DNA from: Candidatus Parcubacteria bacterium
Lineage (GTDB): Bacteria > Patescibacteriota > Minisyncoccia > Phycocordibacterales > UBA918
Length of the DNA stretch: 49,163 bases
Direction of reading: 5' to 3'
Assembly (NCBI GenBank): GCA_009995385.1
Contig: JAACPT010000003.1
Span: forward strand, 1 to 49,163
Part shown: one piece after another, positions 1 to 49,163 of the stretch
Layout: each line of letters opens with the position of its first letter
How positions within the stretch are numbered: the first letter of the stretch is position 1
Notes under the pieces: generated by a model
Seen by the model: only the letters and a program-made list of their open reading frames with translations
Database searches by the model: none
Told to the model about the DNA's origin: nothing
Translations under genes and position numbers: made by a program

Positions 1-788
1 TTTTTCAACAGCTGCTGCAACCCAGGTCGGCGAGATTTTCGCAGTACCTGCAAACCATAGTGTGCTAATACGCGATTCTCCCCGACAAGCGGCACCATGT
101 CAGCAATAGTCGCAATACCCACCATGTCGAGCCACCACTTTTCCCAACCTGGCTTCACCTCATGATTGAGATTCATCAATATTGCTTGTGCCAACTTAAA
201 CACAGTCGCAGCTCCACACAGATACGGAAATGGATACGCTCCAAGTTTTGGGTTTACCACCGCAACGGCAGCGGGTAATTCATCTTCTGGTTCGTGATGA
301 TCAGTAATGATGACATCAATTCCCTTTTCTTTTGCATACTTTACTTCATTAACATTTGAAGTACCACAGTCAATCGTGATGATAAGTTTCACCCCTGTTC
401 CTGCTAATCTATCAATTGCTACCGTACTGAGCCCAAATCCTTCGTAGTGCCGGTGGGGAATATAGTTTTGAAAGTGTTCATATTTAATGGCTTTAAAAAG
501 ATCGTGGAGCACTACCGCACCAGGAATACCATCGCAATCATAGTCACTAAAGATAGCAATTTGCTCATTTTGCGTAATCGCTTCTTTTACACGTACTACC
601 GCCTTCTCCATATCATGAAGCAACAACGGGCTATGCAATTGCGTTTCATAGTTTGGAGTAAGAAATACTTCAGCCGAGACAGTATCCAAAATTCCCCGTG
701 CAATAAGGAGACGATTGATGAGTGGAGAGACGCTACTCAGTATGACCGGTACCGTACCAGTTGTATCTGGAAAATGAAAAACTGCCAT
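1..788 (-). CDS. recJ: Single-stranded-DNA-specific exonuclease RecJ, N-terminal part (the rest of the gene lies left of the window)
   Basis: Absent from the ORF track because it runs off the window edge. My reverse-strand translation from ATG 788-786 gives MAVFHFPDTTG...FSDYDCDGIPGAVVL...IITIDCGTS...DVIITDHHEP...GAATVFKLA...GIATIADMVPL, which are the DHH-family motifs in RecJ order. An in-frame stop at 834-836 fixes the start. Confidence 0.85.
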   Translation of the reverse strand, partial: MAVFHFPDTTGTVPVILSSVSPLINRLLIARGILDTVSAEVFLTPNYETQLHSPLLLHDMEKAVVRVKEAITQNEQIAIFSDYDCDGIPGAVVLHDLFKAIKYEHFQNYIPHRHYEGFGLSTVAIDRLAGTGVKLIITIDCGTSNVNEVKYAKEKGIDVIITDHHEPEDELPAAVAVVNPKLGAYPFPYLCGAATVFKLAQAILMNLNHEVKPGWEKWWLDMVGIATIADMVPLVGENRVLAHYGLQVLRKSRRPGLQQLLK

Positions 789-820
789 GATGATGTTCCA
801 TATGGTACCATTCCTAGTAT

Positions 821-1240
821 ATGAGCACCATTTTCACAAAAATAATCAACCAGGAAATACCCGGACATTTTGTCTATGAAGACAAAATATGTGTCGTATT
901 GATGGATAAGTTTCCCGCGGTACCAGGGCAAACGCTCGTCATCCCAAAAAAAGCAGTCGACTATTTATTCGACCTTGATGCAGAAACGTACCACCATCTT
1001 TTTACTATCGCCAAAAAAGTCGCTCAAGCATCTGACATGACATTCAATACAATTCGCACCTGTCTTGTTATCGAAGGATTTGAAGTACCCCATGTACACC
1101 TACGACTGTACCCCATGACTAAAAAAGAAAGTCTGGGACAGACAATGCTGCGACAGCAAGAAGCAAGCGACGAGATTCTCGCTCTAGAAGCAGCAAAAAT
1201 AAAACGTGCGTTGGAGCAAGTTGAAGCAGTCTCTAGTTAA
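821..1240 (+). CDS. HIT-family (histidine triad) nucleotide hydrolase
   Basis: 139 aa. Has the FTKIINQEIP N-terminus and the histidine triad VPHVHLRLYP, both typical of Hint/HIT proteins. Divergent from recJ with a 32 bp spacer. Confidence 0.85.
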   Translation: MSTIFTKIINQEIPGHFVYEDKICVVLMDKFPAVPGQTLVIPKKAVDYLFDLDAETYHHLFTIAKKVAQASDMTFNTIRTCLVIEGFEVPHVHLRLYPMTKKESLGQTMLRQQEASDEILALEAAKIKRALEQVEAVSS

Positions 1241-1264
1241 AAACAATCAGCTATTTAGAAGAAT

Positions 1265-1301
1265 AAAAAGGACCGGCGCCATAAGGCGCCGGTCCTTTTT
1301 A
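1265..1301. terminator. Bidirectional rho-independent terminator between the HIT gene and pgk
   Basis: AGGACCGGCGCC-ATAA-GGCGCCGGTCCT forms a 12 bp GC-rich stem, with an A-run on the left and a T-run on the right. It sits between convergent genes. Confidence 0.75.
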
Positions 1302-1313
1302 TTCTGCTTATTG

Positions 1314-2441
1314 TTATTCTTCTTCAAGAAGATCAAGAACTGGAGTAGAACCGTTTTCCAAGAAAGTAAGCATCGAGCCACCACCAACAGAGACAAAACT
1401 AAACAGCTCATTAATACGCATCTTTTCTACAGCGGCGACTGTGTCACCACCACCGAGCACTGAATACGCATCAGCGGCAGCGATATGTCGTGCCGTGATT
1501 TCTGTGCTCTGTTCGTACCCATACTCATAAGCACCAAACGGACCATTCCATAGAATGGTTTTTGCTTTTTCAATATACGTCTCCAACATTGCAATGGTCA
1601 TCGGTCCACAATCAAATATCTTCTCGTCTTTAGTCACCGTGTCAGGAGTTTTGGTTAACCTTCCTTCTGGACCTTCGACAATCACATCAATCGGGACCAG
1701 CAATTTTTTACTGTTTAAGAATGTAGATCCCTTTAATGAAACATCTGATACCAGTGACTTTCCCGTTTCCCATCCCCGCGCTTTAAAAATATCGTGGGCG
1801 AGGGCTCCACCGATGAACACCTGATCGTATAATTCTAGATACTTCTCAACGAGTGGCATCTTGGTCTCAAACTTCGCACCACCCAGCAAAAACAGTGATG
1901 GTGATTTCGGTTGCATGACTTTTTTTAATTCAGTCACTTCTTCGAACAATGTCAGACCAGCGTACGCGGGCAGTATCTTGGCAACGCCGTACGTCGAGGC
2001 GTGTTCACGGTGCGCTTCTGCAAACGCATCATTCACGTATATTTCTCCCAAAGAAGCCAGATGAGTAACAAAAACTGAATCGTTATTTTCCTCACCGTCA
2101 TGTTGGCGTAGATTTTCTGCGAGGAGGATATCACCATCGTTCATAAGTTCCATTCGTTGTCTAAATCCCTCCGTCATTACATTTCCTCCCCAGTGGAGCG
2201 GAAGATATCGTTCTAATTCATCAAAAATTGGTCGTAAAGTTTCTTCTGGCTCTCTGCCAATGTGGGCGAGAACAATTATTTTTGCTCCTTGCTCACGCAA
2301 ATAACGCATCGTTGGTAATGCTCGCTTGAGACGTAGGCGATTTTGTATCACCCCATTCTTAAGTGGAATATTGAGCGAAGCTCGCAGTAGCACACGCTTT
2401 CCACGAAGCTCCTTAAGATCAGTGACTTTTTTCATGCTCAT
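1314..2441 (-). CDS. pgk: Phosphoglycerate kinase
   Basis: 375 aa with RASLNIPL, NDAFAEAHR and GGGDTVAAV motifs. The start overlaps the tpiA stop (ATGA). Confidence 0.95.
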   Translation of the reverse strand: MSMKKVTDLKELRGKRVLLRASLNIPLKNGVIQNRLRLKRALPTMRYLREQGAKIIVLAHIGREPEETLRPIFDELERYLPLHWGGNVMTEGFRQRMELMNDGDILLAENLRQHDGEENNDSVFVTHLASLGEIYVNDAFAEAHREHASTYGVAKILPAYAGLTLFEEVTELKKVMQPKSPSLFLLGGAKFETKMPLVEKYLELYDQVFIGGALAHDIFKARGWETGKSLVSDVSLKGSTFLNSKKLLVPIDVIVEGPEGRLTKTPDTVTKDEKIFDCGPMTIAMLETYIEKAKTILWNGPFGAYEYGYEQSTEITARHIAAADAYSVLGGGDTVAAVEKMRINELFSFVSVGGGSMLTFLENGSTPVLDLLEEE

Positions 2442-3196
2442 GATACGGCTTTTATAATAGCGGCAAAATCATCGGCTTTAAGACTAGCGCCCCCCACTAA
2501 AAACCCCCCCATGTCCCCTTCCTTATGCAACGAGGCGGCATTATCAGGTTTAACTGATCCACCATACAATACTGGAACCATCTTTGCTGTCGCTCGGTCG
2601 TACAGTTTTGTCAGCACGGTCTCGATAAACAGTTGCATCTCTTTGACATCTTCTACTGTTGCTGTCTTTCCCGTACCAATTGCCCAGATCGGTTCGTATG
2701 CAATCACGATTTTCTTGATCGCTACTGCCGGTAACACTTCTGCTAGACTGCGTAATTGATTTTCAATAAAAGTGAAGAAATCACCATGTTCATCTCGTGC
2801 TCGCTCTCCAATGCAAACGACTGGAGTAAGTTGGTGCTTCAACACCGTTTGCACTTTTTGACAGACGAGGTCATCAGTCTCACCAAGCGCACGTCGCTCA
2901 GAGTGACCAACAATAATGTATTCCGCCCCGAGATCCTTTAGCTGCAAAATTGACACCTCCCCTGTAAAAGGACCAATCACTTCTGTGTAGACATCTTGTG
3001 CAGCCAATATAACAGCACTTTTTTTTATCTTCTTCCCCACTTCAGCCAGATATGGAAATGGTGGAGCAATTACCACAATTGGTGCCGCTACGGTTTTTTG
3101 TTTACGAGCGATTGCACTAGCTAAGAGACTGGCGTCAACCAGTGTGACCGGATTTAGTTTCCAATTACCAATAACCAACGGTACGGTTTTTTTCAT
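2438..3196 (-). CDS. tpiA: Triosephosphate isomerase
   Basis: Has GNWKLN, IVGHSERR and AYEPIWAIGTG motifs. I trimmed the track ORF (2438..3271) to the ATG at 3196 (MKKTVPLVIGNWKLN), because the extra 25 N-terminal residues have no TIM counterpart. Confidence 0.9.
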   Translation of the reverse strand: MKKTVPLVIGNWKLNPVTLVDASLLASAIARKQKTVAAPIVVIAPPFPYLAEVGKKIKKSAVILAAQDVYTEVIGPFTGEVSILQLKDLGAEYIIVGHSERRALGETDDLVCQKVQTVLKHQLTPVVCIGERARDEHGDFFTFIENQLRSLAEVLPAVAIKKIVIAYEPIWAIGTGKTATVEDVKEMQLFIETVLTKLYDRATAKMVPVLYGGSVKPDNAASLHKEGDMGGFLVGGASLKADDFAAIIKAVS

Positions 3197-3252
3197 ACCT
3201 AAAGATTGTAGCATGACAAAAAAGCAATACGCCTCGCGTATTGCTTTTTCCA

Positions 3253-4698
3253 CTATCCCTCCTGCTTCCATTCAGTGAATAAATATACATCAGAAGTTTC
3301 TGGAGTGAGCGGTGGTGGATCATTTACTTGATTCTGATCAAATGAAGTAACACGATTTTCAAACCCTGAACTGTACGATCCACAACTTGTGCCAGTCCAC
3401 TTCGTTCCAACCCGACCATTTGAGACGACACTGCCATACCGAGTGAGGGTATCCTGACAGACATAAGGATCAAGCGATGAAGGAAGTCCGTATCCGCCAG
3501 ATGTCACATAGTGATTTCTCCCAAATCGACCATTTTGAGCTATGTAAATACCATTTACCTGCAAATTATCTGGCACCTTCAAGCCAATATCAATATCATC
3601 CTCAGCGATAGCTACTAGACCGGCATCTGTACCTACATAATTTACATTATTATTAACTACAATATTAGTTTGGCTACCCAAAGAAAGATTAGCTGCTGCT
3701 AATGCCACCTTCTGGGACACGTCACCTTCAAGCCACACCTTATCTTCAAAAAACAAGAGTGGACAAGCAGTATCGATAGTTTTTGTCGCTACAAACGATG
3801 AAGCACTTATGACATTACGTTCTGTGTTATGCCAACCTTCTTCAGAAGAATACGCCCAGTAGCTGGTGGTATTTGTAATTTTACGGATGGTCACCGTATT
3901 ATCGCCATTAAAAATCACTTGGTACCCATAGCTACCAGATGGACCGTAGTAAATACCACCACTGTTTTTTGCCTTATTCTTCATATCATTCAAATCAAGA
4001 GTCAGCCCAGCAAAATCAACTGGTGAAGTCGGGAAGGAGAAAAGACCTGGTGTTGCATTACCACCAGTCGTGTACACTCCATCTACATTTTGATTTGGAT
4101 TACACCCAAATGAACTTGTGCACGTCCAAGTTGCTTGTCCAGACCCTACAAATGAATTATGGTGCCCATCCATACGGATACCTTGGTTTGAATGCACTGG
4201 TCCAGAGATTACTCGATCGCTACCGTACCAAACACTCCCATTGGTGATGAAAGAATATTCAGCTACAGTTGGTCGGGAATAACGAGCACTGACAGTGCTC
4301 ACGGCACCAGGATTGGCATACGTAAATGCTGAGGAAGTCACTTCGATTGAGGCGACACTTCCGCAGTAGGTGCTACTTGAGATAGAAAGCGAAAATTCGC
4401 CAATCGGTCCACCTTCCGGATCATTATAGACATGGACGTATGGACCAGGAAGACCCGTTCCGTCAGTGACATCACTCGGATAGTGTGCCAAATACCATTT
4501 ATAGTAATTAAGACCAGCTTCTGCTATATCAGTAGCGCGATGTTGTTCGTACCGAAAGTTCACTATTCTATTTTGAGTAATCACATACCCAACAAAAGAA
4601 GTAAGGATGGTCATAAATACTCCTCCCATCACTAAAACCAATATGAGCAAGGCTCCTCTTGATCGCTTCTGTTGTCGTCGAATGACTGTTGTACTCAT
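3253..4698 (-). CDS. PilX-like pilus-associated protein (N-terminal membrane anchor, large Gly/Ser/Thr/Asn-rich extracellular part)
   Basis: 481 aa. The N-terminus RSRGALLILVLVMGGVFMTILTSFVGYV resembles the PilX N-terminal domain and lacks the pilin Glu5. It is the last gene of the pilB-pilC-pilin operon, with 2 nt gaps to its neighbours. Confidence 0.55.
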   Translation of the reverse strand: MSTTVIRRQQKRSRGALLILVLVMGGVFMTILTSFVGYVITQNRIVNFRYEQHRATDIAEAGLNYYKWYLAHYPSDVTDGTGLPGPYVHVYNDPEGGPIGEFSLSISSSTYCGSVASIEVTSSAFTYANPGAVSTVSARYSRPTVAEYSFITNGSVWYGSDRVISGPVHSNQGIRMDGHHNSFVGSGQATWTCTSSFGCNPNQNVDGVYTTGGNATPGLFSFPTSPVDFAGLTLDLNDMKNKAKNSGGIYYGPSGSYGYQVIFNGDNTVTIRKITNTTSYWAYSSEEGWHNTERNVISASSFVATKTIDTACPLLFFEDKVWLEGDVSQKVALAAANLSLGSQTNIVVNNNVNYVGTDAGLVAIAEDDIDIGLKVPDNLQVNGIYIAQNGRFGRNHYVTSGGYGLPSSLDPYVCQDTLTRYGSVVSNGRVGTKWTGTSCGSYSSGFENRVTSFDQNQVNDPPPLTPETSDVYLFTEWKQEG

Positions 4699-4700
4699 AC

Positions 4701-5312
4701 TTATAGATTATCCTTCAAGTTCCGTGGTGCAATACTTGACCTGAGCATAAATTCCCCCGGTGACCGGAGTGGGTCAATATTAACAATCAGTTGCATACGC
4801 ACGTAGCGTACATCGATGATTGGTGATGAAGCATTGAGTTCATTTCCGTCATTGTCATAATAAAAAAATGTAGAAGTGCCTTGATTACTATTTTGTACAT
4901 AAAATGAAAGGCTTTCTTCTGAGTCAGGAGTGGTACTGTACGTGGGCGGTACACCCACTGCATTATACGTGTACTTGGTGAGCGTGGTAGTGGATAGGAC
5001 ATACTCAACATACTCAACCGAATCATCTTGGTCAGTATCACTGTAATAGCCAAATCGATGTGCTTCAATTACTGCTACAGGATAGGTACCATCTTCTCCA
5101 GTAATCATTTCTTTTGTGTCCCGATTCCACTGTGTGATACCACGTCTGGCATTGTCAACCTCTTCCGCTTGAGCGATCGAGTAGGCACTACTTCGATATA
5201 AATTAAAAATACTTCCGGTGATTGATAGTAGCAGCATAACAAATATTCCAATCATCACGATGGTCTCCACCAACGTCATTCCTGCTTGAGCTTTTTTATC
5301 AAAAAATCGCAT
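4701..5312 (-). CDS. Prepilin-type N-terminal cleavage/methylation domain protein (minor pilin / pseudopilin-like)
   Basis: 203 aa. The N-terminus KAQAG|MTLVETIVMIGIFVMLLL matches the class III signal G|(F/M)TLxE followed by a hydrophobic helix. Confidence 0.75.
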   Translation of the reverse strand: MRFFDKKAQAGMTLVETIVMIGIFVMLLLSITGSIFNLYRSSAYSIAQAEEVDNARRGITQWNRDTKEMITGEDGTYPVAVIEAHRFGYYSDTDQDDSVEYVEYVLSTTTLTKYTYNAVGVPPTYSTTPDSEESLSFYVQNSNQGTSTFFYYDNDGNELNASSPIIDVRYVRMQLIVNIDPLRSPGEFMLRSSIAPRNLKDNL

Positions 5313-5313
5313 T

Positions 5314-7071
5314 TTATTGAGACAAAATTACCGTCGTGACCGTATCACCACCCACCGTAAACGACGACGCATTATATGAAACATACCCAGTCGCACTGAC
5401 GCCAATAGTGTAATCACTATCTGGCGTTACCCCACCAGTGAAGAATGCTTGTCCACAGACATCCGTCAAAATCGTAGTGTTGTATCCTGCTCTCGTTATA
5501 TGCACCGCGGCACCTGGTATTGCTCGACCCAACGTATCAAACACTGATACTCTAACTGTATTAGCAGTATCGGCGACAAGTAACAATTCTGTCTTGCCGT
5601 GCTCACCACCACGATGCACATACGAGTGAGCAGGACACGATCGAGCGATGTCATAACCTCCAAAATTTAACGTGTAGGTATCAGACTCAAGATCTACTAC
5701 CGTCAATTCACCCGAAGCATCTGTACTAGTACTAACACTGTATTTGTATATCGGTTGCATGGCAGCATCGGTACCAATAATTTTATTACCTCGAATCGAA
5801 AAAGCAGTATTGGAAAGAACATTCTCACTCTCTCGATAGAACACCGACACCTCATCGAGCTCAGGTGTCACGCTACTATTCGTCGTTTCCAGAGTAATAC
5901 CAACATAAATCGTTGGATACGTAATTGGATCAAGAGCTGAAATATCAAATATTGTGTCCGAAAAGCCAGTAGCATTTCCAGGCAAGTCACCATCTGGAAT
6001 CAATGTAAATGGACCAGGGGTAGCACCAGTATAGAATTGTACTCGATACAAAGTGTTAGCTGGTATATCGGCCGCTACACGAACAACCTGCCACGCCTGA
6101 AGTGGTGTTGGTGTAATCGGTCCAAGATAGGCAAATCCACTCGTTTCGTATACTCCGAAATTATCCATCAACACTAGGTCACCACCTGCTGCCACTTGGG
6201 AAGAGCTAGCCACCGCTAGTAAATCGGCGAAAGTTTCCTGGAACACATTTTCATTAACTACTGATCTAGTTACAATATCCAAATCACTCAATTCACTGAT
6301 TTGAAAAGTGAGTGTCGATACATCAGACTCCAACACCGAGAATGGCGCCACTAGTGGGTTAGGATTAGAGGTAGTAGCGATATATGTTTTGTCGGTCGAG
6401 TATACATGACCACCGATGTTGGCAGTTACCTCAACTTGATAATCACTCCCTGCTGGCGCACCAGAAAATAGTGCCGCCCCACTAGCATCAGTGACCCGAG
6501 TGACATCGATTTGTGGTACAAGCCCGTCATTAAATAATCGGACAGTCGCCCCCTGCAGTAATGCAGAATTGGCATCGATTACATTAATTCTAACTGTTCC
6601 ACCTCCCGCGGTAGTCTCCACTGACCGAGGCATGATGTCACTGACTGAAATAATATTGTATGTTTCTCCGCGAATTTCCCACGTATACATAAGTTTCACT
6701 CGTTTATAGTCAGATGGAATACCGTTAGCATCAGCAGCTCCCTGACCATCGGCAGCATCATCGACATACTCAACCAGTACTTTCTCGGTGAATTCAATGC
6801 CGTTTAAAGAGGTGGTACTATTCTGTGGAATCGTACCAGGAGGAATACCGAGAATCGTACCGATATCGTTATATGGAAGTGAACGAAAGTACTCCATACG
6901 GTCGTTTGCAACTGCCAGAGCACTCAGTTTGGCACGTGAAGCACTGACTAAATCTAATGAATATTTTAATGAACCAAACAGTGCGCCAAAAATGATTACT
7001 GATAATGCCGATACAATAATCAATTCGACGAGTGTAAATCCAGCATTTTTTATTGGTAATAATTGAGACAT
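5314..7071 (-). CDS. Very large prepilin-motif protein with two carboxypeptidase-regulatory-like (CarboxypepD_reg) beta-sandwich segments
   Basis: 585 aa. The N-terminus KNAG|FTLVELIIVSALSVIIFG is a prepilin signal. Internal segments GATVRLFNDG...TDASGAALFSG...GSDYQVEV and GAAVHITRAGYNTTILTDVCGQAFFTGGVTPDSDYTIGVSATGY fit the CarboxypepD_reg pattern. Confidence 0.7.
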   Translation of the reverse strand: MSQLLPIKNAGFTLVELIIVSALSVIIFGALFGSLKYSLDLVSASRAKLSALAVANDRMEYFRSLPYNDIGTILGIPPGTIPQNSTTSLNGIEFTEKVLVEYVDDAADGQGAADANGIPSDYKRVKLMYTWEIRGETYNIISVSDIMPRSVETTAGGGTVRINVIDANSALLQGATVRLFNDGLVPQIDVTRVTDASGAALFSGAPAGSDYQVEVTANIGGHVYSTDKTYIATTSNPNPLVAPFSVLESDVSTLTFQISELSDLDIVTRSVVNENVFQETFADLLAVASSSQVAAGGDLVLMDNFGVYETSGFAYLGPITPTPLQAWQVVRVAADIPANTLYRVQFYTGATPGPFTLIPDGDLPGNATGFSDTIFDISALDPITYPTIYVGITLETTNSSVTPELDEVSVFYRESENVLSNTAFSIRGNKIIGTDAAMQPIYKYSVSTSTDASGELTVVDLESDTYTLNFGGYDIARSCPAHSYVHRGGEHGKTELLLVADTANTVRVSVFDTLGRAIPGAAVHITRAGYNTTILTDVCGQAFFTGGVTPDSDYTIGVSATGYVSYNASSFTVGGDTVTTVILSQ

Positions 7072-7080
7072 ACTAGTAGA

Positions 7081-8310
7081 TTATTTCAATCCATCAGATA
7101 TCGAATAGATCGGTGCGATAAGTGCCAAGGCAAAAAATCCAACTGTCGCACCGATTACCACCATAAGGATTGGTTCGACGATTGTAGATAAGTCTTTAGT
7201 TTTTCGTTCTACTTCTGTTTCGTAGAAGATTGCTAACTCACCCAACATACCAGCTATCTGTCCCGTCTCTTCTCCTACCAGGATCATCTCTCCTACCAAA
7301 ATTGGGTAGAGGTCTTTTCGTTCAATAAACGTCTCCGATAGGGATGTCCCTTTCTCTACACGCGCGGCAGCATCAGCTAAAACTTCTTTGTAAAAAACAT
7401 TTTGTAGGACTTCCTCCGTGATATTAATTGACCGAATCACATCAACACCGGAATTGAGTAGCGAAGAAAGTGTTCGAGCGGTGCGGGCAGCGTTGGTCTC
7501 TTTGGCGAGATTACCAATGACTGGTAAACGTACGATTAGCCATGACGAAGCGATTTTTCCCCACTTCGTGCGAAGAAAATATATAAAACCACCTATCAGC
7601 CCAAAAATCCCCCCAAGTGCAAAGACCGTGTAGTTAACCAAAAAATCACTAACTCCAATCAGGATACTTGTCGTGGCAGGAAGCTCTTTATTCATTCCTT
7701 TAAACACACCAGTTATTTGTGGCATCACGTAAATCATCATCAAAATACCAATAACAAACATGACCGTAACCACAATAGCAGGATAAATCATCGCTCCCTT
7801 CACCTTCTTCTTTAAATTTGAAGCTCGTTCCATCTGAATAGCCAGGGTCTTTAGTGATTCTGCTAAATTCCCGCTCTCTTCTCCTGCTCGCACCATAGAG
7901 ACATAAAGATTATCAAAAGTCTCTGGAAATTCCTTAAGAGTTTCATTAAAAGGGTCACCTTGATTAATGCGCTCGATGACACGTTTTACCACTCCTGTAA
8001 GTCGCGGGTTACTACTTTGTCGCTCGATAACAGAAAGCGCTCGCGTGACGGTAAGTCCAGCAATAAGCATCGAACCAAGATTACGAGTCACCATCACTAA
8101 TTCATCCTCCTTCACTCGACTCATCAAAAAATTGATGCGTTCCATGTTCCAAGCACTCCCCAACTTCAACTTTCCAGGAGCACCAATTGAGGATACGGTG
8201 TGTCCTTGATCACGAGCAATAGAGTAGACAGCAAACCGATCATCGGCTTCCACGGTATTAATGACCTTCTTTCCTTCATGGTCTTCTCCAGTGTATGTGA
8301 ATTTTGCCAT
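7081..8310 (-). CDS. pilC: Type IV pilus assembly platform protein PilC (GspF family)
   Basis: 409 aa with two repeated GspF-type domains (SMLIAGLTVTRAL / SLLNSGVDVIRSI), three TM segments and a C-terminal ALIAPIYSI. Confidence 0.9.
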   Translation of the reverse strand: MAKFTYTGEDHEGKKVINTVEADDRFAVYSIARDQGHTVSSIGAPGKLKLGSAWNMERINFLMSRVKEDELVMVTRNLGSMLIAGLTVTRALSVIERQSSNPRLTGVVKRVIERINQGDPFNETLKEFPETFDNLYVSMVRAGEESGNLAESLKTLAIQMERASNLKKKVKGAMIYPAIVVTVMFVIGILMMIYVMPQITGVFKGMNKELPATTSILIGVSDFLVNYTVFALGGIFGLIGGFIYFLRTKWGKIASSWLIVRLPVIGNLAKETNAARTARTLSSLLNSGVDVIRSINITEEVLQNVFYKEVLADAAARVEKGTSLSETFIERKDLYPILVGEMILVGEETGQIAGMLGELAIFYETEVERKTKDLSTIVEPILMVVIGATVGFFALALIAPIYSISDGLK

Positions 8311-8315
8311 AGTAT

Positions 8316-10064
8316 TTATTCGCTAACGACTCGAAGTACTTCTTCAATGCTAGTAAGACCCTGAGCGGCTTTGAAAATACCATCTTCAATCATCGTGAGC
8401 ATTCCTTCTTTTTTTGCTTGCGCTTCAATCTCATCTCCGGTTTTTCCTTGCATCACCATATCTTTAATAGTCGGTGACATCTCTAGAACCTCATGGATTC
8501 CCATTCGACCTTTATACCCATCTTCTGTTTCCCCTCGTTCTTTAGGGTGATAGAAAGGAATATCATTCCAGGTGGCATCAGCTTTTACAATCCCTTCTTC
8601 TTTTAAGGTTTTTAAAACATGATCTAGATTGACTTTCTTTCCTATCTCGTCTCGCTCTGCTTTGGTAAGAGTGTATGAAAGACGATCAGCTGATAACTTT
8701 CGAACCAAACGTTGTCCGACTGCCACCCGAAGCGTAGAGACGAGCAAAAATGCTTCCGCACCCATATCAACCAAACGAGCAATGGTACCAGCGGCCGAGT
8801 TAGTATGGAGCGTCGCAAGTACCAAGTGACCAGTAAGCGCAGCATTGATTGCCAAGCTAGCGGTTTCTTCATCACGAATTTCTCCCACCATAATAATATC
8901 GGGGTCTTGACGCATCAGTGAGCGGAGACCAGCCGCAAATGTAAATCCAATTTCTGGCTTTACCTGCGATTGGTTAACACGCACCATCTGATATTCAATT
9001 GGATCTTCGATTGTTGAGATATTTACTTCCGGCGTATTGACGATATCGAGGATTGTATACAAAGAAGTGGATTTACCCGAACCAGTCGGGCCAGTGACCA
9101 AAATAATTCCAGTTGTAGCGCGAGTGGCACGGTGTATACGATCGAGTGTTGTACCATGAAACCCAATTCCTTCTAGCGAAAAGCCACTGCGGTTTTCTCG
9201 AAGCAAACGCATAACGACTTTCTCACCATAAAAAACTGGCAACATCGAGACACGAAAGGCAACCTTCTGCCCATCCATCTCCATTTTAAAACGACCATCT
9301 TGCGGTAAACGCTTTTGGTCAAGCTTCAAAGCTGAAAGTACTTTAAGTCGTGCCACGATACTATCGGCAGCAATCTTAGGCAGTTTCATCGCGTCATTTA
9401 AGATACCGTCAATGCGATATCGTACCAATACCTCTTCTTCCATTGGCTCAATATGAATATCTGAAGCACCCTGGATAATTGCATGACGAAGTAACGTATC
9501 AACAATACGCACAACTGGTAAATCCTCCGCCATTTTTTTAAGAGCATGTTCACTCACCTCATCTCCGTCTTCACTCAATATCTTAAGTTCTGAAGCATCC
9601 TTCATGATGAGATCCCCAAACTCATCTTTCAGCGTTTTTTGGTATTGCCGAAGCGCAAACCGCATGGAATCGGTATCGGTCAGTCTCGGCTGGATACGGA
9701 GCTCGACCTTTTTTTTAATGAAATCGATAGCCGGCAAATCAGCGGTATCGAGCATGGCGACTTCGAGTGTTTCATTAGTTTTTTTATACGCAATAATATT
9801 GTGATTGCGTGCCACTGGCTCAGGGATAAGTGTCAATGTCTCAAAATCGATCTTCATGTTCTTCAGCGACACGAACGGAATACCGAGCACATATGATTCA
9901 ACGCGGCGAATGTCGTCCTCCGTCATGTGTCCATGTGCAACCAGTGCTTCACTAAGTGTCCGATCTTCTTCTTTGGCGATTTTTTCAGCAGCACTAATGT
10001 CCGCTTTGGTAATAAGCCCCGCGTCAAGAATAAATCGTTTAAGTTGTTCGTCTTGGATACGCAT
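8316..10064 (-). CDS. pilB: Type IV pilus assembly ATPase PilB (GspE family)
   Basis: 582 aa with Walker A GPTGSGKST, Asp box, Walker B DPDIIMVGEIRD and His box LATLHTN, plus an N-terminal GSPII_E_N-like domain. Confidence 0.9.
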   Translation of the reverse strand: MRIQDEQLKRFILDAGLITKADISAAEKIAKEEDRTLSEALVAHGHMTEDDIRRVESYVLGIPFVSLKNMKIDFETLTLIPEPVARNHNIIAYKKTNETLEVAMLDTADLPAIDFIKKKVELRIQPRLTDTDSMRFALRQYQKTLKDEFGDLIMKDASELKILSEDGDEVSEHALKKMAEDLPVVRIVDTLLRHAIIQGASDIHIEPMEEEVLVRYRIDGILNDAMKLPKIAADSIVARLKVLSALKLDQKRLPQDGRFKMEMDGQKVAFRVSMLPVFYGEKVVMRLLRENRSGFSLEGIGFHGTTLDRIHRATRATTGIILVTGPTGSGKSTSLYTILDIVNTPEVNISTIEDPIEYQMVRVNQSQVKPEIGFTFAAGLRSLMRQDPDIIMVGEIRDEETASLAINAALTGHLVLATLHTNSAAGTIARLVDMGAEAFLLVSTLRVAVGQRLVRKLSADRLSYTLTKAERDEIGKKVNLDHVLKTLKEEGIVKADATWNDIPFYHPKERGETEDGYKGRMGIHEVLEMSPTIKDMVMQGKTGDEIEAQAKKEGMLTMIEDGIFKAAQGLTSIEEVLRVVSE

Positions 10065-10271
10065 ATACTATAATGAACAAGAAATGTACTGACTACTGTG
10101 ATTTTGGTTTGCTTCACCCGGTACCTTTTTTAGGTACCGTACCGCTACATAATTTGCAATCAAACACCCCTACCCCTGGTACGAGTTACAGTAAGTATAC
10201 CACCGCCCAACACGCACATGGCTGAGATGTACACGACTACCCAGTACTTTCGGTAGAAACCGTACTCTGTT

Positions 10272-10300
10272 TTGACTTTTCTTTTTTGCAAGAGTACAAT
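10272..10300 (+). promoter_or_regulatory. Candidate sigma-70 promoter for nusA (TTGACT-17-TACAAT)
   Basis: TTGACT at 10272-10277, an exact 17 nt spacer, and TACAAT at 10295-10300, about 150 nt upstream of the nusA ATG. Confidence 0.45.
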
Positions 10301-10318
10301 CTTTTTATCTGACGATGA

Positions 10319-10341
10319 CTGCTCGGCCTTTGGCCGAGCAG
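10319..10341 (+). promoter_or_regulatory. Strong stem-loop in the putative nusA leader
   Basis: CTGCTCGGCC-TTT-GGCCGAGCAG is a perfect 10 bp GC-rich stem just downstream of the candidate promoter. No U-tract follows it. Confidence 0.4.
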
Positions 10342-10450
10342 CTTTCGTAGAAAAACACCCATTTCATAACTTCGTGTTCCATACTGAAATTGGTGAGACC
10401 AGCACTGACCACCTTTATTTTCATTTACATTAATCACTAACAAATCACAT

Positions 10451-11839
10451 ATGTTTGACCTAAAAGTAATCAATTCTGTCCTTGCTGAAATGGAGGAAGA
10501 ACGGGGCATTCCCCGCGAACGAATGATCGACGCTATGGAACAAGCGCTCGCTACTGCGTATAAAAAAGAATTTGGAAAACGTGGACAGATTATTACCTGT
10601 AAGTTTGATCTCAATACTGGTACCACCAATTTCAACCAAATTAAAATTGTGGTTGACGAAAGTATGCTGAAACCAGAACCTGAGTTTGATGAAGAAGGCA
10701 ATCCCATTGAAGAGGAAGAGGAAGGAACTGAAATTGAAGAAGAAAAGAAAGTGCGCTTCGATGATGAAAAACACATTATGATCAACACAGCACGTATGAT
10801 CAAAAAAGATGTGCAGTTACACGAAGAACTTGTTTTTCCACTTGAACCAAAAGATGATTTTGGCCGCATCGCGGCACAAACCGCCAAGCAGGTGATTATG
10901 CAAAAAATCCGCGAAGCAGAAAAAGAGTCAGCACTTGCTGAATTCGGTCAGAAAGCTGGTGACATCATCATTGGTCATGTGCAACGGTTTGAGCGAGGCA
11001 ATCTCTACGTTGATCTTGGTCGCGTTACCGCTATCATGCCGTACGAGGAACAAATCCCTGGAGAGCGTTTCAAGCCCGGAGAGCGAGTACGTGCGATTCT
11101 CCTCGCCGTAGAAGAAACCCCCCGTGGCATCTTTCTCAAGCTCTCTCGTTCGCACCCTGACTTCCTTATCTCTCTCTTTACGATAGAAGCTCCTGAACTC
11201 CAAACCGGCGCGGTTGAAGTAAAAGCCGTCGCTCGCGAAGCCGGTGCTCGCACCAAGATCGCTGTCTACGCTCACGATGAACACATTGACCCCGTTGGAT
11301 CTTTAGTTGGACAACGTGGTGTTCGAGTCTCAACTGTCATGAGTGAGCTTGGCGGTGAAAAGATCGACATCATCGAATGGTCTCCGGAACCAGCCGAATT
11401 TATAGAAGATGCTCTTTCACCAGCACAGGTCATGAACATTCGTATTGAATCTGAACCAAATTCAGAAACTAACGAACGCGGTCACGCTGTCGCCGAAGTC
11501 GCCAATGATCAGCAATCACTTGCAATCGGTCGTGGCGGACAGAACGTCAGACTCGCAGCAAAACTCACCGGTTGGAAAATTGACATTGTTTCTGCAAACA
11601 CTGGTGAAGAACTCGCCGAAGCTAGTGCTACTGGTATCGTCGATATTGAGGCTCCGCTTGATAGTGAAATTGGTGCAGATGATGACGTACTAGAAAATGA
11701 AAATGCCACCACTACCAAGCCTGACCTCGAAGAAGTACTTACTGAAGAAGAAACAACTGGAGATCGCGATATGGTCCAAGATACTGAAGAAGAAGATGAA
11801 ATCGATACTCCCGAAGAAGCAGAAAAGCAGTTAGCATAA
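10451..11839 (+). CDS. nusA: Transcription termination/antitermination factor NusA (with an acidic insertion and an acidic C-terminal tail)
   Basis: 462 aa. The N-terminus EEERGIPRERMIDAMEQALATAYKK, the S1 domain GDIIIGHVQRFERGNLYVDLG and two KH domains (LVGQRGVRV..., AIGRGGQNVRLA) are present. Confidence 0.9.
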   Translation: MFDLKVINSVLAEMEEERGIPRERMIDAMEQALATAYKKEFGKRGQIITCKFDLNTGTTNFNQIKIVVDESMLKPEPEFDEEGNPIEEEEEGTEIEEEKKVRFDDEKHIMINTARMIKKDVQLHEELVFPLEPKDDFGRIAAQTAKQVIMQKIREAEKESALAEFGQKAGDIIIGHVQRFERGNLYVDLGRVTAIMPYEEQIPGERFKPGERVRAILLAVEETPRGIFLKLSRSHPDFLISLFTIEAPELQTGAVEVKAVAREAGARTKIAVYAHDEHIDPVGSLVGQRGVRVSTVMSELGGEKIDIIEWSPEPAEFIEDALSPAQVMNIRIESEPNSETNERGHAVAEVANDQQSLAIGRGGQNVRLAAKLTGWKIDIVSANTGEELAEASATGIVDIEAPLDSEIGADDDVLENENATTTKPDLEEVLTEEETTGDRDMVQDTEEEDEIDTPEEAEKQLA

Positions 11840-11861
11840 CTACACGTAATTAAATAGTACC

Positions 11862-12386
11862 ATGAATCTTCTACACGATATTCCCGCCGGGACCGCTGAA
11901 AAGATGAATGTCATCATCGAAATTCCAAAATTCTCAAAGAATAAATATGAGATTGATAAAGAAACGGGCATCATAGCGCTCGACCGCGTTATGCACACCG
12001 CACAAGATTATCCTTTTGATTATGGGTTTGTACCACAAACACTGTTTGATGATGGTGACGCCCTCGACGTAGTACTTATCACTACCTATCCATTGGCTCC
12101 TGGCATCTTGGTGAAAGCCCGTCCAGTGGCGATCATGGAAATGATTGACGGTGGAGAACGAGACGATAAAATTGTCGCCGTTCCGATTGACGACCCTCGT
12201 TTTGATGAGGTACTTGATATCGGTGATCTTAACAAGCACTTTATTAAAGAAATGACCCATTTCTTTGAAACCTACAAGAAAGTACAAAATAAAGAAGTAA
12301 CCGTCGGAGAATGGCATGGGGTAGCAGAAGCAAAAGCGGCTTTTGCAAAAAGTAGAGAGCTTTACGACGTAAAAAATAAAACGTAA
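11862..12386 (+). CDS. ppa: Inorganic pyrophosphatase (family I)
   Basis: 174 aa with EIPKFSKNKYE, DYGFVPQT and DGDALDVVL motifs. Confidence 0.95.
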   Translation: MNLLHDIPAGTAEKMNVIIEIPKFSKNKYEIDKETGIIALDRVMHTAQDYPFDYGFVPQTLFDDGDALDVVLITTYPLAPGILVKARPVAIMEMIDGGERDDKIVAVPIDDPRFDEVLDIGDLNKHFIKEMTHFFETYKKVQNKEVTVGEWHGVAEAKAAFAKSRELYDVKNKT

Positions 12387-12407
12387 GAAAAAATAGCCAT
12401 GAGTGTG

Positions 12408-12444
12408 TATAGCGCCACTGGGGATTTTCCCCAGTGGCGCTATA
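12408..12444 (+). terminator. Long hairpin downstream of ppa (probable terminator)
   Basis: TATAGCGCCACTGGGG-ATTTT-CCCCAGTGGCGCTATA is a perfect 16 bp stem. The downstream T-tract is weak (CTTTAT). Confidence 0.55.
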
Positions 12445-12497
12445 CTTTATATGTATTTACTAGGTCTCTATTCTAAACAAGTTTTATAACGGACACT

Positions 12498-13172
12498 ATG
12501 AAGACAATTAAACACATTATTGTTAGCCACGCTATATTTTTAGCACTATTTGGCTTTGCTGCACTCACCTTCGCACAAGATACTACTGACCCAGTTGCTG
12601 ACCGAGAAGCAATCAGTGCACTACGTCAAGCTCGTGCTTTAGAAGCACAAGAAAATACTGCAAGCAGACAAACAGCTACCGAAGAACGTAAAACAGCAAT
12701 CCAAGAAAAGGTCCAAGACCGCCGTACCACACTTGAAGCACGGGCGCAGGAGCGCATTGTCAACCTCGCTGCAAACATGAGCAACCGAGTCGACGCAATT
12801 ATCGCCAGAATGCAAAACATCATTGACCGACTATCGAACAGAATTGAAAAACTGACCGAACAAGGTATTGATAGTGGCATCGCTACAGAACACCTCGCCA
12901 CCGCACAACAATCAATAGATGCGGCACGCACCACTATCGCTAATATTGATACGGAAGTGACGGCAGCGACTGGCTCACAAAACGTCCGAGAGGCGTGGAA
13001 TCAAGTGAAAGTGACTTATCTCACTGTCCGAAACCATCTGAGCAACGCTCACGAGGAAATTCGAGCAAGTGTTGCCGCTTTAAAAGAAGCAGTAGCTGAA
13101 GCTGAACGTACTGGAAATGTCAGCAAAGCGGTCCGTAGTAATGGTACCGATGAAACAAGCGTTATTGAGTAA
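12498..13172 (+). CDS. Secreted alpha-helical protein, function unknown
   Basis: 224 aa. Has a signal-peptide-like N-terminus (IIVSHAIFLALFGFAALTFAQD) followed by low-complexity helical sequence rich in A/E/R/T. Confidence 0.6.
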   Translation: MKTIKHIIVSHAIFLALFGFAALTFAQDTTDPVADREAISALRQARALEAQENTASRQTATEERKTAIQEKVQDRRTTLEARAQERIVNLAANMSNRVDAIIARMQNIIDRLSNRIEKLTEQGIDSGIATEHLATAQQSIDAARTTIANIDTEVTAATGSQNVREAWNQVKVTYLTVRNHLSNAHEEIRASVAALKEAVAEAERTGNVSKAVRSNGTDETSVIE

Positions 13173-13214
13173 TAAGGCAACGAATCTTTGATTAAAAGTT
13201 AATCACCGACCCAT

Positions 13215-13628
13215 ATGCAAGAAGATCATAAAGTATCAGAACCAAACTATGAAGGTTTGGAAATGAAAATGCCAGAGAATGCTGACCAGCAGCCATCAGA
13301 AGCTGTCACCAAGTCAACCGTCATAAATGGTCCGATCCTCCTTATTCTGACACTACTTCTAGTATTAATACTTGGTGGTATGTATTACTGGTTTAGTACG
13401 CTCACCACTACCCCAGTTACCCCGACTCCAGAAGTAGTCCGCCCCACTCCTGGACAGAACAATGAACCAGAGAGTACCACTGCCGAAGCCCAAACTGACA
13501 TGACATTAGTGACCAGTCCTTCAGATGAGCTCAGTACCATTGAAGCAGACCTCGAAGCAACTAATCTAGACGGCCTTGATGCTGCACTACAAAATATAGA
13601 AACGGAACTTGATGCTGCACTACAATAA
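13215..13628 (+). CDS. Single-pass membrane protein, function unknown
   Basis: 137 aa with one TM segment (GPILLILTLLLVLILGGMYYWF) followed by Pro/Thr-rich and acidic regions. A terminator lies immediately downstream. Confidence 0.55.
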   Translation: MQEDHKVSEPNYEGLEMKMPENADQQPSEAVTKSTVINGPILLILTLLLVLILGGMYYWFSTLTTTPVTPTPEVVRPTPGQNNEPESTTAEAQTDMTLVTSPSDELSTIEADLEATNLDGLDAALQNIETELDAALQ

Positions 13629-13636
13629 GACTTTTT

Positions 13637-13678
13637 AAAAACCGTGAAATTTGTACCTGAACAAATTCACGGTTTTTA
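13637..13678 (+). terminator. Rho-independent terminator
   Basis: AAAAACCGTGAAATTTGT-ACCTGA-ACAAATTCACGGTTTTT is a stem with one bulge followed by a T-run. Confidence 0.7.
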
Positions 13679-13728
13679 TTGGTAAAAAAGTTGCATTTTC
13701 CACAATCTTTCGTACACTGGCGGTCATT

Positions 13729-14841
13729 ATGTCACATTCACACGCACACGAAGTCGATTTTAAAAAAGCATTTACCATAGAAACACTTCCTGGTTCAATG
13801 GTTAAAATATCAGGTGAACTACCGTACGTTGAACTGCAAAGCGAACGAAATGCTGCCATGGTAGCACTCGGGAAGAATGTCGAGTTACCTGGTTTCCGCA
13901 AAGGACACATTCCTACTCCCGTACTCGAAAAGCATTTAGGCGAAATGACTATCCTTGCCGAAATGGCGGAGCGAGCCATTGCACATGCGTACCCCCACAT
14001 CATCGATGAACATAAACTCGACGTTATTGGGCAGCCAAAAATTGAAGTAACCAAACTTGCTCCAGAGAACCCATTTTGTTTTACCGCAACAGTGGCGGTA
14101 CTCCCTACTTTTGAGCTTCCTGATTACAAAACTATCGCCAGGGAAATCAACAGCAAGCGTCCCTCTGATGAAGTAACTGACGAAGAACTCTCTGAAAGAA
14201 TTAAGGACATCCAGCGACAGAAGGCTGCTTATGAACGAATCCAAGCAAAGGCAGCCAACAAAGAAGAAACTTCAGAATTACCGACTCCTGAAACAGAAGA
14301 AAATGAAAAGACACCACTTCCTGAACTTACCGATGAATATGTAAAGAGGCTCGGTCAACCGGGACAGTTCGAGACGGTCGCTGATTTTAAGACAAAATTA
14401 CGTGAACATCTTGAGATTGAAAAGAAGCAACAAAACGCCGCCAAACACCGAGCCGATATTACTGACAGTATTATTGCCAAAATGGAAATTGTGCTACCGC
14501 AAATACTCATTGATTCAGAGATACATCAGATGTTTGCACAGATGGAAGAAGACATCACTCGCGCCGATCTCAAGCTAGATGATTATCTGACACATATTAA
14601 AAAGACTAAAGACGAACTCAAAGCTGAGTGGACCCCAGCCGCCGAGATTCGTGCCAAACTCCAGCTTCTGCTTAATGAGATTGCCAAAAAAGAAAATATT
14701 ACTCCTGATCTAGAAGAAGTAAATAAACAGACGAACGAACTACTGGAGCGGTTTAAAGATGCTGACGAACACCGTGTTCGACTCTACGTCGCTTCGGTAC
14801 TCCTTAATGAGAAAGTGATGAAGATGCTTGAGACTGCCTAG
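13729..14841 (+). CDS. tig: Trigger factor lacking the central PPIase domain
   Basis: Has the ribosome-binding signature PGFRKGHIP and the TF N- and C-domain pattern (PELTDEYVKRLG..., LIDSEI...). I moved the start to the ATG at 13729, because the upstream part of the track ORF overlaps the terminator. Confidence 0.85.
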   Translation: MSHSHAHEVDFKKAFTIETLPGSMVKISGELPYVELQSERNAAMVALGKNVELPGFRKGHIPTPVLEKHLGEMTILAEMAERAIAHAYPHIIDEHKLDVIGQPKIEVTKLAPENPFCFTATVAVLPTFELPDYKTIAREINSKRPSDEVTDEELSERIKDIQRQKAAYERIQAKAANKEETSELPTPETEENEKTPLPELTDEYVKRLGQPGQFETVADFKTKLREHLEIEKKQQNAAKHRADITDSIIAKMEIVLPQILIDSEIHQMFAQMEEDITRADLKLDDYLTHIKKTKDELKAEWTPAAEIRAKLQLLLNEIAKKENITPDLEEVNKQTNELLERFKDADEHRVRLYVASVLLNEKVMKMLETA

Positions 14842-14859
14842 TTGATAGGACAAAATAAT

Positions 14860-14898
14860 AAGACCATGATTAAGCGTAGCTTAATCATGGTCTTTTGT
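14860..14898. terminator. Bidirectional terminator between tig and the convergent membrane-protein gene
   Basis: AAGACCATGATTAAGC-GTA-GCTTAATCATGGTCTT is a 16 bp stem flanked by A- and T-runs. Confidence 0.75.
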
Positions 14899-14899
14899 T

Positions 14900-15319
14900 T
14901 TAAAACTTTGACAACCGGTCAAAGGCGGCAGCAGCTGTCGGTTTACCCCTTTTCGCTAGATGCTCAGAACCCGCTTTGCAAGCGAGACGTGCGAGATCTG
15001 CACCAAGTACGTGAACCCTTTCTTTCGTTTCAGGAGGGAGAACTTCGTATCCTTCCTTGACTTTGTTAAAAGACTCACGAACCTTCCTTGCCGACTCTTT
15101 TGTATTTTCCCAATTTCCAGGCTGGACTGAACCTGCACCTAGCGCTCTCAAGAACGCATACATACATCCCAGAATTGAGGACAAAACAGTGATGAACACA
15201 CCCATAATACCGGCCTCGAAATGACTTAACCCAATCATTTCAAGAATAGGAGCGGTGATGACTAACCCAGCAGCTGGACTTACTAACAAGAACGATAAAG
15301 CAAATATTAAGAGCATCAT
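14900..15319 (-). CDS. Small membrane protein, function unknown
   Basis: Start set at the ATGATG at 15319, which is preceded by AAAGGAGGG and a 6 nt spacer. Three hydrophobic segments are followed by a charged C-terminal tail. Confidence 0.6.
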   Translation of the reverse strand: MMLLIFALSFLLVSPAAGLVITAPILEMIGLSHFEAGIMGVFITVLSSILGCMYAFLRALGAGSVQPGNWENTKESARKVRESFNKVKEGYEVLPPETKERVHVLGADLARLACKAGSEHLAKRGKPTAAAAFDRLSKF

Positions 15320-15427
15320 AATACGCCCTCCTTTCACTTTAAATAATAGCATATTATATAGCTATTGTCAATAATACAAGCTTCTGCTACTATGGCGGAG
15401 TAATAATATTTTACATTTGAAATTTTT

Positions 15428-16036
15428 ATGAAAATCGAAAAACATACCACCATGCCACAAGCAACACTCGTCCCCATGGTTATTGAAAAGACTGTTGGTG
15501 GAGAACGGGCGTTCGACATTTATTCTCGTCTCTTAAAAGAACGGATTATCTTCGTAACTGGTGCTATTGAAGATTACACAGCGAGCCTTATCGTGGCGCA
15601 GCTACTTTTTTTGGAAGCGGATGATCCAAAAAAAGATATCTTCTTATATGTCAACTCACCTGGTGGAAGCGTCACCGCTGGACTTTCTATCGTCGATACT
15701 ATGAACCATATCAAACCAGACATCGCGACGGTGTGCGTGGGCATGGCGGCTTCGATGGGATCAATTATCCTTTCACAAGGAGCGAGAGGTAAGCGGTTTG
15801 TACTTCCCAATGCTGAAGTGATGATTCACCAGCCGTGGGGTGGCGCACAAGGACAAGCTAGTGACATTGAAATTACTGCTAAACACATCGTCAAGACAAA
15901 GAACCGTCTTAATAGTATGCTCGCTAAAGCAACCAAACAGCCACTAAAGCAGATTGAAAAAGATACCGATCGAGACTTTTTCATGGATGCTGAGGAAGCG
16001 GTAGCCTATGGCATAGTAGATAAAATATATTCGTAA
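15428..16036 (+). CDS. clpP: ATP-dependent Clp protease proteolytic subunit
   Basis: 202 aa with [36 protein letters not shown] (catalytic Ser) and MIHQP motifs. Confidence 0.95.
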
Positions 16037-16048
16037 TTTAAAATTTGC

Positions 16049-16089
16049 GTAAAACAGCGGTGGGGGCCTCGCCCCCACCGCTGTTTTAC
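16049..16089 (+). terminator. Rho-independent terminator after clpP
   Basis: AAAACAGCGGTGGGGG-CCTC-GCCCCCACCGCTGTTTT. Confidence 0.8.
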
Positions 16090-16154
16090 AAACCCACGAT
16101 ACTTTAGTACAGTTCATTGGTACAAATTTTACGAACAAATTAAGAAATAAATGT

Positions 16155-17687
16155 ATGCCACAATCACTTGTTTTTGCGGTTTTGCTCGTTGGCGCTTTAT
16201 TTCTCGGTACTGTTATTGGTTATGCAGCACGATACCTCTACGCTCAGTCCAGACATAATTCACTCGAACTGAAACTCAAAGAACGTGAAATAGCTGCAGA
16301 AAAAAAAGCCTTGTCGATAGTGGAGGAAGCTGAGGCTAAAGCCGAAAAGATCGAGAACGAAGCAAAAACAGAACGAAAGCATCTTGAGGAAAAACTTGAA
16401 CAAAAAGAGGATCGCTTATCAAAAAGAGAAGAAGTACTCGATGGAAGACAGATTGATTTAGAATCACAAAAAGAAGATTTGCGATCCAAAGTAGAGCAAA
16501 TAAAATCAATCAAATTGCAACTTGATGAACGAAAAGATGATATCGATAAAAAAATTGCCGAAGTTGTTGGACTTTCCAAAGAGGAAGCCTTTGAGCAACT
16601 AATTACGAAAGTCGAAAATGAGCGAGCTGAAGACCTTGGTATTCGTCTCGTAAAACTAGACCGTTTCGCTGAAGAACAATATGAGGCCAAGGCCCAAAAC
16701 ATTCTCCTCGCAGCGATTCATCGTCTCGGTAATACCATGGCACCAAGTCTCATGACCGCGCACGTTGAGATTCCAAGTGACGACCTCAAGGGCAAAGTCA
16801 TCGGGAAGGAAGGCCGTAATGTGCGTGCTTTTGAGCACGCTACTGGCGTCGATGTGCTCATTGATGAATCGCCAGGATACATTGTCCTCTCTTCTTTCGA
16901 TCCAATCCGTCGGGAAATCGCTCGAGTTGCACTGGAGATACTCCTTAAAGATGGTCGCATTCAGCCAGCGAAAATAGAAGAAGTAGTTGAAAAGGCACGC
17001 ACTGAAGTCGCCAAGACTGTCCGTGCTATGGGTGAAAAAGCGTGCTATGAAGCGAATGTTCCAAATCTTCACCCTGACCTAGTTATGATTCTTGGTCGTC
17101 TACATTTCCGCACCAGCTATGGACAGAACGTCCTTTGGCACTCAGTCGAGATGGCGCACATCGCGAGTATCATCGCTGAAGAAGTTGGCGCTGATCCCGC
17201 TATTGCCAGGGCTGGAGCCCTTCTCCATGACATTGGCAAGACAGTCAGTCACGAAGTTGCCGGTACGCACGTCGAAATCGGTATTCGCATCCTTGAAAAA
17301 TATGGTGTTGATGAAAAAGTGATTCACGCCATGCGTGCACACCACGAAGAGTATCCCTACGACACACCAGAATCAATCATCGTTCAAGTAGCCGACGCAA
17401 TCTCTGGTGGACGCCCAGGTGCTCGTCGTGATTCGCTTGAAAATTATATTAAGCGACTTTCGGATCTTGAAAATATTGCTACTAGTTTGGTCGGCGTTGA
17501 GAAAGCTTTTGCGATTGCCGCCGGTCGTGAGATTCGCGTCCTCGTCAATCCAACTGCGCTCAATGATTTTGAAACTAACACCCTGGCGCGTACCATCGCC
17601 ACTAACATCGAAGCACAGTTGCGCTACCCTGGTGAGATTAAAGTACACGTCATTCGTGAAACACGAGTTATTAGCTACGCTCGATAG
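16155..17687 (+). CDS. rny: Ribonuclease Y
   Basis: 510 aa with an N-terminal TM segment, a long E/K coiled coil, a KH domain (GKVIGKEGRNVRAFE) and an HD domain (LLHDIGK...). Confidence 0.95.
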   Translation: MPQSLVFAVLLVGALFLGTVIGYAARYLYAQSRHNSLELKLKEREIAAEKKALSIVEEAEAKAEKIENEAKTERKHLEEKLEQKEDRLSKREEVLDGRQIDLESQKEDLRSKVEQIKSIKLQLDERKDDIDKKIAEVVGLSKEEAFEQLITKVENERAEDLGIRLVKLDRFAEEQYEAKAQNILLAAIHRLGNTMAPSLMTAHVEIPSDDLKGKVIGKEGRNVRAFEHATGVDVLIDESPGYIVLSSFDPIRREIARVALEILLKDGRIQPAKIEEVVEKARTEVAKTVRAMGEKACYEANVPNLHPDLVMILGRLHFRTSYGQNVLWHSVEMAHIASIIAEEVGADPAIARAGALLHDIGKTVSHEVAGTHVEIGIRILEKYGVDEKVIHAMRAHHEEYPYDTPESIIVQVADAISGGRPGARRDSLENYIKRLSDLENIATSLVGVEKAFAIAAGREIRVLVNPTALNDFETNTLARTIATNIEAQLRYPGEIKVHVIRETRVISYAR

Positions 17688-17833
17688 TAAAACATTAGAA
17701 CACACAATATCCGCTTGTGTAGTCGTTGCAGGAGAAAACCCTTGCTATATAATGTTTTCAAGCCAATTTACGGCACCGTGCTTGAGTTATCGCTCACCAC
17801 AATTTTAAAAACATAGAATTTAATTTCAGATCT

Positions 17834-18106
17834 ATGAACAAAGCAGACATCATCAGCAAAGTGCACGAGGTCCTCGACACCACCAAAGCAGACGCCGAGC
17901 GCGCTGTAGACGTAGTGTTCAACAGTATTGAAGAAGCCATGAAGGATGGTTCACAGGTATCAATCGCAGGATTCGGTATCTTCGAAGCAAAGATGCGTGC
18001 TTCACGTGAAGCTCGTAATCCACGCACTGGTGAAACCGTAAAGGTACCAGCCATGCGCGTACCAAAGTTCCGCGCAGCTAAGGCACTCAAAGACGCAGTT
18101 AAGTAG
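17834..18106 (+). CDS. hup: HU-family DNA-binding protein
   Basis: 90 aa with MNKADIISKV, GFGIFE and RNPRTGETVKVPA (the HU arm). Confidence 0.9.
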   Translation: MNKADIISKVHEVLDTTKADAERAVDVVFNSIEEAMKDGSQVSIAGFGIFEAKMRASREARNPRTGETVKVPAMRVPKFRAAKALKDAVK

Positions 18107-18120
18107 TATCATCTCTTTAG

Positions 18121-18150
18121 AAAAAGCGAGACCAAAGGTCTCGCTTTTTC
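18121..18150 (+). terminator. Rho-independent terminator after the HU gene
   Basis: AAAAAGCGAGACC-AAA-GGTCTCGCTTTTT. Confidence 0.8.
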
Positions 18151-18201
18151 TTTTCTCTTTCTGGGTATGGTATACTTTTAAAGTAGCGGAGGTAATACGC
18201 T

Positions 18202-18264
18202 ATGAACGGAGATGTAAAGAGTTATTTCTTTGCTATTTTCCACCACACTGCAAATGCTCCTTAG
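18202..18264 (+). CDS. Candidate 20-aa micro-ORF (MNGDVKSYFFAIFHHTANAP) in a self-contained mini transcription unit
   Basis: An extended -10 (TGGTATACT) sits at 18168-18176, GGAGG lies 9 nt before the ATG, and the stop codon falls in the loop of a terminator hairpin (18251-18284). No homology is claimed. Confidence 0.3.
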   Translation: MNGDVKSYFFAIFHHTANAP

Positions 18265-18284
18265 CCAGGAGCGTTTGCGTTTTT
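18251..18284 (+). terminator. Terminator hairpin overlapping the end of the micro-ORF
   Basis: CAAATGCTCCT-TAGCC-AGGAGCGTTTG (one G-U pair) followed by CGTTTTT. Confidence 0.55.
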
Positions 18285-18443
18285 GATTGAAATATCAATT
18301 AGGTATGCTAGGATAGTGGAACTTCATTTTATGGAGTAGGTGATAGTAGAGTACGCTCATTCGCAGATGTAAGTAAAACTCTCATCCGTCGTGTTCAAAA
18401 ATAATCTGCAAGTAAGCTTCCATTTTTCCTCTTTTCCTCACTT

Positions 18444-18514
18444 GCGGGCGTAGTTTAGTGGTAAAACGACTGCCTTCCAAGCAGTAGTTGGGGGTTCGAT
18501 TCCTCTCGCCCGCA
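18444..18514 (+). tRNA. tRNA-Gly (anticodon UCC)
   Basis: Hand-folded cloverleaf with acceptor GCGGGCG/CGCCCGC, anticodon stem ACTGC/GCAGT and loop CTTCCAA, T-loop TTCGATT and discriminator A. No encoded CCA. Confidence 0.9.
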
Positions 18515-18690
18515 CAGTCAACACAATAAGCCGTCCCTGCTGGGGGGCTTTTTTGTTACCACAGTGTGGAGAGTGAGTAATGTGCCTGCATAATTTGCGT
18601 GAAGAATCGAAAAACACAAGGTGCCGTAGGCGAGTGAGCTGTGGTCGAAAGCACGTACTAGAGTTAGTCTAGTACGTGAATCATAATCAG

Positions 18691-18704
18691 TTCCTCTCGC
18701 CCGC
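18691..18704 (+). repeat. 14 nt direct duplicate of the tRNA-Gly(UCC) 3' end (TTCCTCTCGCCCGC)
   Basis: Identical to 18500-18513 (end of T-loop, T-stem 3' strand and acceptor 3' strand). The copy lies 177 nt downstream of the tRNA. Confidence 0.7.
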
Positions 18705-18712
18705 GTGTTGTA

Positions 18713-19218
18713 ATGAAAACTTTGATAACCGACAACAGCTCTACTCTGATTGAAGAACTAATTACCTAGAGCCCGGGGAATGAAGAGGTAGTTGATTATG
18801 AAAATATACTAGTAGATGTATCTAGCCATTCTTTATTTATATTATCTGGTAGTAGTAAATTTCCTGTGTGGGGAAATGAAGATGCCCTGCGAGAGTAATA
18901 CTAGTGTGCCTGTTGTAGGATTCTGTCTTGGGTATAAGCTTGTTGGCCATGCTTTCGGAGCCAAGCTTATACATTTTGGTTATGTTACACAAAGGTATAT
19001 ATGACGTAAAGGTAATGCAACCACATCAAAATGTTCCGTGGCAAAAACACTTTCTCCGTATACGAAAATCATCAGTACGAGATCTCTTCAGTTCCACCTT
19101 CACTTGCAGTGTTGGCAGAGTCTCCAAATTAAATTGCCATAATCAGACACTTATCTACGGATTCCAATTTCATCCAGAACATATGATAGACCAACAGTTT
19201 GGTTACAAAGTTTTTTAA
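18713..19218 (+). pseudogene. Class I glutamine amidotransferase pseudogene (multiple stops and frameshifts)
   Basis: GATase-like pieces are spread over three frames: MKTLITDNSSTLIEELIT*, ...FILSGSSKFPVWGNEDALRE*, VPVVGFCLGYKLVGHAFGAKL (nucleophile-Cys motif), VYENHQYEISSVPPSLAVLAESPN* and YGFQFHPEH (His/Glu motif). Confidence 0.75.
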
Positions 19219-19447
19219 ACCTATTTATCCTCCTGACTTCAGAAAAATCCGATGTCATCTTATCTATAGAAGACACCTGAGGCTGGCTTACAAGATGGGA
19301 ACATGATAGACACGGAACGTTTCTGGGAAGATAGCAATACTCCTTTTCTAGCCCTCGGCTATTTCAAACCATAAATTGTTATTAAAAGTCTCTCTGGGAA
19401 AATGATGTCGTTCTGATACCGCTTCATTTGCTAATATGTGAGACATC

Positions 19448-20389
19448 ATGCTATACAATAGCACTATGATTGAGCACTACTACAAAAAAGAAGTCCCTTC
19501 TGTTATGGAAACACTGACTGCTCCTTGCGCTGGTGTATGGACGCACGTGATTGCTCCGTCAGAGACCGAGTTTGAAACACTCATTCAGCTTTATGGTTTA
19601 GAAGAAACAATTATCAAAGATATCGGAGATTTCTTCGAGGTCCCACGTTTTGAGCGTGAAGGCAAATCTGCGTATTTTTTTGCTCGGTATCCATACGACG
19701 TAAAAGATATTGACATTGATACCGCACCGATACTCATCATCCTCGGCGATACCTTTTTAATTACTATTGCCTCACAAGAAGTTCCCTTCCTAAAGCCCTT
19801 TATCGAAGGGAAACGTGAATTTTCAACCATTCATAAGACTAGGCTTTTCTTGGAGTTCTTATCCGAACTCATGATGACGTATGAACAAAAACTTACCCGT
19901 ACTCGAAGAATGGTGTACCGAGACATGGGAAGAGTACGCAGTATTCGTGGTCGGGACATTCAGCGTTTAGTTTTCTTGGAACAGGAATTGAATGAAAGCA
20001 TATCAGCGCTCGCCCCCACCAATACCTGGCTCAACCAGCTCACAAAAGGAAATTACATACAACTTTTTAGTGAAGAGCGAGAACTTCTTGATGACCTTCT
20101 TATTGAAAATGCTCAGTTAGTTGATTCCGCTAAATCGATTCTAAAAACCATCCAGAACATCCGCGGAGCGAGCGAGGCAATTCTTACCCAAAATTTGAAT
20201 GGTACAATCAGAATGCTCACCGCCTTTACCATTATTCTCACCATTCCAACACTCATCGCGTCACTCTTTGGGATGAATGTTGATATCCCATTCGATAACA
20301 ACCCGTACGGATTTGTCATCGTACTCGGTTCAATTCTTTGTGTAATAGGAATTACACTCTATTTCTTCAGGCGAAATCGCTGGTTGTAA
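19448..20389 (+). CDS. corA: CorA-family divalent-cation transporter
   Basis: 313 aa with a soluble N-domain, two C-terminal TM helices and the signature LFGMNV (GMN motif). Confidence 0.85.
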   Translation: MLYNSTMIEHYYKKEVPSVMETLTAPCAGVWTHVIAPSETEFETLIQLYGLEETIIKDIGDFFEVPRFEREGKSAYFFARYPYDVKDIDIDTAPILIILGDTFLITIASQEVPFLKPFIEGKREFSTIHKTRLFLEFLSELMMTYEQKLTRTRRMVYRDMGRVRSIRGRDIQRLVFLEQELNESISALAPTNTWLNQLTKGNYIQLFSEERELLDDLLIENAQLVDSAKSILKTIQNIRGASEAILTQNLNGTIRMLTAFTIILTIPTLIASLFGMNVDIPFDNNPYGFVIVLGSILCVIGITLYFFRRNRWL

Positions 20390-20575
20390 CTTACAGCACA
20401 ACATAAAAAGAGACCTCAACACTCTGCATATTCAAAGAGAAATATGTTTGGGCTTCTTGAACTCTCCCTCGGTCCGCTCCCAAAGCAGTTCAAAGACTTC
20501 CTTAAGCATTTGAGAAAGCTTCCTGCTCTCGATAACCAGTGCTTGTTTTGATTCCATAATTACAATCCGTACTCC

Positions 20576-21150
20576 TCACTCGAATATTTCAAGTGAACTA
20601 TCAGCACTGTACAAACTCTGTGGAAGAAAACGTCCAATAATCTTACCACCGGCACCATCAGTACTGAGAAATTTATCATACGACTGCAAGCCTGGATCAT
20701 CAGCGGTAAAGCCACGAACGTTTATTCCGTGTTTTTGCTTGTACTCATTCCAAGAAAATGAATACCTCCCTGGCTAATTCTGCACCAACATCATTCGTGC
20801 GAGCAAAAAAGCCGACAATTTCTTTTCCGTGGAATTCTTTAAGACGATAGTCATACGCTTGTTTGCATGAAGCGCGTAATAAATTTTTAATTATGAAGTG
20901 AGGGATGGCTGAGGAAGTGGTAGTCCCCGTGGCGTGGGTCGCTGATCGCCCATCATACTTTTTTACCTGTATAAATGGGAGCGGTACAAGGTGGCTGCTC
21001 GAGTTGTCTACGAAGTTACGCTTGAACGCTTCAATTTCGCACTATCAAAGAATGAATAGAACTAAAGTTTGTGAGTGCAAAAGAAACACAGCAAATAGAA
21101 GTGCCTCGGAAAATCATTGGCTTCATTGTACAACTCAATCCTGAGAGTCA
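20576..21150 (-). pseudogene. Decayed ORF(s); the 3' part resembles an AhpC/TSA (Bcp-like) peroxiredoxin that has lost its peroxidatic Cys and is frameshifted
   Basis: The reverse-strand translation is broken by stops and frameshifts. The pieces ...DYRLKEFHGKEIVGFFARTNDVGAELAREVF and WNEYKQKHGINVRGFTADDPGLQSYDKFLSTDG follow the Bcp pattern (L-dF-GK-vV-FyP...T-C; ef---g--v-G-S-D----kF), with the T-x-x-C site replaced. No ORF of 80 aa or more exists on either strand. Confidence 0.45.
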
Positions 21151-21286
21151 TAGGAAGTAAATGCTTTTTCGAAATCTTACAGAGACCTTTTTTTACGAAA
21201 TAAATTGCACCCGTTCAGCTAAAATAAAACTACAGACGGTACCAATCTGTAATTTTTTACTTTGAGACTGGTAATACTGCTATTCA

Positions 21287-22480
21287 CTACTCCCCCACTT
21301 TTTTCTGCATGAAGCTGAATTTGCTCCATTCTAGACTTTCTATAAAAGCACTCTCTGTAGAAACAAAGGCAATGTCACGTGACTCATCACTTTGCAAGAA
21401 ATAGATAAACTGTAGTTCCGAGGTGTCGGTACCCTGTTCAGCCACATATTTAGTGGCAATGTCATATGGTGAAACAATCTTTCGACCGTTTACCACTGAT
21501 GTTTCCATGTGTACCCCCTTCTTTTCAGGAAGTCGTTCGAAATAGGCGTCATATACCAATTCAGAGCACACCAACGCATCACGAGTATCAAAGTCAAAAT
21601 TGAAGTCATACGGCTTCCCAAAATTTGCAAATGCCTTCAGGATCGCCAACATTTTATCTTGCTTATGTAAGTTTGGTCGCAATACAACGATATAGTCGGC
21701 ACTAGCAGACACTGGAAGTGACTGTAACACCACCCCTGGTTCAATCGCCTCGATGACGGCTGGAAAATCGCCAACTTTATTACTCGTACTCAGTGCCTGG
21801 TGTACGACTGGCATTTCTCCTTGTACGTACGCAGAGAAACTTTCGTATCCCTTATAAGGAAATTCCGAAGAGAAGTATTCATCCATTGTTTTCAGATCGC
21901 CAGTGTACAATGCCGAGTGTGTCCAAAATCCAGGAATACCAACGTTACTGATATGCCAATTTCGACGTTGCAGCATAATATCTCCGGGTTCCAATTTTTC
22001 TTCCATAGCGAGTGCTTGTGAAGTAGTAACCAATCCTACTTTCCCTCGAGTCGAGATAATAGCGCGACCCATTGCCGTCGCCACTCCCTTTTGTACTGGA
22101 AACCAAGCAGAAAACATCGTGTGTTCAGCCCCATCACTTAATACCTTGGGCAGAGACGCTACCGTCGTACCAAACTGGGCACGTAAATATTTATAACTAG
22201 CATAGGTTTTATCCCGTAAGAGCAAAAACTGACTGTCTCGGTAGGGGCTCTCTCCAATAAAAAATCTTTGGTAATAGTACGCTCCAGATAACCGTATTCT
22301 AGTTTTTGGCTCATAAAAACGAAGCACCATTTCATTGTAAATACCTTCTCTCCCAAACTCAGAGAAATACTGATTCAGCGCCTTTTTTTTATGTTCACTA
22401 TTATTGACTGCTACCATGATCCGGTGTACCAATTCATACTTTTTCGTATAAAGACTATTAGCGATCAGAAACGACTCCAA
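21287..22480 (-). CDS. YiiX/YaeF-like permuted papain-fold (NlpC/P60 superfamily) hydrolase
   Basis: 397 aa. GDIMLQRRNWHISNVGIPGFWTHSALYTG, then VIEAIEPGVVLQSL, then YDFNFDF...LVCSELVYDAYF give the His-before-Cys order typical of the permuted family. The start is uncertain: TTG at 22480 or ATG at 22417. Confidence 0.65.
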   Translation of the reverse strand: MESFLIANSLYTKKYELVHRIMVAVNNSEHKKKALNQYFSEFGREGIYNEMVLRFYEPKTRIRLSGAYYYQRFFIGESPYRDSQFLLLRDKTYASYKYLRAQFGTTVASLPKVLSDGAEHTMFSAWFPVQKGVATAMGRAIISTRGKVGLVTTSQALAMEEKLEPGDIMLQRRNWHISNVGIPGFWTHSALYTGDLKTMDEYFSSEFPYKGYESFSAYVQGEMPVVHQALSTSNKVGDFPAVIEAIEPGVVLQSLPVSASADYIVVLRPNLHKQDKMLAILKAFANFGKPYDFNFDFDTRDALVCSELVYDAYFERLPEKKGVHMETSVVNGRKIVSPYDIATKYVAEQGTDTSELQFIYFLQSDESRDIAFVSTESAFIESLEWSKFSFMQKKVGE

Positions 22481-22519
22481 TCGAGTCTCACCATATGCAT
22501 GCGGGATATCATCAAAATA

Positions 22520-23128
22520 TCAATGGACGTCAGTTAAAGATTCCGAGTATGTTACCGCCTGCAAAAAGCTAACAAAGGACTGCGCAATGTCTTCAGTCTG
22601 ATTAGTATCACTTCCTGTTTGCTCAAGGACTAACAGTAGTTCATTTCCCGTAGTCTCAAGGTAATCCATAGCAGTAACCGATTTATATAAATCATCTTGA
22701 ACCATAGTAGCTACTTCTACATCTGAAAGATTTGAAAAGGGGTTACCATCCAGTGGTCGTAACCAGAGAAATGCCGCAGTGAGTAGCAAAATGATTACTG
22801 CAAAAAATAATCGCCACCGCTCCTTTCGCATAAAGCCTGTAGTTAAAGTATACGCGTGGTATTGACGCCAGGTACCACGACTGAGATATATGCGATATCC
22901 AATTGGCAAAAAAGAAAAAAAGTAAACGGTGGCACCAACTATCACATGAAAAGGGTAGAATAATTTCATACCCACTATTGCCAACGACAGCAACGTAAGC
23001 AATAACGATTCTAGCGACAGACGTATCAATTGGCTTCTTCGCTTCTTAAAAGCTTCGTAAACACTTGCTGGCGCTTCTTTTACTCCCTGAACATACTTCT
23101 TTCTTTTACACTCAAACCAAGTTCGCAT
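22520..23128 (-). CDS. Membrane protein (3-4 TM), function unknown
   Basis: 202 aa with hydrophobic segments and a soluble acidic C-terminus. It is tightly packed between the DUF4105-like and YiiX-like genes. Confidence 0.55.
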   Translation of the reverse strand: MRTWFECKRKKYVQGVKEAPASVYEAFKKRRSQLIRLSLESLLLTLLSLAIVGMKLFYPFHVIVGATVYFFSFLPIGYRIYLSRGTWRQYHAYTLTTGFMRKERWRLFFAVIILLLTAAFLWLRPLDGNPFSNLSDVEVATMVQDDLYKSVTAMDYLETTGNELLLVLEQTGSDTNQTEDIAQSFVSFLQAVTYSESLTDVH

Positions 23129-23140
23129 AAACGCATTTCA

Positions 23141-24013
23141 TTATTTTAATTCAGCTCTTATATCGAGACTGTAGGTCTTACTCTGTGTATCGAGTTTGGT
23201 ATTGTCCAGTAGATGATTCACTTTCACTTCAGAAAAAGTACCAACGGTATCAATGAGTCCAAGTTTGTACAGAATTTCGTCAAAATATCCTGGAAGCACC
23301 GTCTTCCAAGTCAACGGAAATCGTACATCGGAAATACGCTCGACCGGTCGCGTCAGTTTATTAGTGCAATTGTTGGTAAGAGTGTTGTACATCAGAGGTT
23401 TCTTATAAATAGCATTGATATCATTTGCCAGTTCCCTGAACAGCTCTCCCGCTTGTGTGGCATTAGCTTTAGTAGGATATAAATAGACACGTTCATCACG
23501 ATAACCAGTACGCACCCCGACAATATCCGCCTCAGAACCAACTACGTAAATAATTTCAAACTGGCGTAGTAATCCTAGAAGTGGTGAGAACGACTCATCT
23601 AATTCACGCCGGGTCTCGAGTGAAATCACTATTTGCTCGTCATCAACAAAACCAAAGCTAAGAAAAATATGCGCCAGACCTTCAAAATCATCAAAGTGTG
23701 AAATAAAAACGTCAACCGAATCTATTTTTGCCAAATCAAATGTCTTGGTCACGTAACGCGCTTCTGCCTGGTTCACGGCTGTCCAAGAAAAATCCCGGTA
23801 ATTTTCAATTGTGACCAATGAACTAGTAGTAGAATATACAATATGTGGTAATTTTTCGTGTCCAAGTTCCCAATCACGATCATGCGATGGCCTAAATACT
23901 ACTAGTAAAATCAAGTAAATAAGGATCCATACACCCACAATATATAAGAGCACCTTCCCTGCTTTCCGCCAAGTTACTTCCATACTCCTATTGTACTGGA
24001 ATATAGCAGTCAT
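23141..24013 (-). CDS. DUF4105 (Lnb N-terminal-like) domain protein with N-terminal TM anchor
   Basis: 290 aa. SHDRDWELGHEKLP, ISHFDDFEGLAHIFLSFGF, YVVGSEADIV and YNTLTNNCTNKL match my recollection of the DUF4105 pattern. Not checked against a profile. Confidence 0.55.
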   Translation of the reverse strand: MTAIFQYNRSMEVTWRKAGKVLLYIVGVWILIYLILLVVFRPSHDRDWELGHEKLPHIVYSTTSSLVTIENYRDFSWTAVNQAEARYVTKTFDLAKIDSVDVFISHFDDFEGLAHIFLSFGFVDDEQIVISLETRRELDESFSPLLGLLRQFEIIYVVGSEADIVGVRTGYRDERVYLYPTKANATQAGELFRELANDINAIYKKPLMYNTLTNNCTNKLTRPVERISDVRFPLTWKTVLPGYFDEILYKLGLIDTVGTFSEVKVNHLLDNTKLDTQSKTYSLDIRAELK

Positions 24014-24134
24014 TTATATGTAAATGGTGGAAAAAGTACTCTCGGGCAAAAGTTCTTAATCAAGAGAAATTCATGAGCTAATTGGCATACAACATTGCAA
24101 AAGTATTTGATTGTAATGTTATACTTTTTGGAAT

Positions 24135-25226
24135 ATGCATTACTTGACTGATGGCATCATTTTTATACTGACTTGGTATTTAGCGTTCACTAATATGCTT
24201 GCGACTGAAATCCAGTCTTGGCTTGTAGATACAAACGAAACACCTACGATACTCACTGAAGAAGTGCCAGAAACGCACCGATTGTCGTGGCTTCCAAGTT
24301 CCATCGGAGAAGCAATCCCTAATATTCTCCTCCAAAGCGCGGAATACCAGCAAGCTGCAGTTAGTGGCGCAACTGGCCTAACTGGCAGTACCACTGATGA
24401 ACCTTTAGAAGCTATTGTTAATATTTTTTGCACACTTACCACTGACGATTACATTCGTACAACGACTGGTACTGGTTTTTTTATAGATCCTGATGGCGTC
24501 ATTATGACTAATGCCCACGTCGCTCAGTTTCTTTTATTTGAAGCCACTGAAGAAATTGGTGATACCGATTGCACCATACGAAGTGGCAACCCTGCCGCAC
24601 CACAGTATCATGCCGAACTTTTATATATTCCACCTAGTTGGATACAGCAAAATGCCACAGTAATGAGTGCAGAAGTACCAATGGGGACTGGCGAACGTGA
24701 TTATGCACTACTCTATGTCAGTAAGCGTGTCGATGGTGCTCCCCTGCCTGCCTATTTTCCCGCTCTATCATTTAATGCTAAGTTGCTACCCCTTTCGATC
24801 AGAGGTAGCACCATCACGGCAGCTGGCTACCCAGCCACAGCGTTACTTACCAACGGACCTAACGCCGACCTTATTCCTCAAAAAGCAACTTCAACAATTT
24901 CTGAACTGTATACTTTTGGCTCAAATTACGCTGATGTCCTTTCAATCAGTGGAAGCGTCGTTGGAGCTGAGGGTGCTTCTGGTGGTCCTGTACTCAATCA
25001 AGACGGAGACGTCATTGGTGTTATTGTCACACGGGGAGACGACAGTACCGATGGTGCTGGTAGTTTACGGGCTATTTCTTTATCTCACATTGAAAGAACT
25101 CTTATGCAAGAAACAGGATTCTCCCTGGCACAAAATCTCAGTGGTAATCTACCCTACCGAGCAAATATATTTGCTAAAACCTTGTCACCATTCTTGCTAG
25201 CAATCCTCCAACAAGCTAATTATTGA
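24135..25226 (+). CDS. Trypsin-like (S1/S1C) serine protease, membrane-anchored
   Basis: 363 aa with GTGFFIDPDGVIMTNAHV (catalytic His), DYALLYV (Asp) and GASGGPVLNQDGDVIGVIV (Ser). Confidence 0.8.
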   Translation: MHYLTDGIIFILTWYLAFTNMLATEIQSWLVDTNETPTILTEEVPETHRLSWLPSSIGEAIPNILLQSAEYQQAAVSGATGLTGSTTDEPLEAIVNIFCTLTTDDYIRTTTGTGFFIDPDGVIMTNAHVAQFLLFEATEEIGDTDCTIRSGNPAAPQYHAELLYIPPSWIQQNATVMSAEVPMGTGERDYALLYVSKRVDGAPLPAYFPALSFNAKLLPLSIRGSTITAAGYPATALLTNGPNADLIPQKATSTISELYTFGSNYADVLSISGSVVGAEGASGGPVLNQDGDVIGVIVTRGDDSTDGAGSLRAISLSHIERTLMQETGFSLAQNLSGNLPYRANIFAKTLSPFLLAILQQANY

Positions 25227-25243
25227 TAGTATTTTACTTATAC

Positions 25244-25276
25244 AAAAAGCCCGACGCAAAAAACGCCGGGCTTTTT
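25244..25276. terminator. Bidirectional terminator between the protease and anti-sigma-like genes
   Basis: AAAAAGCCCGACG-loop-GCCGGGCTTTTT, between convergent genes. Confidence 0.6.
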
Positions 25277-25298
25277 GTATAAATCGTATAAGATATTA

Positions 25299-26735
25299 CT
25301 ACTCTCTTGTAGTCAACATTGTTGAAGGATTTTCTAGTACTTGAGAAATATCCTGATCAGTGGTGCCTTCTTGTTCCGACGCAGCAGGTGCTGGAGTTAT
25401 TTGTTCCCCACTTTCTATTTTAGTAGTAGCATCCTCATCGTTTTCCTCTGTCGCGGGGGTATAAAAACGCTCTAAAAGAGTGATGGTATCACGACTCAGT
25501 ATTTGCGCTTCTATTCCTAATGCTACAAAGACATCATGCTCTTCTGTCGAAGATGCCATTTTTTCCATTAAAGAAAGAATCGTTGCCTTACCAAGTTGTG
25601 CTTTCTCAGTAACCTCCTCATCAGTAACCGTTGCAAGCATTAGTTCAATCTGCGCTAATTCTACAGTAAGTGCTTCTGTGGTGCTGGCAATGTTTACTTT
25701 CTTTTCTTGAGTGGTTGGCACCATCGGAACAAGCGTCTCAATGTCTACTGTCTTAGCGATGATTAATTCGTTAATAAAAATAATCACTCGTTGCGTTCGT
25801 TGCATTACTTCAACCAACGACTGTTGTGCTTTTACTTCATCGACTTCTGACAACGCGATGACTTCGTCTATTGACCGCTCCAAATCTTCAATTCGACGAG
25901 TCACGCCAGCCAAATCTTCAGCCGAAACAGTTTTACTCAGTGCAGTATAAAGTTCATAGATACGAGTAGTATTTTGCTCAACTCTTGCCATCAGCTTGTC
26001 ATATGCAGGCAAGGGCACATTGACATCTGCTTCTAGTGTCTTATCTCGAGATTCATCAATCGCATCAGCAATGGGGCTATTAGTCACTTTTGCAGATAAT
26101 GCTTCTTCGCCGTTTACTGCTAACGACGTAGCTGCCTCTTCTTCTTTCAAAGCGGTTGCTTGCACTGCAAGTGTAGTTTCAAGGGTGATGGATGCAATTG
26201 CAGCTTCATCAGCATCTTTTGTGCGTAGCACTTCAATCTCTCGTTTAGCACTCTCTGTATGTGTCCGAACTGCCATAGCAACTTCCGTCTCCATCACTTC
26301 AGTTAAACGACCTTCACTAGCTAAGAGACGGGCTTCCGCCAGACGACGATTGAGTCGTTCTGTTTCCCACTCTACTTTTTGTAAACTATCAAACGTAAGT
26401 GTACTGCGGAGTTCTTCATTGAACTGCACTTTGACTGCGTATAAGGTGTCACCTGGCATGGCATTCTGCGCCACAAAAGGAAGTGCAACAAAGAAAAAGG
26501 CAGCAGTTAGAGCTCCATATTTAAATAAGGCATGGAACGGAACTTTTACGAAAGTAAACGCTTCGGTCATGGTCGGTGCCGAGTGAACATTTTTTTGTTT
26601 GGTCCGCAGTTCAGCTGGCAATGGGTGATACTCCATGTATGAAACAAGTCGTTCCCGAAGTTCACGTCGTTCAGCCGTCTGCAACGTTACAGAAGTAGTA
26701 GCTTTTTTATAAAATTTTTGGCTGAATTGTTTCAT
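25299..26735 (-). CDS. Anti-sigma-factor-like single-pass membrane protein with a long helical (DUF5667-like) ectodomain
   Basis: 478 aa. It is translationally coupled to the sigma gene (TAATG overlap at 26735). A cytoplasmic N-terminus and a TM segment (YGALTAAFFFVALPFV) are followed by PGDTLYAVKVQFNEEL and a helical region. Confidence 0.55.
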   Translation of the reverse strand: MKQFSQKFYKKATTSVTLQTAERRELRERLVSYMEYHPLPAELRTKQKNVHSAPTMTEAFTFVKVPFHALFKYGALTAAFFFVALPFVAQNAMPGDTLYAVKVQFNEELRSTLTFDSLQKVEWETERLNRRLAEARLLASEGRLTEVMETEVAMAVRTHTESAKREIEVLRTKDADEAAIASITLETTLAVQATALKEEEAATSLAVNGEEALSAKVTNSPIADAIDESRDKTLEADVNVPLPAYDKLMARVEQNTTRIYELYTALSKTVSAEDLAGVTRRIEDLERSIDEVIALSEVDEVKAQQSLVEVMQRTQRVIIFINELIIAKTVDIETLVPMVPTTQEKKVNIASTTEALTVELAQIELMLATVTDEEVTEKAQLGKATILSLMEKMASSTEEHDVFVALGIEAQILSRDTITLLERFYTPATEENDEDATTKIESGEQITPAPAASEQEGTTDQDISQVLENPSTMLTTRE

Positions 26736-27328
26736 TATGTAGTTCGTTTTTGCTTGGATTTTCTTCGTTCTTCAGCAAACTCATCGCCGGCTTCGATTTT
26801 TTGTCGTAGTAACTTCAGGCCACGATGAATCCTCACTGAGACAACATTTTCACTTTCTTCGATAAGCTCACTGATTTCTTTTGGACCGAGCTGATCAATG
26901 AATCGGTAAATAATGACGTCACGATACTGTTCTGGTAGTTGCTCAAGTAATTCGAAGGCTTTTTGTCCGTCGATGGTGGCAGCAAGCTGTTCCACTGTAC
27001 TTTCTGACAACTCATCAAATGAACCTTCGTCTACCCCTTCAATCTCTAGGAGTGCATCAAGTGATGTCTCTTTCTGTTTCCGATACTCATCAATAATAAG
27101 ATTATTGAGTACTTTGTATAGAAATGGACGGAAAGAATCAATCGCATATCCATCGCGGATATATGACCAAACTTTAGTAAATGTGTCATGTACCAAATCG
27201 ATTGCTTTTTCACGATTATTTATTCGCAAAGAGGCGTGTCGAAACAGGACATCATTGTACTCATCGAAAGCTTTCAAAAAACGCGTTTCGTGGTCACTTA
27301 CATTGTGAGATGATTCACGTTCTTCCAT
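26735..27328 (-). CDS. ECF-type (sigma-70 family) RNA polymerase sigma factor
   Basis: Region 2 (AIDLVHDTFTKVWSYI ... RPFLYKVLNNLIIDEYRK) and region 4 HTH (LPEQYRDVIIYRFIDQLGPKEISELIEESENVVSVRIHRGLKLL) are present. The start is taken at the ATG at 27328; in-frame alternatives are at 27376 and 27445. Confidence 0.8.
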   Translation of the reverse strand: MEERESSHNVSDHETRFLKAFDEYNDVLFRHASLRINNREKAIDLVHDTFTKVWSYIRDGYAIDSFRPFLYKVLNNLIIDEYRKQKETSLDALLEIEGVDEGSFDELSESTVEQLAATIDGQKAFELLEQLPEQYRDVIIYRFIDQLGPKEISELIEESENVVSVRIHRGLKLLRQKIEAGDEFAEERRKSKQKRTT

Positions 27329-27466
27329 GTAAGCACCATTATATACGTAGACGGACGAAGAGGCACTTTCTTTCATAAGGTAACATGGGATAAACGGTAT
27401 AATGACTATTGAAGAACAAATTGTTTTCGATGGAACGTTTTCCAATAATAAGATTGCTACACAACT

Positions 27467-28081
27467 CTAAATTTGCCGTATTATCTGCAGTAATTCTGGA
27501 AATTGTCCTACTAAAAAGTGGTTTCTATCAGTAAATGTCACTAATTCTGCTTGTGAGAGCATTTCTTTATACCTCTCTGCGTGCACATAAGGGACAATCG
27601 GGTCATCTTTTGAGTGCAAAATGTATATTTTTGCTGTCTTTTCCGCTAATGTAGCAATTCGTTGCGTATCAAAAGCAAAATCTCCCCCATCTTCTCCTCC
27701 GAAATCATCATTCTCAAATGGTGCAGCAAGTAAAAGTAACGCAGTAATGGTAAATGGTGTTTTGTTTTCTAGTAAGTATTTAACCAAAAAATATCCTCCA
27801 AGAGACCATCCTACTAAAATCACCTCATCTTGCAGATATTTAAAATATCGCTCAAACCAAATCTTCCACTCCTCGTACTTAGCATTCTGACTATTGGGCA
27901 TAGAGGGCATAAAAACTTCGAATGACTCACCTAGATCTTCATGAAACATACCTGTCCATTTCTTGATTGGCTCAACTCCTGGCAGATCTCGCAGTTCCTT
28001 ATTTCTGAGATATGCTAAAAAATCACTATAATTGCTATATGCCGAACCACCATGGATATAAAATATTTGTTGCTTTTCCAT
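27467..28081 (-). CDS. Alpha/beta hydrolase (YdeN/RBBP9-like serine hydrolase)
   Basis: 204 aa with IFYIHGG, the nucleophile elbow GWSLGG, HSKDDPIVPY and DRNHF. Confidence 0.7.
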   Translation of the reverse strand: MEKQQIFYIHGGSAYSNYSDFLAYLRNKELRDLPGVEPIKKWTGMFHEDLGESFEVFMPSMPNSQNAKYEEWKIWFERYFKYLQDEVILVGWSLGGYFLVKYLLENKTPFTITALLLLAAPFENDDFGGEDGGDFAFDTQRIATLAEKTAKIYILHSKDDPIVPYVHAERYKEMLSQAELVTFTDRNHFLVGQFPELLQIIRQI

Positions 28082-28268
28082 GCACCAGATCTCTGCAGTA
28101 TACCACTACAAATGATAAACCATATTCAAACGATAAGATTCTTTGCTTTACTGTGGTGATGGTAGATCAAAATTATATATGCACTTTCTGTGGCAAAAAT
28201 GCTCGCATTTTTTAACAATCAGTGGTATATTTTGCAAACTCAGTTATTTAAAGACTGGAGTATTTCAT

Positions 28269-28339
28269 CGGGGTGTAGCATAGTGGTAGTGTACGCGGTT
28301 TGGGACCGTGTGGTCCGGGTTCGATTCCCGGCTCCCCGA
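28269..28339 (+). tRNA. tRNA-Pro (anticodon UGG)
   Basis: Hand fold with acceptor CGGGGTG/CTCCCCG (C1-G72 as in bacterial tRNA-Pro; one T-T mismatch), anticodon stem CGCGG/CCGTG with loop TTTGGGA, and T arm CCGGG-TTCGATT-CCCGG. No encoded CCA. Confidence 0.85.
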
Positions 28340-28350
28340 CAAAAAATATA

Positions 28351-28376
28351 AAAACCTTGGTCACCCCAAGGCTTTT
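28351..28376 (+). terminator. Small terminator hairpin after tRNA-Pro
   Basis: CCTTGG-TCACC-CCAAGG followed by CTTTTATTTT. Confidence 0.5.
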
Positions 28377-28439
28377 ATTTTACTCCATATTTTTAAGGGC
28401 AAAATAAAGATCACTCTACACTACAACCTAGATTAGGTT

Positions 28440-29031
28440 ATTTCACATGAAACGAATTGATTGGATAAAAAAGATACCCCTAATTGAAAATATGTTTCAC
28501 GTGAAACGTATTGAGTTTTGTTTCATATGTAACATATGGATATAAGTAAAGGTAAAATATTTTTTACTCTTCAGTACAGCTAGTTGTATTATGAGATCAA
28601 TCGAGAATTACGTTCCTAATATATTTTAACGTTGCATATTTTTCACGTGTAACAATCCTTACTGCAATAACATCAATTTCCCAATCTCCTTTATACTGAT
28701 TTTCTTGAATCCAACTCTCTATGGCACGATTCAGACGGTTAATCTTTGCGCGATGAACATTATCCTCCGGCTTCCAAGTTTCACGTGAAATAGAAAGTTT
28801 TAGATCTTGTTTAGTTTCATATGAAACTGTTTTTACTTCAATAAAGCGTATTACTCCAGTTTCACGTGCAACGATGTCAATCTCACCCCATTTTTTAAGA
28901 TAATTAGTGTCTACTATTTCAAGACCTCGTTGCTGTAAGTATTTTGCGGCAATCGACTCTCCATATCCACCAATTATGTTTCGTCTTCCTTTCTTTTCAG
29001 TTTGTTTCATATGGAACGTTTCACGTGAAAC
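28440..29031. repeat. Array of nine parS-like 14 bp palindromes (core GTTTCACGTGAAAC)
   Basis: Sites, with mismatches to the core:
- 28440-53 ATTTCACATGAAAC (2)
- 28494-507 GTTTCACGTGAAAC (0)
- 28520-33 GTTTCATATGTAAC (3)
- 28640-53 TTTTCACGTGTAAC (2)
- 28778-91 GTTTCACGTGAAAT (1)
- 28814-27 GTTTCATATGAAAC (2, still palindromic)
- 28859-72 GTTTCACGTGCAAC (1)
- 29004-17 GTTTCATATGGAAC (3)
- 29018-31 GTTTCACGTGAAAC (0)
The core equals the central 14 nt of the canonical ParB/Spo0J site TGTTNCACGTGAAACA. Confidence 0.7.
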
Positions 29032-29088
29032 GTATTGCTTGATTAGTTGATAGTCTTTGTCTGATAATATGGCTTTAATTATAGCCAA
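28597..29088 (-). CDS. yraN: YraN-family (UPF0102) endonuclease-like protein
   Basis: 163 aa with GGYGESIAAKYLQQRGLEIVDTNY...GEIDIVARETGVIRFIEVKT, the YraN signature. The alternative start ATG at 29010 (MKQTEKKGRR...) would give a more typical 137 aa protein. Confidence 0.8.
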   Translation of the reverse strand: MAIIKAILSDKDYQLIKQYVSRETFHMKQTEKKGRRNIIGGYGESIAAKYLQQRGLEIVDTNYLKKWGEIDIVARETGVIRFIEVKTVSYETKQDLKLSISRETWKPEDNVHRAKINRLNRAIESWIQENQYKGDWEIDVIAVRIVTREKYATLKYIRNVILD

Positions 29089-29131
29089 TAGCTTAAAAGG
29101 ACATGATTACTTTACATCTGTTGATTGTCCT

Positions 29132-29160
29132 TTATCCACCTATACACTTGTTTATCCACA
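29132..29160. promoter_or_regulatory. Two same-orientation DnaA-box matches (TTATCCACC, TTATCCACA)
   Basis: 29132-29140 has one mismatch and 29152-29160 is a perfect match to the consensus TTATCCACA. Both lie in the 125 bp spacer between yraN and tRNA-Gly(GCC). Confidence 0.5.
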
Positions 29161-29170
29161 GTTCTTACAA

Positions 29171-29200
29171 AAAAGCGACACTCATTTGTAGGCGTCGCTT
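29171..29200 (-). terminator. Terminator hairpin downstream of tRNA-Gly(GCC)
   Basis: AAAAAGCGAC-ACTCATTTGTAGGC-GTCGCTTTTT. T-runs follow the stem on both strands. Confidence 0.55.
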
Positions 29201-29212
29201 TTTATTGACACT

Positions 29213-29284
29213 GTGCGGCCAGGGAGAATCGAACTCCCGACTAATCCTTGGCAAGGACTCATTATACCACTTAACCATGGCCGC
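29213..29284 (-). tRNA. tRNA-Gly (anticodon GCC)
   Basis: Reverse-strand hand fold with acceptor GCGGCCA/TGGCCGC, anticodon stem AGTCC/GGATT with loop TTGCCAA, and T arm GGGAG-TTCGATT-CTCCC. No encoded CCA. Confidence 0.9.
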
Positions 29285-29288
29285 AAGG

Positions 29289-29957
29289 TTATTTTGAAAG
29301 TTTTTTTACAAACAGTTCAGTCCAGCGATCGAGTTTACACTTCAGAGCTGTGCTGCCGATTATAGTATTTCCTGTGCCATTGTGCAACGTCTTTCTTGTT
29401 GGTGTACCATTGGAAATTTGATTTTTATGAAACTGTGAATAAGGAATCCTAATAGCGCGTTGCCATTTTCTCATAGCTGTTTCTTCCTTTACATCGCTTG
29501 GTAGGAGTAACCAAAAGTGAACATTATTTTTTGATATACCTAGGTAATCAAAGGCAAATCTGATGAATATTTGATGAGCATCCATCCGAGTAGTGGAGAA
29601 ACGAATGGTACTTTTATCCTTGCGGTTGCCAAGCGCCAGATACAGCGCTAGTCCAGCCATGAAAAAAGGGTCTTTTTTGTAGTGTTTAAACTCTGTCTCA
29701 GCCGCACGACCAACCTCTACGTACCGCGACTGACGTTCGCCACGCCGTGCTTTAGCAACAAGAGTTAGGCGTTTAGCATTTTCAATACCAGCTCTTTTAA
29801 CATTCTGTGTGGTTATTTCAGCTGAAAAAGGCTTATCCTTCAACCATTTTGAAGCTGTGGACTTGGAAATGACACAGTATTTAGCGATCTCCTGCAGCGT
29901 AAAGCCCCGCATACGCAAACTGACGACTTGCTCATATTTCTCACGATTTCGAACCAT
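29289..29957 (-). CDS. N-terminal helix-turn-helix DNA-binding protein, function unknown
   Basis: 222 aa. The resolvase / sigma-r4-like HTH is RGFTLQEIAKYCVISKSTASKWL. I do not recognise the basic middle region or the C-terminal domain. It ends 5 nt before tRNA-Gly(GCC). Confidence 0.6.
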   Translation of the reverse strand: MVRNREKYEQVVSLRMRGFTLQEIAKYCVISKSTASKWLKDKPFSAEITTQNVKRAGIENAKRLTLVAKARRGERQSRYVEVGRAAETEFKHYKKDPFFMAGLALYLALGNRKDKSTIRFSTTRMDAHQIFIRFAFDYLGISKNNVHFWLLLPSDVKEETAMRKWQRAIRIPYSQFHKNQISNGTPTRKTLHNGTGNTIIGSTALKCKLDRWTELFVKKLSK

Positions 29958-30150
29958 ATATCATATATAGCATATACTATCTATATTTGTTCGATTAACC
30001 TGTTGGTAATTTTTTGAGAATTTAGATTAGTATTGATTTTTATTAACTACTTAAGTAAGTCAATGTTAGTGCTTCATAGACACTCCCAATTATGGACATG
30101 CCGCATTGCCAAACAGCCGTTTTCGCCGTATGATAGTCACACCTAGAAAA

Positions 30151-30222
30151 GCGCCTATGGTGAAATGGATATCACAACTGACTTCGGATCAGTCGTTCTG
30201 GGTTCGAGTCCTGGTAGGCGCA
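30151..30222 (+). tRNA. tRNA-Arg (anticodon UCG)
   Basis: Hand fold with acceptor GCGCCTA/TAGGCGC, D arm GTGA/TCAC, and anticodon stem ACTGA/TCAGT with loop CTTCGGA. No encoded CCA. Confidence 0.9.
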
Positions 30223-30250
30223 CAGTAAATTTCCGGTACAATGACCAGTT

Positions 30251-31723
30251 ATGTCCATTCGTCAGATAGACATCCCAATTGAAGTAAAGCAAGTAGCAAA
30301 AACCCTTGAAGATAATGGTTTTGAAGCTTTTATTGTGGGCGGTTGTACGCGAGACCTTATGCTTGGAAAGACCCCAAAAGACTGGGACCTGACTACAAGT
30401 GCACAGCCCACTCAAATTCAAGCGTTATTTCCAGAACACTACGCTAATAATGACTACGGCACTATCGGTATCAAGACAGAATCAGACGACGATACTTTAA
30501 AAATCATTGAGGTCACGCCGTACCGCGCTGAAGGTAGATACACTGATGCCAGACGTCCAGACAGCGTCACTTTTGGCGTCTCACTAGAAGAAGACCTTAA
30601 ACGTCGTGATTTTACCGTTAACGCGCTAGCTTTTCGTATTTCTACTGGTGCACTCATCGATCTTTTTGAAGGTAAAGATGATCTTGTAGCAAAGCGATTG
30701 CGGGCAGTAGGGAAGGCTGAGGAACGATTTGCGGAGGATGCACTTCGCATGATGCGGGCAGTTCGCTTGGCAGCTGAACTTAATTTCATGATTGAAGATG
30801 AAACCATGTCAGCTATCGTAAAAAACAGCAACCAATTACGCCGTATTTCTGTTGAACGGGTTACCGGTGAGTTTTTACGCACCCTTAATTCTCCGACCCC
30901 CATGCAAGGAATTGTCCTAATGGAAAAATTAGGGTTATTAGAGCATTTCTTACCAGAACTCCGTATCGGAATTGGGGTAGAACAGGGGGGAGCTCACATT
31001 TATGACGTCTACGAACATCTTCTACGCACCATGCAAGCGGCGGCAGATAAGGATTTCTCCCTAAAGTTACGCTTGGCAGCACTTTTTCATGACATTGCAA
31101 AACCGCAGACACGAAGGGAAGGAGGTAAAAACAAACAATACACCTTCTTTGGACACGAAGTAGTGGGAGCACGGATGACTAAAAAGATACTGGAGCGCCT
31201 CAAACTTCCCCGTGAGACAATAGATGAAGTGGTAAATTTAGTCCGTTGGCATATGTTTTTTGCTGATCCCGAAGAAATTACCTTGGCGGCAGTACGGCGT
31301 ACTATTACTCGCATCGGAGAAGATCACATCGAAGAATTACTTAATCTTCGTGTCTGTGACCGTATTGGTATGGGAAGACCAAAAGAGCAACCATTCCGCT
31401 TCCGTAAATACAAGGCTCTGGTTGATCAAGCCCTTCGTGACCCTATTTCAGTAAAAATGCTCAGAATTGACGGAGTTCGTATCATGGAGCTAACAGGAGA
31501 AAAACCAGGGAAAAAACTAGGCTACATCCTGAATGCTCTGCTTGAAGAAGCCCTGGAAGATGCGAGTAGAAACACGTCAGAATATTTAGAAAAACGTACA
31601 CTAGCGCTTATACAACTACCTGAAGACGAATTGTTTATTCTGGCTGAAGCGGGGAAACAAAAACAAGCAGCAGAGGAATCAGCGGCTTTAAAGGACATTG
31701 CTCGGGAACACCATATAGGGTAG
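30251..31723 (+). CDS. cca: CCA-adding tRNA nucleotidyltransferase with HD domain
   Basis: 490 aa with GGCTRDLMLGKTPKDWDLTT (polymerase-beta nucleotidyltransferase head), RRDFTVNAL and the HD motif LFHDIAKP. Confidence 0.9.
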   Translation: MSIRQIDIPIEVKQVAKTLEDNGFEAFIVGGCTRDLMLGKTPKDWDLTTSAQPTQIQALFPEHYANNDYGTIGIKTESDDDTLKIIEVTPYRAEGRYTDARRPDSVTFGVSLEEDLKRRDFTVNALAFRISTGALIDLFEGKDDLVAKRLRAVGKAEERFAEDALRMMRAVRLAAELNFMIEDETMSAIVKNSNQLRRISVERVTGEFLRTLNSPTPMQGIVLMEKLGLLEHFLPELRIGIGVEQGGAHIYDVYEHLLRTMQAAADKDFSLKLRLAALFHDIAKPQTRREGGKNKQYTFFGHEVVGARMTKKILERLKLPRETIDEVVNLVRWHMFFADPEEITLAAVRRTITRIGEDHIEELLNLRVCDRIGMGRPKEQPFRFRKYKALVDQALRDPISVKMLRIDGVRIMELTGEKPGKKLGYILNALLEEALEDASRNTSEYLEKRTLALIQLPEDELFILAEAGKQKQAAEESAALKDIAREHHIG

Positions 31724-31745
31724 TCTTTTATAAAGGACATATTAG

Positions 31746-31771
31746 AAAAACGGCCCTGTTGAGCCGTTTTT
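31746..31771 (+). terminator. Rho-independent terminator after cca
   Basis: AAAAACGGC-CCTGTTGA-GCCGTTTTT. Confidence 0.65.
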
Positions 31772-31793
31772 CGGTATTTCCGCACCCACCTAA

Positions 31794-31991
31794 CTATCGT
31801 AGTGGCCCTATACACATTCTTGTTTGCACTTCATTAGAGTTAGGTAAGCTCATTTCAAAATCTATTCCAAAACAGGGAGAGTCCTGGGAATAGAGGGATT
31901 CAAACGGTATATAGTAGATATGTAATATCTGAGTTAGAAGAAACAAAATGAAAATAAGTGCTGCGACAATAAACTTCCATTTTCTTTTCAC
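31794..31991 (-). CDS. Possible small membrane protein (65 aa, GTG start)
   Basis: There is one clear TM segment (FIVAALIFILFLLTQIL). There is no RBS, the start is non-ATG, and I recognise no homology. It could be a chance ORF. Confidence 0.25.
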   Translation of the reverse strand: MKRKWKFIVAALIFILFLLTQILHIYYIPFESLYSQDSPCFGIDFEMSLPNSNEVQTRMCIGPLR

Positions 31992-32577
31992 TACAAAAAG
32001 TATAACATGTTGGTCACCCGTACTCTGTGCCAGTATTATTCTAAATTACAATGAAACATTCGCATCGATAGTACTCGGAATATGGATGGGCACTTAACCC
32101 CGTCCAGGAATTCACGCTAGGAATTGCGTGAATTCGGACGTAAATTCACAATATGTCCTTTGGGCACTTGTTCATTTAAAAAAAGACCTGAAGGAATCGG
32201 GAGCCAATCTGTAGTGATTATCAGCTGCCGGTGCCTTCAGGTCTTATAATAAATGAGCTTGCTGTTGGAGGATTATGGTAATCCAAGTGGGCGCTTACAA
32301 TTGAAGCTAACCCGATCCGAAGCTCTACGTTGTTGCGAGAGATGTACGTTATTCCGACTTTGCGCTTCTAGATGATTTGCAATGTCTGTACTCTCTCTTA
32401 TAGGGTGGGATGTTATGAACGTTTTGAGTAAGAGTCTTTTGACTCTTGGAGGTAATACTCAATTGTATTTTGGAAGATCTCTTTAAGGGGAACCTCGAGG
32501 GAGTTGGTTAGAATTGTTTCTACTCAACTCTCTCGAGATGCCTGCTCGCCCTTTCTGGGCCTGTCACTATAGTAGTC

Positions 32578-32640
32578 TTTGTAAAGGACAGTGTAAAGGA
32601 CAGTCTTGTGGATAACTGTTGATAAGTTGTCCTTTACAAA
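32578..32640. repeat. Iteron-like unit: a 13 bp inverted repeat enclosing a tandem 12-mer and two DnaA-box matches
   Basis: TTTGTAAAGGACA (32578-90) pairs with TGTCCTTTACAAA (32628-40). GTAAAGGACAGT is tandemly repeated at 32581-92 and 32593-604. TGTGGATAA at 32607-15 is a perfect DnaA box, and TGTTGATAA at 32617-25 has one mismatch. Confidence 0.6.
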
Positions 32641-32833
32641 TTTACTTGACTAAATTACGTTCCGTGTCTTTCTTATACTATACTTTTTGGTTCAGCTAGT
32701 GCGTGGGATGTATTAGCAGTAGTAAATCATCCCGTAGCGATTTCTAATTATAATAAGGTCTCCTGTCCGACTACATAAATAATGGAGCGGGGGCGATTGA
32801 TCTCTGCCAATATATTTTATGTAAGAATGAACA

Positions 32834-33631
32834 TTATAAATCAAGGCTTAATTCAACTGAAACAGGGCAGTGGTCGGAACCCATGACATTTGAGTGGATG
32901 CGCGCGTTCTTAATCATCGGAATCAAATCTTTCGAGGACATAATATAATCAATACGCCAACCAATATTTCGTTCACGAGCTCCGGCAAAATGTGACCACC
33001 ACGTATAATTATTTCCTTCCTGATTGAAGAGTCGAAAGGTGTCCGTAAAACCCTTATCTATCATCGCTTCTATGCCAGCACGCTCCTCATCAGTAAAACC
33101 TTTCTTACCTCGATTTTCTTTTGGCCTGGAAAGATCAAGCTCAGTGTGAGCAACATTGAAATCTCCACAAAAAATAACTGGTTTTACTTGCTGTAGTTGA
33201 TCCATATATTCCAAATAGGCAGGGTCCCATTGCTGTCGCATGGCAATACGTGAGAGGTCATCTTTGGCGTTTGGGGTATATACCGTACTGACAAAGAATG
33301 GTTCAAATTCAGCCACCATGGTTCGTCCCTCTTTCAGAGTATCACCGTACTCATCTGCTAGTTGGTATTTGGTGGCGATGTTCGCTGGCAACCCATGCTG
33401 CACAGCAATTGGGGTGTGTTTTGTAAATATAGCTGTTCCAGAGTACCCTTTGCGCTCTGCCGAAAACCAATACTCTTCGTAGTCTTCAAAATCAAGATCA
33501 ATCTGGTCTTGATTTGCTTTGGTTTCTTGTAGACAGAGGATATCTGGCTGGTGTTCAGCTAAAAATGGCTCTAATAGACCTTTTTTATGTACGGCACGAA
33601 TTCCGTTTACGTTCCATGAATAGATTTTCAT
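32834..33631 (-). CDS. xth: Exodeoxyribonuclease III (AP endonuclease)
   Basis: 265 aa with MKIYSWNVNGIRA, LCLQETK, GDFNVAH and SDHCPV motifs. Confidence 0.95.
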   Translation of the reverse strand: MKIYSWNVNGIRAVHKKGLLEPFLAEHQPDILCLQETKANQDQIDLDFEDYEEYWFSAERKGYSGTAIFTKHTPIAVQHGLPANIATKYQLADEYGDTLKEGRTMVAEFEPFFVSTVYTPNAKDDLSRIAMRQQWDPAYLEYMDQLQQVKPVIFCGDFNVAHTELDLSRPKENRGKKGFTDEERAGIEAMIDKGFTDTFRLFNQEGNNYTWWSHFAGARERNIGWRIDYIMSSKDLIPMIKNARIHSNVMGSDHCPVSVELSLDL

Positions 33632-33727
33632 ATCTAGCTAGTCTACCTGATAATAGAAAACTATAAAATGTATCACTTACTTTCTCCTACTCTCCTCAAA
33701 TGCACTTTTTCCCTATAAAATAGACAC

Positions 33728-34651
33728 ATGAAAATAAGAACCTATTCAGTAATCATTGGGTTAGTCATTTTAATAATCGTCGGTGCTCTCTATTTTTCTC
33801 AAGAAAGAATGGCAGCAACTACAGTAGTAGGTAACACGCCAAGTGAAGTATCGATACCAGAAATTTCAACCACAAAAACAGTAACCGCCCTTGAAAGCAA
33901 CGTTGAAATTGGTACTGAAGGTTTTGCGACCAATGTTGACGTAAGCGGTGCGGCATTTGATGAACCAGTGCTAATCACTTTTGAGACTGACGGTGATTCG
34001 CTACACACGATAGCAGTACCAACTATCGAGCTTCCGCTCTGTGCTGCATACGGAAAAATCGCTGACGTAAACGATATTTTAATTGGAGACAGACTATCGG
34101 TTCGCGGCATGACTGATGAGGATGGTCGCCTTGTCCCTTGTGACAGCGACCTACATTTCCTCACCATTAGTACAGTGTACACCGATGAAACTACTGGACT
34201 GACGTTCGTATACCGAAAAAGTCCTGATGGATATCTACGAGAGGGTGATGAGTACAAAATTAGCACTGATCCAAACTTTGTGACTGGAGTTGCATTAACT
34301 ACAAAAAAAGGAGCCCTTGAGCTTCTTTTGAGCGACGTCCCGCGGGAGTTACCACCAAGCATCAAACTTCGTGTCTACAAAAATTCTGAGGAGCAGTCTC
34401 CTCTAGAGTGGGCAAAGGCAAATGCTGTCGAATCAAATTATGCATTGGCACTCTTTGAGCCAGCAGAAATATCGGTAGGGAAAAGAGAAGCAGTTGGGTT
34501 CACGGCTGACGGACTATATATGGCCAAAATATATATAGTTGCCTTTGGTGAAAATATACTTACTATCACCGGAGAATACCTTGAAGAGGATTCAATGGCA
34601 TATCGTGATATTGAGCAAATAGTTAATACTGTTTCCTTTTCTAAGAGCTAA
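33728..34651 (+). CDS. Membrane-anchored extracytoplasmic protein, function unknown
   Basis: 307 aa with an N-terminal TM segment (VIIGLVILIIVGALYF). I recognise no domain. Confidence 0.6.
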   Translation: MKIRTYSVIIGLVILIIVGALYFSQERMAATTVVGNTPSEVSIPEISTTKTVTALESNVEIGTEGFATNVDVSGAAFDEPVLITFETDGDSLHTIAVPTIELPLCAAYGKIADVNDILIGDRLSVRGMTDEDGRLVPCDSDLHFLTISTVYTDETTGLTFVYRKSPDGYLREGDEYKISTDPNFVTGVALTTKKGALELLLSDVPRELPPSIKLRVYKNSEEQSPLEWAKANAVESNYALALFEPAEISVGKREAVGFTADGLYMAKIYIVAFGENILTITGEYLEEDSMAYRDIEQIVNTVSFSKS

Positions 34652-34682
34652 AGGAAATAACTCTCCGTGATATAGTACTGTA

Positions 34683-35258
34683 GTGAACAAGAAGCAATTC
34701 ATTGTCAGCGTTATAGCTGATTTTGCACCAATTATCGCTTTTGTTGTAGCTACTGAATTAGCAGGATTCATGATTGCTTTGCTGTGGCTCGTCGCTGTGG
34801 CGATACTTTCCGTTATCATCGAGTGGACTGTTTCTCGAAGACCACCGAAATTTGGTTTAGTAGCATCAGTGACGATTTTCTTGTTTGGTGTATTATCCAT
34901 CGTCACTGGAGATGAATTCTATATCATCATCAAGGATACTCTTTATGCTCTTTCTTTTGCGGTTGCATTACTCCTTGGACTATTATTTAAACGTTCATAT
35001 CTTGAGGTACTTTTTGGTGACTATTTTGCAATTACCAGAAGGGGATGGTTTGTTTTAACGTATCGTTGGATAATTTTCTTCTTTTTACTGGCTATTACGA
35101 ATGAATTTGCTCGCACGTTGTTGGTGCCTGATGTTTGGATTTACTACAAATTAGTAGCCGTACTCTCGACCTGGGTCTTTGGTTTTTATCAGCTCACCCT
35201 GACAAAACGTGAGCGACTTCCTGAAGCAAATACCTGGGGACTCCGCCAATCACAATAA
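34683..35258 (+). CDS. Polytopic inner-membrane protein, possibly the YciB/IspZ septation-protein family
   Basis: 191 aa with a GTG start and five hydrophobic helices. The size and architecture are like YciB. The assignment rests on overall pattern only. Confidence 0.4.
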   Translation: MNKKQFIVSVIADFAPIIAFVVATELAGFMIALLWLVAVAILSVIIEWTVSRRPPKFGLVASVTIFLFGVLSIVTGDEFYIIIKDTLYALSFAVALLLGLLFKRSYLEVLFGDYFAITRRGWFVLTYRWIIFFFLLAITNEFARTLLVPDVWIYYKLVAVLSTWVFGFYQLTLTKRERLPEANTWGLRQSQ

Positions 35259-35301
35259 TCTTCTTGTTATCTCGGTGGATTTTGGCGTATAGTGTCAGAG
35301 C

Positions 35302-36555
35302 ATGAAAAAAGCGGCACCAACGGTGTGGGATGTAATCGTAATTGGTGGTGGACCAGCTGGAATGATGGCTGCTGCCCGAGCTGGCGAACGTGGTAAAACG
35401 GTCCTTTTACTTGAAAAGAATACCCGACTGGGCGTAAAGCTTTCCCTCACCGGTGGCGGTCGTTGCAATGTCACCAATAACAAAACCGACGTGCGGACGA
35501 TGCTCACTAATTATAAAGACGCTGGAAAATTTCTCTTTTCTACGTTCACGAAGCACGGAGTAGCAGAAACGATACAGTGGTTTGCAGGAAGAGGGATTAC
35601 TTTCCATGAAGAGAACGAGGGAAGACTGTTTCCAATAACTAACTCAGCAGAAACTATTAGGAAGACCCTGATTGATGCCTTACGGGAGCAGCAAGTATCG
35701 ATACGAGTGGGGGCGATTGTCAGCGCCATTTTACACGACGTCGAGACGGGACTTTTTACTATACAACTTTCTAATGGGAAGATATCGCACAGTCACTCAT
35801 GCATCGTTGCCACTGGTGGTATGTCACGACCAGAGACGGGTTCAACAGGGGAGGGATTTTCCTGGTTGAGCACCCTTGGTCATACCATAAAGAAAGATTC
35901 TCTCTCACTAGTACCCCTCATGCTCCATGACACGTGGGTAGAAAAGATACGTGGTGTTACCATACCTGATTGTAAAATTACCCTCTACAGTGGTGATAAA
36001 AAACAAAAAGCCCAACGTGGAAAGATACTCTTTACACACACTGGAGTAAGTGGGCCGACGATATTAAATATAAGTAGCATGGTAAAAGAGCTACTACTTC
36101 ACGGGACGGTGACCCTAGTCCTTGACCTTTTCCCTGAACTAGATGACAAGGCTCTACGAAGCAGTATACAAGAACTGCTACTCATCAATTCCAACCAAAA
36201 AATAAAAAATGTCCTTGCCAGGATCGTTCCACGAGCGCTTGCGTTGATCATTCTGGAATTATTGAAAATAAATAGTGAAACACCAACGCACAGTCTCCTC
36301 GCCAAAGATCGAGTTATGCTCGTATTTTTTCTCAAACATTTTCCACTGCACGTAAAAGGACTACTCGGCGCCGACAAAGCAATTGTCTCTAGTGGTGGAG
36401 TTTCACTGACTGAAATAGACTTTAAAACAATGGGTTCTCTTATCGTCCCTAATCTCTTCTTAGTTGGCGATGTACTAGATATCGATCGACCCTCAGGAGG
36501 GTATAGTCTGCAGCTTTGTTGGAGCACTGGATATGTGGCTGGGAGCAGTGCGTAA
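35302..36555 (+). CDS. HI0933/BaiN-family FAD-dependent oxidoreductase
   Basis: 417 aa with the dinucleotide fold VIVIGGGPAGMMAA, GGGRCNVTN, ATGGMS and a C-terminal GGYSLQLCWSTG. Confidence 0.85.
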   Translation: MKKAAPTVWDVIVIGGGPAGMMAAARAGERGKTVLLLEKNTRLGVKLSLTGGGRCNVTNNKTDVRTMLTNYKDAGKFLFSTFTKHGVAETIQWFAGRGITFHEENEGRLFPITNSAETIRKTLIDALREQQVSIRVGAIVSAILHDVETGLFTIQLSNGKISHSHSCIVATGGMSRPETGSTGEGFSWLSTLGHTIKKDSLSLVPLMLHDTWVEKIRGVTIPDCKITLYSGDKKQKAQRGKILFTHTGVSGPTILNISSMVKELLLHGTVTLVLDLFPELDDKALRSSIQELLLINSNQKIKNVLARIVPRALALIILELLKINSETPTHSLLAKDRVMLVFFLKHFPLHVKGLLGADKAIVSSGGVSLTEIDFKTMGSLIVPNLFLVGDVLDIDRPSGGYSLQLCWSTGYVAGSSA

Positions 36556-36647
36556 CTGTGCTGTGCACTGAACGTATTGACGAAGAAGCTCAATCGGGAT
36601 TAGACTTACCCTCGGATTTCTTGGCTTTTTACCTTGAAGGAGAAATT

Positions 36648-36953
36648 ATGACTACTTTAAAAGACGGTAAGCAGTATTTGCTTGAAGCCTTCCAATGTTC
36701 TTTTGACCAAAATTTTCAGGAAAGGATGCTGCAGCAAGTAGAAGCAATGACGGCAATTCAGAATTCGCAATGCGTTTGGGAAAAACTTCCTCATGCTGAG
36801 CAACAACGATGCGGTTCAATTGAAAATCACCCGCAGGGCATGGAACTTTGCATTGAAGAATGGATTAAAACCGGCAAGGCAGAACAGTGGGGAGACTCAT
36901 ATGTACAGACGCAACATAACTTAGATATCAATAGTATATCTACTGGTAAGTAA
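36648..36953 (+). CDS. Hypothetical protein (101 aa)
   Basis: Start set at the ATG at 36648, preceded by GAAGGAG. The longer track ORF (from 36516) overlaps the previous gene. A strong terminator follows. Confidence 0.45.
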   Translation: MTTLKDGKQYLLEAFQCSFDQNFQERMLQQVEAMTAIQNSQCVWEKLPHAEQQRCGSIENHPQGMELCIEEWIKTGKAEQWGDSYVQTQHNLDINSISTGK

Positions 36954-36974
36954 ACATTACTTACCAGTTTTTTA
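36942..36974 (+). terminator. Rho-independent terminator
   Basis: ACTGGTAAGTAA-ACA-TTACTTACCAGT (12 bp stem) followed by TTTTTT. Confidence 0.8.
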
Positions 36975-37015
36975 TTTGCGTGCAGGAGTACTATCAGCAT
37001 ATACTACGGCGCATC

Positions 37016-37765
37016 ATGGAATACATTCAGACACTTTGTCTTCGTCTTCTGACTGAAAAATACCAAGGCAACACAAGTGAATCCTATCAACAAGATTGTG
37101 ATCGTTTAAAGAAAGGTGAACCGTATGAATACGTCTTAGGACACGTAGATTTTCTAGGTGCCAAAATTGATCTTTCACTTCATCCAATGATTCCTCGACC
37201 AGAAACTGCTTTCTGGGTAGAAAAAGCTATTGTTGAATTGAAAGGGAAACCTGGACCACTTCGCCTTGCTGATATTTTTGCGGGATCGGGAAATGTAGGA
37301 ATTGCCTTACTAACACATCTCCCAAACGCAACCGTCGACATCTCTGAATTAGACCCAATGCTCAAAGAGCAAATTGAGAAAAATATCATATTAAATACTA
37401 TTGCACCAGAACGAGTACATGTGATAAGTGCCTCTGTCATTGAAGGCCTAACGGGGGAATACGATGCAATCTTCGCAGTACCACCATATGTACCGTATGT
37501 GGCATTACCTGAACTAGACCAAGAAATGATCGAATTCGAACCGCATCTGGCTTTCTTTGCACATGAAGATGGACACGAATTTCATCGTGCACTAATACAG
37601 AATACTTTGGATTTCCTTACCAAGGGAGGTACGTTGTACATGGAAGCTGATATGGACCATAACGAGGCTATCAAGAAATTGGTAAAGGGGACGCAGTGGT
37701 CAAAGCTAGAATTCTGGTCTGACCCGTACGGGGCAACGCCAAATGTCGTCTTGCGAAAAGAGTAA
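37016..37765 (+). CDS. prmC: HemK/PrmC-like N5-glutamine methyltransferase with a VPPY motif in place of NPPY
   Basis: Has the SAM motif DIFAGSGNVGIAL and the motif IV region AIFAVPPYVPY...EFEPHLAFFAHEDG, which aligns with the HemK sequence NPPY...FEP..AL. The start is taken at the ATG at 37016, after the upstream terminator. Confidence 0.7.
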   Translation: MEYIQTLCLRLLTEKYQGNTSESYQQDCDRLKKGEPYEYVLGHVDFLGAKIDLSLHPMIPRPETAFWVEKAIVELKGKPGPLRLADIFAGSGNVGIALLTHLPNATVDISELDPMLKEQIEKNIILNTIAPERVHVISASVIEGLTGEYDAIFAVPPYVPYVALPELDQEMIEFEPHLAFFAHEDGHEFHRALIQNTLDFLTKGGTLYMEADMDHNEAIKKLVKGTQWSKLEFWSDPYGATPNVVLRKE

Positions 37766-37844
37766 TTTCATTCAGGGTATCTATTTCTGGAATACAACGT
37801 ATACTTACCCTTACCGCGGTTTAGTAGCTAACATATAAAAATGT

Positions 37845-37934
37845 ATGACAGACCTGAAAAAAGAAGAAACCGTAGTTGCTACTCCAACCACCGATACTCA
37901 GAAACCAGAAGCTGGAGAAGAAAAGAAAGCATAA
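37845..37934 (+). CDS. Possible 29-aa hydrophilic micro-ORF (MTDLKKEETVVATPTTDTQKPEAGEEKKA)
   Basis: An ATG-to-TAA ORF followed 13 nt later by a perfect terminator. It has no RBS and no recognised homology. Confidence 0.2.
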   Translation: MTDLKKEETVVATPTTDTQKPEAGEEKKA

Positions 37935-37947
37935 ATATATACCTTAT

Positions 37948-37974
37948 AAAAAACACTCTGCAGAGTGTTTTTTA
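37948..37974 (+). terminator. Rho-independent terminator
   Basis: AAAAAACACTCTG/CAGAGTGTTTTTT, a perfect palindrome with a T-run. Confidence 0.7.
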
Positions 37975-38059
37975 TTTTACCCCTATCGTGGCAGTGCAGT
38001 TATTCCGTTTGCAATGTATCTTCTCGGTATGGTTTAATTTATTGTTTTTACACCACCCT

Positions 38060-38146
38060 GCTGGAGTGGCGAAATTGGTAGACGCGCTACGTTCAGGTCG
38101 TAGTGGGGGCAACCCCATGGAGGTTCAAGTCCTCTCTTCAGCACCA
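38060..38146 (+). tRNA. tRNA-Leu (anticodon CAG), CCA encoded
   Basis: Has acceptor GCTGGAG/CTTCAGC, the class II D region GCGAAATTGGTAGACGC, anticodon stem CTACG/CGTAG with loop TTCAGGT, a long variable arm (TGGGGGCAACCCCAT) and a 3' ACCA. Confidence 0.9.
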
Positions 38147-38342
38147 ACGAGTTTACGAGGAGATGATGAAGAAGCAGAATCCAAGGGGACTTTGTCAGCA
38201 CATATTTGTATTATTTAAAATATACTCTTGTGTTTTTACATGGGTATGCTTTAATACTGAAACGAAACGACGCTCCTCTGACGTTTTGAAGAAAGACCAG
38301 ACGAAGTGATGTTTTGTTTACAATAATTAGATCTACATATAT

Positions 38343-38543
38343 ATGAAGGGTTCAATCGTACGAAAGCGCACAGAAGGTTACGGGTTCATCAAGCCAGAAA
38401 ACGGTGAGAAAGATGTATTCTTCCACGCTTCTGCACTTGTTGATGTCGCTTTTGACGACCTCAACGAAGGAGACGTTGTTACATTTGAAGTTGAGCAGGG
38501 TCCTAAGGGTCCAGCTGCAGCTAATGTACAGCGCGCTGCGTAA
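38343..38543 (+). CDS. Cold-shock domain protein (CspA family)
   Basis: 66 aa with the RNP1-like GYGFI and RNP2-like VFFHAS motifs. Confidence 0.95.
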   Translation: MKGSIVRKRTEGYGFIKPENGEKDVFFHASALVDVAFDDLNEGDVVTFEVEQGPKGPAAANVQRAA

Positions 38544-38553
38544 GTAGCAAAAT

Positions 38554-38590
38554 AAAAGTGGCGCGGGGCCTTGCCCCGCGCCACTTTTAT
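38554..38590 (+). terminator. Rho-independent terminator after the cold-shock gene
   Basis: AAAAGTGGCGCGGGG-CCTT-GCCCCGCGCCACTTTT. Confidence 0.85.
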
Positions 38591-38631
38591 TTTCTATAAA
38601 ACTTAATCCCAACTTTGCCTGCTATGTAGCG

Positions 38632-39048
38632 ATGGTTTCTTGTTATACTGAATATACCATGCTCTTTCTCTCAATATCGCATCACTACTTGTTTTGGCAT
38701 TACTCACGTGCCTTCATGGAAATATTTCATGTCTGGCTTAACCTCTTATGGTTTGTTATTCACTTCTTTTCACTACCACAACTTATGCGTTCTTGGATTT
38801 CGCCCTGGAAACGTATAGTAGAAGGTCGTGGTGAAAAATGGAATCTTGAAGATTTAGCTGGCTACATCATTATCGGACTAGTTTCACGTATTATCGGTTT
38901 TATCCTCCGAACAGTCGTCATTACAATTGGGTTGTTTTGTCTACTTTGCACTATTGTAGCTGGGTTTGCGGTATATGCTTTTTGGATAGCAGCACCACTT
39001 CTTATCATTGCATTAGTGGTTTTTGGTGTAACACTTTTATTCGCTTAA
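38632..39048 (+). CDS. Membrane protein, function unknown
   Basis: 138 aa with 3-4 hydrophobic helices. It lies 10 nt upstream of the Clp-like ATPase gene. Confidence 0.5.
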   Translation: MVSCYTEYTMLFLSISHHYLFWHYSRAFMEIFHVWLNLLWFVIHFFSLPQLMRSWISPWKRIVEGRGEKWNLEDLAGYIIIGLVSRIIGFILRTVVITIGLFCLLCTIVAGFAVYAFWIAAPLLIIALVVFGVTLLFA

Positions 39049-39058
39049 TTGCTTTTCT

Positions 39059-41509
39059 ATGTACACGCTAAAAAATAGCAGCAAAGTTTATGCTCCAGCC
39101 ATTCGACTAACTTCAGTGATCGGTCGCCCAACACTATCATTGTTGCGGAGCGCTTCTTTTGTGGGCATGACAGTTTCAGCAGTTGGAGCGGTAGGAGCTT
39201 GGTATATTCCTTTTGGGTCATACGCTCATTTTGCCACTCCCTTTTTAGGAAGTAGCGCATTGTTTGCTGCGTTTTGGCTTGAACAAATGCTTGTCTTTTC
39301 ATATCACAACAGCTTTTATTTCCACGGTCTCAATTCTCTCATCGGATTAGATGAAGAAGATATCAGTGGTGCGACCTATGATGTAGCAGCCGCAGTACTC
39401 AAATATCCACACGACGTCACATTAGCATTTTGTACCTCGAGCTTTGGCACCCAAGCTCTTTTGCGGAGTGGTATCTCAAGCGAAGCAGTTGCACAGTACC
39501 TCCATAAAACTAGACCGAAAATCAGCACCGACATGGTCGTCGTGCCAGAAGAAGAAATGTTCAGTCTAATTGGTCTTGGTAAATATCTACTCGCACATGA
39601 CACAAGTTTTAAGGCTCTCTTTACCGAAGCCGGAATTACCGAGAATATTTTTCTCGGGGCACTACGGTGGGTAGTTGGTTCATACCACCAGGAAAAAAGA
39701 CGGATGCGTTGGTGGAGTAAAGATAATCTTTCACGCACCACTGGCATCGGACGCGAATGGGCGTACGGTACTGCCTACTTACTAGAAAAATTTTCTCGTG
39801 ATATTAAGACGAGTGCCGTCTTTTCAACTCTTGGTGCTGACAGTTCATTTGCAGCTGAAAAAGTTTCTGAAATTGAATCCACGCTCGTACGAGCAAAAGA
39901 TTCTAATGTTCTCATTATTGGGGAAGCGGGGGTAGGGAAAATTGACCTAGTAATGGAAGTCGCAAAACGAATACAAACAGGAAAGTCGCTTGACGCTATT
40001 TCTGGTCGGCAACTGATTGTGCTGGACACCAATCGTTTGTTTGCTGTTCACCGTGATAAGCAAGCGCTTGAACTGACTCTTCTCCAGATGTTTGATGAAG
40101 CCATCGAAGCAGGGAATATAATTATCGTCATTGAGAACTTGAGTACATTCATTCGAGAAGCGCAAATCTTAGGTGTTTTTATTCCAGAACTACTAGATGA
40201 ATACCTAGCCCTTCCACAGCTACAAATCATCGCTACCGACACCCCTGGTGCGTATCACACGTTTCTTGAACCACTCGGCGCCTTCACTCGTCGTTTTGCC
40301 GAAGTATTAATCGAAAGCCCTGATCTTTCGGCGACCACTCGAGTACTTGAGAATGTTGCGGTACAGCATGAAGTTAAAAATAATATTCTTTTTACCTATG
40401 CGGGACTACACGCTGTCACCATCGCTGCCGACCGATACATTGTAGAGGGAGTAATGCCAAACAAAGCTGTCGAATTACTCATTGATATTGCTACCAAGGC
40501 ACAGCAGACTAACACTCGTATCATCACTGAAGATTTTGTGTACGAGACAGTGAGTGAAAAAACAGGAGTACCAGCTGGACCTATACAGGACAATGAACGT
40601 GAACTCCTCCTCCATCTTGAGGACCAACTACATCAACAAGTAATCGGGCAACAAGCAGCTTTGAGTGCTATTGCCCGCACGATGCGACGAGCTCGGGCAG
40701 GCATTCAAGCGACCGATAAACCAATTGGATCATTCCTTTTCTTAGGACCAACTGGCGTAGGAAAAACCGAAACAGCCAAAGCGTTAGCTAAAATATTTTT
40801 TGGCAATGAAGACAAGCTGCAACGCCTAGATATGTCTGAATATAGTGGGGAAGATGCCCTTATGCAGCTCATTGGTAATGGGGAGAAACCAGGAGTATTG
40901 CCAATGATGTTACGAGAACATCCATACTGTGTGCTTCTTCTTGATGAATTTGAGAAGGCTACCCAATCAGTGCACGATCTTTTTCTACAAGTACTTGACG
41001 AGGGAATGTTTACCGATGCTAGGGGTATGCGCGTTAATGCTCGTAACACCATCATTATCGCCACTTCAAATGCCGGCAGCCAGCTCATCCTCAAGACCGT
41101 ACAGCAACGAAAAGCTCTTGTTCACCTCACTCAAGAAATCATTGACCATATTGTGCAAGAGGGAATATACCGACCAGAACTCATAAACCGTTTTGATAGC
41201 ACCATTGTGTTTGAACCACTAACCATTGCTGAGCAAACTGATGTTGCCAGTCTCATGCTCGGAAGTTTATATGACCGTATTAAGAACCAAGGGTATGACC
41301 TACAGGTGAGTCGAGCCTTACTTGATGTGCTAGTAGAAAAAGGGTACAACCCAGAATACGGTGCACGACCGATGCAACGAGTACTTCAAGATGTAATTGA
41401 AGAAAAAATCGCTCAAAAAATTATCGCGGGAACAGTGGCAAAGGGTGATGCTATCATCTTAGAGAAAACAGACTTTACCGATGCAGAACTAACCGTCGGG
41501 GGGACTTAA
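39059..41509 (+). CDS. ClpA/B/C-family double-AAA+ ATPase with a hydrophobic N-terminal extension and a degenerate first nucleotide-binding domain
   Basis: 816 aa. D1 Walker A is GEAGVGKI (canonical GEPGVGKT) and D1 Walker B is IIVIEN (canonical hhhhDE). D2 is intact (GPTGVGKTE, LLLDEFEKA, ATSNAG, RPELINRFD). There is no long coiled-coil M-domain and no obvious (I/L)GF loop. Confidence 0.8.
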   Translation: MYTLKNSSKVYAPAIRLTSVIGRPTLSLLRSASFVGMTVSAVGAVGAWYIPFGSYAHFATPFLGSSALFAAFWLEQMLVFSYHNSFYFHGLNSLIGLDEEDISGATYDVAAAVLKYPHDVTLAFCTSSFGTQALLRSGISSEAVAQYLHKTRPKISTDMVVVPEEEMFSLIGLGKYLLAHDTSFKALFTEAGITENIFLGALRWVVGSYHQEKRRMRWWSKDNLSRTTGIGREWAYGTAYLLEKFSRDIKTSAVFSTLGADSSFAAEKVSEIESTLVRAKDSNVLIIGEAGVGKIDLVMEVAKRIQTGKSLDAISGRQLIVLDTNRLFAVHRDKQALELTLLQMFDEAIEAGNIIIVIENLSTFIREAQILGVFIPELLDEYLALPQLQIIATDTPGAYHTFLEPLGAFTRRFAEVLIESPDLSATTRVLENVAVQHEVKNNILFTYAGLHAVTIAADRYIVEGVMPNKAVELLIDIATKAQQTNTRIITEDFVYETVSEKTGVPAGPIQDNERELLLHLEDQLHQQVIGQQAALSAIARTMRRARAGIQATDKPIGSFLFLGPTGVGKTETAKALAKIFFGNEDKLQRLDMSEYSGEDALMQLIGNGEKPGVLPMMLREHPYCVLLLDEFEKATQSVHDLFLQVLDEGMFTDARGMRVNARNTIIIATSNAGSQLILKTVQQRKALVHLTQEIIDHIVQEGIYRPELINRFDSTIVFEPLTIAEQTDVASLMLGSLYDRIKNQGYDLQVSRALLDVLVEKGYNPEYGARPMQRVLQDVIEEKIAQKIIAGTVAKGDAIILEKTDFTDAELTVGGT

Positions 41510-41545
41510 ACTACTACTTCTATCTGCTAGAGTTTCATATCATAT

Positions 41546-41577
41546 AAAAAAGGCGGGCGCTTTGCGCCCGCCTTTTT
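41546..41577. terminator. Bidirectional terminator between convergent genes
   Basis: AAAAAAGGCGGGCGC-TTT-GCGCCCGCCTTTTT. Confidence 0.85.
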
Positions 41578-41585
41578 ACTACGTA

Positions 41586-44126
41586 CTATTTTTGAGTGGA
41601 GACGACTTTGTTTTGTGATCGCTCGACGAGTGCGGTGATAATAAAGAGTAGACCAATACCAAGGAAGGTAAGTACTCTCCAGACCAATTCCATTTCCCAT
41701 ACATCAACCAAACCAAGTCGAAGGATGACCGCGGATAGTAGCATAAAGCCAACTCGTCTCCACACTTTTGATCCAGTGGCACGACCACGATTGTAAGCAA
41801 TCAACCCAGTTACTGTATACACAAAGAGAGCAAGCGTAACCGCAATTGAGCCATTGGTAAAGACTGTCTGACTCATTATCCAGATCAGCGAAAAGATAAG
41901 TACTCCCACAATCACATAGAGCGCCTGCACCACAACACGTAGTGATTCTTTCTCTCCTTCGGGAACTTGCTGGCGGTATTCCAAGAGCGTAGTACCAAGT
42001 AAAAAAAGCATAGTAGTGGTGACATATAGCCCAACCGCATTGATGTCCATCAGTCCTTTTGACCAGCCAGTAAATGCTAGTGACGGCAAAAGCATCATTC
42101 CTGGGATAAATAACACTGCCAAGACTGGTAACAATTTATACACACTCACTCGTAGTAGCATCAGCACATTTACGATGAGATAAATGAAAACTACATGACT
42201 TACTGCCGTCACCACTCGTTCTCCATCTCCTGAAAGAAGAGCATCCCATATCGTATTAATGAAAAGAAGCCCATAGCCTATAACTACCCAAAGGAGGACA
42301 TATGCATAATTGCCCACCACAGTGTTCTGCTCTTCACCATTTCGAGCGACTATCCAGTACAGCAACATAATGCTAATCAGCACAATCAAGTACGCGAGCG
42401 CCCCCAAGAAAGACTGATGAGTGATACCAGTGCTCCAGGCTTGATCAGAAAGTAATGCCGTAGCGGCGAATGTTGGTGCAATAAGAGTGAGTAATATTAC
42501 ACCGCGCCATGAATCACGCGGAATAGAAAATACAGTATACAGTATAACCATACTGGCGATGGTAGTCAGTAACATTGTAATCATAAAACCTTCTTCAAAA
42601 CTTTTTTGCGCTGTGCCGACAACAAAACTTGTTGCTACCGCGAAGAGATACCAAGCAACAAGTAATCCAGTGGCAATTTTACGGAGCCAGTCGATTGCTT
42701 GTAGTGCTTGGTTACGTACGCTCCAGACCACCGCAAAACCAAGCGTAATGATGACACAGAGAACACCGAGCGCTTCGACGTGAAAAATTCCTGTCTCCCA
42801 GACTGGAGCAGAAAGATTGACGATACCTGAAAAGAATGGGAAGACAAACAGCAGCGCCGATATCACAACCGAACGGGGAACCGTCGCCAAGCGGATACTG
42901 AGTAAATAAATCGTTAGCGCCTCAATTGCATATGCGATAGTAAGTATGTAGCCGTCAAACATTTTTGCCGTACCAATCAAGCTACACATCAGACTCGCTG
43001 CCAAAAAGAGTGAGACACCGTCAGCAGCAATGCCTCTCTTCCGAAGCGTGTACCCAATAGAACCAGTGATGGCCGCAGCAATAAATAGTGCCAGGTCGGG
43101 GAAGATAGCAATTTGATTTGCGTAGAGGATGAACTGTAACGTTACTATCGCCATCATCGAGACATCAATCAAATCGGGGTCATCATTACGGAAAATACTA
43201 ACTGCGATCGTGGCGCAGAATAAGAGAGAAAAAATAACTACAAAGAACCATAAGATATTCTCATGCAGTGTTCCATTATCAAATAGCAACGATAGATAAA
43301 AAGAAGAACCCAGCACTAAGGTGAGTGATATCCCGCGCCAAGCAGTAAAGAAAACTACCGCCGCAAAACCAATCGATAAGAGGAATACGTATGTCAGCAA
43401 CAGTGCCGAAAGTGGTTCATCAACTTTGATGAGTACCGGTGCTAAAAGTCCAGCGATACTTGCCATGATGCCTAGCCATTGGGTCTTGGCTTTGAGTGCA
43501 ACGGTCAGGGTGTATCCGATACTGCCGAGCATAAGGATAAATGCAAAGTATGGTGGTAAAACAGGAGTACTAAAAGCAAACTGTGAAGCAATCACCGTAC
43601 CGAGAAATACACCAGTGCCGAGTGTGGTCAGCACCTGATACTGCACCGGTTCAACCGTTTGACGCCAAATACCAACCACATAAATAGCACCAGCGAGCAA
43701 TAGACCAAGCATAATTCTCATGAGTGGACTGATCCAATTTTGTTCAATTGCGTAACTCACAAACCATACCGCACCCAAGAAGAAGATGACGGAGCCAATC
43801 TTAATAAGTGCCTGTTCACGAAACCAAGCAACCAGAAAGAAATCTCTTGCCGGTTCTTGAGACAAAAAGCCTGGATACAGCGGGGGAGGGATGGGAATTG
43901 GTGCTACTGCCTTGGGGATCACAATTTCTGTTGGATCTTCAGTTACAACCATTGATTGCACCATCGTGACTGACTCATCAGGAGAGAACTCTTCTTTTGC
44001 TTCAGTTGGCATTGGTTGTCTTCTTTCTAAAAAGTCTGCCTTATTTTCTAATTCTTCGACTCGATTACGAAGCGAAAAATGAGAAAAAATTAATGCTATA
44101 AAACCAACAAAAAGAAGAAATTCCAT
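41586..44126 (-). CDS. Very large polytopic membrane protein (DUF2339-like)
   Basis: 846 aa. An N-terminal TM segment and a short coiled coil (RNRVEELENKADFLERR) are followed by more than 20 hydrophobic helices. The family call rests on architecture only. Confidence 0.5.
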   Translation of the reverse strand: MEFLLFVGFIALIFSHFSLRNRVEELENKADFLERRQPMPTEAKEEFSPDESVTMVQSMVVTEDPTEIVIPKAVAPIPIPPPLYPGFLSQEPARDFFLVAWFREQALIKIGSVIFFLGAVWFVSYAIEQNWISPLMRIMLGLLLAGAIYVVGIWRQTVEPVQYQVLTTLGTGVFLGTVIASQFAFSTPVLPPYFAFILMLGSIGYTLTVALKAKTQWLGIMASIAGLLAPVLIKVDEPLSALLLTYVFLLSIGFAAVVFFTAWRGISLTLVLGSSFYLSLLFDNGTLHENILWFFVVIFSLLFCATIAVSIFRNDDPDLIDVSMMAIVTLQFILYANQIAIFPDLALFIAAAITGSIGYTLRKRGIAADGVSLFLAASLMCSLIGTAKMFDGYILTIAYAIEALTIYLLSIRLATVPRSVVISALLFVFPFFSGIVNLSAPVWETGIFHVEALGVLCVIITLGFAVVWSVRNQALQAIDWLRKIATGLLVAWYLFAVATSFVVGTAQKSFEEGFMITMLLTTIASMVILYTVFSIPRDSWRGVILLTLIAPTFAATALLSDQAWSTGITHQSFLGALAYLIVLISIMLLYWIVARNGEEQNTVVGNYAYVLLWVVIGYGLLFINTIWDALLSGDGERVVTAVSHVVFIYLIVNVLMLLRVSVYKLLPVLAVLFIPGMMLLPSLAFTGWSKGLMDINAVGLYVTTTMLFLLGTTLLEYRQQVPEGEKESLRVVVQALYVIVGVLIFSLIWIMSQTVFTNGSIAVTLALFVYTVTGLIAYNRGRATGSKVWRRVGFMLLSAVILRLGLVDVWEMELVWRVLTFLGIGLLFIITALVERSQNKVVSTQK

Positions 44127-44197
44127 ACGTAGATGATTATTTATCAGTAATATCTAAAGTATGACACTAAATAAGTACTTCGTTAAGTAGTATCCAC

Positions 44198-44232
44198 AAA
44201 AAAAAAGCGGGCGCCTTGCGCCCGCTTTTTTT
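44198..44232 (-). terminator. Terminator after the acidic secreted-protein gene
   Basis: AAAAAAAAAGCGGGCGC-CTT-GCGCCCGCTTTTTTT. The stem is nearly identical to the one at 41546. Confidence 0.8.
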
Positions 44233-44249
44233 GTTAAACGGTGACTACA

Positions 44250-44840
44250 TTAGTTACTTCCTTGTAGAAGCATTTGCTTCTGGAGAAGTTGGATCAACAA
44301 GAGCAATAGTTCACGGAGCTGGCTCTGGAGCTCAGCTTGATCAGTGGTTTTACCAAATTCTTTGTATTTCTCCATATTTTTATCCTCAAAACGCTCTACT
44401 TTCTTTACCATCTTATCATTTAGAGAATAGTTCTCATCATCAACACACTTCTTGGCAACACCCCAACCAGCTGCCTTGCTCGTTTTGTCGCAGAAATCTG
44501 CGTCGTCGTCTTCATCTTCATCTTCACTGTCATCTACAGGCAGATCACCTTTCTTCACTGACACCGTACTCGATGCTTCCACTTCAGCAACAGTCAGGTC
44601 AAGGTCTTCTGCTAATTTTTCAACGACCACCGTTTTATCCGTCTCATCATATGAATAGGTATCAGTGACAACATCTCCATCTTCTTCATATGAAACATCA
44701 GCAATCGAACCGTTATCGTAAATGTCGATTTCAATTTCAAGCGCTTTATAGGAAGCAGCTGACGCGCTAAATGCCACTCCAAAAGTTGCTACGATAGCAA
44801 CAGAAAAAATGGCGAGTTTATTGGTAAAAGTTAATTGCAT
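44250..44840 (-). CDS. Secreted, highly acidic protein, function unknown
   Basis: 196 aa with a signal peptide (LAIFSVAIVATFGVAFSASAAS), a D/E-rich centre (DDSEDEDEDDDAD) and two Cys residues. Confidence 0.55.
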   Translation of the reverse strand: MQLTFTNKLAIFSVAIVATFGVAFSASAASYKALEIEIDIYDNGSIADVSYEEDGDVVTDTYSYDETDKTVVVEKLAEDLDLTVAEVEASSTVSVKKGDLPVDDSEDEDEDDDADFCDKTSKAAGWGVAKKCVDDENYSLNDKMVKKVERFEDKNMEKYKEFGKTTDQAELQSQLRELLLLLIQLLQKQMLLQGSN

Positions 44841-45136
44841 ATATATTTTGTTTTGTTTCTACTAATAATTGGTTCTGCTCCACAGCCACTGATGCAGTAT
44901 ACACTTCTCTACCAGACAGAAAAAGACCCAAGGGTCCTCCAAAAATAAAAGGGTGACCATCGGGTCTGGGTAAAGGGTGTGCAAGCAACGCTTGCGGAAA
45001 AGAACAAAAATGAACTAAGTTCACTCATAAGAATACTACTACAAAGCTTTCCAGCAAGTGAGTTATACCCAGCAAAGCAGACTTTCTCGAAAAGTCATTA
45101 GGCAAGCTCCTTTGACTGGCATACAATAGAGAGTAT

Positions 45137-46027
45137 ATGCAAGCAAAAAATATCATCATCGCCACCCTCGTGTTGGCACTTATCATTGGAGTCGGTTTCT
45201 TATTCTTTAAAAACGGCAGTGATACCATCGTTGTGGTAAATGATGCACCAAGCACCACCACGGAGGAAGTCTTACCAGTAGAACCAGACAACGGCATTGG
45301 GGACACCCAAAATGTACAGAAAGCTGAAGACCAGCGAGGAGCTGAAAGTGTATTAGGCTATTCAGAAGGGGGAGAAGAAATCGTCGCCTACCATTTTGGT
45401 AGTGGGACTCGTGAGATTCTACTTATCGGTGGCGTGCATGGTGGTTACTCACCAAACACGGCTGACCTAGCCGATGAATTTGTCGCCTACTTTAAAAAAG
45501 ATAATACGGTCATTCCAAGTAACCTTATGGTAACTGTAATTCCAAATCTCAACCCTGATGGCTCAGAAAAAACCGGTACCGCTGGTCGTTTCAATAACAA
45601 TAACGTCGATATCAACCGTAACTTCGATTGCGATTGGTCTGCTACCGCACTGTGGCGTAGTGAGAAGGTAAGTGGTGGTACCGCCGCTTTCTCTGAACAA
45701 GAAGCAGCTGCCCTTCGTGATTATGTTGTAAAGTACGACCCTGCTATCGCTATCGTTTGGTTCAGTGCGGAAGGAAAAGTATACTCTTCGGCGTGTGACT
45801 CTACTCCAAGCAAAGCCTCAACTGAGCTCGCTGCTACCTTTGCTACCGCTGCTGGTTATCCAGCTGAAGCAGTATTTGACGCCTATCCAGTAACCGGAGA
45901 TATGGTCAACTGGATGGCAAAGCAAGGTATTCCTGCCATCAGCGTACTCCTTACCAATTACCAAAATACTGAATGGACCAAAAATGAAGCCGGCATCAAA
46001 GCCGTCCTCGCTAAATACGCAGAATAA
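45137..46027 (+). CDS. M14-like metallocarboxypeptidase-fold protein, predicted inactive paralog
   Basis: 296 aa with an N-terminal TM segment and the M14 landmarks NPDG and DINRNF. However, HGGYS, WFSAE and SVLL occupy the positions where the downstream paralog has HGGYE, WHSQA and TVEL. Confidence 0.6.
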   Translation: MQAKNIIIATLVLALIIGVGFLFFKNGSDTIVVVNDAPSTTTEEVLPVEPDNGIGDTQNVQKAEDQRGAESVLGYSEGGEEIVAYHFGSGTREILLIGGVHGGYSPNTADLADEFVAYFKKDNTVIPSNLMVTVIPNLNPDGSEKTGTAGRFNNNNVDINRNFDCDWSATALWRSEKVSGGTAAFSEQEAAALRDYVVKYDPAIAIVWFSAEGKVYSSACDSTPSKASTELAATFATAAGYPAEAVFDAYPVTGDMVNWMAKQGIPAISVLLTNYQNTEWTKNEAGIKAVLAKYAE

Positions 46028-46920
46028 TGAAGCAGTCACCGCTCATTGTTTTTGGGGCGATAGCATTGCTACTGCTCATCGGTGCATCATTCCTTTTCTT
46101 TAAAGAACCCGATGAACAAATTACTCCAATCGCGTTACCAGAAGAAATCATCAGTGCCCCAACAGTAGCGACCAGTTCGCACGCAGTAATCGGTACTTCA
46201 GTTGAAGGTCGTACTATTGAAACCTACACCTTTGGAACCGGAGAAACTGATCTACTGTTTGTCGGTGGTATGCACGGTGGCTACGAGTGGAACAGTATTC
46301 TCTTGGCATACGAAATGATTGATTATTTGAACTCCGATAGTGAAAACGTTCCAGAAAATATCACCGTACATATTATTCCCAATCTCAATCCCGATGGACT
46401 CTTTGTTGCGACTGGATTAGAAGGAAGATTTGTCGCTACCGATGTACCAAACAACAATATGCACACGTCAGGTATTGGGCGTATGAATGCACGAGACGTA
46501 GACCTCAACCGAAACTTTGCTTGCAAGTGGGCACCAGAAAGTACTTGGCGTAGCAAAAAAGTAAGTGCCGGCACAGCAGCTTTTTCCGAACCGGAAGCTA
46601 CTGCACTTCGTGATTATGTAGAGACTATCACTCCGGCAGCGGTCGTCTTTTGGCACAGCCAAGCGAATACTGTGTATGCCTCTGAATGTATGAGCGGCGT
46701 ACTCCCAGCAACACTCACGCTCATGAGTACCTATGCTACTGCTGCGAGCTATGGCGCTGTCCCAGTCTTTGACGCCTACCCAATCACTGGCGATGCCGAA
46801 GGCTGGCTAGCCTCACTCGACATTCCAGCTGTGACAGTAGAACTTGGCTCTCGCACCAGTATTGAATGGCAAAAGAATCTCGCCGGCACAAAAGCAGTGT
46901 TGCAGTTGTATACTAAGTAA
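46027..46920 (+). CDS. M14-family zinc carboxypeptidase-like protein (MpaA-like)
   Basis: 297 aa with an N-terminal TM segment and GGMHGGYEWN, NPDG, DLNRNF, FWHSQ and VTVELG motifs. The start overlaps the paralog's stop (TAATG). Confidence 0.65.
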   Translation: MKQSPLIVFGAIALLLLIGASFLFFKEPDEQITPIALPEEIISAPTVATSSHAVIGTSVEGRTIETYTFGTGETDLLFVGGMHGGYEWNSILLAYEMIDYLNSDSENVPENITVHIIPNLNPDGLFVATGLEGRFVATDVPNNNMHTSGIGRMNARDVDLNRNFACKWAPESTWRSKKVSAGTAAFSEPEATALRDYVETITPAAVVFWHSQANTVYASECMSGVLPATLTLMSTYATAASYGAVPVFDAYPITGDAEGWLASLDIPAVTVELGSRTSIEWQKNLAGTKAVLQLYTK

Positions 46921-46934
46921 TAATACTGTACAGC

Positions 46935-46965
46935 AAAAACCTCAAGGTCAATCCTTGGGGTTTTT
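46935..46965 (+). terminator. Rho-independent terminator
   Basis: AAAAACCTCAAGG-TCAAT-CCTTGGGGTTTTT (one G-U pair). Confidence 0.7.
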
Positions 46966-47019
46966 ACGTTTCTACGATACCGAGTGATACAATTATTACA
47001 TTAGTATTAATCAGTATCT

Positions 47020-48063
47020 ATGCACTCATTTTTTCAAAATAAATTTGTTCGATTTGGACTTATCGGTATCAGCGGATTGGCGTTTGTTTTTATCGCAATT
47101 ATTATACTTTTCATAATCCAAAATAGTTTGACGTCGAGTACCGGATTCTCAGGTGGAGATACAAAATTTTATGGACCAACCGCATCTATGGGTGCACCCT
47201 CATTTTCTAATTCCCTCAGTGGTCGAGGGGCAATGATGCAAGATTCCGTATCAATGATGGAAGTAGACTCAACGTACTACTATCCTCCAGTCCCGACACC
47301 CGGTGGATACACTAGCGGTCTAGAGTCATATGAGACTTCTAGCTATAAGGTCTTCGCCCGGACAAAAGAATTCGACGCGCTGTGTGGCACGCTCACGACA
47401 TTAAAAGGTGATACAAAGATACATTTCAAGACCCTTACTTCTTCGACCAATAACTGCTACGCGACATTCTTTGTGGCGGAAGAAAAAGTAGGGAGTGTCC
47501 TTACAACACTTACAAGCTACCGTGGGGTAGAAGTCACTCGTGATACTGAGTCAGTCACGCGACATAAAGCACAGCTTGAAAGTCAGACCAGTATCGTGCA
47601 ACAACAACTCACCAGTGTACAACGTTCACTCACTGCAGCGGAAACACAATTTGATGAAATCGCTGCGTTTGCCAAAACATCTAATAGTCCAGAAACTCTC
47701 GCACAAGCAATTCGAGAAAAACTTACTATGATTGACACCCTCACACAACGAAAAATTTCCCTCACCGATCAATTGAATAATTTATACCAGCAAGCAGCTG
47801 ATTTAAATGAGCGTCTTGATGTTGTGCAATTTGATGTAAATATCACTCGCGCCATACCACTCGTTACTGACAAATACGAACGGCAATGGGATCAGGCCTG
47901 GGAAAATCTTCAAGACGAATTCACTAGTACACTTATCGGTATCACTGCTTCCTTTGGAGTCTTTCTCCTTTGGATGCTTCGGCTCGGTCTCTATCTCTTG
48001 ATACTCATTGTTGTACTACGCGGCTTTTGGAAATTTGCCAATTTGGTGTGGATGAAGTGGTAG
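47020..48063 (+). CDS. Membrane protein with a central coiled coil and C-terminal TM pair (DUF4349-like architecture)
   Basis: 347 aa with an N-terminal TM segment, a helical region (QLESQTSIVQQQLTSVQRSL...) and two C-terminal TM helices. The family call rests on architecture only. Confidence 0.45.
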   Translation: MHSFFQNKFVRFGLIGISGLAFVFIAIIILFIIQNSLTSSTGFSGGDTKFYGPTASMGAPSFSNSLSGRGAMMQDSVSMMEVDSTYYYPPVPTPGGYTSGLESYETSSYKVFARTKEFDALCGTLTTLKGDTKIHFKTLTSSTNNCYATFFVAEEKVGSVLTTLTSYRGVEVTRDTESVTRHKAQLESQTSIVQQQLTSVQRSLTAAETQFDEIAAFAKTSNSPETLAQAIREKLTMIDTLTQRKISLTDQLNNLYQQAADLNERLDVVQFDVNITRAIPLVTDKYERQWDQAWENLQDEFTSTLIGITASFGVFLLWMLRLGLYLLILIVVLRGFWKFANLVWMKW

Positions 48064-48075
48064 GAATGTGAAAGT

Positions 48076-48109
48076 AAAAAAAGACCGGGCGTTAGCCCGG
48101 TCTTTTTTT
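48076..48109. terminator. Bidirectional terminator between convergent genes
   Basis: AAAAAAAGACCGGGC-GTTA-GCCCGGTCTTTTTTT. Confidence 0.85.
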
Positions 48110-49073
48110 ACACTACCTTCACGTATTTTCGGTGCGGTGAATTACACTTCCACATGATGCTCTCAAGATAGTAATGGGTAAAAGCGAATAGCATAATGAA
48201 TGTGAATACCAGCTCTGGACTGGTAATACTTTCTCGTAAAAGCACTCCCGAAAATATTGCAATAAGCGGAACGATGACGATGAGTGATAGTGGTAACAGT
48301 GGGATAAAGGTATACAGCATATTTTTCACCTGGTCATTGTTACGATTCATTTCATGCGTGATGTAAAACAGAAACGCCGTCACGTCATGGATAAACCTAG
48401 CCACAAAGACAGCTAAAAAGATATATCCAAACCACAACACTGTATAACTCGTGATAACCATCAGCAGGGTAAGTGCGATGTATGCCACTCCCTTGCGTGA
48501 ATGAGTGGTGTATGCAAGGACACCACCGCTCACCAGCGCAATCGCCAGTGTCGCTAAAATAAAAGCGGAGAGATACGAAGCTTGCACATTTCCAAAAAAG
48601 CTTGGCAGGATGATAACGACATACATCGCAGCAGTGCTACACACCAGACTCCAAGCCCACCGCTCATGCCATTTATTTTTCGGTACATCAAACATGAGTG
48701 CAATGCCAGTCTGTTGTCTCATAACGTGATACATAGTCGCTGCGAGATACACAGCGACAGCAGTCATATAATCAAACTGCAGTAGCAAGTAGAACCCTAC
48801 CAGTAATAGTGGGATGCCTACCATAAGATGCGTTCGATAGTGTGTGGCATATTCCTTATCAAAGAAACCAACGAAGCTAGCAAAAATGTGTGGCATTTCA
48901 AAAATGAGCAAATAGAAAGGCAAGAAGAGAGATGCTAATCCGAAATACGGCAGAAGTCCGCAGTCATTGAAAGTGATGTCCCAAAACCATACCAAGAGCA
49001 CCAACGGGACGACCGCAAAGAGACCGAGTATCCATGAGCGGGGAATTGAGTAAAACGATTTTTCTGTGTGCAT
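48108..49073 (-). CDS. Polytopic membrane protein (about 9 TM, several conserved His), function unknown
   Basis: 321 aa, hydrophobic throughout, with the C-terminus ...FTHYYLESIMWKCNSPHRKYVKVV. Confidence 0.6.
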   Translation of the reverse strand: MHTEKSFYSIPRSWILGLFAVVPLVLLVWFWDITFNDCGLLPYFGLASLFLPFYLLIFEMPHIFASFVGFFDKEYATHYRTHLMVGIPLLLVGFYLLLQFDYMTAVAVYLAATMYHVMRQQTGIALMFDVPKNKWHERWAWSLVCSTAAMYVVIILPSFFGNVQASYLSAFILATLAIALVSGGVLAYTTHSRKGVAYIALTLLMVITSYTVLWFGYIFLAVFVARFIHDVTAFLFYITHEMNRNNDQVKNMLYTFIPLLPLSLIVIVPLIAIFSGVLLRESITSPELVFTFIMLFAFTHYYLESIMWKCNSPHRKYVKVV

Positions 49074-49088
49074 AATATTTATTTTAAA

Positions 49089-49163
49089 TTACACTACTTT
49101 TACATATTTTCGGTGTGGCGTGTCACGTTTCCACATGACGCTTTCTAAATAAAAATGTGACAT
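49089..49163 (-). CDS. C-terminal end of a tandem paralog of the 48108..49073 membrane protein (partial; continues right of the window)
   Basis: The reverse translation ...SHFYLESVMWKRDTPHRKYVKVV* matches the C-terminus of the neighbouring gene almost residue for residue. Confidence 0.6.
   Translation of the reverse strand: MSHFYLESVMWKRDTPHRKYVKVV

Follow-up and report, generated by a model that had tools for sequence, protein, structure and literature searches.

A compact array of parS-like palindromes woven into yraN, a probable chromosomal centromere of Paceibacteria and Parcubacteria

Chromosomal parS sites, described in Bacillus subtilis, in Caulobacter and in many phyla, are rare, often lie inside coding sequence and serve as loading sites, not as operators. 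Usually a chromosome has a handful of them, spread over kilobases to hundreds of kilobases. In Corynebacterium, Myxococcus, Streptomyces and Mycobacterium multiple parS sites give rise to one partition complex; the clusters of these four genera extend over roughly 10-200 kb and lie beside oriC and parAB. The replication initiator is also met at such places: in Caulobacter DnaA binds at the parS centromere, and B. subtilis and E. coli (datA) have clusters of DnaA boxes away from oriC.

The locus described here belongs to this kind of system and departs from it in several respects. We analysed a stretch of 49,163 nt (in the following, the window) of contig JAACPT010000003.1 from a Candidatus Parcubacteria bacterium. 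In and around the yraN gene, a segment of 0.6 kb contains nine 14-bp palindromes with the pattern GTTTCAYRTGAAAC. Their core sequence is identical to that of the chromosomal parS/ParB (Spo0J) system, for which the consensus is TGTTNCACGTGAAACA. Unlike the usual chromosomal parS sites, they occupy fixed positions in one small gene across a class-level lineage, many of them have CATATG or CACATG centres, and parAB is not nearby. Compared with the clusters of the four genera the yraN array is about 50 times denser, and it is bounded by two tRNA genes. As in the Caulobacter and datA cases, DnaA-box-like sites adjoin the parS region, away from dnaA; here, in contrast, the putative boxes form a phased triplet in a promoter, together with a lineage-specific inverted repeat. 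The kind of system, parS/ParB, is thus already known. New are the density, the class-wide fixed positions inside one small gene and the fusion with DnaA-box-like sites.

The nine palindromes probably constitute a compact chromosomal centromere, a parS array that would load ParB (Spo0J) dimers. The observations behind this reading are the identity with the parS sequence, the confinement of the sites to the locus, the conservation of their positions and selection at the DNA level. We call the reading probable rather than near-certain because ParB binding, as well as the presence of ParB in this genome, is inferred. If ParB acts here as its characterised counterparts do, CTP-dependent ParB clamps would be nucleated at each site, slide onto the adjoining DNA and thereby build one partition complex; the complex would segregate the chromosome and/or recruit SMC. 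In such an arrangement the centromere would be woven into the 5′UTR, the start codon, the coding sequence and the 3′ flank of yraN.

The CPR/Patescibacteria are ultra-small and for the most part uncultured, and they account for a large part of bacterial diversity. Their chromosome segregation and replication control are essentially unstudied, and the searchable literature yielded nothing relevant on parS or ParB in these bacteria (Patescibacteria, Parcubacteria or Saccharibacteria) or on yraN in combination with parS. A dense array at fixed positions could serve as an easily recognised centromere landmark for a whole class, and the module could help to orient and quality-check Paceibacteria MAGs.

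All nine palindromes were found between 28440 and 29031, at the coordinates given in the original prediction, which had rightly recognised the motif as the core of the pan-bacterial parS consensus. The sites fit the 14-16-bp palindromic consensus tGTTNCACGTGAAACa: two are perfect 14-mers, whereas seven carry 1-3 mismatches. Three sites lie in the 3′ flank of yraN, namely ATTTCACATGAAAC (28440-28453), the perfect parS core GTTTCACGTGAAAC (28494-28507) and GTTTCATATGTAAC (28520-28533). Four sites are intragenic. Site D (TTTTCACGTGTAAC, 28640-28653) occupies codons 120-124 (VTREK), site C (GTTTCACGTGAAAT, 28778-28791) codons 74-78 (ISRET), site B (GTTTCATATGAAAC, 28814-28827), the best conserved of the sites, codons 62-66 (VSYET), and site A (GTTTCACGTGCAAC, 28859-28872) codons 47-51 (VARET). 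The next site (GTTTCATATGGAAC, 29004-29017; GTTCCATATGAAAC on the coding strand) extends across the yraN start codon and corresponds to the peptide FHMK. It abuts the second perfect core (GTTTCACGTGAAAC, 29018-29031), which lies in the yraN 5′UTR and would encode VSRET if a TTG-extended reading frame were read. Gene callers place the yraN start at the ATG at 29013, inside the 29004 site, which gives a protein of 137 aa; the TTG-extended frame is probably not translated. Given this ATG, the prediction correctly assigned three sites to the 3′ side of yraN, four to its interior and two to the start or the region before it, and five of the nine sites are outside the coding sequence. Several sites have CATATG or CACATG centres, and these natural variants would be candidate substrates for the cognate ParB.

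The number of sites is far above the chance level. With up to 2 mismatches allowed, the 14-mer had 8 matches in the window versus 0.25 expected from shuffled sequences, and none of 100 shuffles reached 8. Seven of the 8 matches fell in the interval of the array. The YR-centre pattern TTTCAYRTGAAA, with up to 1 mismatch, matched 11 times in the window (1.03 expected), 9 times within the interval. The count with up to 2 mismatches, which had been proposed as a check, left within the window one weak match outside the yraN locus, at 17999. This isolated palindrome (GCTTCACGTGAAGC, 17999-18012) differs from the parS core at 2 positions; it is flanked by the RNase Y gene and tRNA-Gly(UCC) and is probably unrelated to the array.

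The density of the sites had been likened to that of a plasmid centromere such as sopC. With respect to density the likeness is real: iterated centromeres of plasmids and phages, such as F sopC, R1 parC and pSM19035 parS, are also concentrated in less than 1 kb. These centromeres, however, consist of regular tandem repeats beside a par operon, and the yraN array is without both. Its units are palindromes with irregular spacing from site to site (54, 26, 120, 138, 36, 45, 145 and 14 bp), no par operon is adjacent, and the locus is chromosomal with conserved synteny. The sole tandem is one 2-copy unit (29004-29033), formed by the abutting sites at 29004 and 29018. A sopC-like iterated centromere was rejected on these grounds. 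The 20-nt identity GTTTCACGTGAAACGTATTG that the two perfect sites were said to have in common is present.

The gene that carries the array, yraN (28597-29013, minus strand), encodes a 137-138-aa PD-(D/E)xK nuclease of the UPF0102 family (PF02021, E = 4e-19). The catalytic D and ExK residues are invariant among 30 homologues, and the protein is under purifying selection too. The original prediction held that the motif is read in different frames inside the gene and took this as a sign of selection on the DNA. The frame argument was wrong. All four internal sites are in one frame, GTT-NCA-YRT-GAA-A: site A is GTT GCA CGT GAA AC, site B is GTT TCA TAT GAA AC, site C is ATT TCA CGT GAA AC and site D is GTT ACA CGT GAA AA. 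VSRET and FHMK belong to the 5′UTR site and the start-codon site, neither of which is among the internal four, and the motif, if read in one of the two other frames, would contain a TGA stop.

The conclusion of selection at the DNA level nevertheless stands, because synonymous positions are frozen and five sites are outside the coding sequence. We aligned 76 yraN genes by codon. At conserved four-fold codons the third-position entropy is normally 1.7-1.9 bits, whereas the motif codons are almost invariant. In site B, V62 is GTT in 76 of 76 genomes, S63 is TCA in 71, Y64 is TAT in 71 and E65 is GAA in 70. In site D, P121 is CCA in 63 and R122 is CGT in 62 of the aligned genes, and in site C of the relatives V74 is always GTT where it is Val. 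The normalised synonymous-codon entropy was 0.22 at motif codons versus 0.86 at other conserved codons (Mann-Whitney p = 6.6e-8). That synonymous codon choice is nearly frozen at the motif codons shows that selection acts on the DNA. Judged from these sequences, two codes overlap in yraN: the gene specifies a functional nuclease and, at the same time, DNA to be bound by a protein. It would be a clean natural example of such an overlap, a working nuclease gene with its synonymous sites set by a DNA-binding protein.

An explanation that invokes YraN itself has to be weighed at this point. YraN is a member of the PD-(D/E)xK superfamily and has a restriction-endonuclease-like fold, and in their common frame the four internal sites give pentapeptides that resemble each other; the palindromes might then be recognition sites of YraN or a by-product of a repeated YraN peptide. 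We regard this as extremely improbable. Five sites are non-coding, and a peptide repeat has no need of frozen synonymous positions. Moreover, YraN was reported in a preprint to be an ssDNA endonuclease with little sequence specificity that acts with ComM in transformation, so it is unlikely to be the reader of the motif. The codon data fit the reading of the sites as a parS array.

YraN homologues with 63-75% identity were abundant; the named ones come from Parcubacteria, Paceibacteria, Nomurabacteria and Kaiserbacteria, and the nearest species representative was a Candidatus Elulimicrobium. For the comparison we used 80 yraN loci from 80 species, with 48-74% YraN identity. The locus scan relied on the peptides EVKTVSYE and RPEENVHxxK, which means that the amino-acid motif of site B was part of the ascertainment, but its codons and the other sites were not. 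The site cluster was found in all 80 related loci, with a median of 8 sites (range 4-11). Relative to the start codon, the conserved upstream positions are about -18 to -70 and -4, the latter, at the start codon, being occupied in most relatives. The conserved internal positions are +141, +186 or +198, +222 or +234, and +360 or +372, and the 3′ flank has 2-3 sites between +415 and +530. Site B was perfect (GTTTCATATGAAAC) in 63 of 76 relatives; at most 1 mismatch was found in the upstream site of 50 of the 76 and in the best 3′-flank site of 51.

Across the 80 loci the site density was 6.07 per kb within 400 bp of yraN versus 0.09 per kb elsewhere. In 728 kb of the relatives' sequence lying beyond 4 kb from yraN, only one site came within 1 mismatch of the motif. 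Apart from exact matches, the differences among sites are concentrated at position 4, the N of the Bacillus parS consensus, and in the central CG dinucleotide. In 325 intergenic sites the flanking T and A were weakly preferred. The comparison of orthologous loci, suggested together with the original prediction, thus came out in its favour: the palindromes occupy the same positions in 80 species, well past what coding constraint would explain. The array has been fixed for a very long time in Paceibacteria/Parcubacteria, between tRNA-Gly(GCC) (29213-29284, minus strand), the conserved upstream boundary of the module, and tRNA-Pro(UGG) (28269-28340, plus strand), its conserved downstream boundary. 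A scan of viral contigs for the module gave no match.

In some species several kb of extra genes, bearing added parS-like sites, are found between tRNA-Gly and yraN, and in some genomes extra sites are also present in intergenic DNA, up to 2 kb upstream. In one subclade the gene for an HTH protein also has sites, at constant codon positions (about 39, 141 and 175). The presence of sites in inserted genes, in intergenic DNA and in the HTH gene indicates that the conserved thing is a site-rich zone at the locus, not the YraN peptide. Examples of the inserted genes are a pta-like gene, a peptide deformylase gene, citrate-lyase-like genes and a gene for a 221-224-aa membrane protein; such insertions were seen in loci L039 (6130-10000), L082 (6540-9970), L084, L075 and L045. 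Locus L084 (JBLHQB010000031.1) has a Paceibacteria-type yraN module and is labelled Patiriisocius sp., a Flavobacteriaceae genus; this contig is probably mis-binned.

The distribution of the sites also bears on a conceivable function of the motifs at the level of the yraN mRNA, where they could form short hairpins or bind proteins and so control translation or stability. In the window the whole array falls downstream of the predicted promoter and within the transcription unit, and one site is over the start codon. A 14-nt perfect palindrome, however, forms at best a 5-bp AU-rich stem, the sites in other genes and far upstream are at variance with a role in this mRNA, and the DNA motif is a well-known protein-binding site. 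An RNA-level function is therefore very improbable.

If the palindromes form a parS array, a ParB must be expected. As the original prediction stated, neither parA nor parB is in the window, according to both gene calls and a signature search. A six-frame search for the ParB, ParA and DnaA signatures GERRxRA, KGGxGKTT and GxxGxGKTHL found none in the window or, within 10 kb of yraN, in the 80 loci. The joined flank of ~12 kb (about 8.7 kb at one end of the window, about 2.8 kb at the other) had no par or dnaA genes; in all, roughly 61 kb of this genome's own sequence was covered for parB, parA and dnaA. In Supplementary Data 1 of a CPR survey (PMC6744442) the ParB family (PF02195 / K03497) is recorded in 1,717 CPR genomes, DnaA in 2,064 and GyrB in 1,985, and ParB is classed there as equally distributed between CPR and other bacteria. 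Since the family is found in most of the CPR genomes covered by that table, ParB is to be expected in this lineage, and we infer that it binds the sites of the array.

Another protein could be the reader. The gene next in line, on the minus strand at 29289-29957, encodes a lineage-specific 222-aa HTH protein, a candidate local regulator. It is syntenic with the array and on the same strand as yraN in 69 of 80 loci. Its homologues (326 matches) were found only in this lineage, are almost always ~222 aa long and have 56-73% identity across the relatives. The AlphaFold model (pLDDT 90) has an HTH at its N-terminus, a helix of 50 residues and an alpha/beta domain; in a fold search it had no significant PDB match (TM-scores 0.27 or less). 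The protein is not a recognisable ParB and was rejected as one; it presumably belongs to the array system. Bound to the palindromes, it, or some other protein, might repress or coat yraN or build a ParB-independent partition-like complex. The synteny, the restriction of the protein to the lineage, its N-terminal HTH with no known fold relative and the lack of parB near yraN speak for this possibility, but we consider it unlikely. The motif is exactly the canonical parS and ParB is common in CPR, which makes a convergent second reader needless. Eight to ten sites across the UTRs, the coding sequence and the 3′ flank are unlike the layout of an operator. In addition, a better operator candidate for the HTH protein exists, the TAAAGGACA inverted repeat, which occurs only at the two promoters flanking the HTH gene.

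The first of these promoters is that of yraN. We set 23 upstream sequences in register with the yraN start and compared them. From this comparison a conserved predicted -10 box, TATAAT (29078-29083, minus strand), was read. Further upstream an inverted repeat, AAAGGACA ... TGTCCTTT (29095-29134), overlaps the -35 region, and it is followed by a DnaA-box-like triplet with 10-bp phasing (29132-29160, plus strand), composed of TTATCCACC, a degenerate middle box and TTATCCACA. On the yraN strand the order is the triplet (TGTGGATAA / GTGGATAg / GTGGATAAA), then the inverted repeat, then TATAAT; in the window the whole promoter module extends from 29078 to 29160. The triplet recurs between -145 and -105 in about 80 genomes. 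When the 80 related loci and the window were taken together (81 loci), TTATCCACA with at most 1 mismatch occurred 7.2 times per kb at -250..0 versus about 0.3 per kb elsewhere.

The perfect 9-mer TAAAGGACA had 107 copies at -500..0 of yraN in the 81 loci and a second cluster 3-8 kb upstream. In these loci it was confined to the two places, with no perfect copy from +3 to +10 kb downstream of yraN. In the window the second promoter is at 32562-32640, where two DnaA-like boxes are placed between inverted TAAAGGACA arms and accompanied by a -10-like box. This box pair is 3.4 kb from the yraN triplet. The segments 29095-29160 and 32562-32640 are of one design: TTATNCACA-type boxes, an inverted TAAAGGACA / TGTCCTTTA repeat, then a -10 box. 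The HTH gene sits between the two promoter modules, and its product would be the obvious candidate reader of the TAAAGGACA repeat. The position of the DnaA-box-like triplet and the inverted repeat beside the array suggests that the array may be coupled to DnaA, the replication initiator, and to a local regulator.

A connection with replication is also hinted at by strand asymmetry. At fourfold sites the coding-strand skew term was -0.11 on both sides of yraN. The replication-strand term was +0.18 downstream (41 loci; positive in all within 5 kb) but 0.00 to +0.02 upstream, over at least 10 kb and with a unimodal distribution. The step lies exactly at yraN in dozens of genomes (L007-L086, upstream of yraN). 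In this genome the skew-free patch extends from about 28600 to 38500, and normal replichore skew is back near 38.5 kb. The skew indicates that forks pass in the direction of yraN transcription, and gene orientation tends to diverge at yraN. The yraN locus therefore lies within a replichore, where it borders a 10-kb patch without strand asymmetry. Chromosomal parS sites are typically close to the origin; by these skew data the yraN locus is not at the origin, which speaks against the centromere reading. The triplet together with the skew discontinuity hints at a link between segregation and replication.

These data raise the question whether the locus serves replication, as oriC, as a secondary origin or by titrating DnaA, with the palindromes in an accessory role. 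The conserved phased triplet, the further box pair 3.4 kb off, the step in strand-corrected fourfold-site skew from ~0 to +0.18 and the divergence of gene orientation would agree with such a function. The possibility of a classical oriC was examined by bulk skew, gene-strand-corrected skew and fourfold-site skew. One trait of an oriC, a DnaA-box cluster, is present upstream of yraN. No AT-rich unwinding element or array of DnaA-trios was recognised on reading the 23 upstream sequences, and dnaA or dnaN was within 10 kb of yraN in none of the 80 genomes. We rejected a classical oriC because the skew has no sign inversion, dnaA and dnaN are not nearby and no unwinding element is evident. With regard to replication elements in general, the skew keeps its sign, the replichore skew of this genome returns about 10 kb further on, and the boxes are inside a promoter with a clear -10 box, which fits DnaA as a regulator. 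A replication element with accessory palindromes is quite improbable in our estimate.

The two functions might also be combined. The yraN locus would then be a composite chromosome-organising centre of ~0.8 kb, made up of the parS array, the phased DnaA-box triplet and the operator of a lineage-specific regulator, and it might influence replication as well, be it by secondary initiation or by setting a boundary of fork direction. Such an action would account for the loss of skew over ~10 kb on one side, starting exactly from the module, in dozens of genomes. We regard the composite centre as distinctly unlikely. The reading as a parS array is the one that we prefer.

Further features were noticed in the surroundings of the array. 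Relative to yraN, tRNA-Arg(UCG) and tRNA-Pro(UGG) point one way in some species and the opposite way in others (L008-L083), whereas the order tRNA-Arg, HTH gene, tRNA-Gly, yraN, tRNA-Pro is kept. A 65-aa reading frame with a hydrophobic helix (31794-31991, minus strand) lies in the poorly conserved half of an ORF-free stretch, between a structured RNA and the gene for the CCA-adding enzyme. It may encode a small membrane protein or be spurious.

The structured RNA, of about 383 nt, maps to 32179-32561 on the minus strand. It has its promoter at 32562-32640 and an intrinsic terminator; its 5′ end is GGCCCAGAAAGGGCGAGC and it contains an invariant UUACCUCCAA stretch. Searches of the ORF-free stretch against Rfam 15, in gathering and E-value modes, assigned it to no family. 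Of the 81 sequences (80 loci and the window), 40 contained the RNA, which shared the strand of yraN in 39 of them. RNAalifold predicted 51 consensus pairs, and compensatory changes were seen in 38 of these.

Follow-up and report, generated by a model that had tools for sequence, protein, structure and literature searches.

Sites of secondary regulators lie among DnaA boxes in several bacteria, as with the 0A-boxes (TGTCGAA) of Spo0A in Bacillus subtilis oriC, the sites of CtrA in Caulobacter Cori, and those of MtrA in Mycobacterium and HP1021 in Helicobacter. Operators built of tandem direct repeats, lying over the -35 element or taking its place, are familiar from the Pho boxes of PhoB/PhoP and the heptad repeats of CtsR. 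DnaA boxes are also found outside oriC, in the DnaA-box clusters of B. subtilis and at the DnaA-regulated dnaA, sda and nrd promoters. Pseudomonas aeruginosa oriCII/gidA (PMC13438810) offers a further example for comparison, either of a DnaA-box cluster outside oriC or of a DnaA-regulated promoter.

The locus described below has traits of each of these systems. Within a stretch of 49,163 nucleotides (the window), a short motif recurs beside two groups of DnaA boxes, and we suggest that its 9-bp form, TAAAGGACA, probably marks the operators of one sequence-specific regulator shared widely in Patescibacteria (Paceibacteria).

Results

The 8-mer AAAGGACA occurs ten times in the window, against 2.4 copies expected per 49 kb from dinucleotide-preserving shuffles, and a count of ten was reached in 0 of 100 such shuffles. 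Eight of the ten copies fall inside 3.5 kb; the binomial probability of finding at least eight of ten within 7.2% of the window is 2.9e-8. An earlier note on this DNA had put the local expectation at about 0.1 copies, which agrees with an order-0 value of 0.13 in 3.55 kb, and had given all eight copies their right coordinates and strands. It had also correctly extended six of them to TAAAGGACA, which has no other copy in the window: all six are inside the 3.5-kb region, against 0.42 expected per 49 kb from shuffles of the same kind. Outside the region it had seen a single copy, in tig near 13900, where there are in fact two, at 13900 and 24935. When all 8-mers were scanned without regard to word, the three most locally clustered in the window were AAAGGACA and the parS words CACGTGAA and ACGTGAAA.

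The earlier note had allowed that the motif might belong to a dispersed repeat and had asked for its conservation in syntenic relatives. Over 19 related loci, the syntenic xth..yraN block has 0.95 motif copies per kb, compared with 0.027 per kb beyond it, a 35-fold difference. Seven of the eight sites keep both position and orientation at the syntenic loci of related Paceibacteria; only the copy at 32154 does not. Position, orientation and helical phasing are kept in 22-28 related loci, with spacing variants about one helical turn apart (33 vs 22 bp at cluster B and 30 vs 19-20 bp at cluster A), and the motif module is also kept in far more distant metagenomic lineages. This pattern supports the proposal that a single sequence-specific DNA-binding protein would recognise the copies. 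Metagenomes scanned for the tandem motif gave at least 120 loci, with a DnaA-like box directly upstream in 54 among the matches listed; most of these box-bearing loci, again among the matches listed, have the synteny xth, module, cca, yraN, and cca is 47-64% identical in most.

An unannotated structured RNA gene on the minus strand has its promoter in cluster B (32582-32636). A promoter consensus scan recovered TTTACA, a 17-nt spacer and TAYWAT: the -10 hexamer TACTAT (32569..32574, minus strand) stands 17 nt after the -35 hexamer TTTACA (32597->32592), and TAYWAT is found at identical spacing in 22 of 22 loci. The -35 hexamer is made from the 3' half, TTTA, of motif copy B2 (32594..32602, minus strand) together with CA. 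B2 is exact in all 22 loci and always 41 nt upstream of GGCCCAG, the conserved 5' block of the RNA, but part of this conservation is merely that of the -35 hexamer. Copy B3 (32582..32590, minus strand; TGTCCTTTA on the RNA-sense strand) lies inside the 17-nt spacer, at about -28 to -20, and is present in 22 of 22 loci, either at the same position or flipped and 8 nt nearer the -10. Two DnaA boxes 10 bp apart (32607..32625, minus strand), the perfect TTATCCACA and TTATCAACA, are at about -50 to -70 of the promoter, between B2 and B1. The latter (32628..32636, minus strand) has the opposite orientation to B2 and B3, occupies the upstream flank of the boxes, and is at -74/-73 or -64/-63 in all 22 loci when at most one mismatch is allowed. 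Relatives have one or two DnaA boxes at cluster B, and the B1-B2 distance shifts by one box unit (33 vs 22 bp). Distant lineages have an extra motif copy over the start site.

The RNA gene is about 385 nt long (32178..32562, minus strand, running 32562->32178); its 5' end is about 7 nt after the -10, and at the 3' end a long conserved hairpin (32185-32243) precedes a T-run. The earlier note was right in placing motif copies in the DnaA-box clusters, at the cca stop region and in what it called an ORF-free island, but this island is not empty, since it houses the RNA gene. Over the 54 pairs tested, 92.8% were paired, compared with 37-47% when the partners were slid; compensatory changes were seen in 29 pairs, and the observed values were reached by 0 of 500 shuffles. 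G-U pairs are far commoner than A-C pairs, which places the gene on the minus strand. Rfam covariance models gave no match to the gene at gathering scores, only chance-level miRNA and snoRNA matches in the island at E up to 10, and only tRNAs in seven relatives and 13 distant loci. As predicted here, it is an RNA gene supported by covariation and outside any matched Rfam family. The sequence is present in DNA metagenome runs only. Directly downstream of its terminator is the copy CAAAGGACA (32154..32162, minus strand). The relatives have a small covarying hairpin at this position and do not conserve the motif, so this copy is probably due to chance and probably not a functional site.

The second cluster, A (29095-29160), overlaps the -35 and spacer of the promoter of yraN, a nuclease-like gene of the UPF0102 family that lies downstream (28597..29010, minus strand). 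At the yraN -10, TATAAT (29078..29083, minus strand), GCTATAAT is conserved in relatives. Copy A2 (AAAAGGACA; 29095..29103, plus strand; TGTCCTTTT on the yraN-sense strand) covers about -31 to -23, ending 11 nt upstream of the conserved -10, and is present in 26 of 28 loci. Copy A1 (TAAAGGACA; 29126..29134, minus strand) is 30 bp from A2 in 17 loci and 19-20 bp in five; it abuts and overlaps a head-to-tail DnaA-box array (29132..29160, plus strand) that consists of TTATCCACC, a degenerate middle box and TTATCCACA. The sequence GGTGGATAAAGGACA is nearly invariant over the 28 loci, 27 of which have two to four GTGGATA-type boxes at cluster A. Both clusters have DnaA boxes at about -50. The yraN -35 is poor, so activation would be possible at this promoter.

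Two further copies are found at the end of cca, 42 bp apart. C1 (31689..31697, plus strand) is within the last cca codons (L-K-D-I) and owes part of its presence to coding constraint; about 12 of 20 relatives have an exact copy, synonymous changes break it in the others, and it is therefore only partly a DNA-level feature. C2 (31731..31739, plus strand) directly follows the cca stop codon, before the cca terminator (31746-31771), and is kept at 42 or 32 bp from C1 in about six relatives. The C1/C2 pair is the weaker one and is partly coding-constrained.

The motif also accumulates at the gene of a protein that is widespread and about 250-300 aa long, to which we refer as X; its N-terminal part is a four-helix bundle, and a winged helix lies at the C-terminus. 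X has at least 1550 homologues, and those whose source is named are from Patescibacteria. An invariant recognition segment, EKTIQREL and G-x-RRW-x-x-Y, is present; matches to the winged-helix families of Pfam are weak and under curated cut-offs. The gene, divergent from ftsK-recA, would lie elsewhere in the genome, and is encoded neither in the 49-kb window nor in the related loci; we assume its presence in this organism from the wide spread of the family. Motif arrays are in and around X in four loci that had been fetched by motif. Five further X loci were fetched by protein and not by motif, and here the density of AAGGACA is 5.2 per kb over X +/- 250 bp and 0.11 per kb elsewhere, a 47-fold enrichment. 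All the X loci examined are densely filled with the motif, both in the gene and in the region upstream of it, and this suggests autoregulation: the five protein-fetched and four motif-fetched loci all have it where a regulator of its own gene would be expected to. Several copies inside X coincide with conserved K-G-Q and K-D-I codons, so some of the enrichment could be at the protein level, but the codons used are invariably AAA-GGA-CA, which speaks for a constraint on the DNA itself.

A 222-aa HTH protein is encoded between the two clusters (29289..29957, minus strand). Pfam, NCBIfam and PHROGs returned only a generic HTH for it, and a Foldseek comparison of its full model and of its C-terminal domain with solved structures gave no significant match; the best TM-score of the C-terminal domain (AlphaFold2 model, pLDDT 85) was 0.40, to YfiB. 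A LAGLIDADG (WhiA-like) identity was considered and rejected. The only match was a sub-threshold one to LAGLIDADG_3 (E = 0.06) in one distant homologue, a PDB-sequence profile search was negative, and the C-terminal model (pLDDT 85) has a different strand order from the LAGLIDADG alpha-beta-beta-alpha-beta-beta-alpha fold.

Discussion

Taken together, the comparisons point to an undescribed regulator common to much of Patescibacteria. As would be expected of operators, the sites overlap core promoters (that of the RNA gene in 22 of 22 loci, and that of yraN), and they keep their position while the flanking non-coding DNA diverges. In the window, the proposed operators would act on two sigma-70-type promoters. 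At the RNA gene, B2 would supply the -35 TTTACA and B3, 12 bp downstream, would fill the spacer, with the inverted B1 33 bp upstream of B2, beyond the two DnaA boxes. At yraN, A2 would sit over the -35 and spacer, and the inverted A1, 30 bp upstream, abuts the three-box DnaA array. A protein on these positions would compete with RNA polymerase, which makes repression the most likely action. The upstream copy could aid cooperative binding across the DnaA boxes, and DnaA at about -50 may serve as a co-regulator, tying both promoters to DnaA status. We suggest that X could be the protein that binds these operators and that it may also regulate itself.

It could be argued that the sites are instead accessory elements of the chromosomal origin, where a lineage-specific factor beside the DnaA boxes would control initiation, any effect on transcription being secondary. 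We consider this unlikely. DnaA-box clusters of the kind seen at an oriC are certainly present, with two to four head-to-tail boxes at A in 27 of 28 loci and one or two at B. The only two perfect DnaA boxes in 49 kb are divided one per cluster, and A1 is abutted by three boxes arranged head to tail. Cluster A also has nine parS-like palindromes as immediate neighbours: parS centromere sites are multiple copies of the 16-bp palindrome tGTTTCACGTGAAACa, and between 28440 and 29031 there are nine matches to the consensus GTTTCAYRTGAAAC (at most two mismatches), where 1.1 would be expected over the whole window. Genes are oriented divergently from the locus, and 18 of 18 relatives show a shift of the bulk GC skew at it. 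However, the bulk shift follows gene orientation, and the reversal of strand asymmetry that marks an oriC is not seen at the locus. The strand-corrected third-position GC skew of the top strand is about -0.19 over 1-29 kb, -0.04 over 30-38 kb and -0.175 over 38.6-49 kb, and in 15 relatives it drops from +0.22 to +0.045 between the two sides of the locus, again with no reversal, so an origin at the locus is not supported. ParB was not found in the window, nor was dnaA, dnaN or parB found in the window or within +/-10 kb in any relative. When the aligned flanks of the clusters were inspected by eye, no AT-rich unwinding element or DnaA-trio array was recognised. The inter-cluster distance varies from about 3 to 8 kb among relatives. 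Finally, a TTATCCACA box stands at the same position, about -50, in a third, sequence-unrelated promoter downstream of X, which fits DnaA as a transcription factor.

The earlier note took the copies for iterons or operators of one protein and named the adjacent HTH protein, of 222 aa, as the nearest candidate; on the reading that this implies, the protein would occupy the two groups of DnaA boxes in a bipartite origin. Its gene, placed between the two clusters, keeps its synteny in 27 related genomes; the product has an N-terminal three-helix HTH whose N-terminal arm and recognition helix are invariant, and it is the sole predicted DNA-binding protein inside the block. Nevertheless, we find this reading quite improbable. 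In distant lineages that have the module (cca 47-64% identical), 12 of 19 loci spanning cca-yraN have no family member and only one has an orthologue, among the matches listed. One locus has a local copy of a 26%-identical paralogue type with the motif unchanged, and paralogues with the same recognition helix occur in loci without motif clusters. The gene's own promoter has a different conserved element, and AAAGGACA is absent from its conserved upstream region, where autoregulation would place it. The bipartite origin with iterons fares no better, given the constant sign of the GC skew, the variable distance between clusters and the location of the sites on core promoters. Iterons would be at least three direct, phased units of about 17-22 bp, whereas here each cluster has a core of 8-10 bp in one 12-bp tandem pair and one inverted copy; the adjacent gene has no Rep/winged-helix initiator fold, and the 222-aa protein shows neither a Rep-like fold nor membership of a Rep-like family. 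This protein is unlikely to be the binder, and the distribution of the motif makes X the better candidate.

If there were no separate regulator, the motif might be read by RNA polymerase itself, as an extended -35 or UP-like element or as the -35 of an alternative sigma factor, for example a nearby ECF sigma. The -35 hexamer lies within B2 in 22 of 22 loci, and at a distance of 2-4 kb there is a syntenic gene for an ECF sigma, together with a putative anti-sigma partner. We judge this very unlikely, for the copies occur in both orientations, not only in the spacer and 60-75 nt upstream but also at the cca 3' end and in the X coding sequence with no following -10, and the promoter-proximal copy flips while the -10 stays put. 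ECF -35 elements typically have an AAC core, which the motif does not have, and the -10 boxes are of the housekeeping TATAAT type. The word was admittedly chosen after the sequence had been viewed, and the copy at 32154 looks like chance, but the odds that the whole is chance clustering, a dispersed repeat or a mobile-element remnant seem negligible, and the comparative data refute it for practical purposes, in view of the shuffle, binomial and local-clustering statistics, the 35-fold enrichment in the syntenic block of 19 relatives, the fixed site positions across 22-28 loci, and a synteny that is stable down to 47% cca identity with no recombinase or transposase.

Our preferred reading, operators of one shared regulator, has partial parallels in described systems. 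Plasmid and secondary-chromosome iterons (RepA, RctB) likewise combine a short repeated word near DnaA boxes with a nearby gene that has no assigned function, but here the core is only 8-10 bp with at most two tandem copies per cluster, and the locus is chromosomal, deeply syntenic and without a Rep-type protein. As with Spo0A, CtrA, MtrA and HP1021, a short asymmetric motif flanks or overlaps TTATCCACA boxes in several copies, an arrangement in which a second protein could act in competition or in cooperation with DnaA. Unlike in those systems, the strand-asymmetry test for an origin failed here and the sites are on core promoters; the motif sequence is another one, the candidate binder is not a response regulator, and the lineage is an uncultivated one of the CPR. 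The (near-)perfect DnaA boxes at a fixed upstream distance, away from a demonstrable origin, resemble those of DnaA-regulated promoters, and DnaA would then be a transcription factor; here, in contrast, two or three copies of a second motif sandwich the boxes at every such promoter, and one of the regulated genes would be an unclassified structured RNA. As with Pho boxes and CtsR operators, the -35 and spacer are covered by two direct repeats, whose offset of 12 bp is about one helical turn. However, the period is 12 bp and not 10-11 bp, an extra inverted copy is present 22-33 bp upstream, and the promoter-proximal copy is inverted in some lineages, which suggests that the motif may be recognised monomer by monomer.

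Clustering of the motif in the window

The 8-mer AAAGGACA is found ten times in the window, against 2.4 copies expected from dinucleotide-preserving shuffles of the 49,163 bp, and its 9-mer extension TAAAGGACA six times against 0.42, with all six lying within 29126-32636. Eight of the ten 8-mer copies fall inside 7.2% of the window (binomial P = 2.9e-8). When all 8-mers were scored, the most locally clustered word was a tie between AAAGGACA and the parS words CACGTGAA/ACGTGAAA. The earlier note had listed these eight copies by eye, every coordinate and strand exactly, and had counted the six extensions correctly; it had overlooked a second copy outside the region, at 24935. A literature search with the motif string returned only primer coincidences.

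The source bacterium is an uncultivated member of the Paceibacteria/Parcubacteria (CPR), known from aquifer metagenomes. Around the motif the order is tRNA-Pro, yraN/UPF0102 (28597-29010, minus strand), cluster A (motif copies and DnaA boxes at the yraN promoter), tRNA-Gly, the gene of a 222-aa helix-turn-helix (HTH) protein (29289-29957, minus), tRNA-Arg, cca (30251-31723, plus), a 1.1-kb ORF-free stretch and xth (32834-33631, minus). The variable part of this island carries a 65-aa ORF (31794-31991, minus) with a hydrophobic, transmembrane-like N-terminal half, and the contigs of some assemblies stop inside xth, not inside the island. Less than 600 bp in and around yraN (28440-29031) hold nine parS-like palindromes GTTTCAYRTGAAAC. 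Three are exact and several fall within the yraN coding sequence; the cluster is kept in relatives and is probably the centromere-like ParB loading region of the chromosome. A search across the window for dnaA, dnaN and parB found none of them.

Conserved sites in two promoters

We retrieved 27 syntenic loci from species-representative genomes with the HTH protein as query; the proteins encoded next to it there share about 55-90% identity with their counterparts in the window. The motif recurs in these loci with unchanged architecture. Over 19 loci, the xth-to-yraN block holds 99 copies in 104 kb, compared with seven in 258 kb outside it, a 35-fold enrichment. At cluster B, the corresponding set at the promoter of an RNA gene in the island, three sites keep a constant distance from a conserved block downstream in 22 of 22 loci. 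The middle site, B2, has no mismatch in any of the 22; B3 follows 12 bp downstream of it, or flipped and 8 nt closer, and B1 precedes it by 33 or 22 bp. Cluster A consists of GGTGGATAAAGGACA and an inverted copy, mostly 30 bp and at times 19-20 bp apart (28 loci), with two to four head-to-tail DnaA-like boxes in 27 of the 28. Where the spacing varies, it does so by roughly one turn of the helix, or by one DnaA-box unit, which suggests that phasing is required. The sites accept single substitutions such as AAGGGACA and AAAAGACA. Relatives do not share the copy at 32154, and that at 31690 lies within cca codons and is only in part a DNA-level feature. Judged by this comparative evidence, the motif sites are functional.

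Two neighbouring observations may be recorded here. A conserved element, TTGACaAAATTGTGTTTCGTGT (32646-32667), about 10 nt past B1 in the close clade, contains a perfect -35-like TTGACA with no -10 following it. In one lineage (locus L069) xth adjoins cca and 14 of the locus's 16 motif copies, of the ATGTCCTTTAGAA type, surround yraN (7919-8895) as an iteron-like expansion of cluster A.

The sites overlap promoter elements. The RNA promoter reads TTTACA, 17 nt, TACTAT, a layout kept in 22 of 22 loci; the 3' half of B2 provides its -35 hexamer, B3 occupies its spacer, and two DnaA boxes lie directly upstream with B1 on their far side. At yraN, 11 nt separate the end of A2, which spans about -31 to -23, from a conserved TATAAT downstream (29083-29078), and A1 abuts the DnaA-box array. 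From the position of the sites within promoters and the good consensus elements of the RNA promoter, we infer repression: a protein bound here would occlude RNA polymerase, the upstream motif copy would presumably help cooperatively, and DnaA would co-regulate both promoters. We conclude from the sequence comparisons that the locus has two conserved promoters under putative joint control by DnaA boxes and the motif, and that an unclassified structured RNA is driven by one of the two. The pair looks like part of a small regulon widely shared in Patescibacteria.

A structured RNA in the island

Alignment of the island reveals some 400 strongly conserved nucleotides with covarying hairpins. Of the 63 pairs that RNAalifold predicts from 17 sequences, 29 show compensatory changes. 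For a subset of 54 pairs the proportion of paired cells is 92.8%, compared with 37-47% when partners are slid by one to three columns, and none of 500 shuffles reaches the observed values. Read on the minus strand, G-U pairs are frequent and A-C mismatches rare, which identifies minus as the RNA strand; the same strand carries the promoter, and a hairpin followed by a T-run. By these comparative criteria the island encodes a structured RNA so far without annotation, about 385 nt long, that extends from ~32562 to ~32178 on the minus strand and is shared by more than 20 related loci. Two CCUCCAA motifs in it are invariant and single-stranded, and one stretch, CAUCCCACCC, is rich in C. No public RNA sequencing run searched holds the window sequence.

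Rfam returned no family for the window or for 20 other loci (seven relatives and 13 distant loci), at gathering scores or at E up to 10, and nhmmer searches for homologues, including the transcripts that follow the module in distant lineages, recovered four close loci only. ARAGORN found no tmRNA, and no signature sequence of RNase P, SRP RNA or tmRNA was recognised by eye. A ribosomal RNA leader was considered for the boxA-like GTTCTTTGAAA of distant lineages, but no rRNA gene follows. This element lies 20-100 nt after the module's -10 in seven distant loci (L057, L077, L155, L168, L137, L154 and L163), whose transcripts often carry an extra AAAGGACA copy over the start site.

DnaA boxes and the question of an origin

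The earlier note's reading of the sites as binding sites is supported by the comparative evidence; the origin/iteron framing is not. A replication origin at this locus would fit the local minimum of bulk GC skew, the higher bulk skew on the yraN side in 18 of 18 relatives and the divergence of gene orientation from the locus, but we consider it quite unlikely, as the strand-corrected third-position skew of the top strand does not reverse: it is about -0.19 over 1-29 kb, -0.04 over 30-38 kb and -0.175 over 38.6-49 kb, and in 15 relatives it drops from +0.22 to +0.045 with its sign unchanged. Moreover, the distance between the clusters ranges from 3 to 8 kb, no unwinding element was recognised by inspection of the aligned flanks, and TTATCCACA recurs in a third promoter of unrelated sequence, again at about -50. 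Given the unreversed skew, the variable distance and the box in the third promoter, we treat the boxes as putative regulatory DnaA sites. For genome annotation, a caution is that DnaA-box clusters beside parS sites do not suffice in these genomes as evidence of oriC. A patch of about 8 kb (30200-38500) has almost no strand asymmetry (third-position skew about -0.04) between flanks that share the same sign at about -0.18, and the weak-skew flank recurs in 15 relatives.

Two further readings can be set aside briefly. Mobile-element ends or att sites are at odds with the deep synteny and the lack of a recombinase, and action at the RNA level with copies that occur on both strands, upstream of where transcription is inferred to start.

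Candidate binders of the motif

A metagenome scan for the tandem TGTCCTTTANNNTGTCCTTTA returned at least 120 loci, 54 of them with a DnaA-like box directly upstream. These 54 mostly share the order xth, module, cca, yraN, with cca mostly 47-64% identical. Other motif-dense matches lie around yraN (up to 16 copies, in L069) and around a gene that we call X, which encodes about 250-300 aa and is divergent from ftsK-(108 aa)-recA. The X protein has weak winged-helix matches at its C-terminus, a weak match to a bAvd-like four-helix bundle at its N-terminus in one of four homologues, and an invariant EKTIQREL ... G-x-RRW-x-x-Y segment. At least 1550 homologues exist, and those with a named source are labelled Patescibacteria, Paceibacterota or Parcubacteria. 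Five X loci were retrieved by protein identity, so that their selection was independent of the motif; in them AAGGACA occurs at 5.2/kb within X +/- 250 bp, against 0.11/kb elsewhere (47-fold). Copies lie upstream, at the start codon and, as a 12-bp tandem, within the gene. Such a pattern fits an autoregulated regulator and makes X the best candidate binder, an assignment that we put forward tentatively, at slightly less than even confidence. X is absent from the 49-kb window; we assume that the source organism has it.

In four loci (L171 10930-11400, L173 10910-11360, L174 10880-11280, L176 11000-11430) the region downstream of X has a terminator, a perfect DnaA box and, 33 nt further, a TATACT -10. 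It also has a conserved non-coding stretch (...CCAGCTAGCCGATGGGACGC..GTCGATA.TGCG..) with no Rfam match; this may be a second DnaA-box-driven RNA or the long leader of the next gene.

The earlier note had proposed the 222-aa HTH protein as binder. Its family is uniform in length, and neither the N-terminal arm nor the recognition helix varies within it. An AlphaFold2 model (pLDDT 85.7) predicts a three-helix HTH at the N-terminus of the protein, then a long helix and, at the C-terminus, an alpha/beta domain. Nevertheless, among the matches listed, 12 of the 19 loci spanning cca to yraN have no member of the family and only one has an orthologue. L039 retains the motif though its local HTH gene is of a paralogue type, 26% identical, and the region upstream of the HTH gene has no motif copy. 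These observations make the protein an unlikely binder. Sequence-family searches gave no informative match for it, and fold searches with the model no significant structural neighbour. A LAGLIDADG-like sequence pattern had prompted the idea of a WhiA-like protein; the Pfam match (E = 0.06) occurs in one homologue only, and PDB profile and fold searches were negative. Autoregulation through the motif was likewise rejected: a different conserved element, AAATCGAACA ... TATAAT, lies upstream and is not enriched elsewhere. The whole block (AAATCGAACA ... TAGTATATAATATAC, 29958-30010) keeps its position in L011-L037, is unrepeated elsewhere in the window and ends about 5 nt before the ATG, so the HTH mRNA is probably leaderless or nearly so.

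Divergent paralogues, 25-30% identical, are scattered among tRNA genes between cca and yraN (L026 4572-5237; L030 8032-8709 and 10690-11355; L033 7952-8629; L039 3631-4302). They carry a YWxEGxK ... NSD pattern absent from the 222-aa orthologues, and the cca-HTH and HTH-yraN spacers differ by kilobases. These paralogues may represent a mobile or formerly mobile gene family.

A possible circuit and its relation to known systems

As a broader and rather doubtful proposal, an undescribed X family would gate, with DnaA, three targets across Patescibacteria. X, combining a four-helix bundle with a winged helix, would recognise TAAAGGACA sites placed on both sides of DnaA boxes; the targets would be its own gene together with the ftsK-recA operon that diverges from it, yraN, a nuclease-like gene lying within the parS centromere cluster, and the conserved structured RNA. 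If true, the circuit would give organisms that have very few transcription factors a minimal switch for cell cycle and chromosome maintenance. Our literature searches found no description of the motif, X or the RNA, and nothing relevant on gene regulation or cell-cycle control in uncultivated Patescibacteria, a subject on which, as far as we could find, almost nothing is known. The locus offers a nearly invariant 8-9-bp recognition word that persists between lineages with only about 50% protein identity, a promoter architecture of fixed form linking that word to DnaA boxes, a candidate regulator family of more than 1500 members with no assigned function, and an RNA of about 385 nt that is supported by covariation and matches no Rfam family. 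Each of the four lends itself to tests in vitro or in a heterologous host, with no need to culture the organism.

Among known systems, the iteron/Rep class fails here on unit length, array form and initiator gene, and oriC on the strand-asymmetry test. The tandem over the -35 recalls Pho boxes. The arrangement works similarly to DnaA-regulated promoters and DnaA-box clusters outside oriC, and it resembles the sites of Spo0A, CtrA, MtrA and HP1021, where those of the regulator are likewise interleaved with DnaA boxes.

Follow-up and report, generated by a model that had tools for sequence, protein, structure and literature searches.

What occupies the space between the convergent genes cca and xth in this Candidatus Parcubacteria contig? 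The window, which is the whole stretch of 49,163 nucleotides that was analysed (JAACPT010000003.1, positions 1–49,163), contains an island at 31992–32833 that an original prediction had described as lacking any ORF of 60 or more amino acids and as packed with strong helices. The longest ORF in the island is indeed 49 aa, and its base composition is normal, as described (GC 0.41–0.43, the same as in the rest of the window). The truly ORF-free gap is wider (31724–32833, 1.1 kb) and is bounded by the stop codons of the convergent genes. The island had been ascribed to an unclassified large ncRNA, a replication-origin or iteron region, or the carcass of a small inserted element. The best explanation for its core is, with high probability, an independently transcribed structured ncRNA gene accompanied by its predicted promoter and terminator. 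The gene would lie between the neighbours and flanks as follows:

30251–31723, plus strand: cca, the left neighbour, convergent
31745–31772, plus strand: cca terminator hairpin, bidirectional in shape (inverted repeat; fold z = −4.2)
31773–32177, no strand: unconserved spacer from the cca terminator to the RNA gene, holding the hairpin 32101–32140 and a possible gene remnant
31800–31916, minus strand: possible gene remnant, with a weak resemblance to a 135-aa ORF of the relative L003
32178–32562, minus strand: predicted structured ncRNA gene of ~385 nt (predicted to start at ~32562 and to end past the U-tract at 32178), matched by covariance models R1 and R2
32641–32833, minus strand: xth 3′ flank, outside the conserved RNA and similar only in L002 (75% over 174 nt)
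32834–33631, minus strand: xth, an ExoIII-like gene, the right neighbour

All six of the helices originally listed exist, but the conserved RNA covers only 32178–32562, or ~385 of the 840 bp of the island. The helix at 32101–32140 is real (15 bp, z = −4.6) and lies outside the conserved element; the one at 32703–32735 is weak (z of about −2) and is kept only in the closest relatives. The spacer varies in length among relatives, and the only part of it in common, with L012/L015-type loci, is its last ~80 nt. In the L001 locus the conserved match starts ~60 nt past the end of the cca match. A tblastx comparison gave a weak match of the spacer to L003 (7545–7661, minus strand; 54% over 39 aa, E = 2.6e-8), within the 135-aa ORF at 7521–7928. 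Decay of a gene, or of a small inserted element, could be read into the left flank (31770–32177), which is unconserved, variable in length and weakly similar at the protein level to the ORF of a relative. As an account of the core, the same idea is exceedingly unlikely. At the DNA level the core remains 70–90% identical among genomes with 62–88% identity between their cca proteins, it is single-copy per locus and has no repeats elsewhere in the window, it carries no ORF signal, and its compensatory base changes refute decay.

Of 74 related genomes, 46 have the core downstream of cca according to BLASTN and nhmmer. The R1 model matches the RNA in all 47 reference sources, window included, as well as 56 of the 59 matches from a pattern scan of metagenomes; every carrier among these reference sources and 56 metagenome contigs belongs to the Patescibacteria. 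The other three pattern matches (L086, L097 and L123) lie inside protein-coding ORFs and fail R1, and were therefore rejected as chance matches. One carrier is a complete genome (CP060229.1), and several of the matches are on Hainich H41 contigs. In the main family, every contig of sufficient length has xth upstream on the strand of the RNA and cca in convergent orientation. The homologous RNAs range from 260 to 669 nt (median 392), and their longest ORFs (median 50 aa) show no excess of coding potential over shuffled sequences (57 aa). The range of the family is narrow, and R1 has no significant match in lineages whose cca falls below ~58% identity. In two distant lineages (L061 and L074) R1 scores only 3–5 bits, so homology of the RNA is unproven there. 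The cassette of promoter, RNA and terminator occurs on either strand relative to cca in distant lineages, which points to an autonomous unit.

The 388-nt core folds with a z-score of −7.45, and its homologues reach −6 to −13 on either strand. RNAalifold recovered one helix only from a plain MAFFT alignment of diverse members. As plain alignment was insufficient, we used covariance models seeded from close relatives for the 5′ domain (R1, alignment A4) and the 3′ domain (R2, alignment A7); the central domain is outside both. R1 matches the window at 32400–32565 (minus strand, 186 bits) and R2 at 32178–32336 (minus strand, 163 bits). From 5′ to 3′ along the predicted RNA, the fold comprises:

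32548–32560, minus strand: 5′ hairpin GCCC-AGAAA-GGGC with the near-invariant loop AGARA (helix 1 of R1/A4)
32492–32541, minus strand: long variable hairpin (A4 helices 2–5, all 21 pairs changed on both sides)
32424–32462, minus strand: hairpin with the near-invariant single-stranded UUACCUCCAA at 32455–32446 (A4 helices 6–8, covarying)
32432–32445, minus strand: inner hairpin of 32424–32462, often GAAA- or GCAA-capped
32337–32397, minus strand: variable central hairpin domain (MFE fold; compensatory changes seen by eye)
32255–32325, minus strand: three-way junction of a GAGCUU/AAGCUC closing stem and two hairpins (R2/A7 helices 1–4, all 20 pairs changed on both sides)
32178–32245, minus strand: long conserved terminal hairpin (32183–32245) followed by U7, a predicted intrinsic terminator (A7 helix 5)

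Compensatory changes were found in both modelled domains, with 74 of the 82 modelled pairs changed on both sides, although the fitting of R1 and R2 to the minus strand slightly biases the pair counts. For the 5′ domain, 34 of 38 pairs are changed on both sides (313 such cells versus 82 in shuffles) and 91.7% of cells are paired, compared to 30–48% with partners slid. The equivalent values for the 3′ domain are 40 of 44 pairs (414 cells versus 109) and 92.7% versus 29–50%. Three of the helices picked out from the single sequence are borne out by this analysis: 32428–32448 and 32494–32537 both covary, and 20 of the 24 modelled pairs in 32183–32245 show compensatory changes. The 5′ hairpin is paired in 100% of cells and has one covarying pair (CG 41, UG 4, UA 2). 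In several short-form homologues, the long variable hairpin has shrunk to a short stem with a GNRA tetraloop cap, and the central hairpin domain ranges from ~60 to >200 nt. The near-invariant loop displayed by the 32424–32462 hairpin is given as UACCUCCAA; alignments A1 and A2 show no variation in its CUCCAA, and a second CCUCCAA is located at 32263–32269, within the three-way junction domain. A UUCC-GGAA contact is a candidate pseudoknot.

The strand of the RNA had been read as plus from G-T pairs that would be G-U in a plus-sense transcript and A-C in the opposite sense. The pairs are real, but counting them does not settle the strand. Where the two strand predictions share a pair, G-U and A-C are near-balanced (106 versus 96); in model-based alignments the counts are 48 versus 44 and 120 versus 79, and the RNAalifold structure of each strand inflates its own G-U count. 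We rejected both the wobble pairs and the MFE as guides to the strand. The MFE is always lower on the plus strand, yet the z-scores are equal on the two strands (−8.5 plus, −9.3 minus), which makes the MFE difference an effect of composition. Other signals point to the minus strand, starting with a promoter identified in a consensus scan:

32569–32597, minus strand: sigma-70-type promoter with −35 TTTACA (32597–32592), a 17-nt spacer and −10 TACTAT (32574–32569)

A promoter of the pattern TTTACA-17-TAnnAT keeps a fixed distance in 82 of the 86 distinct loci: the −35 is TTTACN in 81 and the spacer 17 nt in 81, and exactly 6 nt separate the end of the −10 from an AGGCCC anchor in 82. At the other end, the last 7 nt contain 5–6 U in all 82 distinct RNAs, a minus-strand tract that corresponds to the plus-strand A-run at 32178–32184; the plus-strand 3′ flank is not U-rich. 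GNRA tetraloops number 44 of 159 on the minus strand (28%) and 9 of 184 on the plus strand (5%), and unpaired consensus positions on the minus strand are 39–40% A and 8–13% G. By the promoter, the terminator, the GNRA loops and the composition of unpaired bases, the core is read as an RNA gene on the minus strand, its transcript, ends and strand being predicted from sequence.

A structured ncRNA on the plus strand, perhaps co-transcribed with cca, would agree with the lower plus-strand MFE of the gap (−334 versus −297 kcal/mol), with a core MFE ~27 kcal/mol lower on that strand in 17 of 17 homologues, and with some positions where G-U, G-C and A-U exchange on the plus strand (e.g., 338/393 and 350/381). 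It is nonetheless highly improbable. Besides the equal z-scores and the evenly divided wobble pairs, the plus strand has no conserved promoter, the spacer that would lie upstream is unconserved and variable in length, and cca already has its own terminator. Furthermore, the conserved A-run before the first hairpin makes sense only as a minus-strand U-tract, GNRA loops are at chance level on the plus strand, and a plus-strand RNA would make the unpaired positions U/G-rich.

A minus-strand transcript could also belong to the xth mRNA, as a cis-acting 3′ UTR or a processed tail, rather than come from an independent gene. In the main family, the RNA always follows xth on the strand of that gene, and no convincing xth terminator separates the two (the hairpin at 32703–32735 has a z of about −2 and no U-tract). 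Against this reading, 82 of 86 loci have a near-consensus promoter immediately ahead of the conserved block, the 190 nt from xth to the promoter are poorly conserved, and in distant lineages the promoter cassette is inverted and faces xth. An xth-borne RNA therefore has only a very slim chance of being correct, and an independently transcribed minus-strand gene remains the reading that we develop below.

Does this RNA belong to a known family? We scanned the window, the 411-nt core, the 1.4-kb gap and three homologue sets with Rfam 15 (4227 covariance models) at gathering thresholds and at E ≤ 10. No credible match was found in the window, core, gap or homologues at E ≤ 10, only chance-level miRNA and snoRNA matches far below gathering scores, in agreement with the proposal that the RNA is unclassified. 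In the window ARAGORN identified five tRNAs but no tmRNA, which would be marked by a tRNA-like domain and a tag reading frame. The original prediction had recognized no tmRNA, RNase P, SRP or 6S signatures. A full-text literature search also found no description of such an RNA.

Universal RNAs can be hard to recognize in this group of organisms. Of 35 circular CPR genomes, 10 were reported to yield an RNase P RNA only with a lowered RF00010 threshold, and the structures required heavy manual refolding (Lui et al., 2021, PMC8172020). The new RNA resembles those RNase P RNAs in size (~390 nt fits), organism group, variable peripheral helices and escape from default Rfam thresholds, and its neighbour cca is a tRNA-maturation gene. 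However, the CPR RNase P RNAs remained detectable by RF00010 at lowered thresholds and kept their core helices (PMC8172020), whereas the 411-nt core, the 1.4-kb gap and the homologous loci had no match to RF00010 or RF00011 at E ≤ 10.

The hallmarks of RNase P RNA are the strands of the P4 pseudoknot (GGAAAGUCC and an ACAGAA-type sequence) and a P1 helix that pairs the 5′ and 3′ ends. By inspection, GGAAAGUCC and ACAGAA are both absent from the RNA and the family consensus, and the ends do not pair with each other: the 5′ end forms a local hairpin and the 3′ end the terminator hairpin. 6S RNA, a stand-alone ncRNA of the abundant type, also has a sigma-70 promoter and often escapes homology searches, but it is a ~180-nt rod with a central bubble. 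The new RNA is twice as long, has separate hairpin and junction domains in a multi-domain fold, and matches neither the 6S (RF00013) nor the SRP RNA (known by its helix-8 motif) or tmRNA models at E ≤ 10. An extremely diverged RNase P RNA, 6S RNA, SRP RNA or tmRNA overlooked by Rfam is, on this evidence, very unlikely.

Parallels are also found among the orphan RNAs raiA motif, ROOL, GOLLD and OLE. They too are stand-alone genes of several hundred nucleotides with their own promoter and terminator, have multi-domain covarying folds with conserved unpaired nucleotides and variable GNRA-capped peripheral helices, and are orphan and lineage-restricted. The new RNA has no sequence or structure match to the Rfam models of these four or of HEARO. 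It also differs in its patescibacterial host, in its promoter with DnaA-box-like sites, and in its single fixed chromosomal slot, as opposed to the phage or varied contexts of the orphan ncRNAs. We conclude with high confidence that the core encodes, on the minus strand, a structured RNA that belongs to a new family, as would befit its conservation, strong covariation and lack of an Rfam match; for the core, the option of an unclassified large ncRNA was the right one.

The remaining strong helix in the original list (32578–32640) does fold (z = −6.2) but is upstream of the predicted transcription start and is made of repeated DNA motifs. Instead of an RNA helix, it is best described as a DNA module upstream of the promoter:

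32607–32625, minus strand: two tandem DnaA-box-like sites 10 bp apart, TTATCAACA (32625–32617) and TTATCCACA (32615–32607)
32580–32590 (minus), 32592–32602 (minus) and 32628–32638 (plus): three copies of TGTCCTTTACA, operator-like DNA repeats upstream of the predicted transcription start

DnaA-box-like refers to the consensus TTATNCACA, from which DnaA binding is assumed, and many copies are the variant TTATCCCCA. Of the 86 loci, 80 have such sites (with at most one mismatch), fixed at −63 and −53, 111 in forward orientation and 1 in reverse. The TGTCCTTTACA repeats number 2–5 copies in 83 of 86 loci; the loci listed have forward copies near −40 and −28 plus a reverse one at −74 or −63. The TGTCCTTTA repeats overlap the −35 and the spacer and are conserved along with the RNA. 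Conservation of the DnaA-box-like sites and the operator-like repeat extends beyond that of the RNA. Among 18 distant-locus promoters studied in more detail are 15 in which a perfect TTATCCACA precedes a promoter of the same type, and both elements recur beside a parS-like cluster 3.4 kb away.

That cluster (28439–29032) is dense and conserved, and next to it is a second conserved DnaA-box-like cluster (29093–29160) with two boxes at 29132–29160. The gene strand switches at ~30.0 kb and the cumulative GC skew has its minimum at ~30.2 kb, not at 32.6 kb; to the right of 30 kb the skew is about 0 rather than positive. The flanks of the DnaA boxes (32607–32625 and 29132–29160) are AT-rich, and inspection by eye revealed no DnaA-trio array. 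A 222-aa HTH protein is encoded nearby (29289–29957). No dnaA/dnaN or parAB gene was found among the 28 window proteins scanned. Given the parS cluster, the window looks origin-proximal.

Could the whole island then be a DNA-level element, such as part of a chromosomal origin or a DnaA-titrating or iteron locus, in which the helices are incidental? The two tandem DnaA-box-like sites and repeated 11-mers at 32578–32640 would fit this reading, as would the second box cluster, the parS-like cluster, the strand switch and the skew minimum. The origin/iteron option has a real counterpart in this module, but the boxes keep a base-pair-exact phase with the promoter and, in distant lineages, change orientation along with the RNA cassette. 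Furthermore, a DNA function leaves the covariation and GNRA loops of the 385-nt body unexplained, the island has two boxes only and no visible DnaA-trio array, and the window has no dnaA and a near-zero skew right of 30 kb. A purely DNA-level element consequently has a very small probability, and it is also improbable, though less so, that the 32578–32640 module doubles as an origin-region DnaA binding site next to the RNA gene.

A DnaA-regulated promoter adjoins the origin in E. coli, where it drives mioC. Like mioC, the RNA gene has DnaA-box-like sequences just upstream of a sigma-70 promoter, origin-proximal signs (here the parS cluster, second DnaA-box cluster and strand switch), and a non-essential-looking transcript that may couple transcription to the state of initiation. 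Unlike mioC, the predicted transcript is a long conserved structured RNA with a strong terminator located 3 kb from the putative origin, the promoter has the additional operator-like motif TGTCCTTTA, and DnaA binding is predicted only. DnaA-dependent control of the RNA promoter, with binding predicted from the consensus, is in our estimation an even bet.

In the mechanism that we propose, transcription of the minus-strand RNA gene would start ~6–7 nt past the −10 hexamer and stop at the U-tract. Initiation would be modulated by DnaA, or a protein of the same specificity, and also by a factor binding the TGTCCTTTA repeats; such dual control would tie RNA levels to replication or the growth state. 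The RNA itself would act in trans as a compact structural RNA, with the conserved A/C-rich single strands and the GNRA-capped peripheral helices building a tertiary fold that may bind a protein or RNA partner. A role as a trans-acting scaffold or regulator is a tentative assignment, and we hold it with less than even confidence. An anti-Shine-Dalgarno role for the near-invariant CCUCC loops was considered and lost ground: an SD-like motif is present in only 1 of 33 window genes and GGAGG is not enriched, making SD binding unlikely.

In other large bacterial RNAs, the combination of such a fold with conserved unpaired nucleotides and GNRA loops pointed to ribozymes or ribonucleoprotein cores. 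A more speculative and rather unlikely scenario is that the RNA represents a Patescibacteria-specific class of large RNAs, DnaA-gated and origin-proximal, with a role in replication or the cell cycle or as a ribozyme or RNP core. In the same scenario, and at the same low level of confidence, the promoter module, with its DnaA box and its TGTCCTTTA operator, would be older than the RNA and would drive different RNAs from the same slot in distant lineages.

The genomes of CPR/Patescibacteria are tiny (~1 Mb) and gene-dense, yet this clade devotes ~0.5–1 kb of non-coding sequence to a single RNA. This RNA is a candidate for a new Rfam family and an annotation marker for these genomes, and the more than 100 sequences now available are enough for R-scape, 3D modelling and cryo-EM. 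Furthermore, the conserved promoter module offers a first handle on origin-region organization and DnaA-linked regulation in this uncultivated phylum.

The island lies in the 1,110-bp stop-to-stop gap between two convergent genes:

30251–31723, plus strand: cca, CCA-adding enzyme (PolyA_pol and HD domains), left neighbour
32834–33631, minus strand: xth, ExoIII-like protein (Exo_endo_phos), right neighbour

As originally predicted, positions 31992–32833 contain no ORF of 60 aa or more, have an ordinary GC content and can fold into all six proposed helices. A search with the cca protein retrieved 74 relatives' loci, nearly all of them under the label of Patescibacteria/CPR metagenome-assembled genomes and three under other taxon names. 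Identity to the window's cca protein ranges from 50 to 88%, and the nearest relative is a Candidatus Elulimicrobium MAG. About 400–500 nt of the gap (32178 to ~32640) are kept downstream of cca in 46 of the 74 loci (BLASTN, nhmmer). The same searches found no conservation among the relatives' loci in the left 400 nt (31770–32177), and in one relative (L001) the conserved block starts ~60 nt past cca. The sole protein-level resemblance in the left part is a weak match to a 135-aa ORF of another relative, L003. It involves positions 31800–31916 of a 65-aa ORF (31794–31991, minus strand) and L003 7521–7928 (tblastx, 54% over 39 aa). This 65-aa ORF is probably what is left, in truncated form, of a small gene that some relatives have between cca and the RNA, and 31770–32177 is the variable spacer that holds it. 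The spacer also has a strong 15-bp hairpin (32092–32150, z = −4.6) with two EcoRI-site palindromes, a short way outside the RNA gene; ~80 nt around it are common to L012/L015-type loci only.

The 388-nt core folds much better than shuffled sequences (z = −7.45), and compensatory changes were already obvious in the first alignment. Because a plain MAFFT alignment of diverse members was inadequate for RNAalifold, we seeded two covariance models with close relatives and aligned the other members with Infernal:

32400–32565: R1, 5′ domain; two-sided changes in 34 of 38 pairs
32178–32336: R2, 3′ domain and terminal hairpin; two-sided changes in 40 of 44 pairs

In R1, 91.7% of cells were paired, versus 30–48% when partners were slid, and double-change cells numbered 313 versus 82 in shuffles; the corresponding values for R2 were 92.7% versus 29–50%, and 414 versus 109. 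The homologues carry no coding signal (median longest ORF of 50 aa versus 57 aa in shuffles). R1 matched all 47 of 47 sources. When metagenomes were scanned for a pattern of two anchors in the 5′ domain, 59 contigs were returned, 56 of them with a true R1 match; the other three were rejected as chance matches inside protein-coding ORFs. The RNA occurs once per locus, and in every contig that is long enough xth lies upstream in the same orientation, while cca faces the RNA gene. Homologues span 260–669 nt (median 392 nt). Some members have large insertions within single helices (L008 7850–8088, L043 7892–8128, L020/L037); in L008 the CCUCC-loop hairpin is enlarged by ~70 nt, and such members reach ~670-nt RNAs. 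Expansion segments in individual helices are typical of large structured RNAs.

The original prediction had listed an unclassified large ncRNA among three possible explanations, to be checked by covariation and against Rfam. The two-sided changes in both models and the lack of any Rfam match bear this out for the core: no Rfam 15 family matched the window, the core alone or three homologue types, whether the cut-off was the gathering threshold or E ≤ 10. ARAGORN found no tmRNA. The RNase P RNAs of CPR bacteria are diverged and require lowered RF00010 thresholds (PMC8172020). An RNase P assignment is not favoured here, as the RNA gave no RF00010 signal whatever and both P4-type strands and 5′/3′ end-pairing were absent on inspection. 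Full-text literature searches turned up no description of the family.

The plus strand had been favoured from G-T pairs, yet the wobble test is indecisive: G-U versus A-C counts were 106 versus 96 on pairs predicted for both strands, and 48 versus 44 and 120 versus 79 in the model alignments. The lower plus-strand MFE is a composition effect, since z-scores are equal on both strands. Four independent features favour the minus strand instead. In 82 of 86 distinct loci, a sigma-70-type promoter (TTTACA-17-TAnnAT) places the end of its −10 element exactly 6 nt ahead of the conserved AGGCCC start. A U-tract follows the terminal hairpin in 82 of 82 distinct RNAs; read on the plus strand, a conserved A-run precedes this hairpin and no U-rich tail lies behind it. 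GNRA loops account for 44 of the 159 tetraloops on the minus strand versus 9 of 184 on the plus, and cap precisely those helices that vary in length. Finally, consensus unpaired positions are 39–40% A and 8–13% G, as in known structured RNAs, whereas the plus reading would be U/G-rich. The gene is therefore predicted on the minus strand, opposite to the strand first proposed, with its start at 32562 and its end at 32178 (~385 nt); it takes up less than half of the island. Its parts, 5′ to 3′ on the minus strand, are:

32560–32548: hairpin GCCC-AGARA-GGGC
32541–32492: long variable hairpin, a short GNRA-capped stem in several short-form lineages
next: conserved single strand CCYUAAAGAG.UC.UUCCA.AA
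32462–32424: hairpin presenting the near-invariant UACCUCCAA
next: conserved strand AACGUUCAUAACA.UCCCACC
32397–32337: variable central domain
next: ACAACGUAGAGC, then a three-way junction (32325–32255) with a second CCUCCAA
32245–32183: long terminal hairpin whose internal loops are conserved, then U7

One of the six helices, 32578–32640, is a DNA-level feature rather than RNA structure; it lies upstream of the predicted start and is built of repeated motifs:

32578–32640: inverted TGTAAAGGACA; tandem DnaA-box-like TTATCAACA and TTATCCACA; two direct TGTCCTTTACA

One of the two TGTCCTTTACA copies supplies the −35 element. The DnaA-box-like sites occur in 80 of 86 loci, fixed at −63 and −53 and with an orientation of 111:1; in the listed loci the repeats lie at ~−40, ~−28, and either −74 or −63. 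The order TTATCCACA, TGTCCTTTACA, 16–18 nt, TAnnnT extends to lineages with cca only 50–58% identical. In distant lineages (L049–L074; e.g., L074 7545–7990, L061 7478–7790) the module sits in the cca–xth gap on either strand, before different or unrecognisably diverged predicted RNAs of ~180–420 nt that fall into two or more sequence groups. Rfam gave no match for them, and R1 scored only 3–5 bits on the two loci tested (L061 and L074). The module therefore predates the RNA and is the better conserved of the two, and the promoter–RNA cassette is a predicted autonomous transcription unit.

The same motif pair recurs between tRNA-Gly and the UPF0102 gene:

29093–29160: second DnaA-box/TGTCCTTTA cluster, TTAAAAGGACA ... 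TGTCCTTTATCCACC ... TTATCCACA

Its 14-mer TGTCCTTTATCCAC has exact copies in 31 of the fetched loci, for the most part 1.1–3.5 kb upstream of cca. The cluster and the RNA promoter may share regulators or belong to one origin region. Seven parS-like sites (matches to TGTTTCACGTGAAACA with up to 3 mismatches) fall within 28439–29032, versus 0.34 by chance, a 600-bp cluster that takes in the UPF0102 gene and its flanks; one more lies at 17998–18013, and 26 related loci have the exact core GTTTCACGTGAAAC upstream of cca. Together these sites suggest a chromosome partition site in an origin-proximal location. At 29958–30250, an AT-rich intergenic region, the coding strand switches from minus for the HTH gene to plus for tRNA-Arg and cca, and the window's cumulative GC skew has its minimum at ~30.2 kb. 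oriC is possibly nearby, although the origin-proximal call is tentative because the window has neither dnaA nor parAB and the rightward skew is about zero. An ECF-type sigma factor gene (Sigma70_r2/r4; 26735–27445, minus strand) is directly followed by a DUF5667 protein gene (25299–26735, minus strand), possibly a sigma/anti-sigma pair.

In this setting the DnaA-box-like sites of the RNA promoter may form part of an origin-region binding set, as at E. coli mioC. Initiation would be modulated by DnaA (or another protein of that specificity) together with a factor that binds TGTCCTTTA. Its GNRA-capped helices, A-rich junctions and near-invariant loops, with a possible UUCC–GGAA contact, suggest that the RNA folds into a compact tertiary structure; it would act in trans, with either a protein or another RNA as its partner. 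The CCUCC loops of the RNA resemble anti-Shine-Dalgarno sequences; SD binding is not favoured because the genome hardly uses SD motifs (1 of 33 window genes within 25 nt before the start codon). TAnnnT −10-like hexamers lie a few bases before many starts in the window. The pattern suggests widespread leaderless or SD-independent initiation among its genes. The sequence evidence strongly supports a real structured ncRNA gene in the island core, one that belongs to an undescribed family and carries an unusual DnaA-box promoter module.
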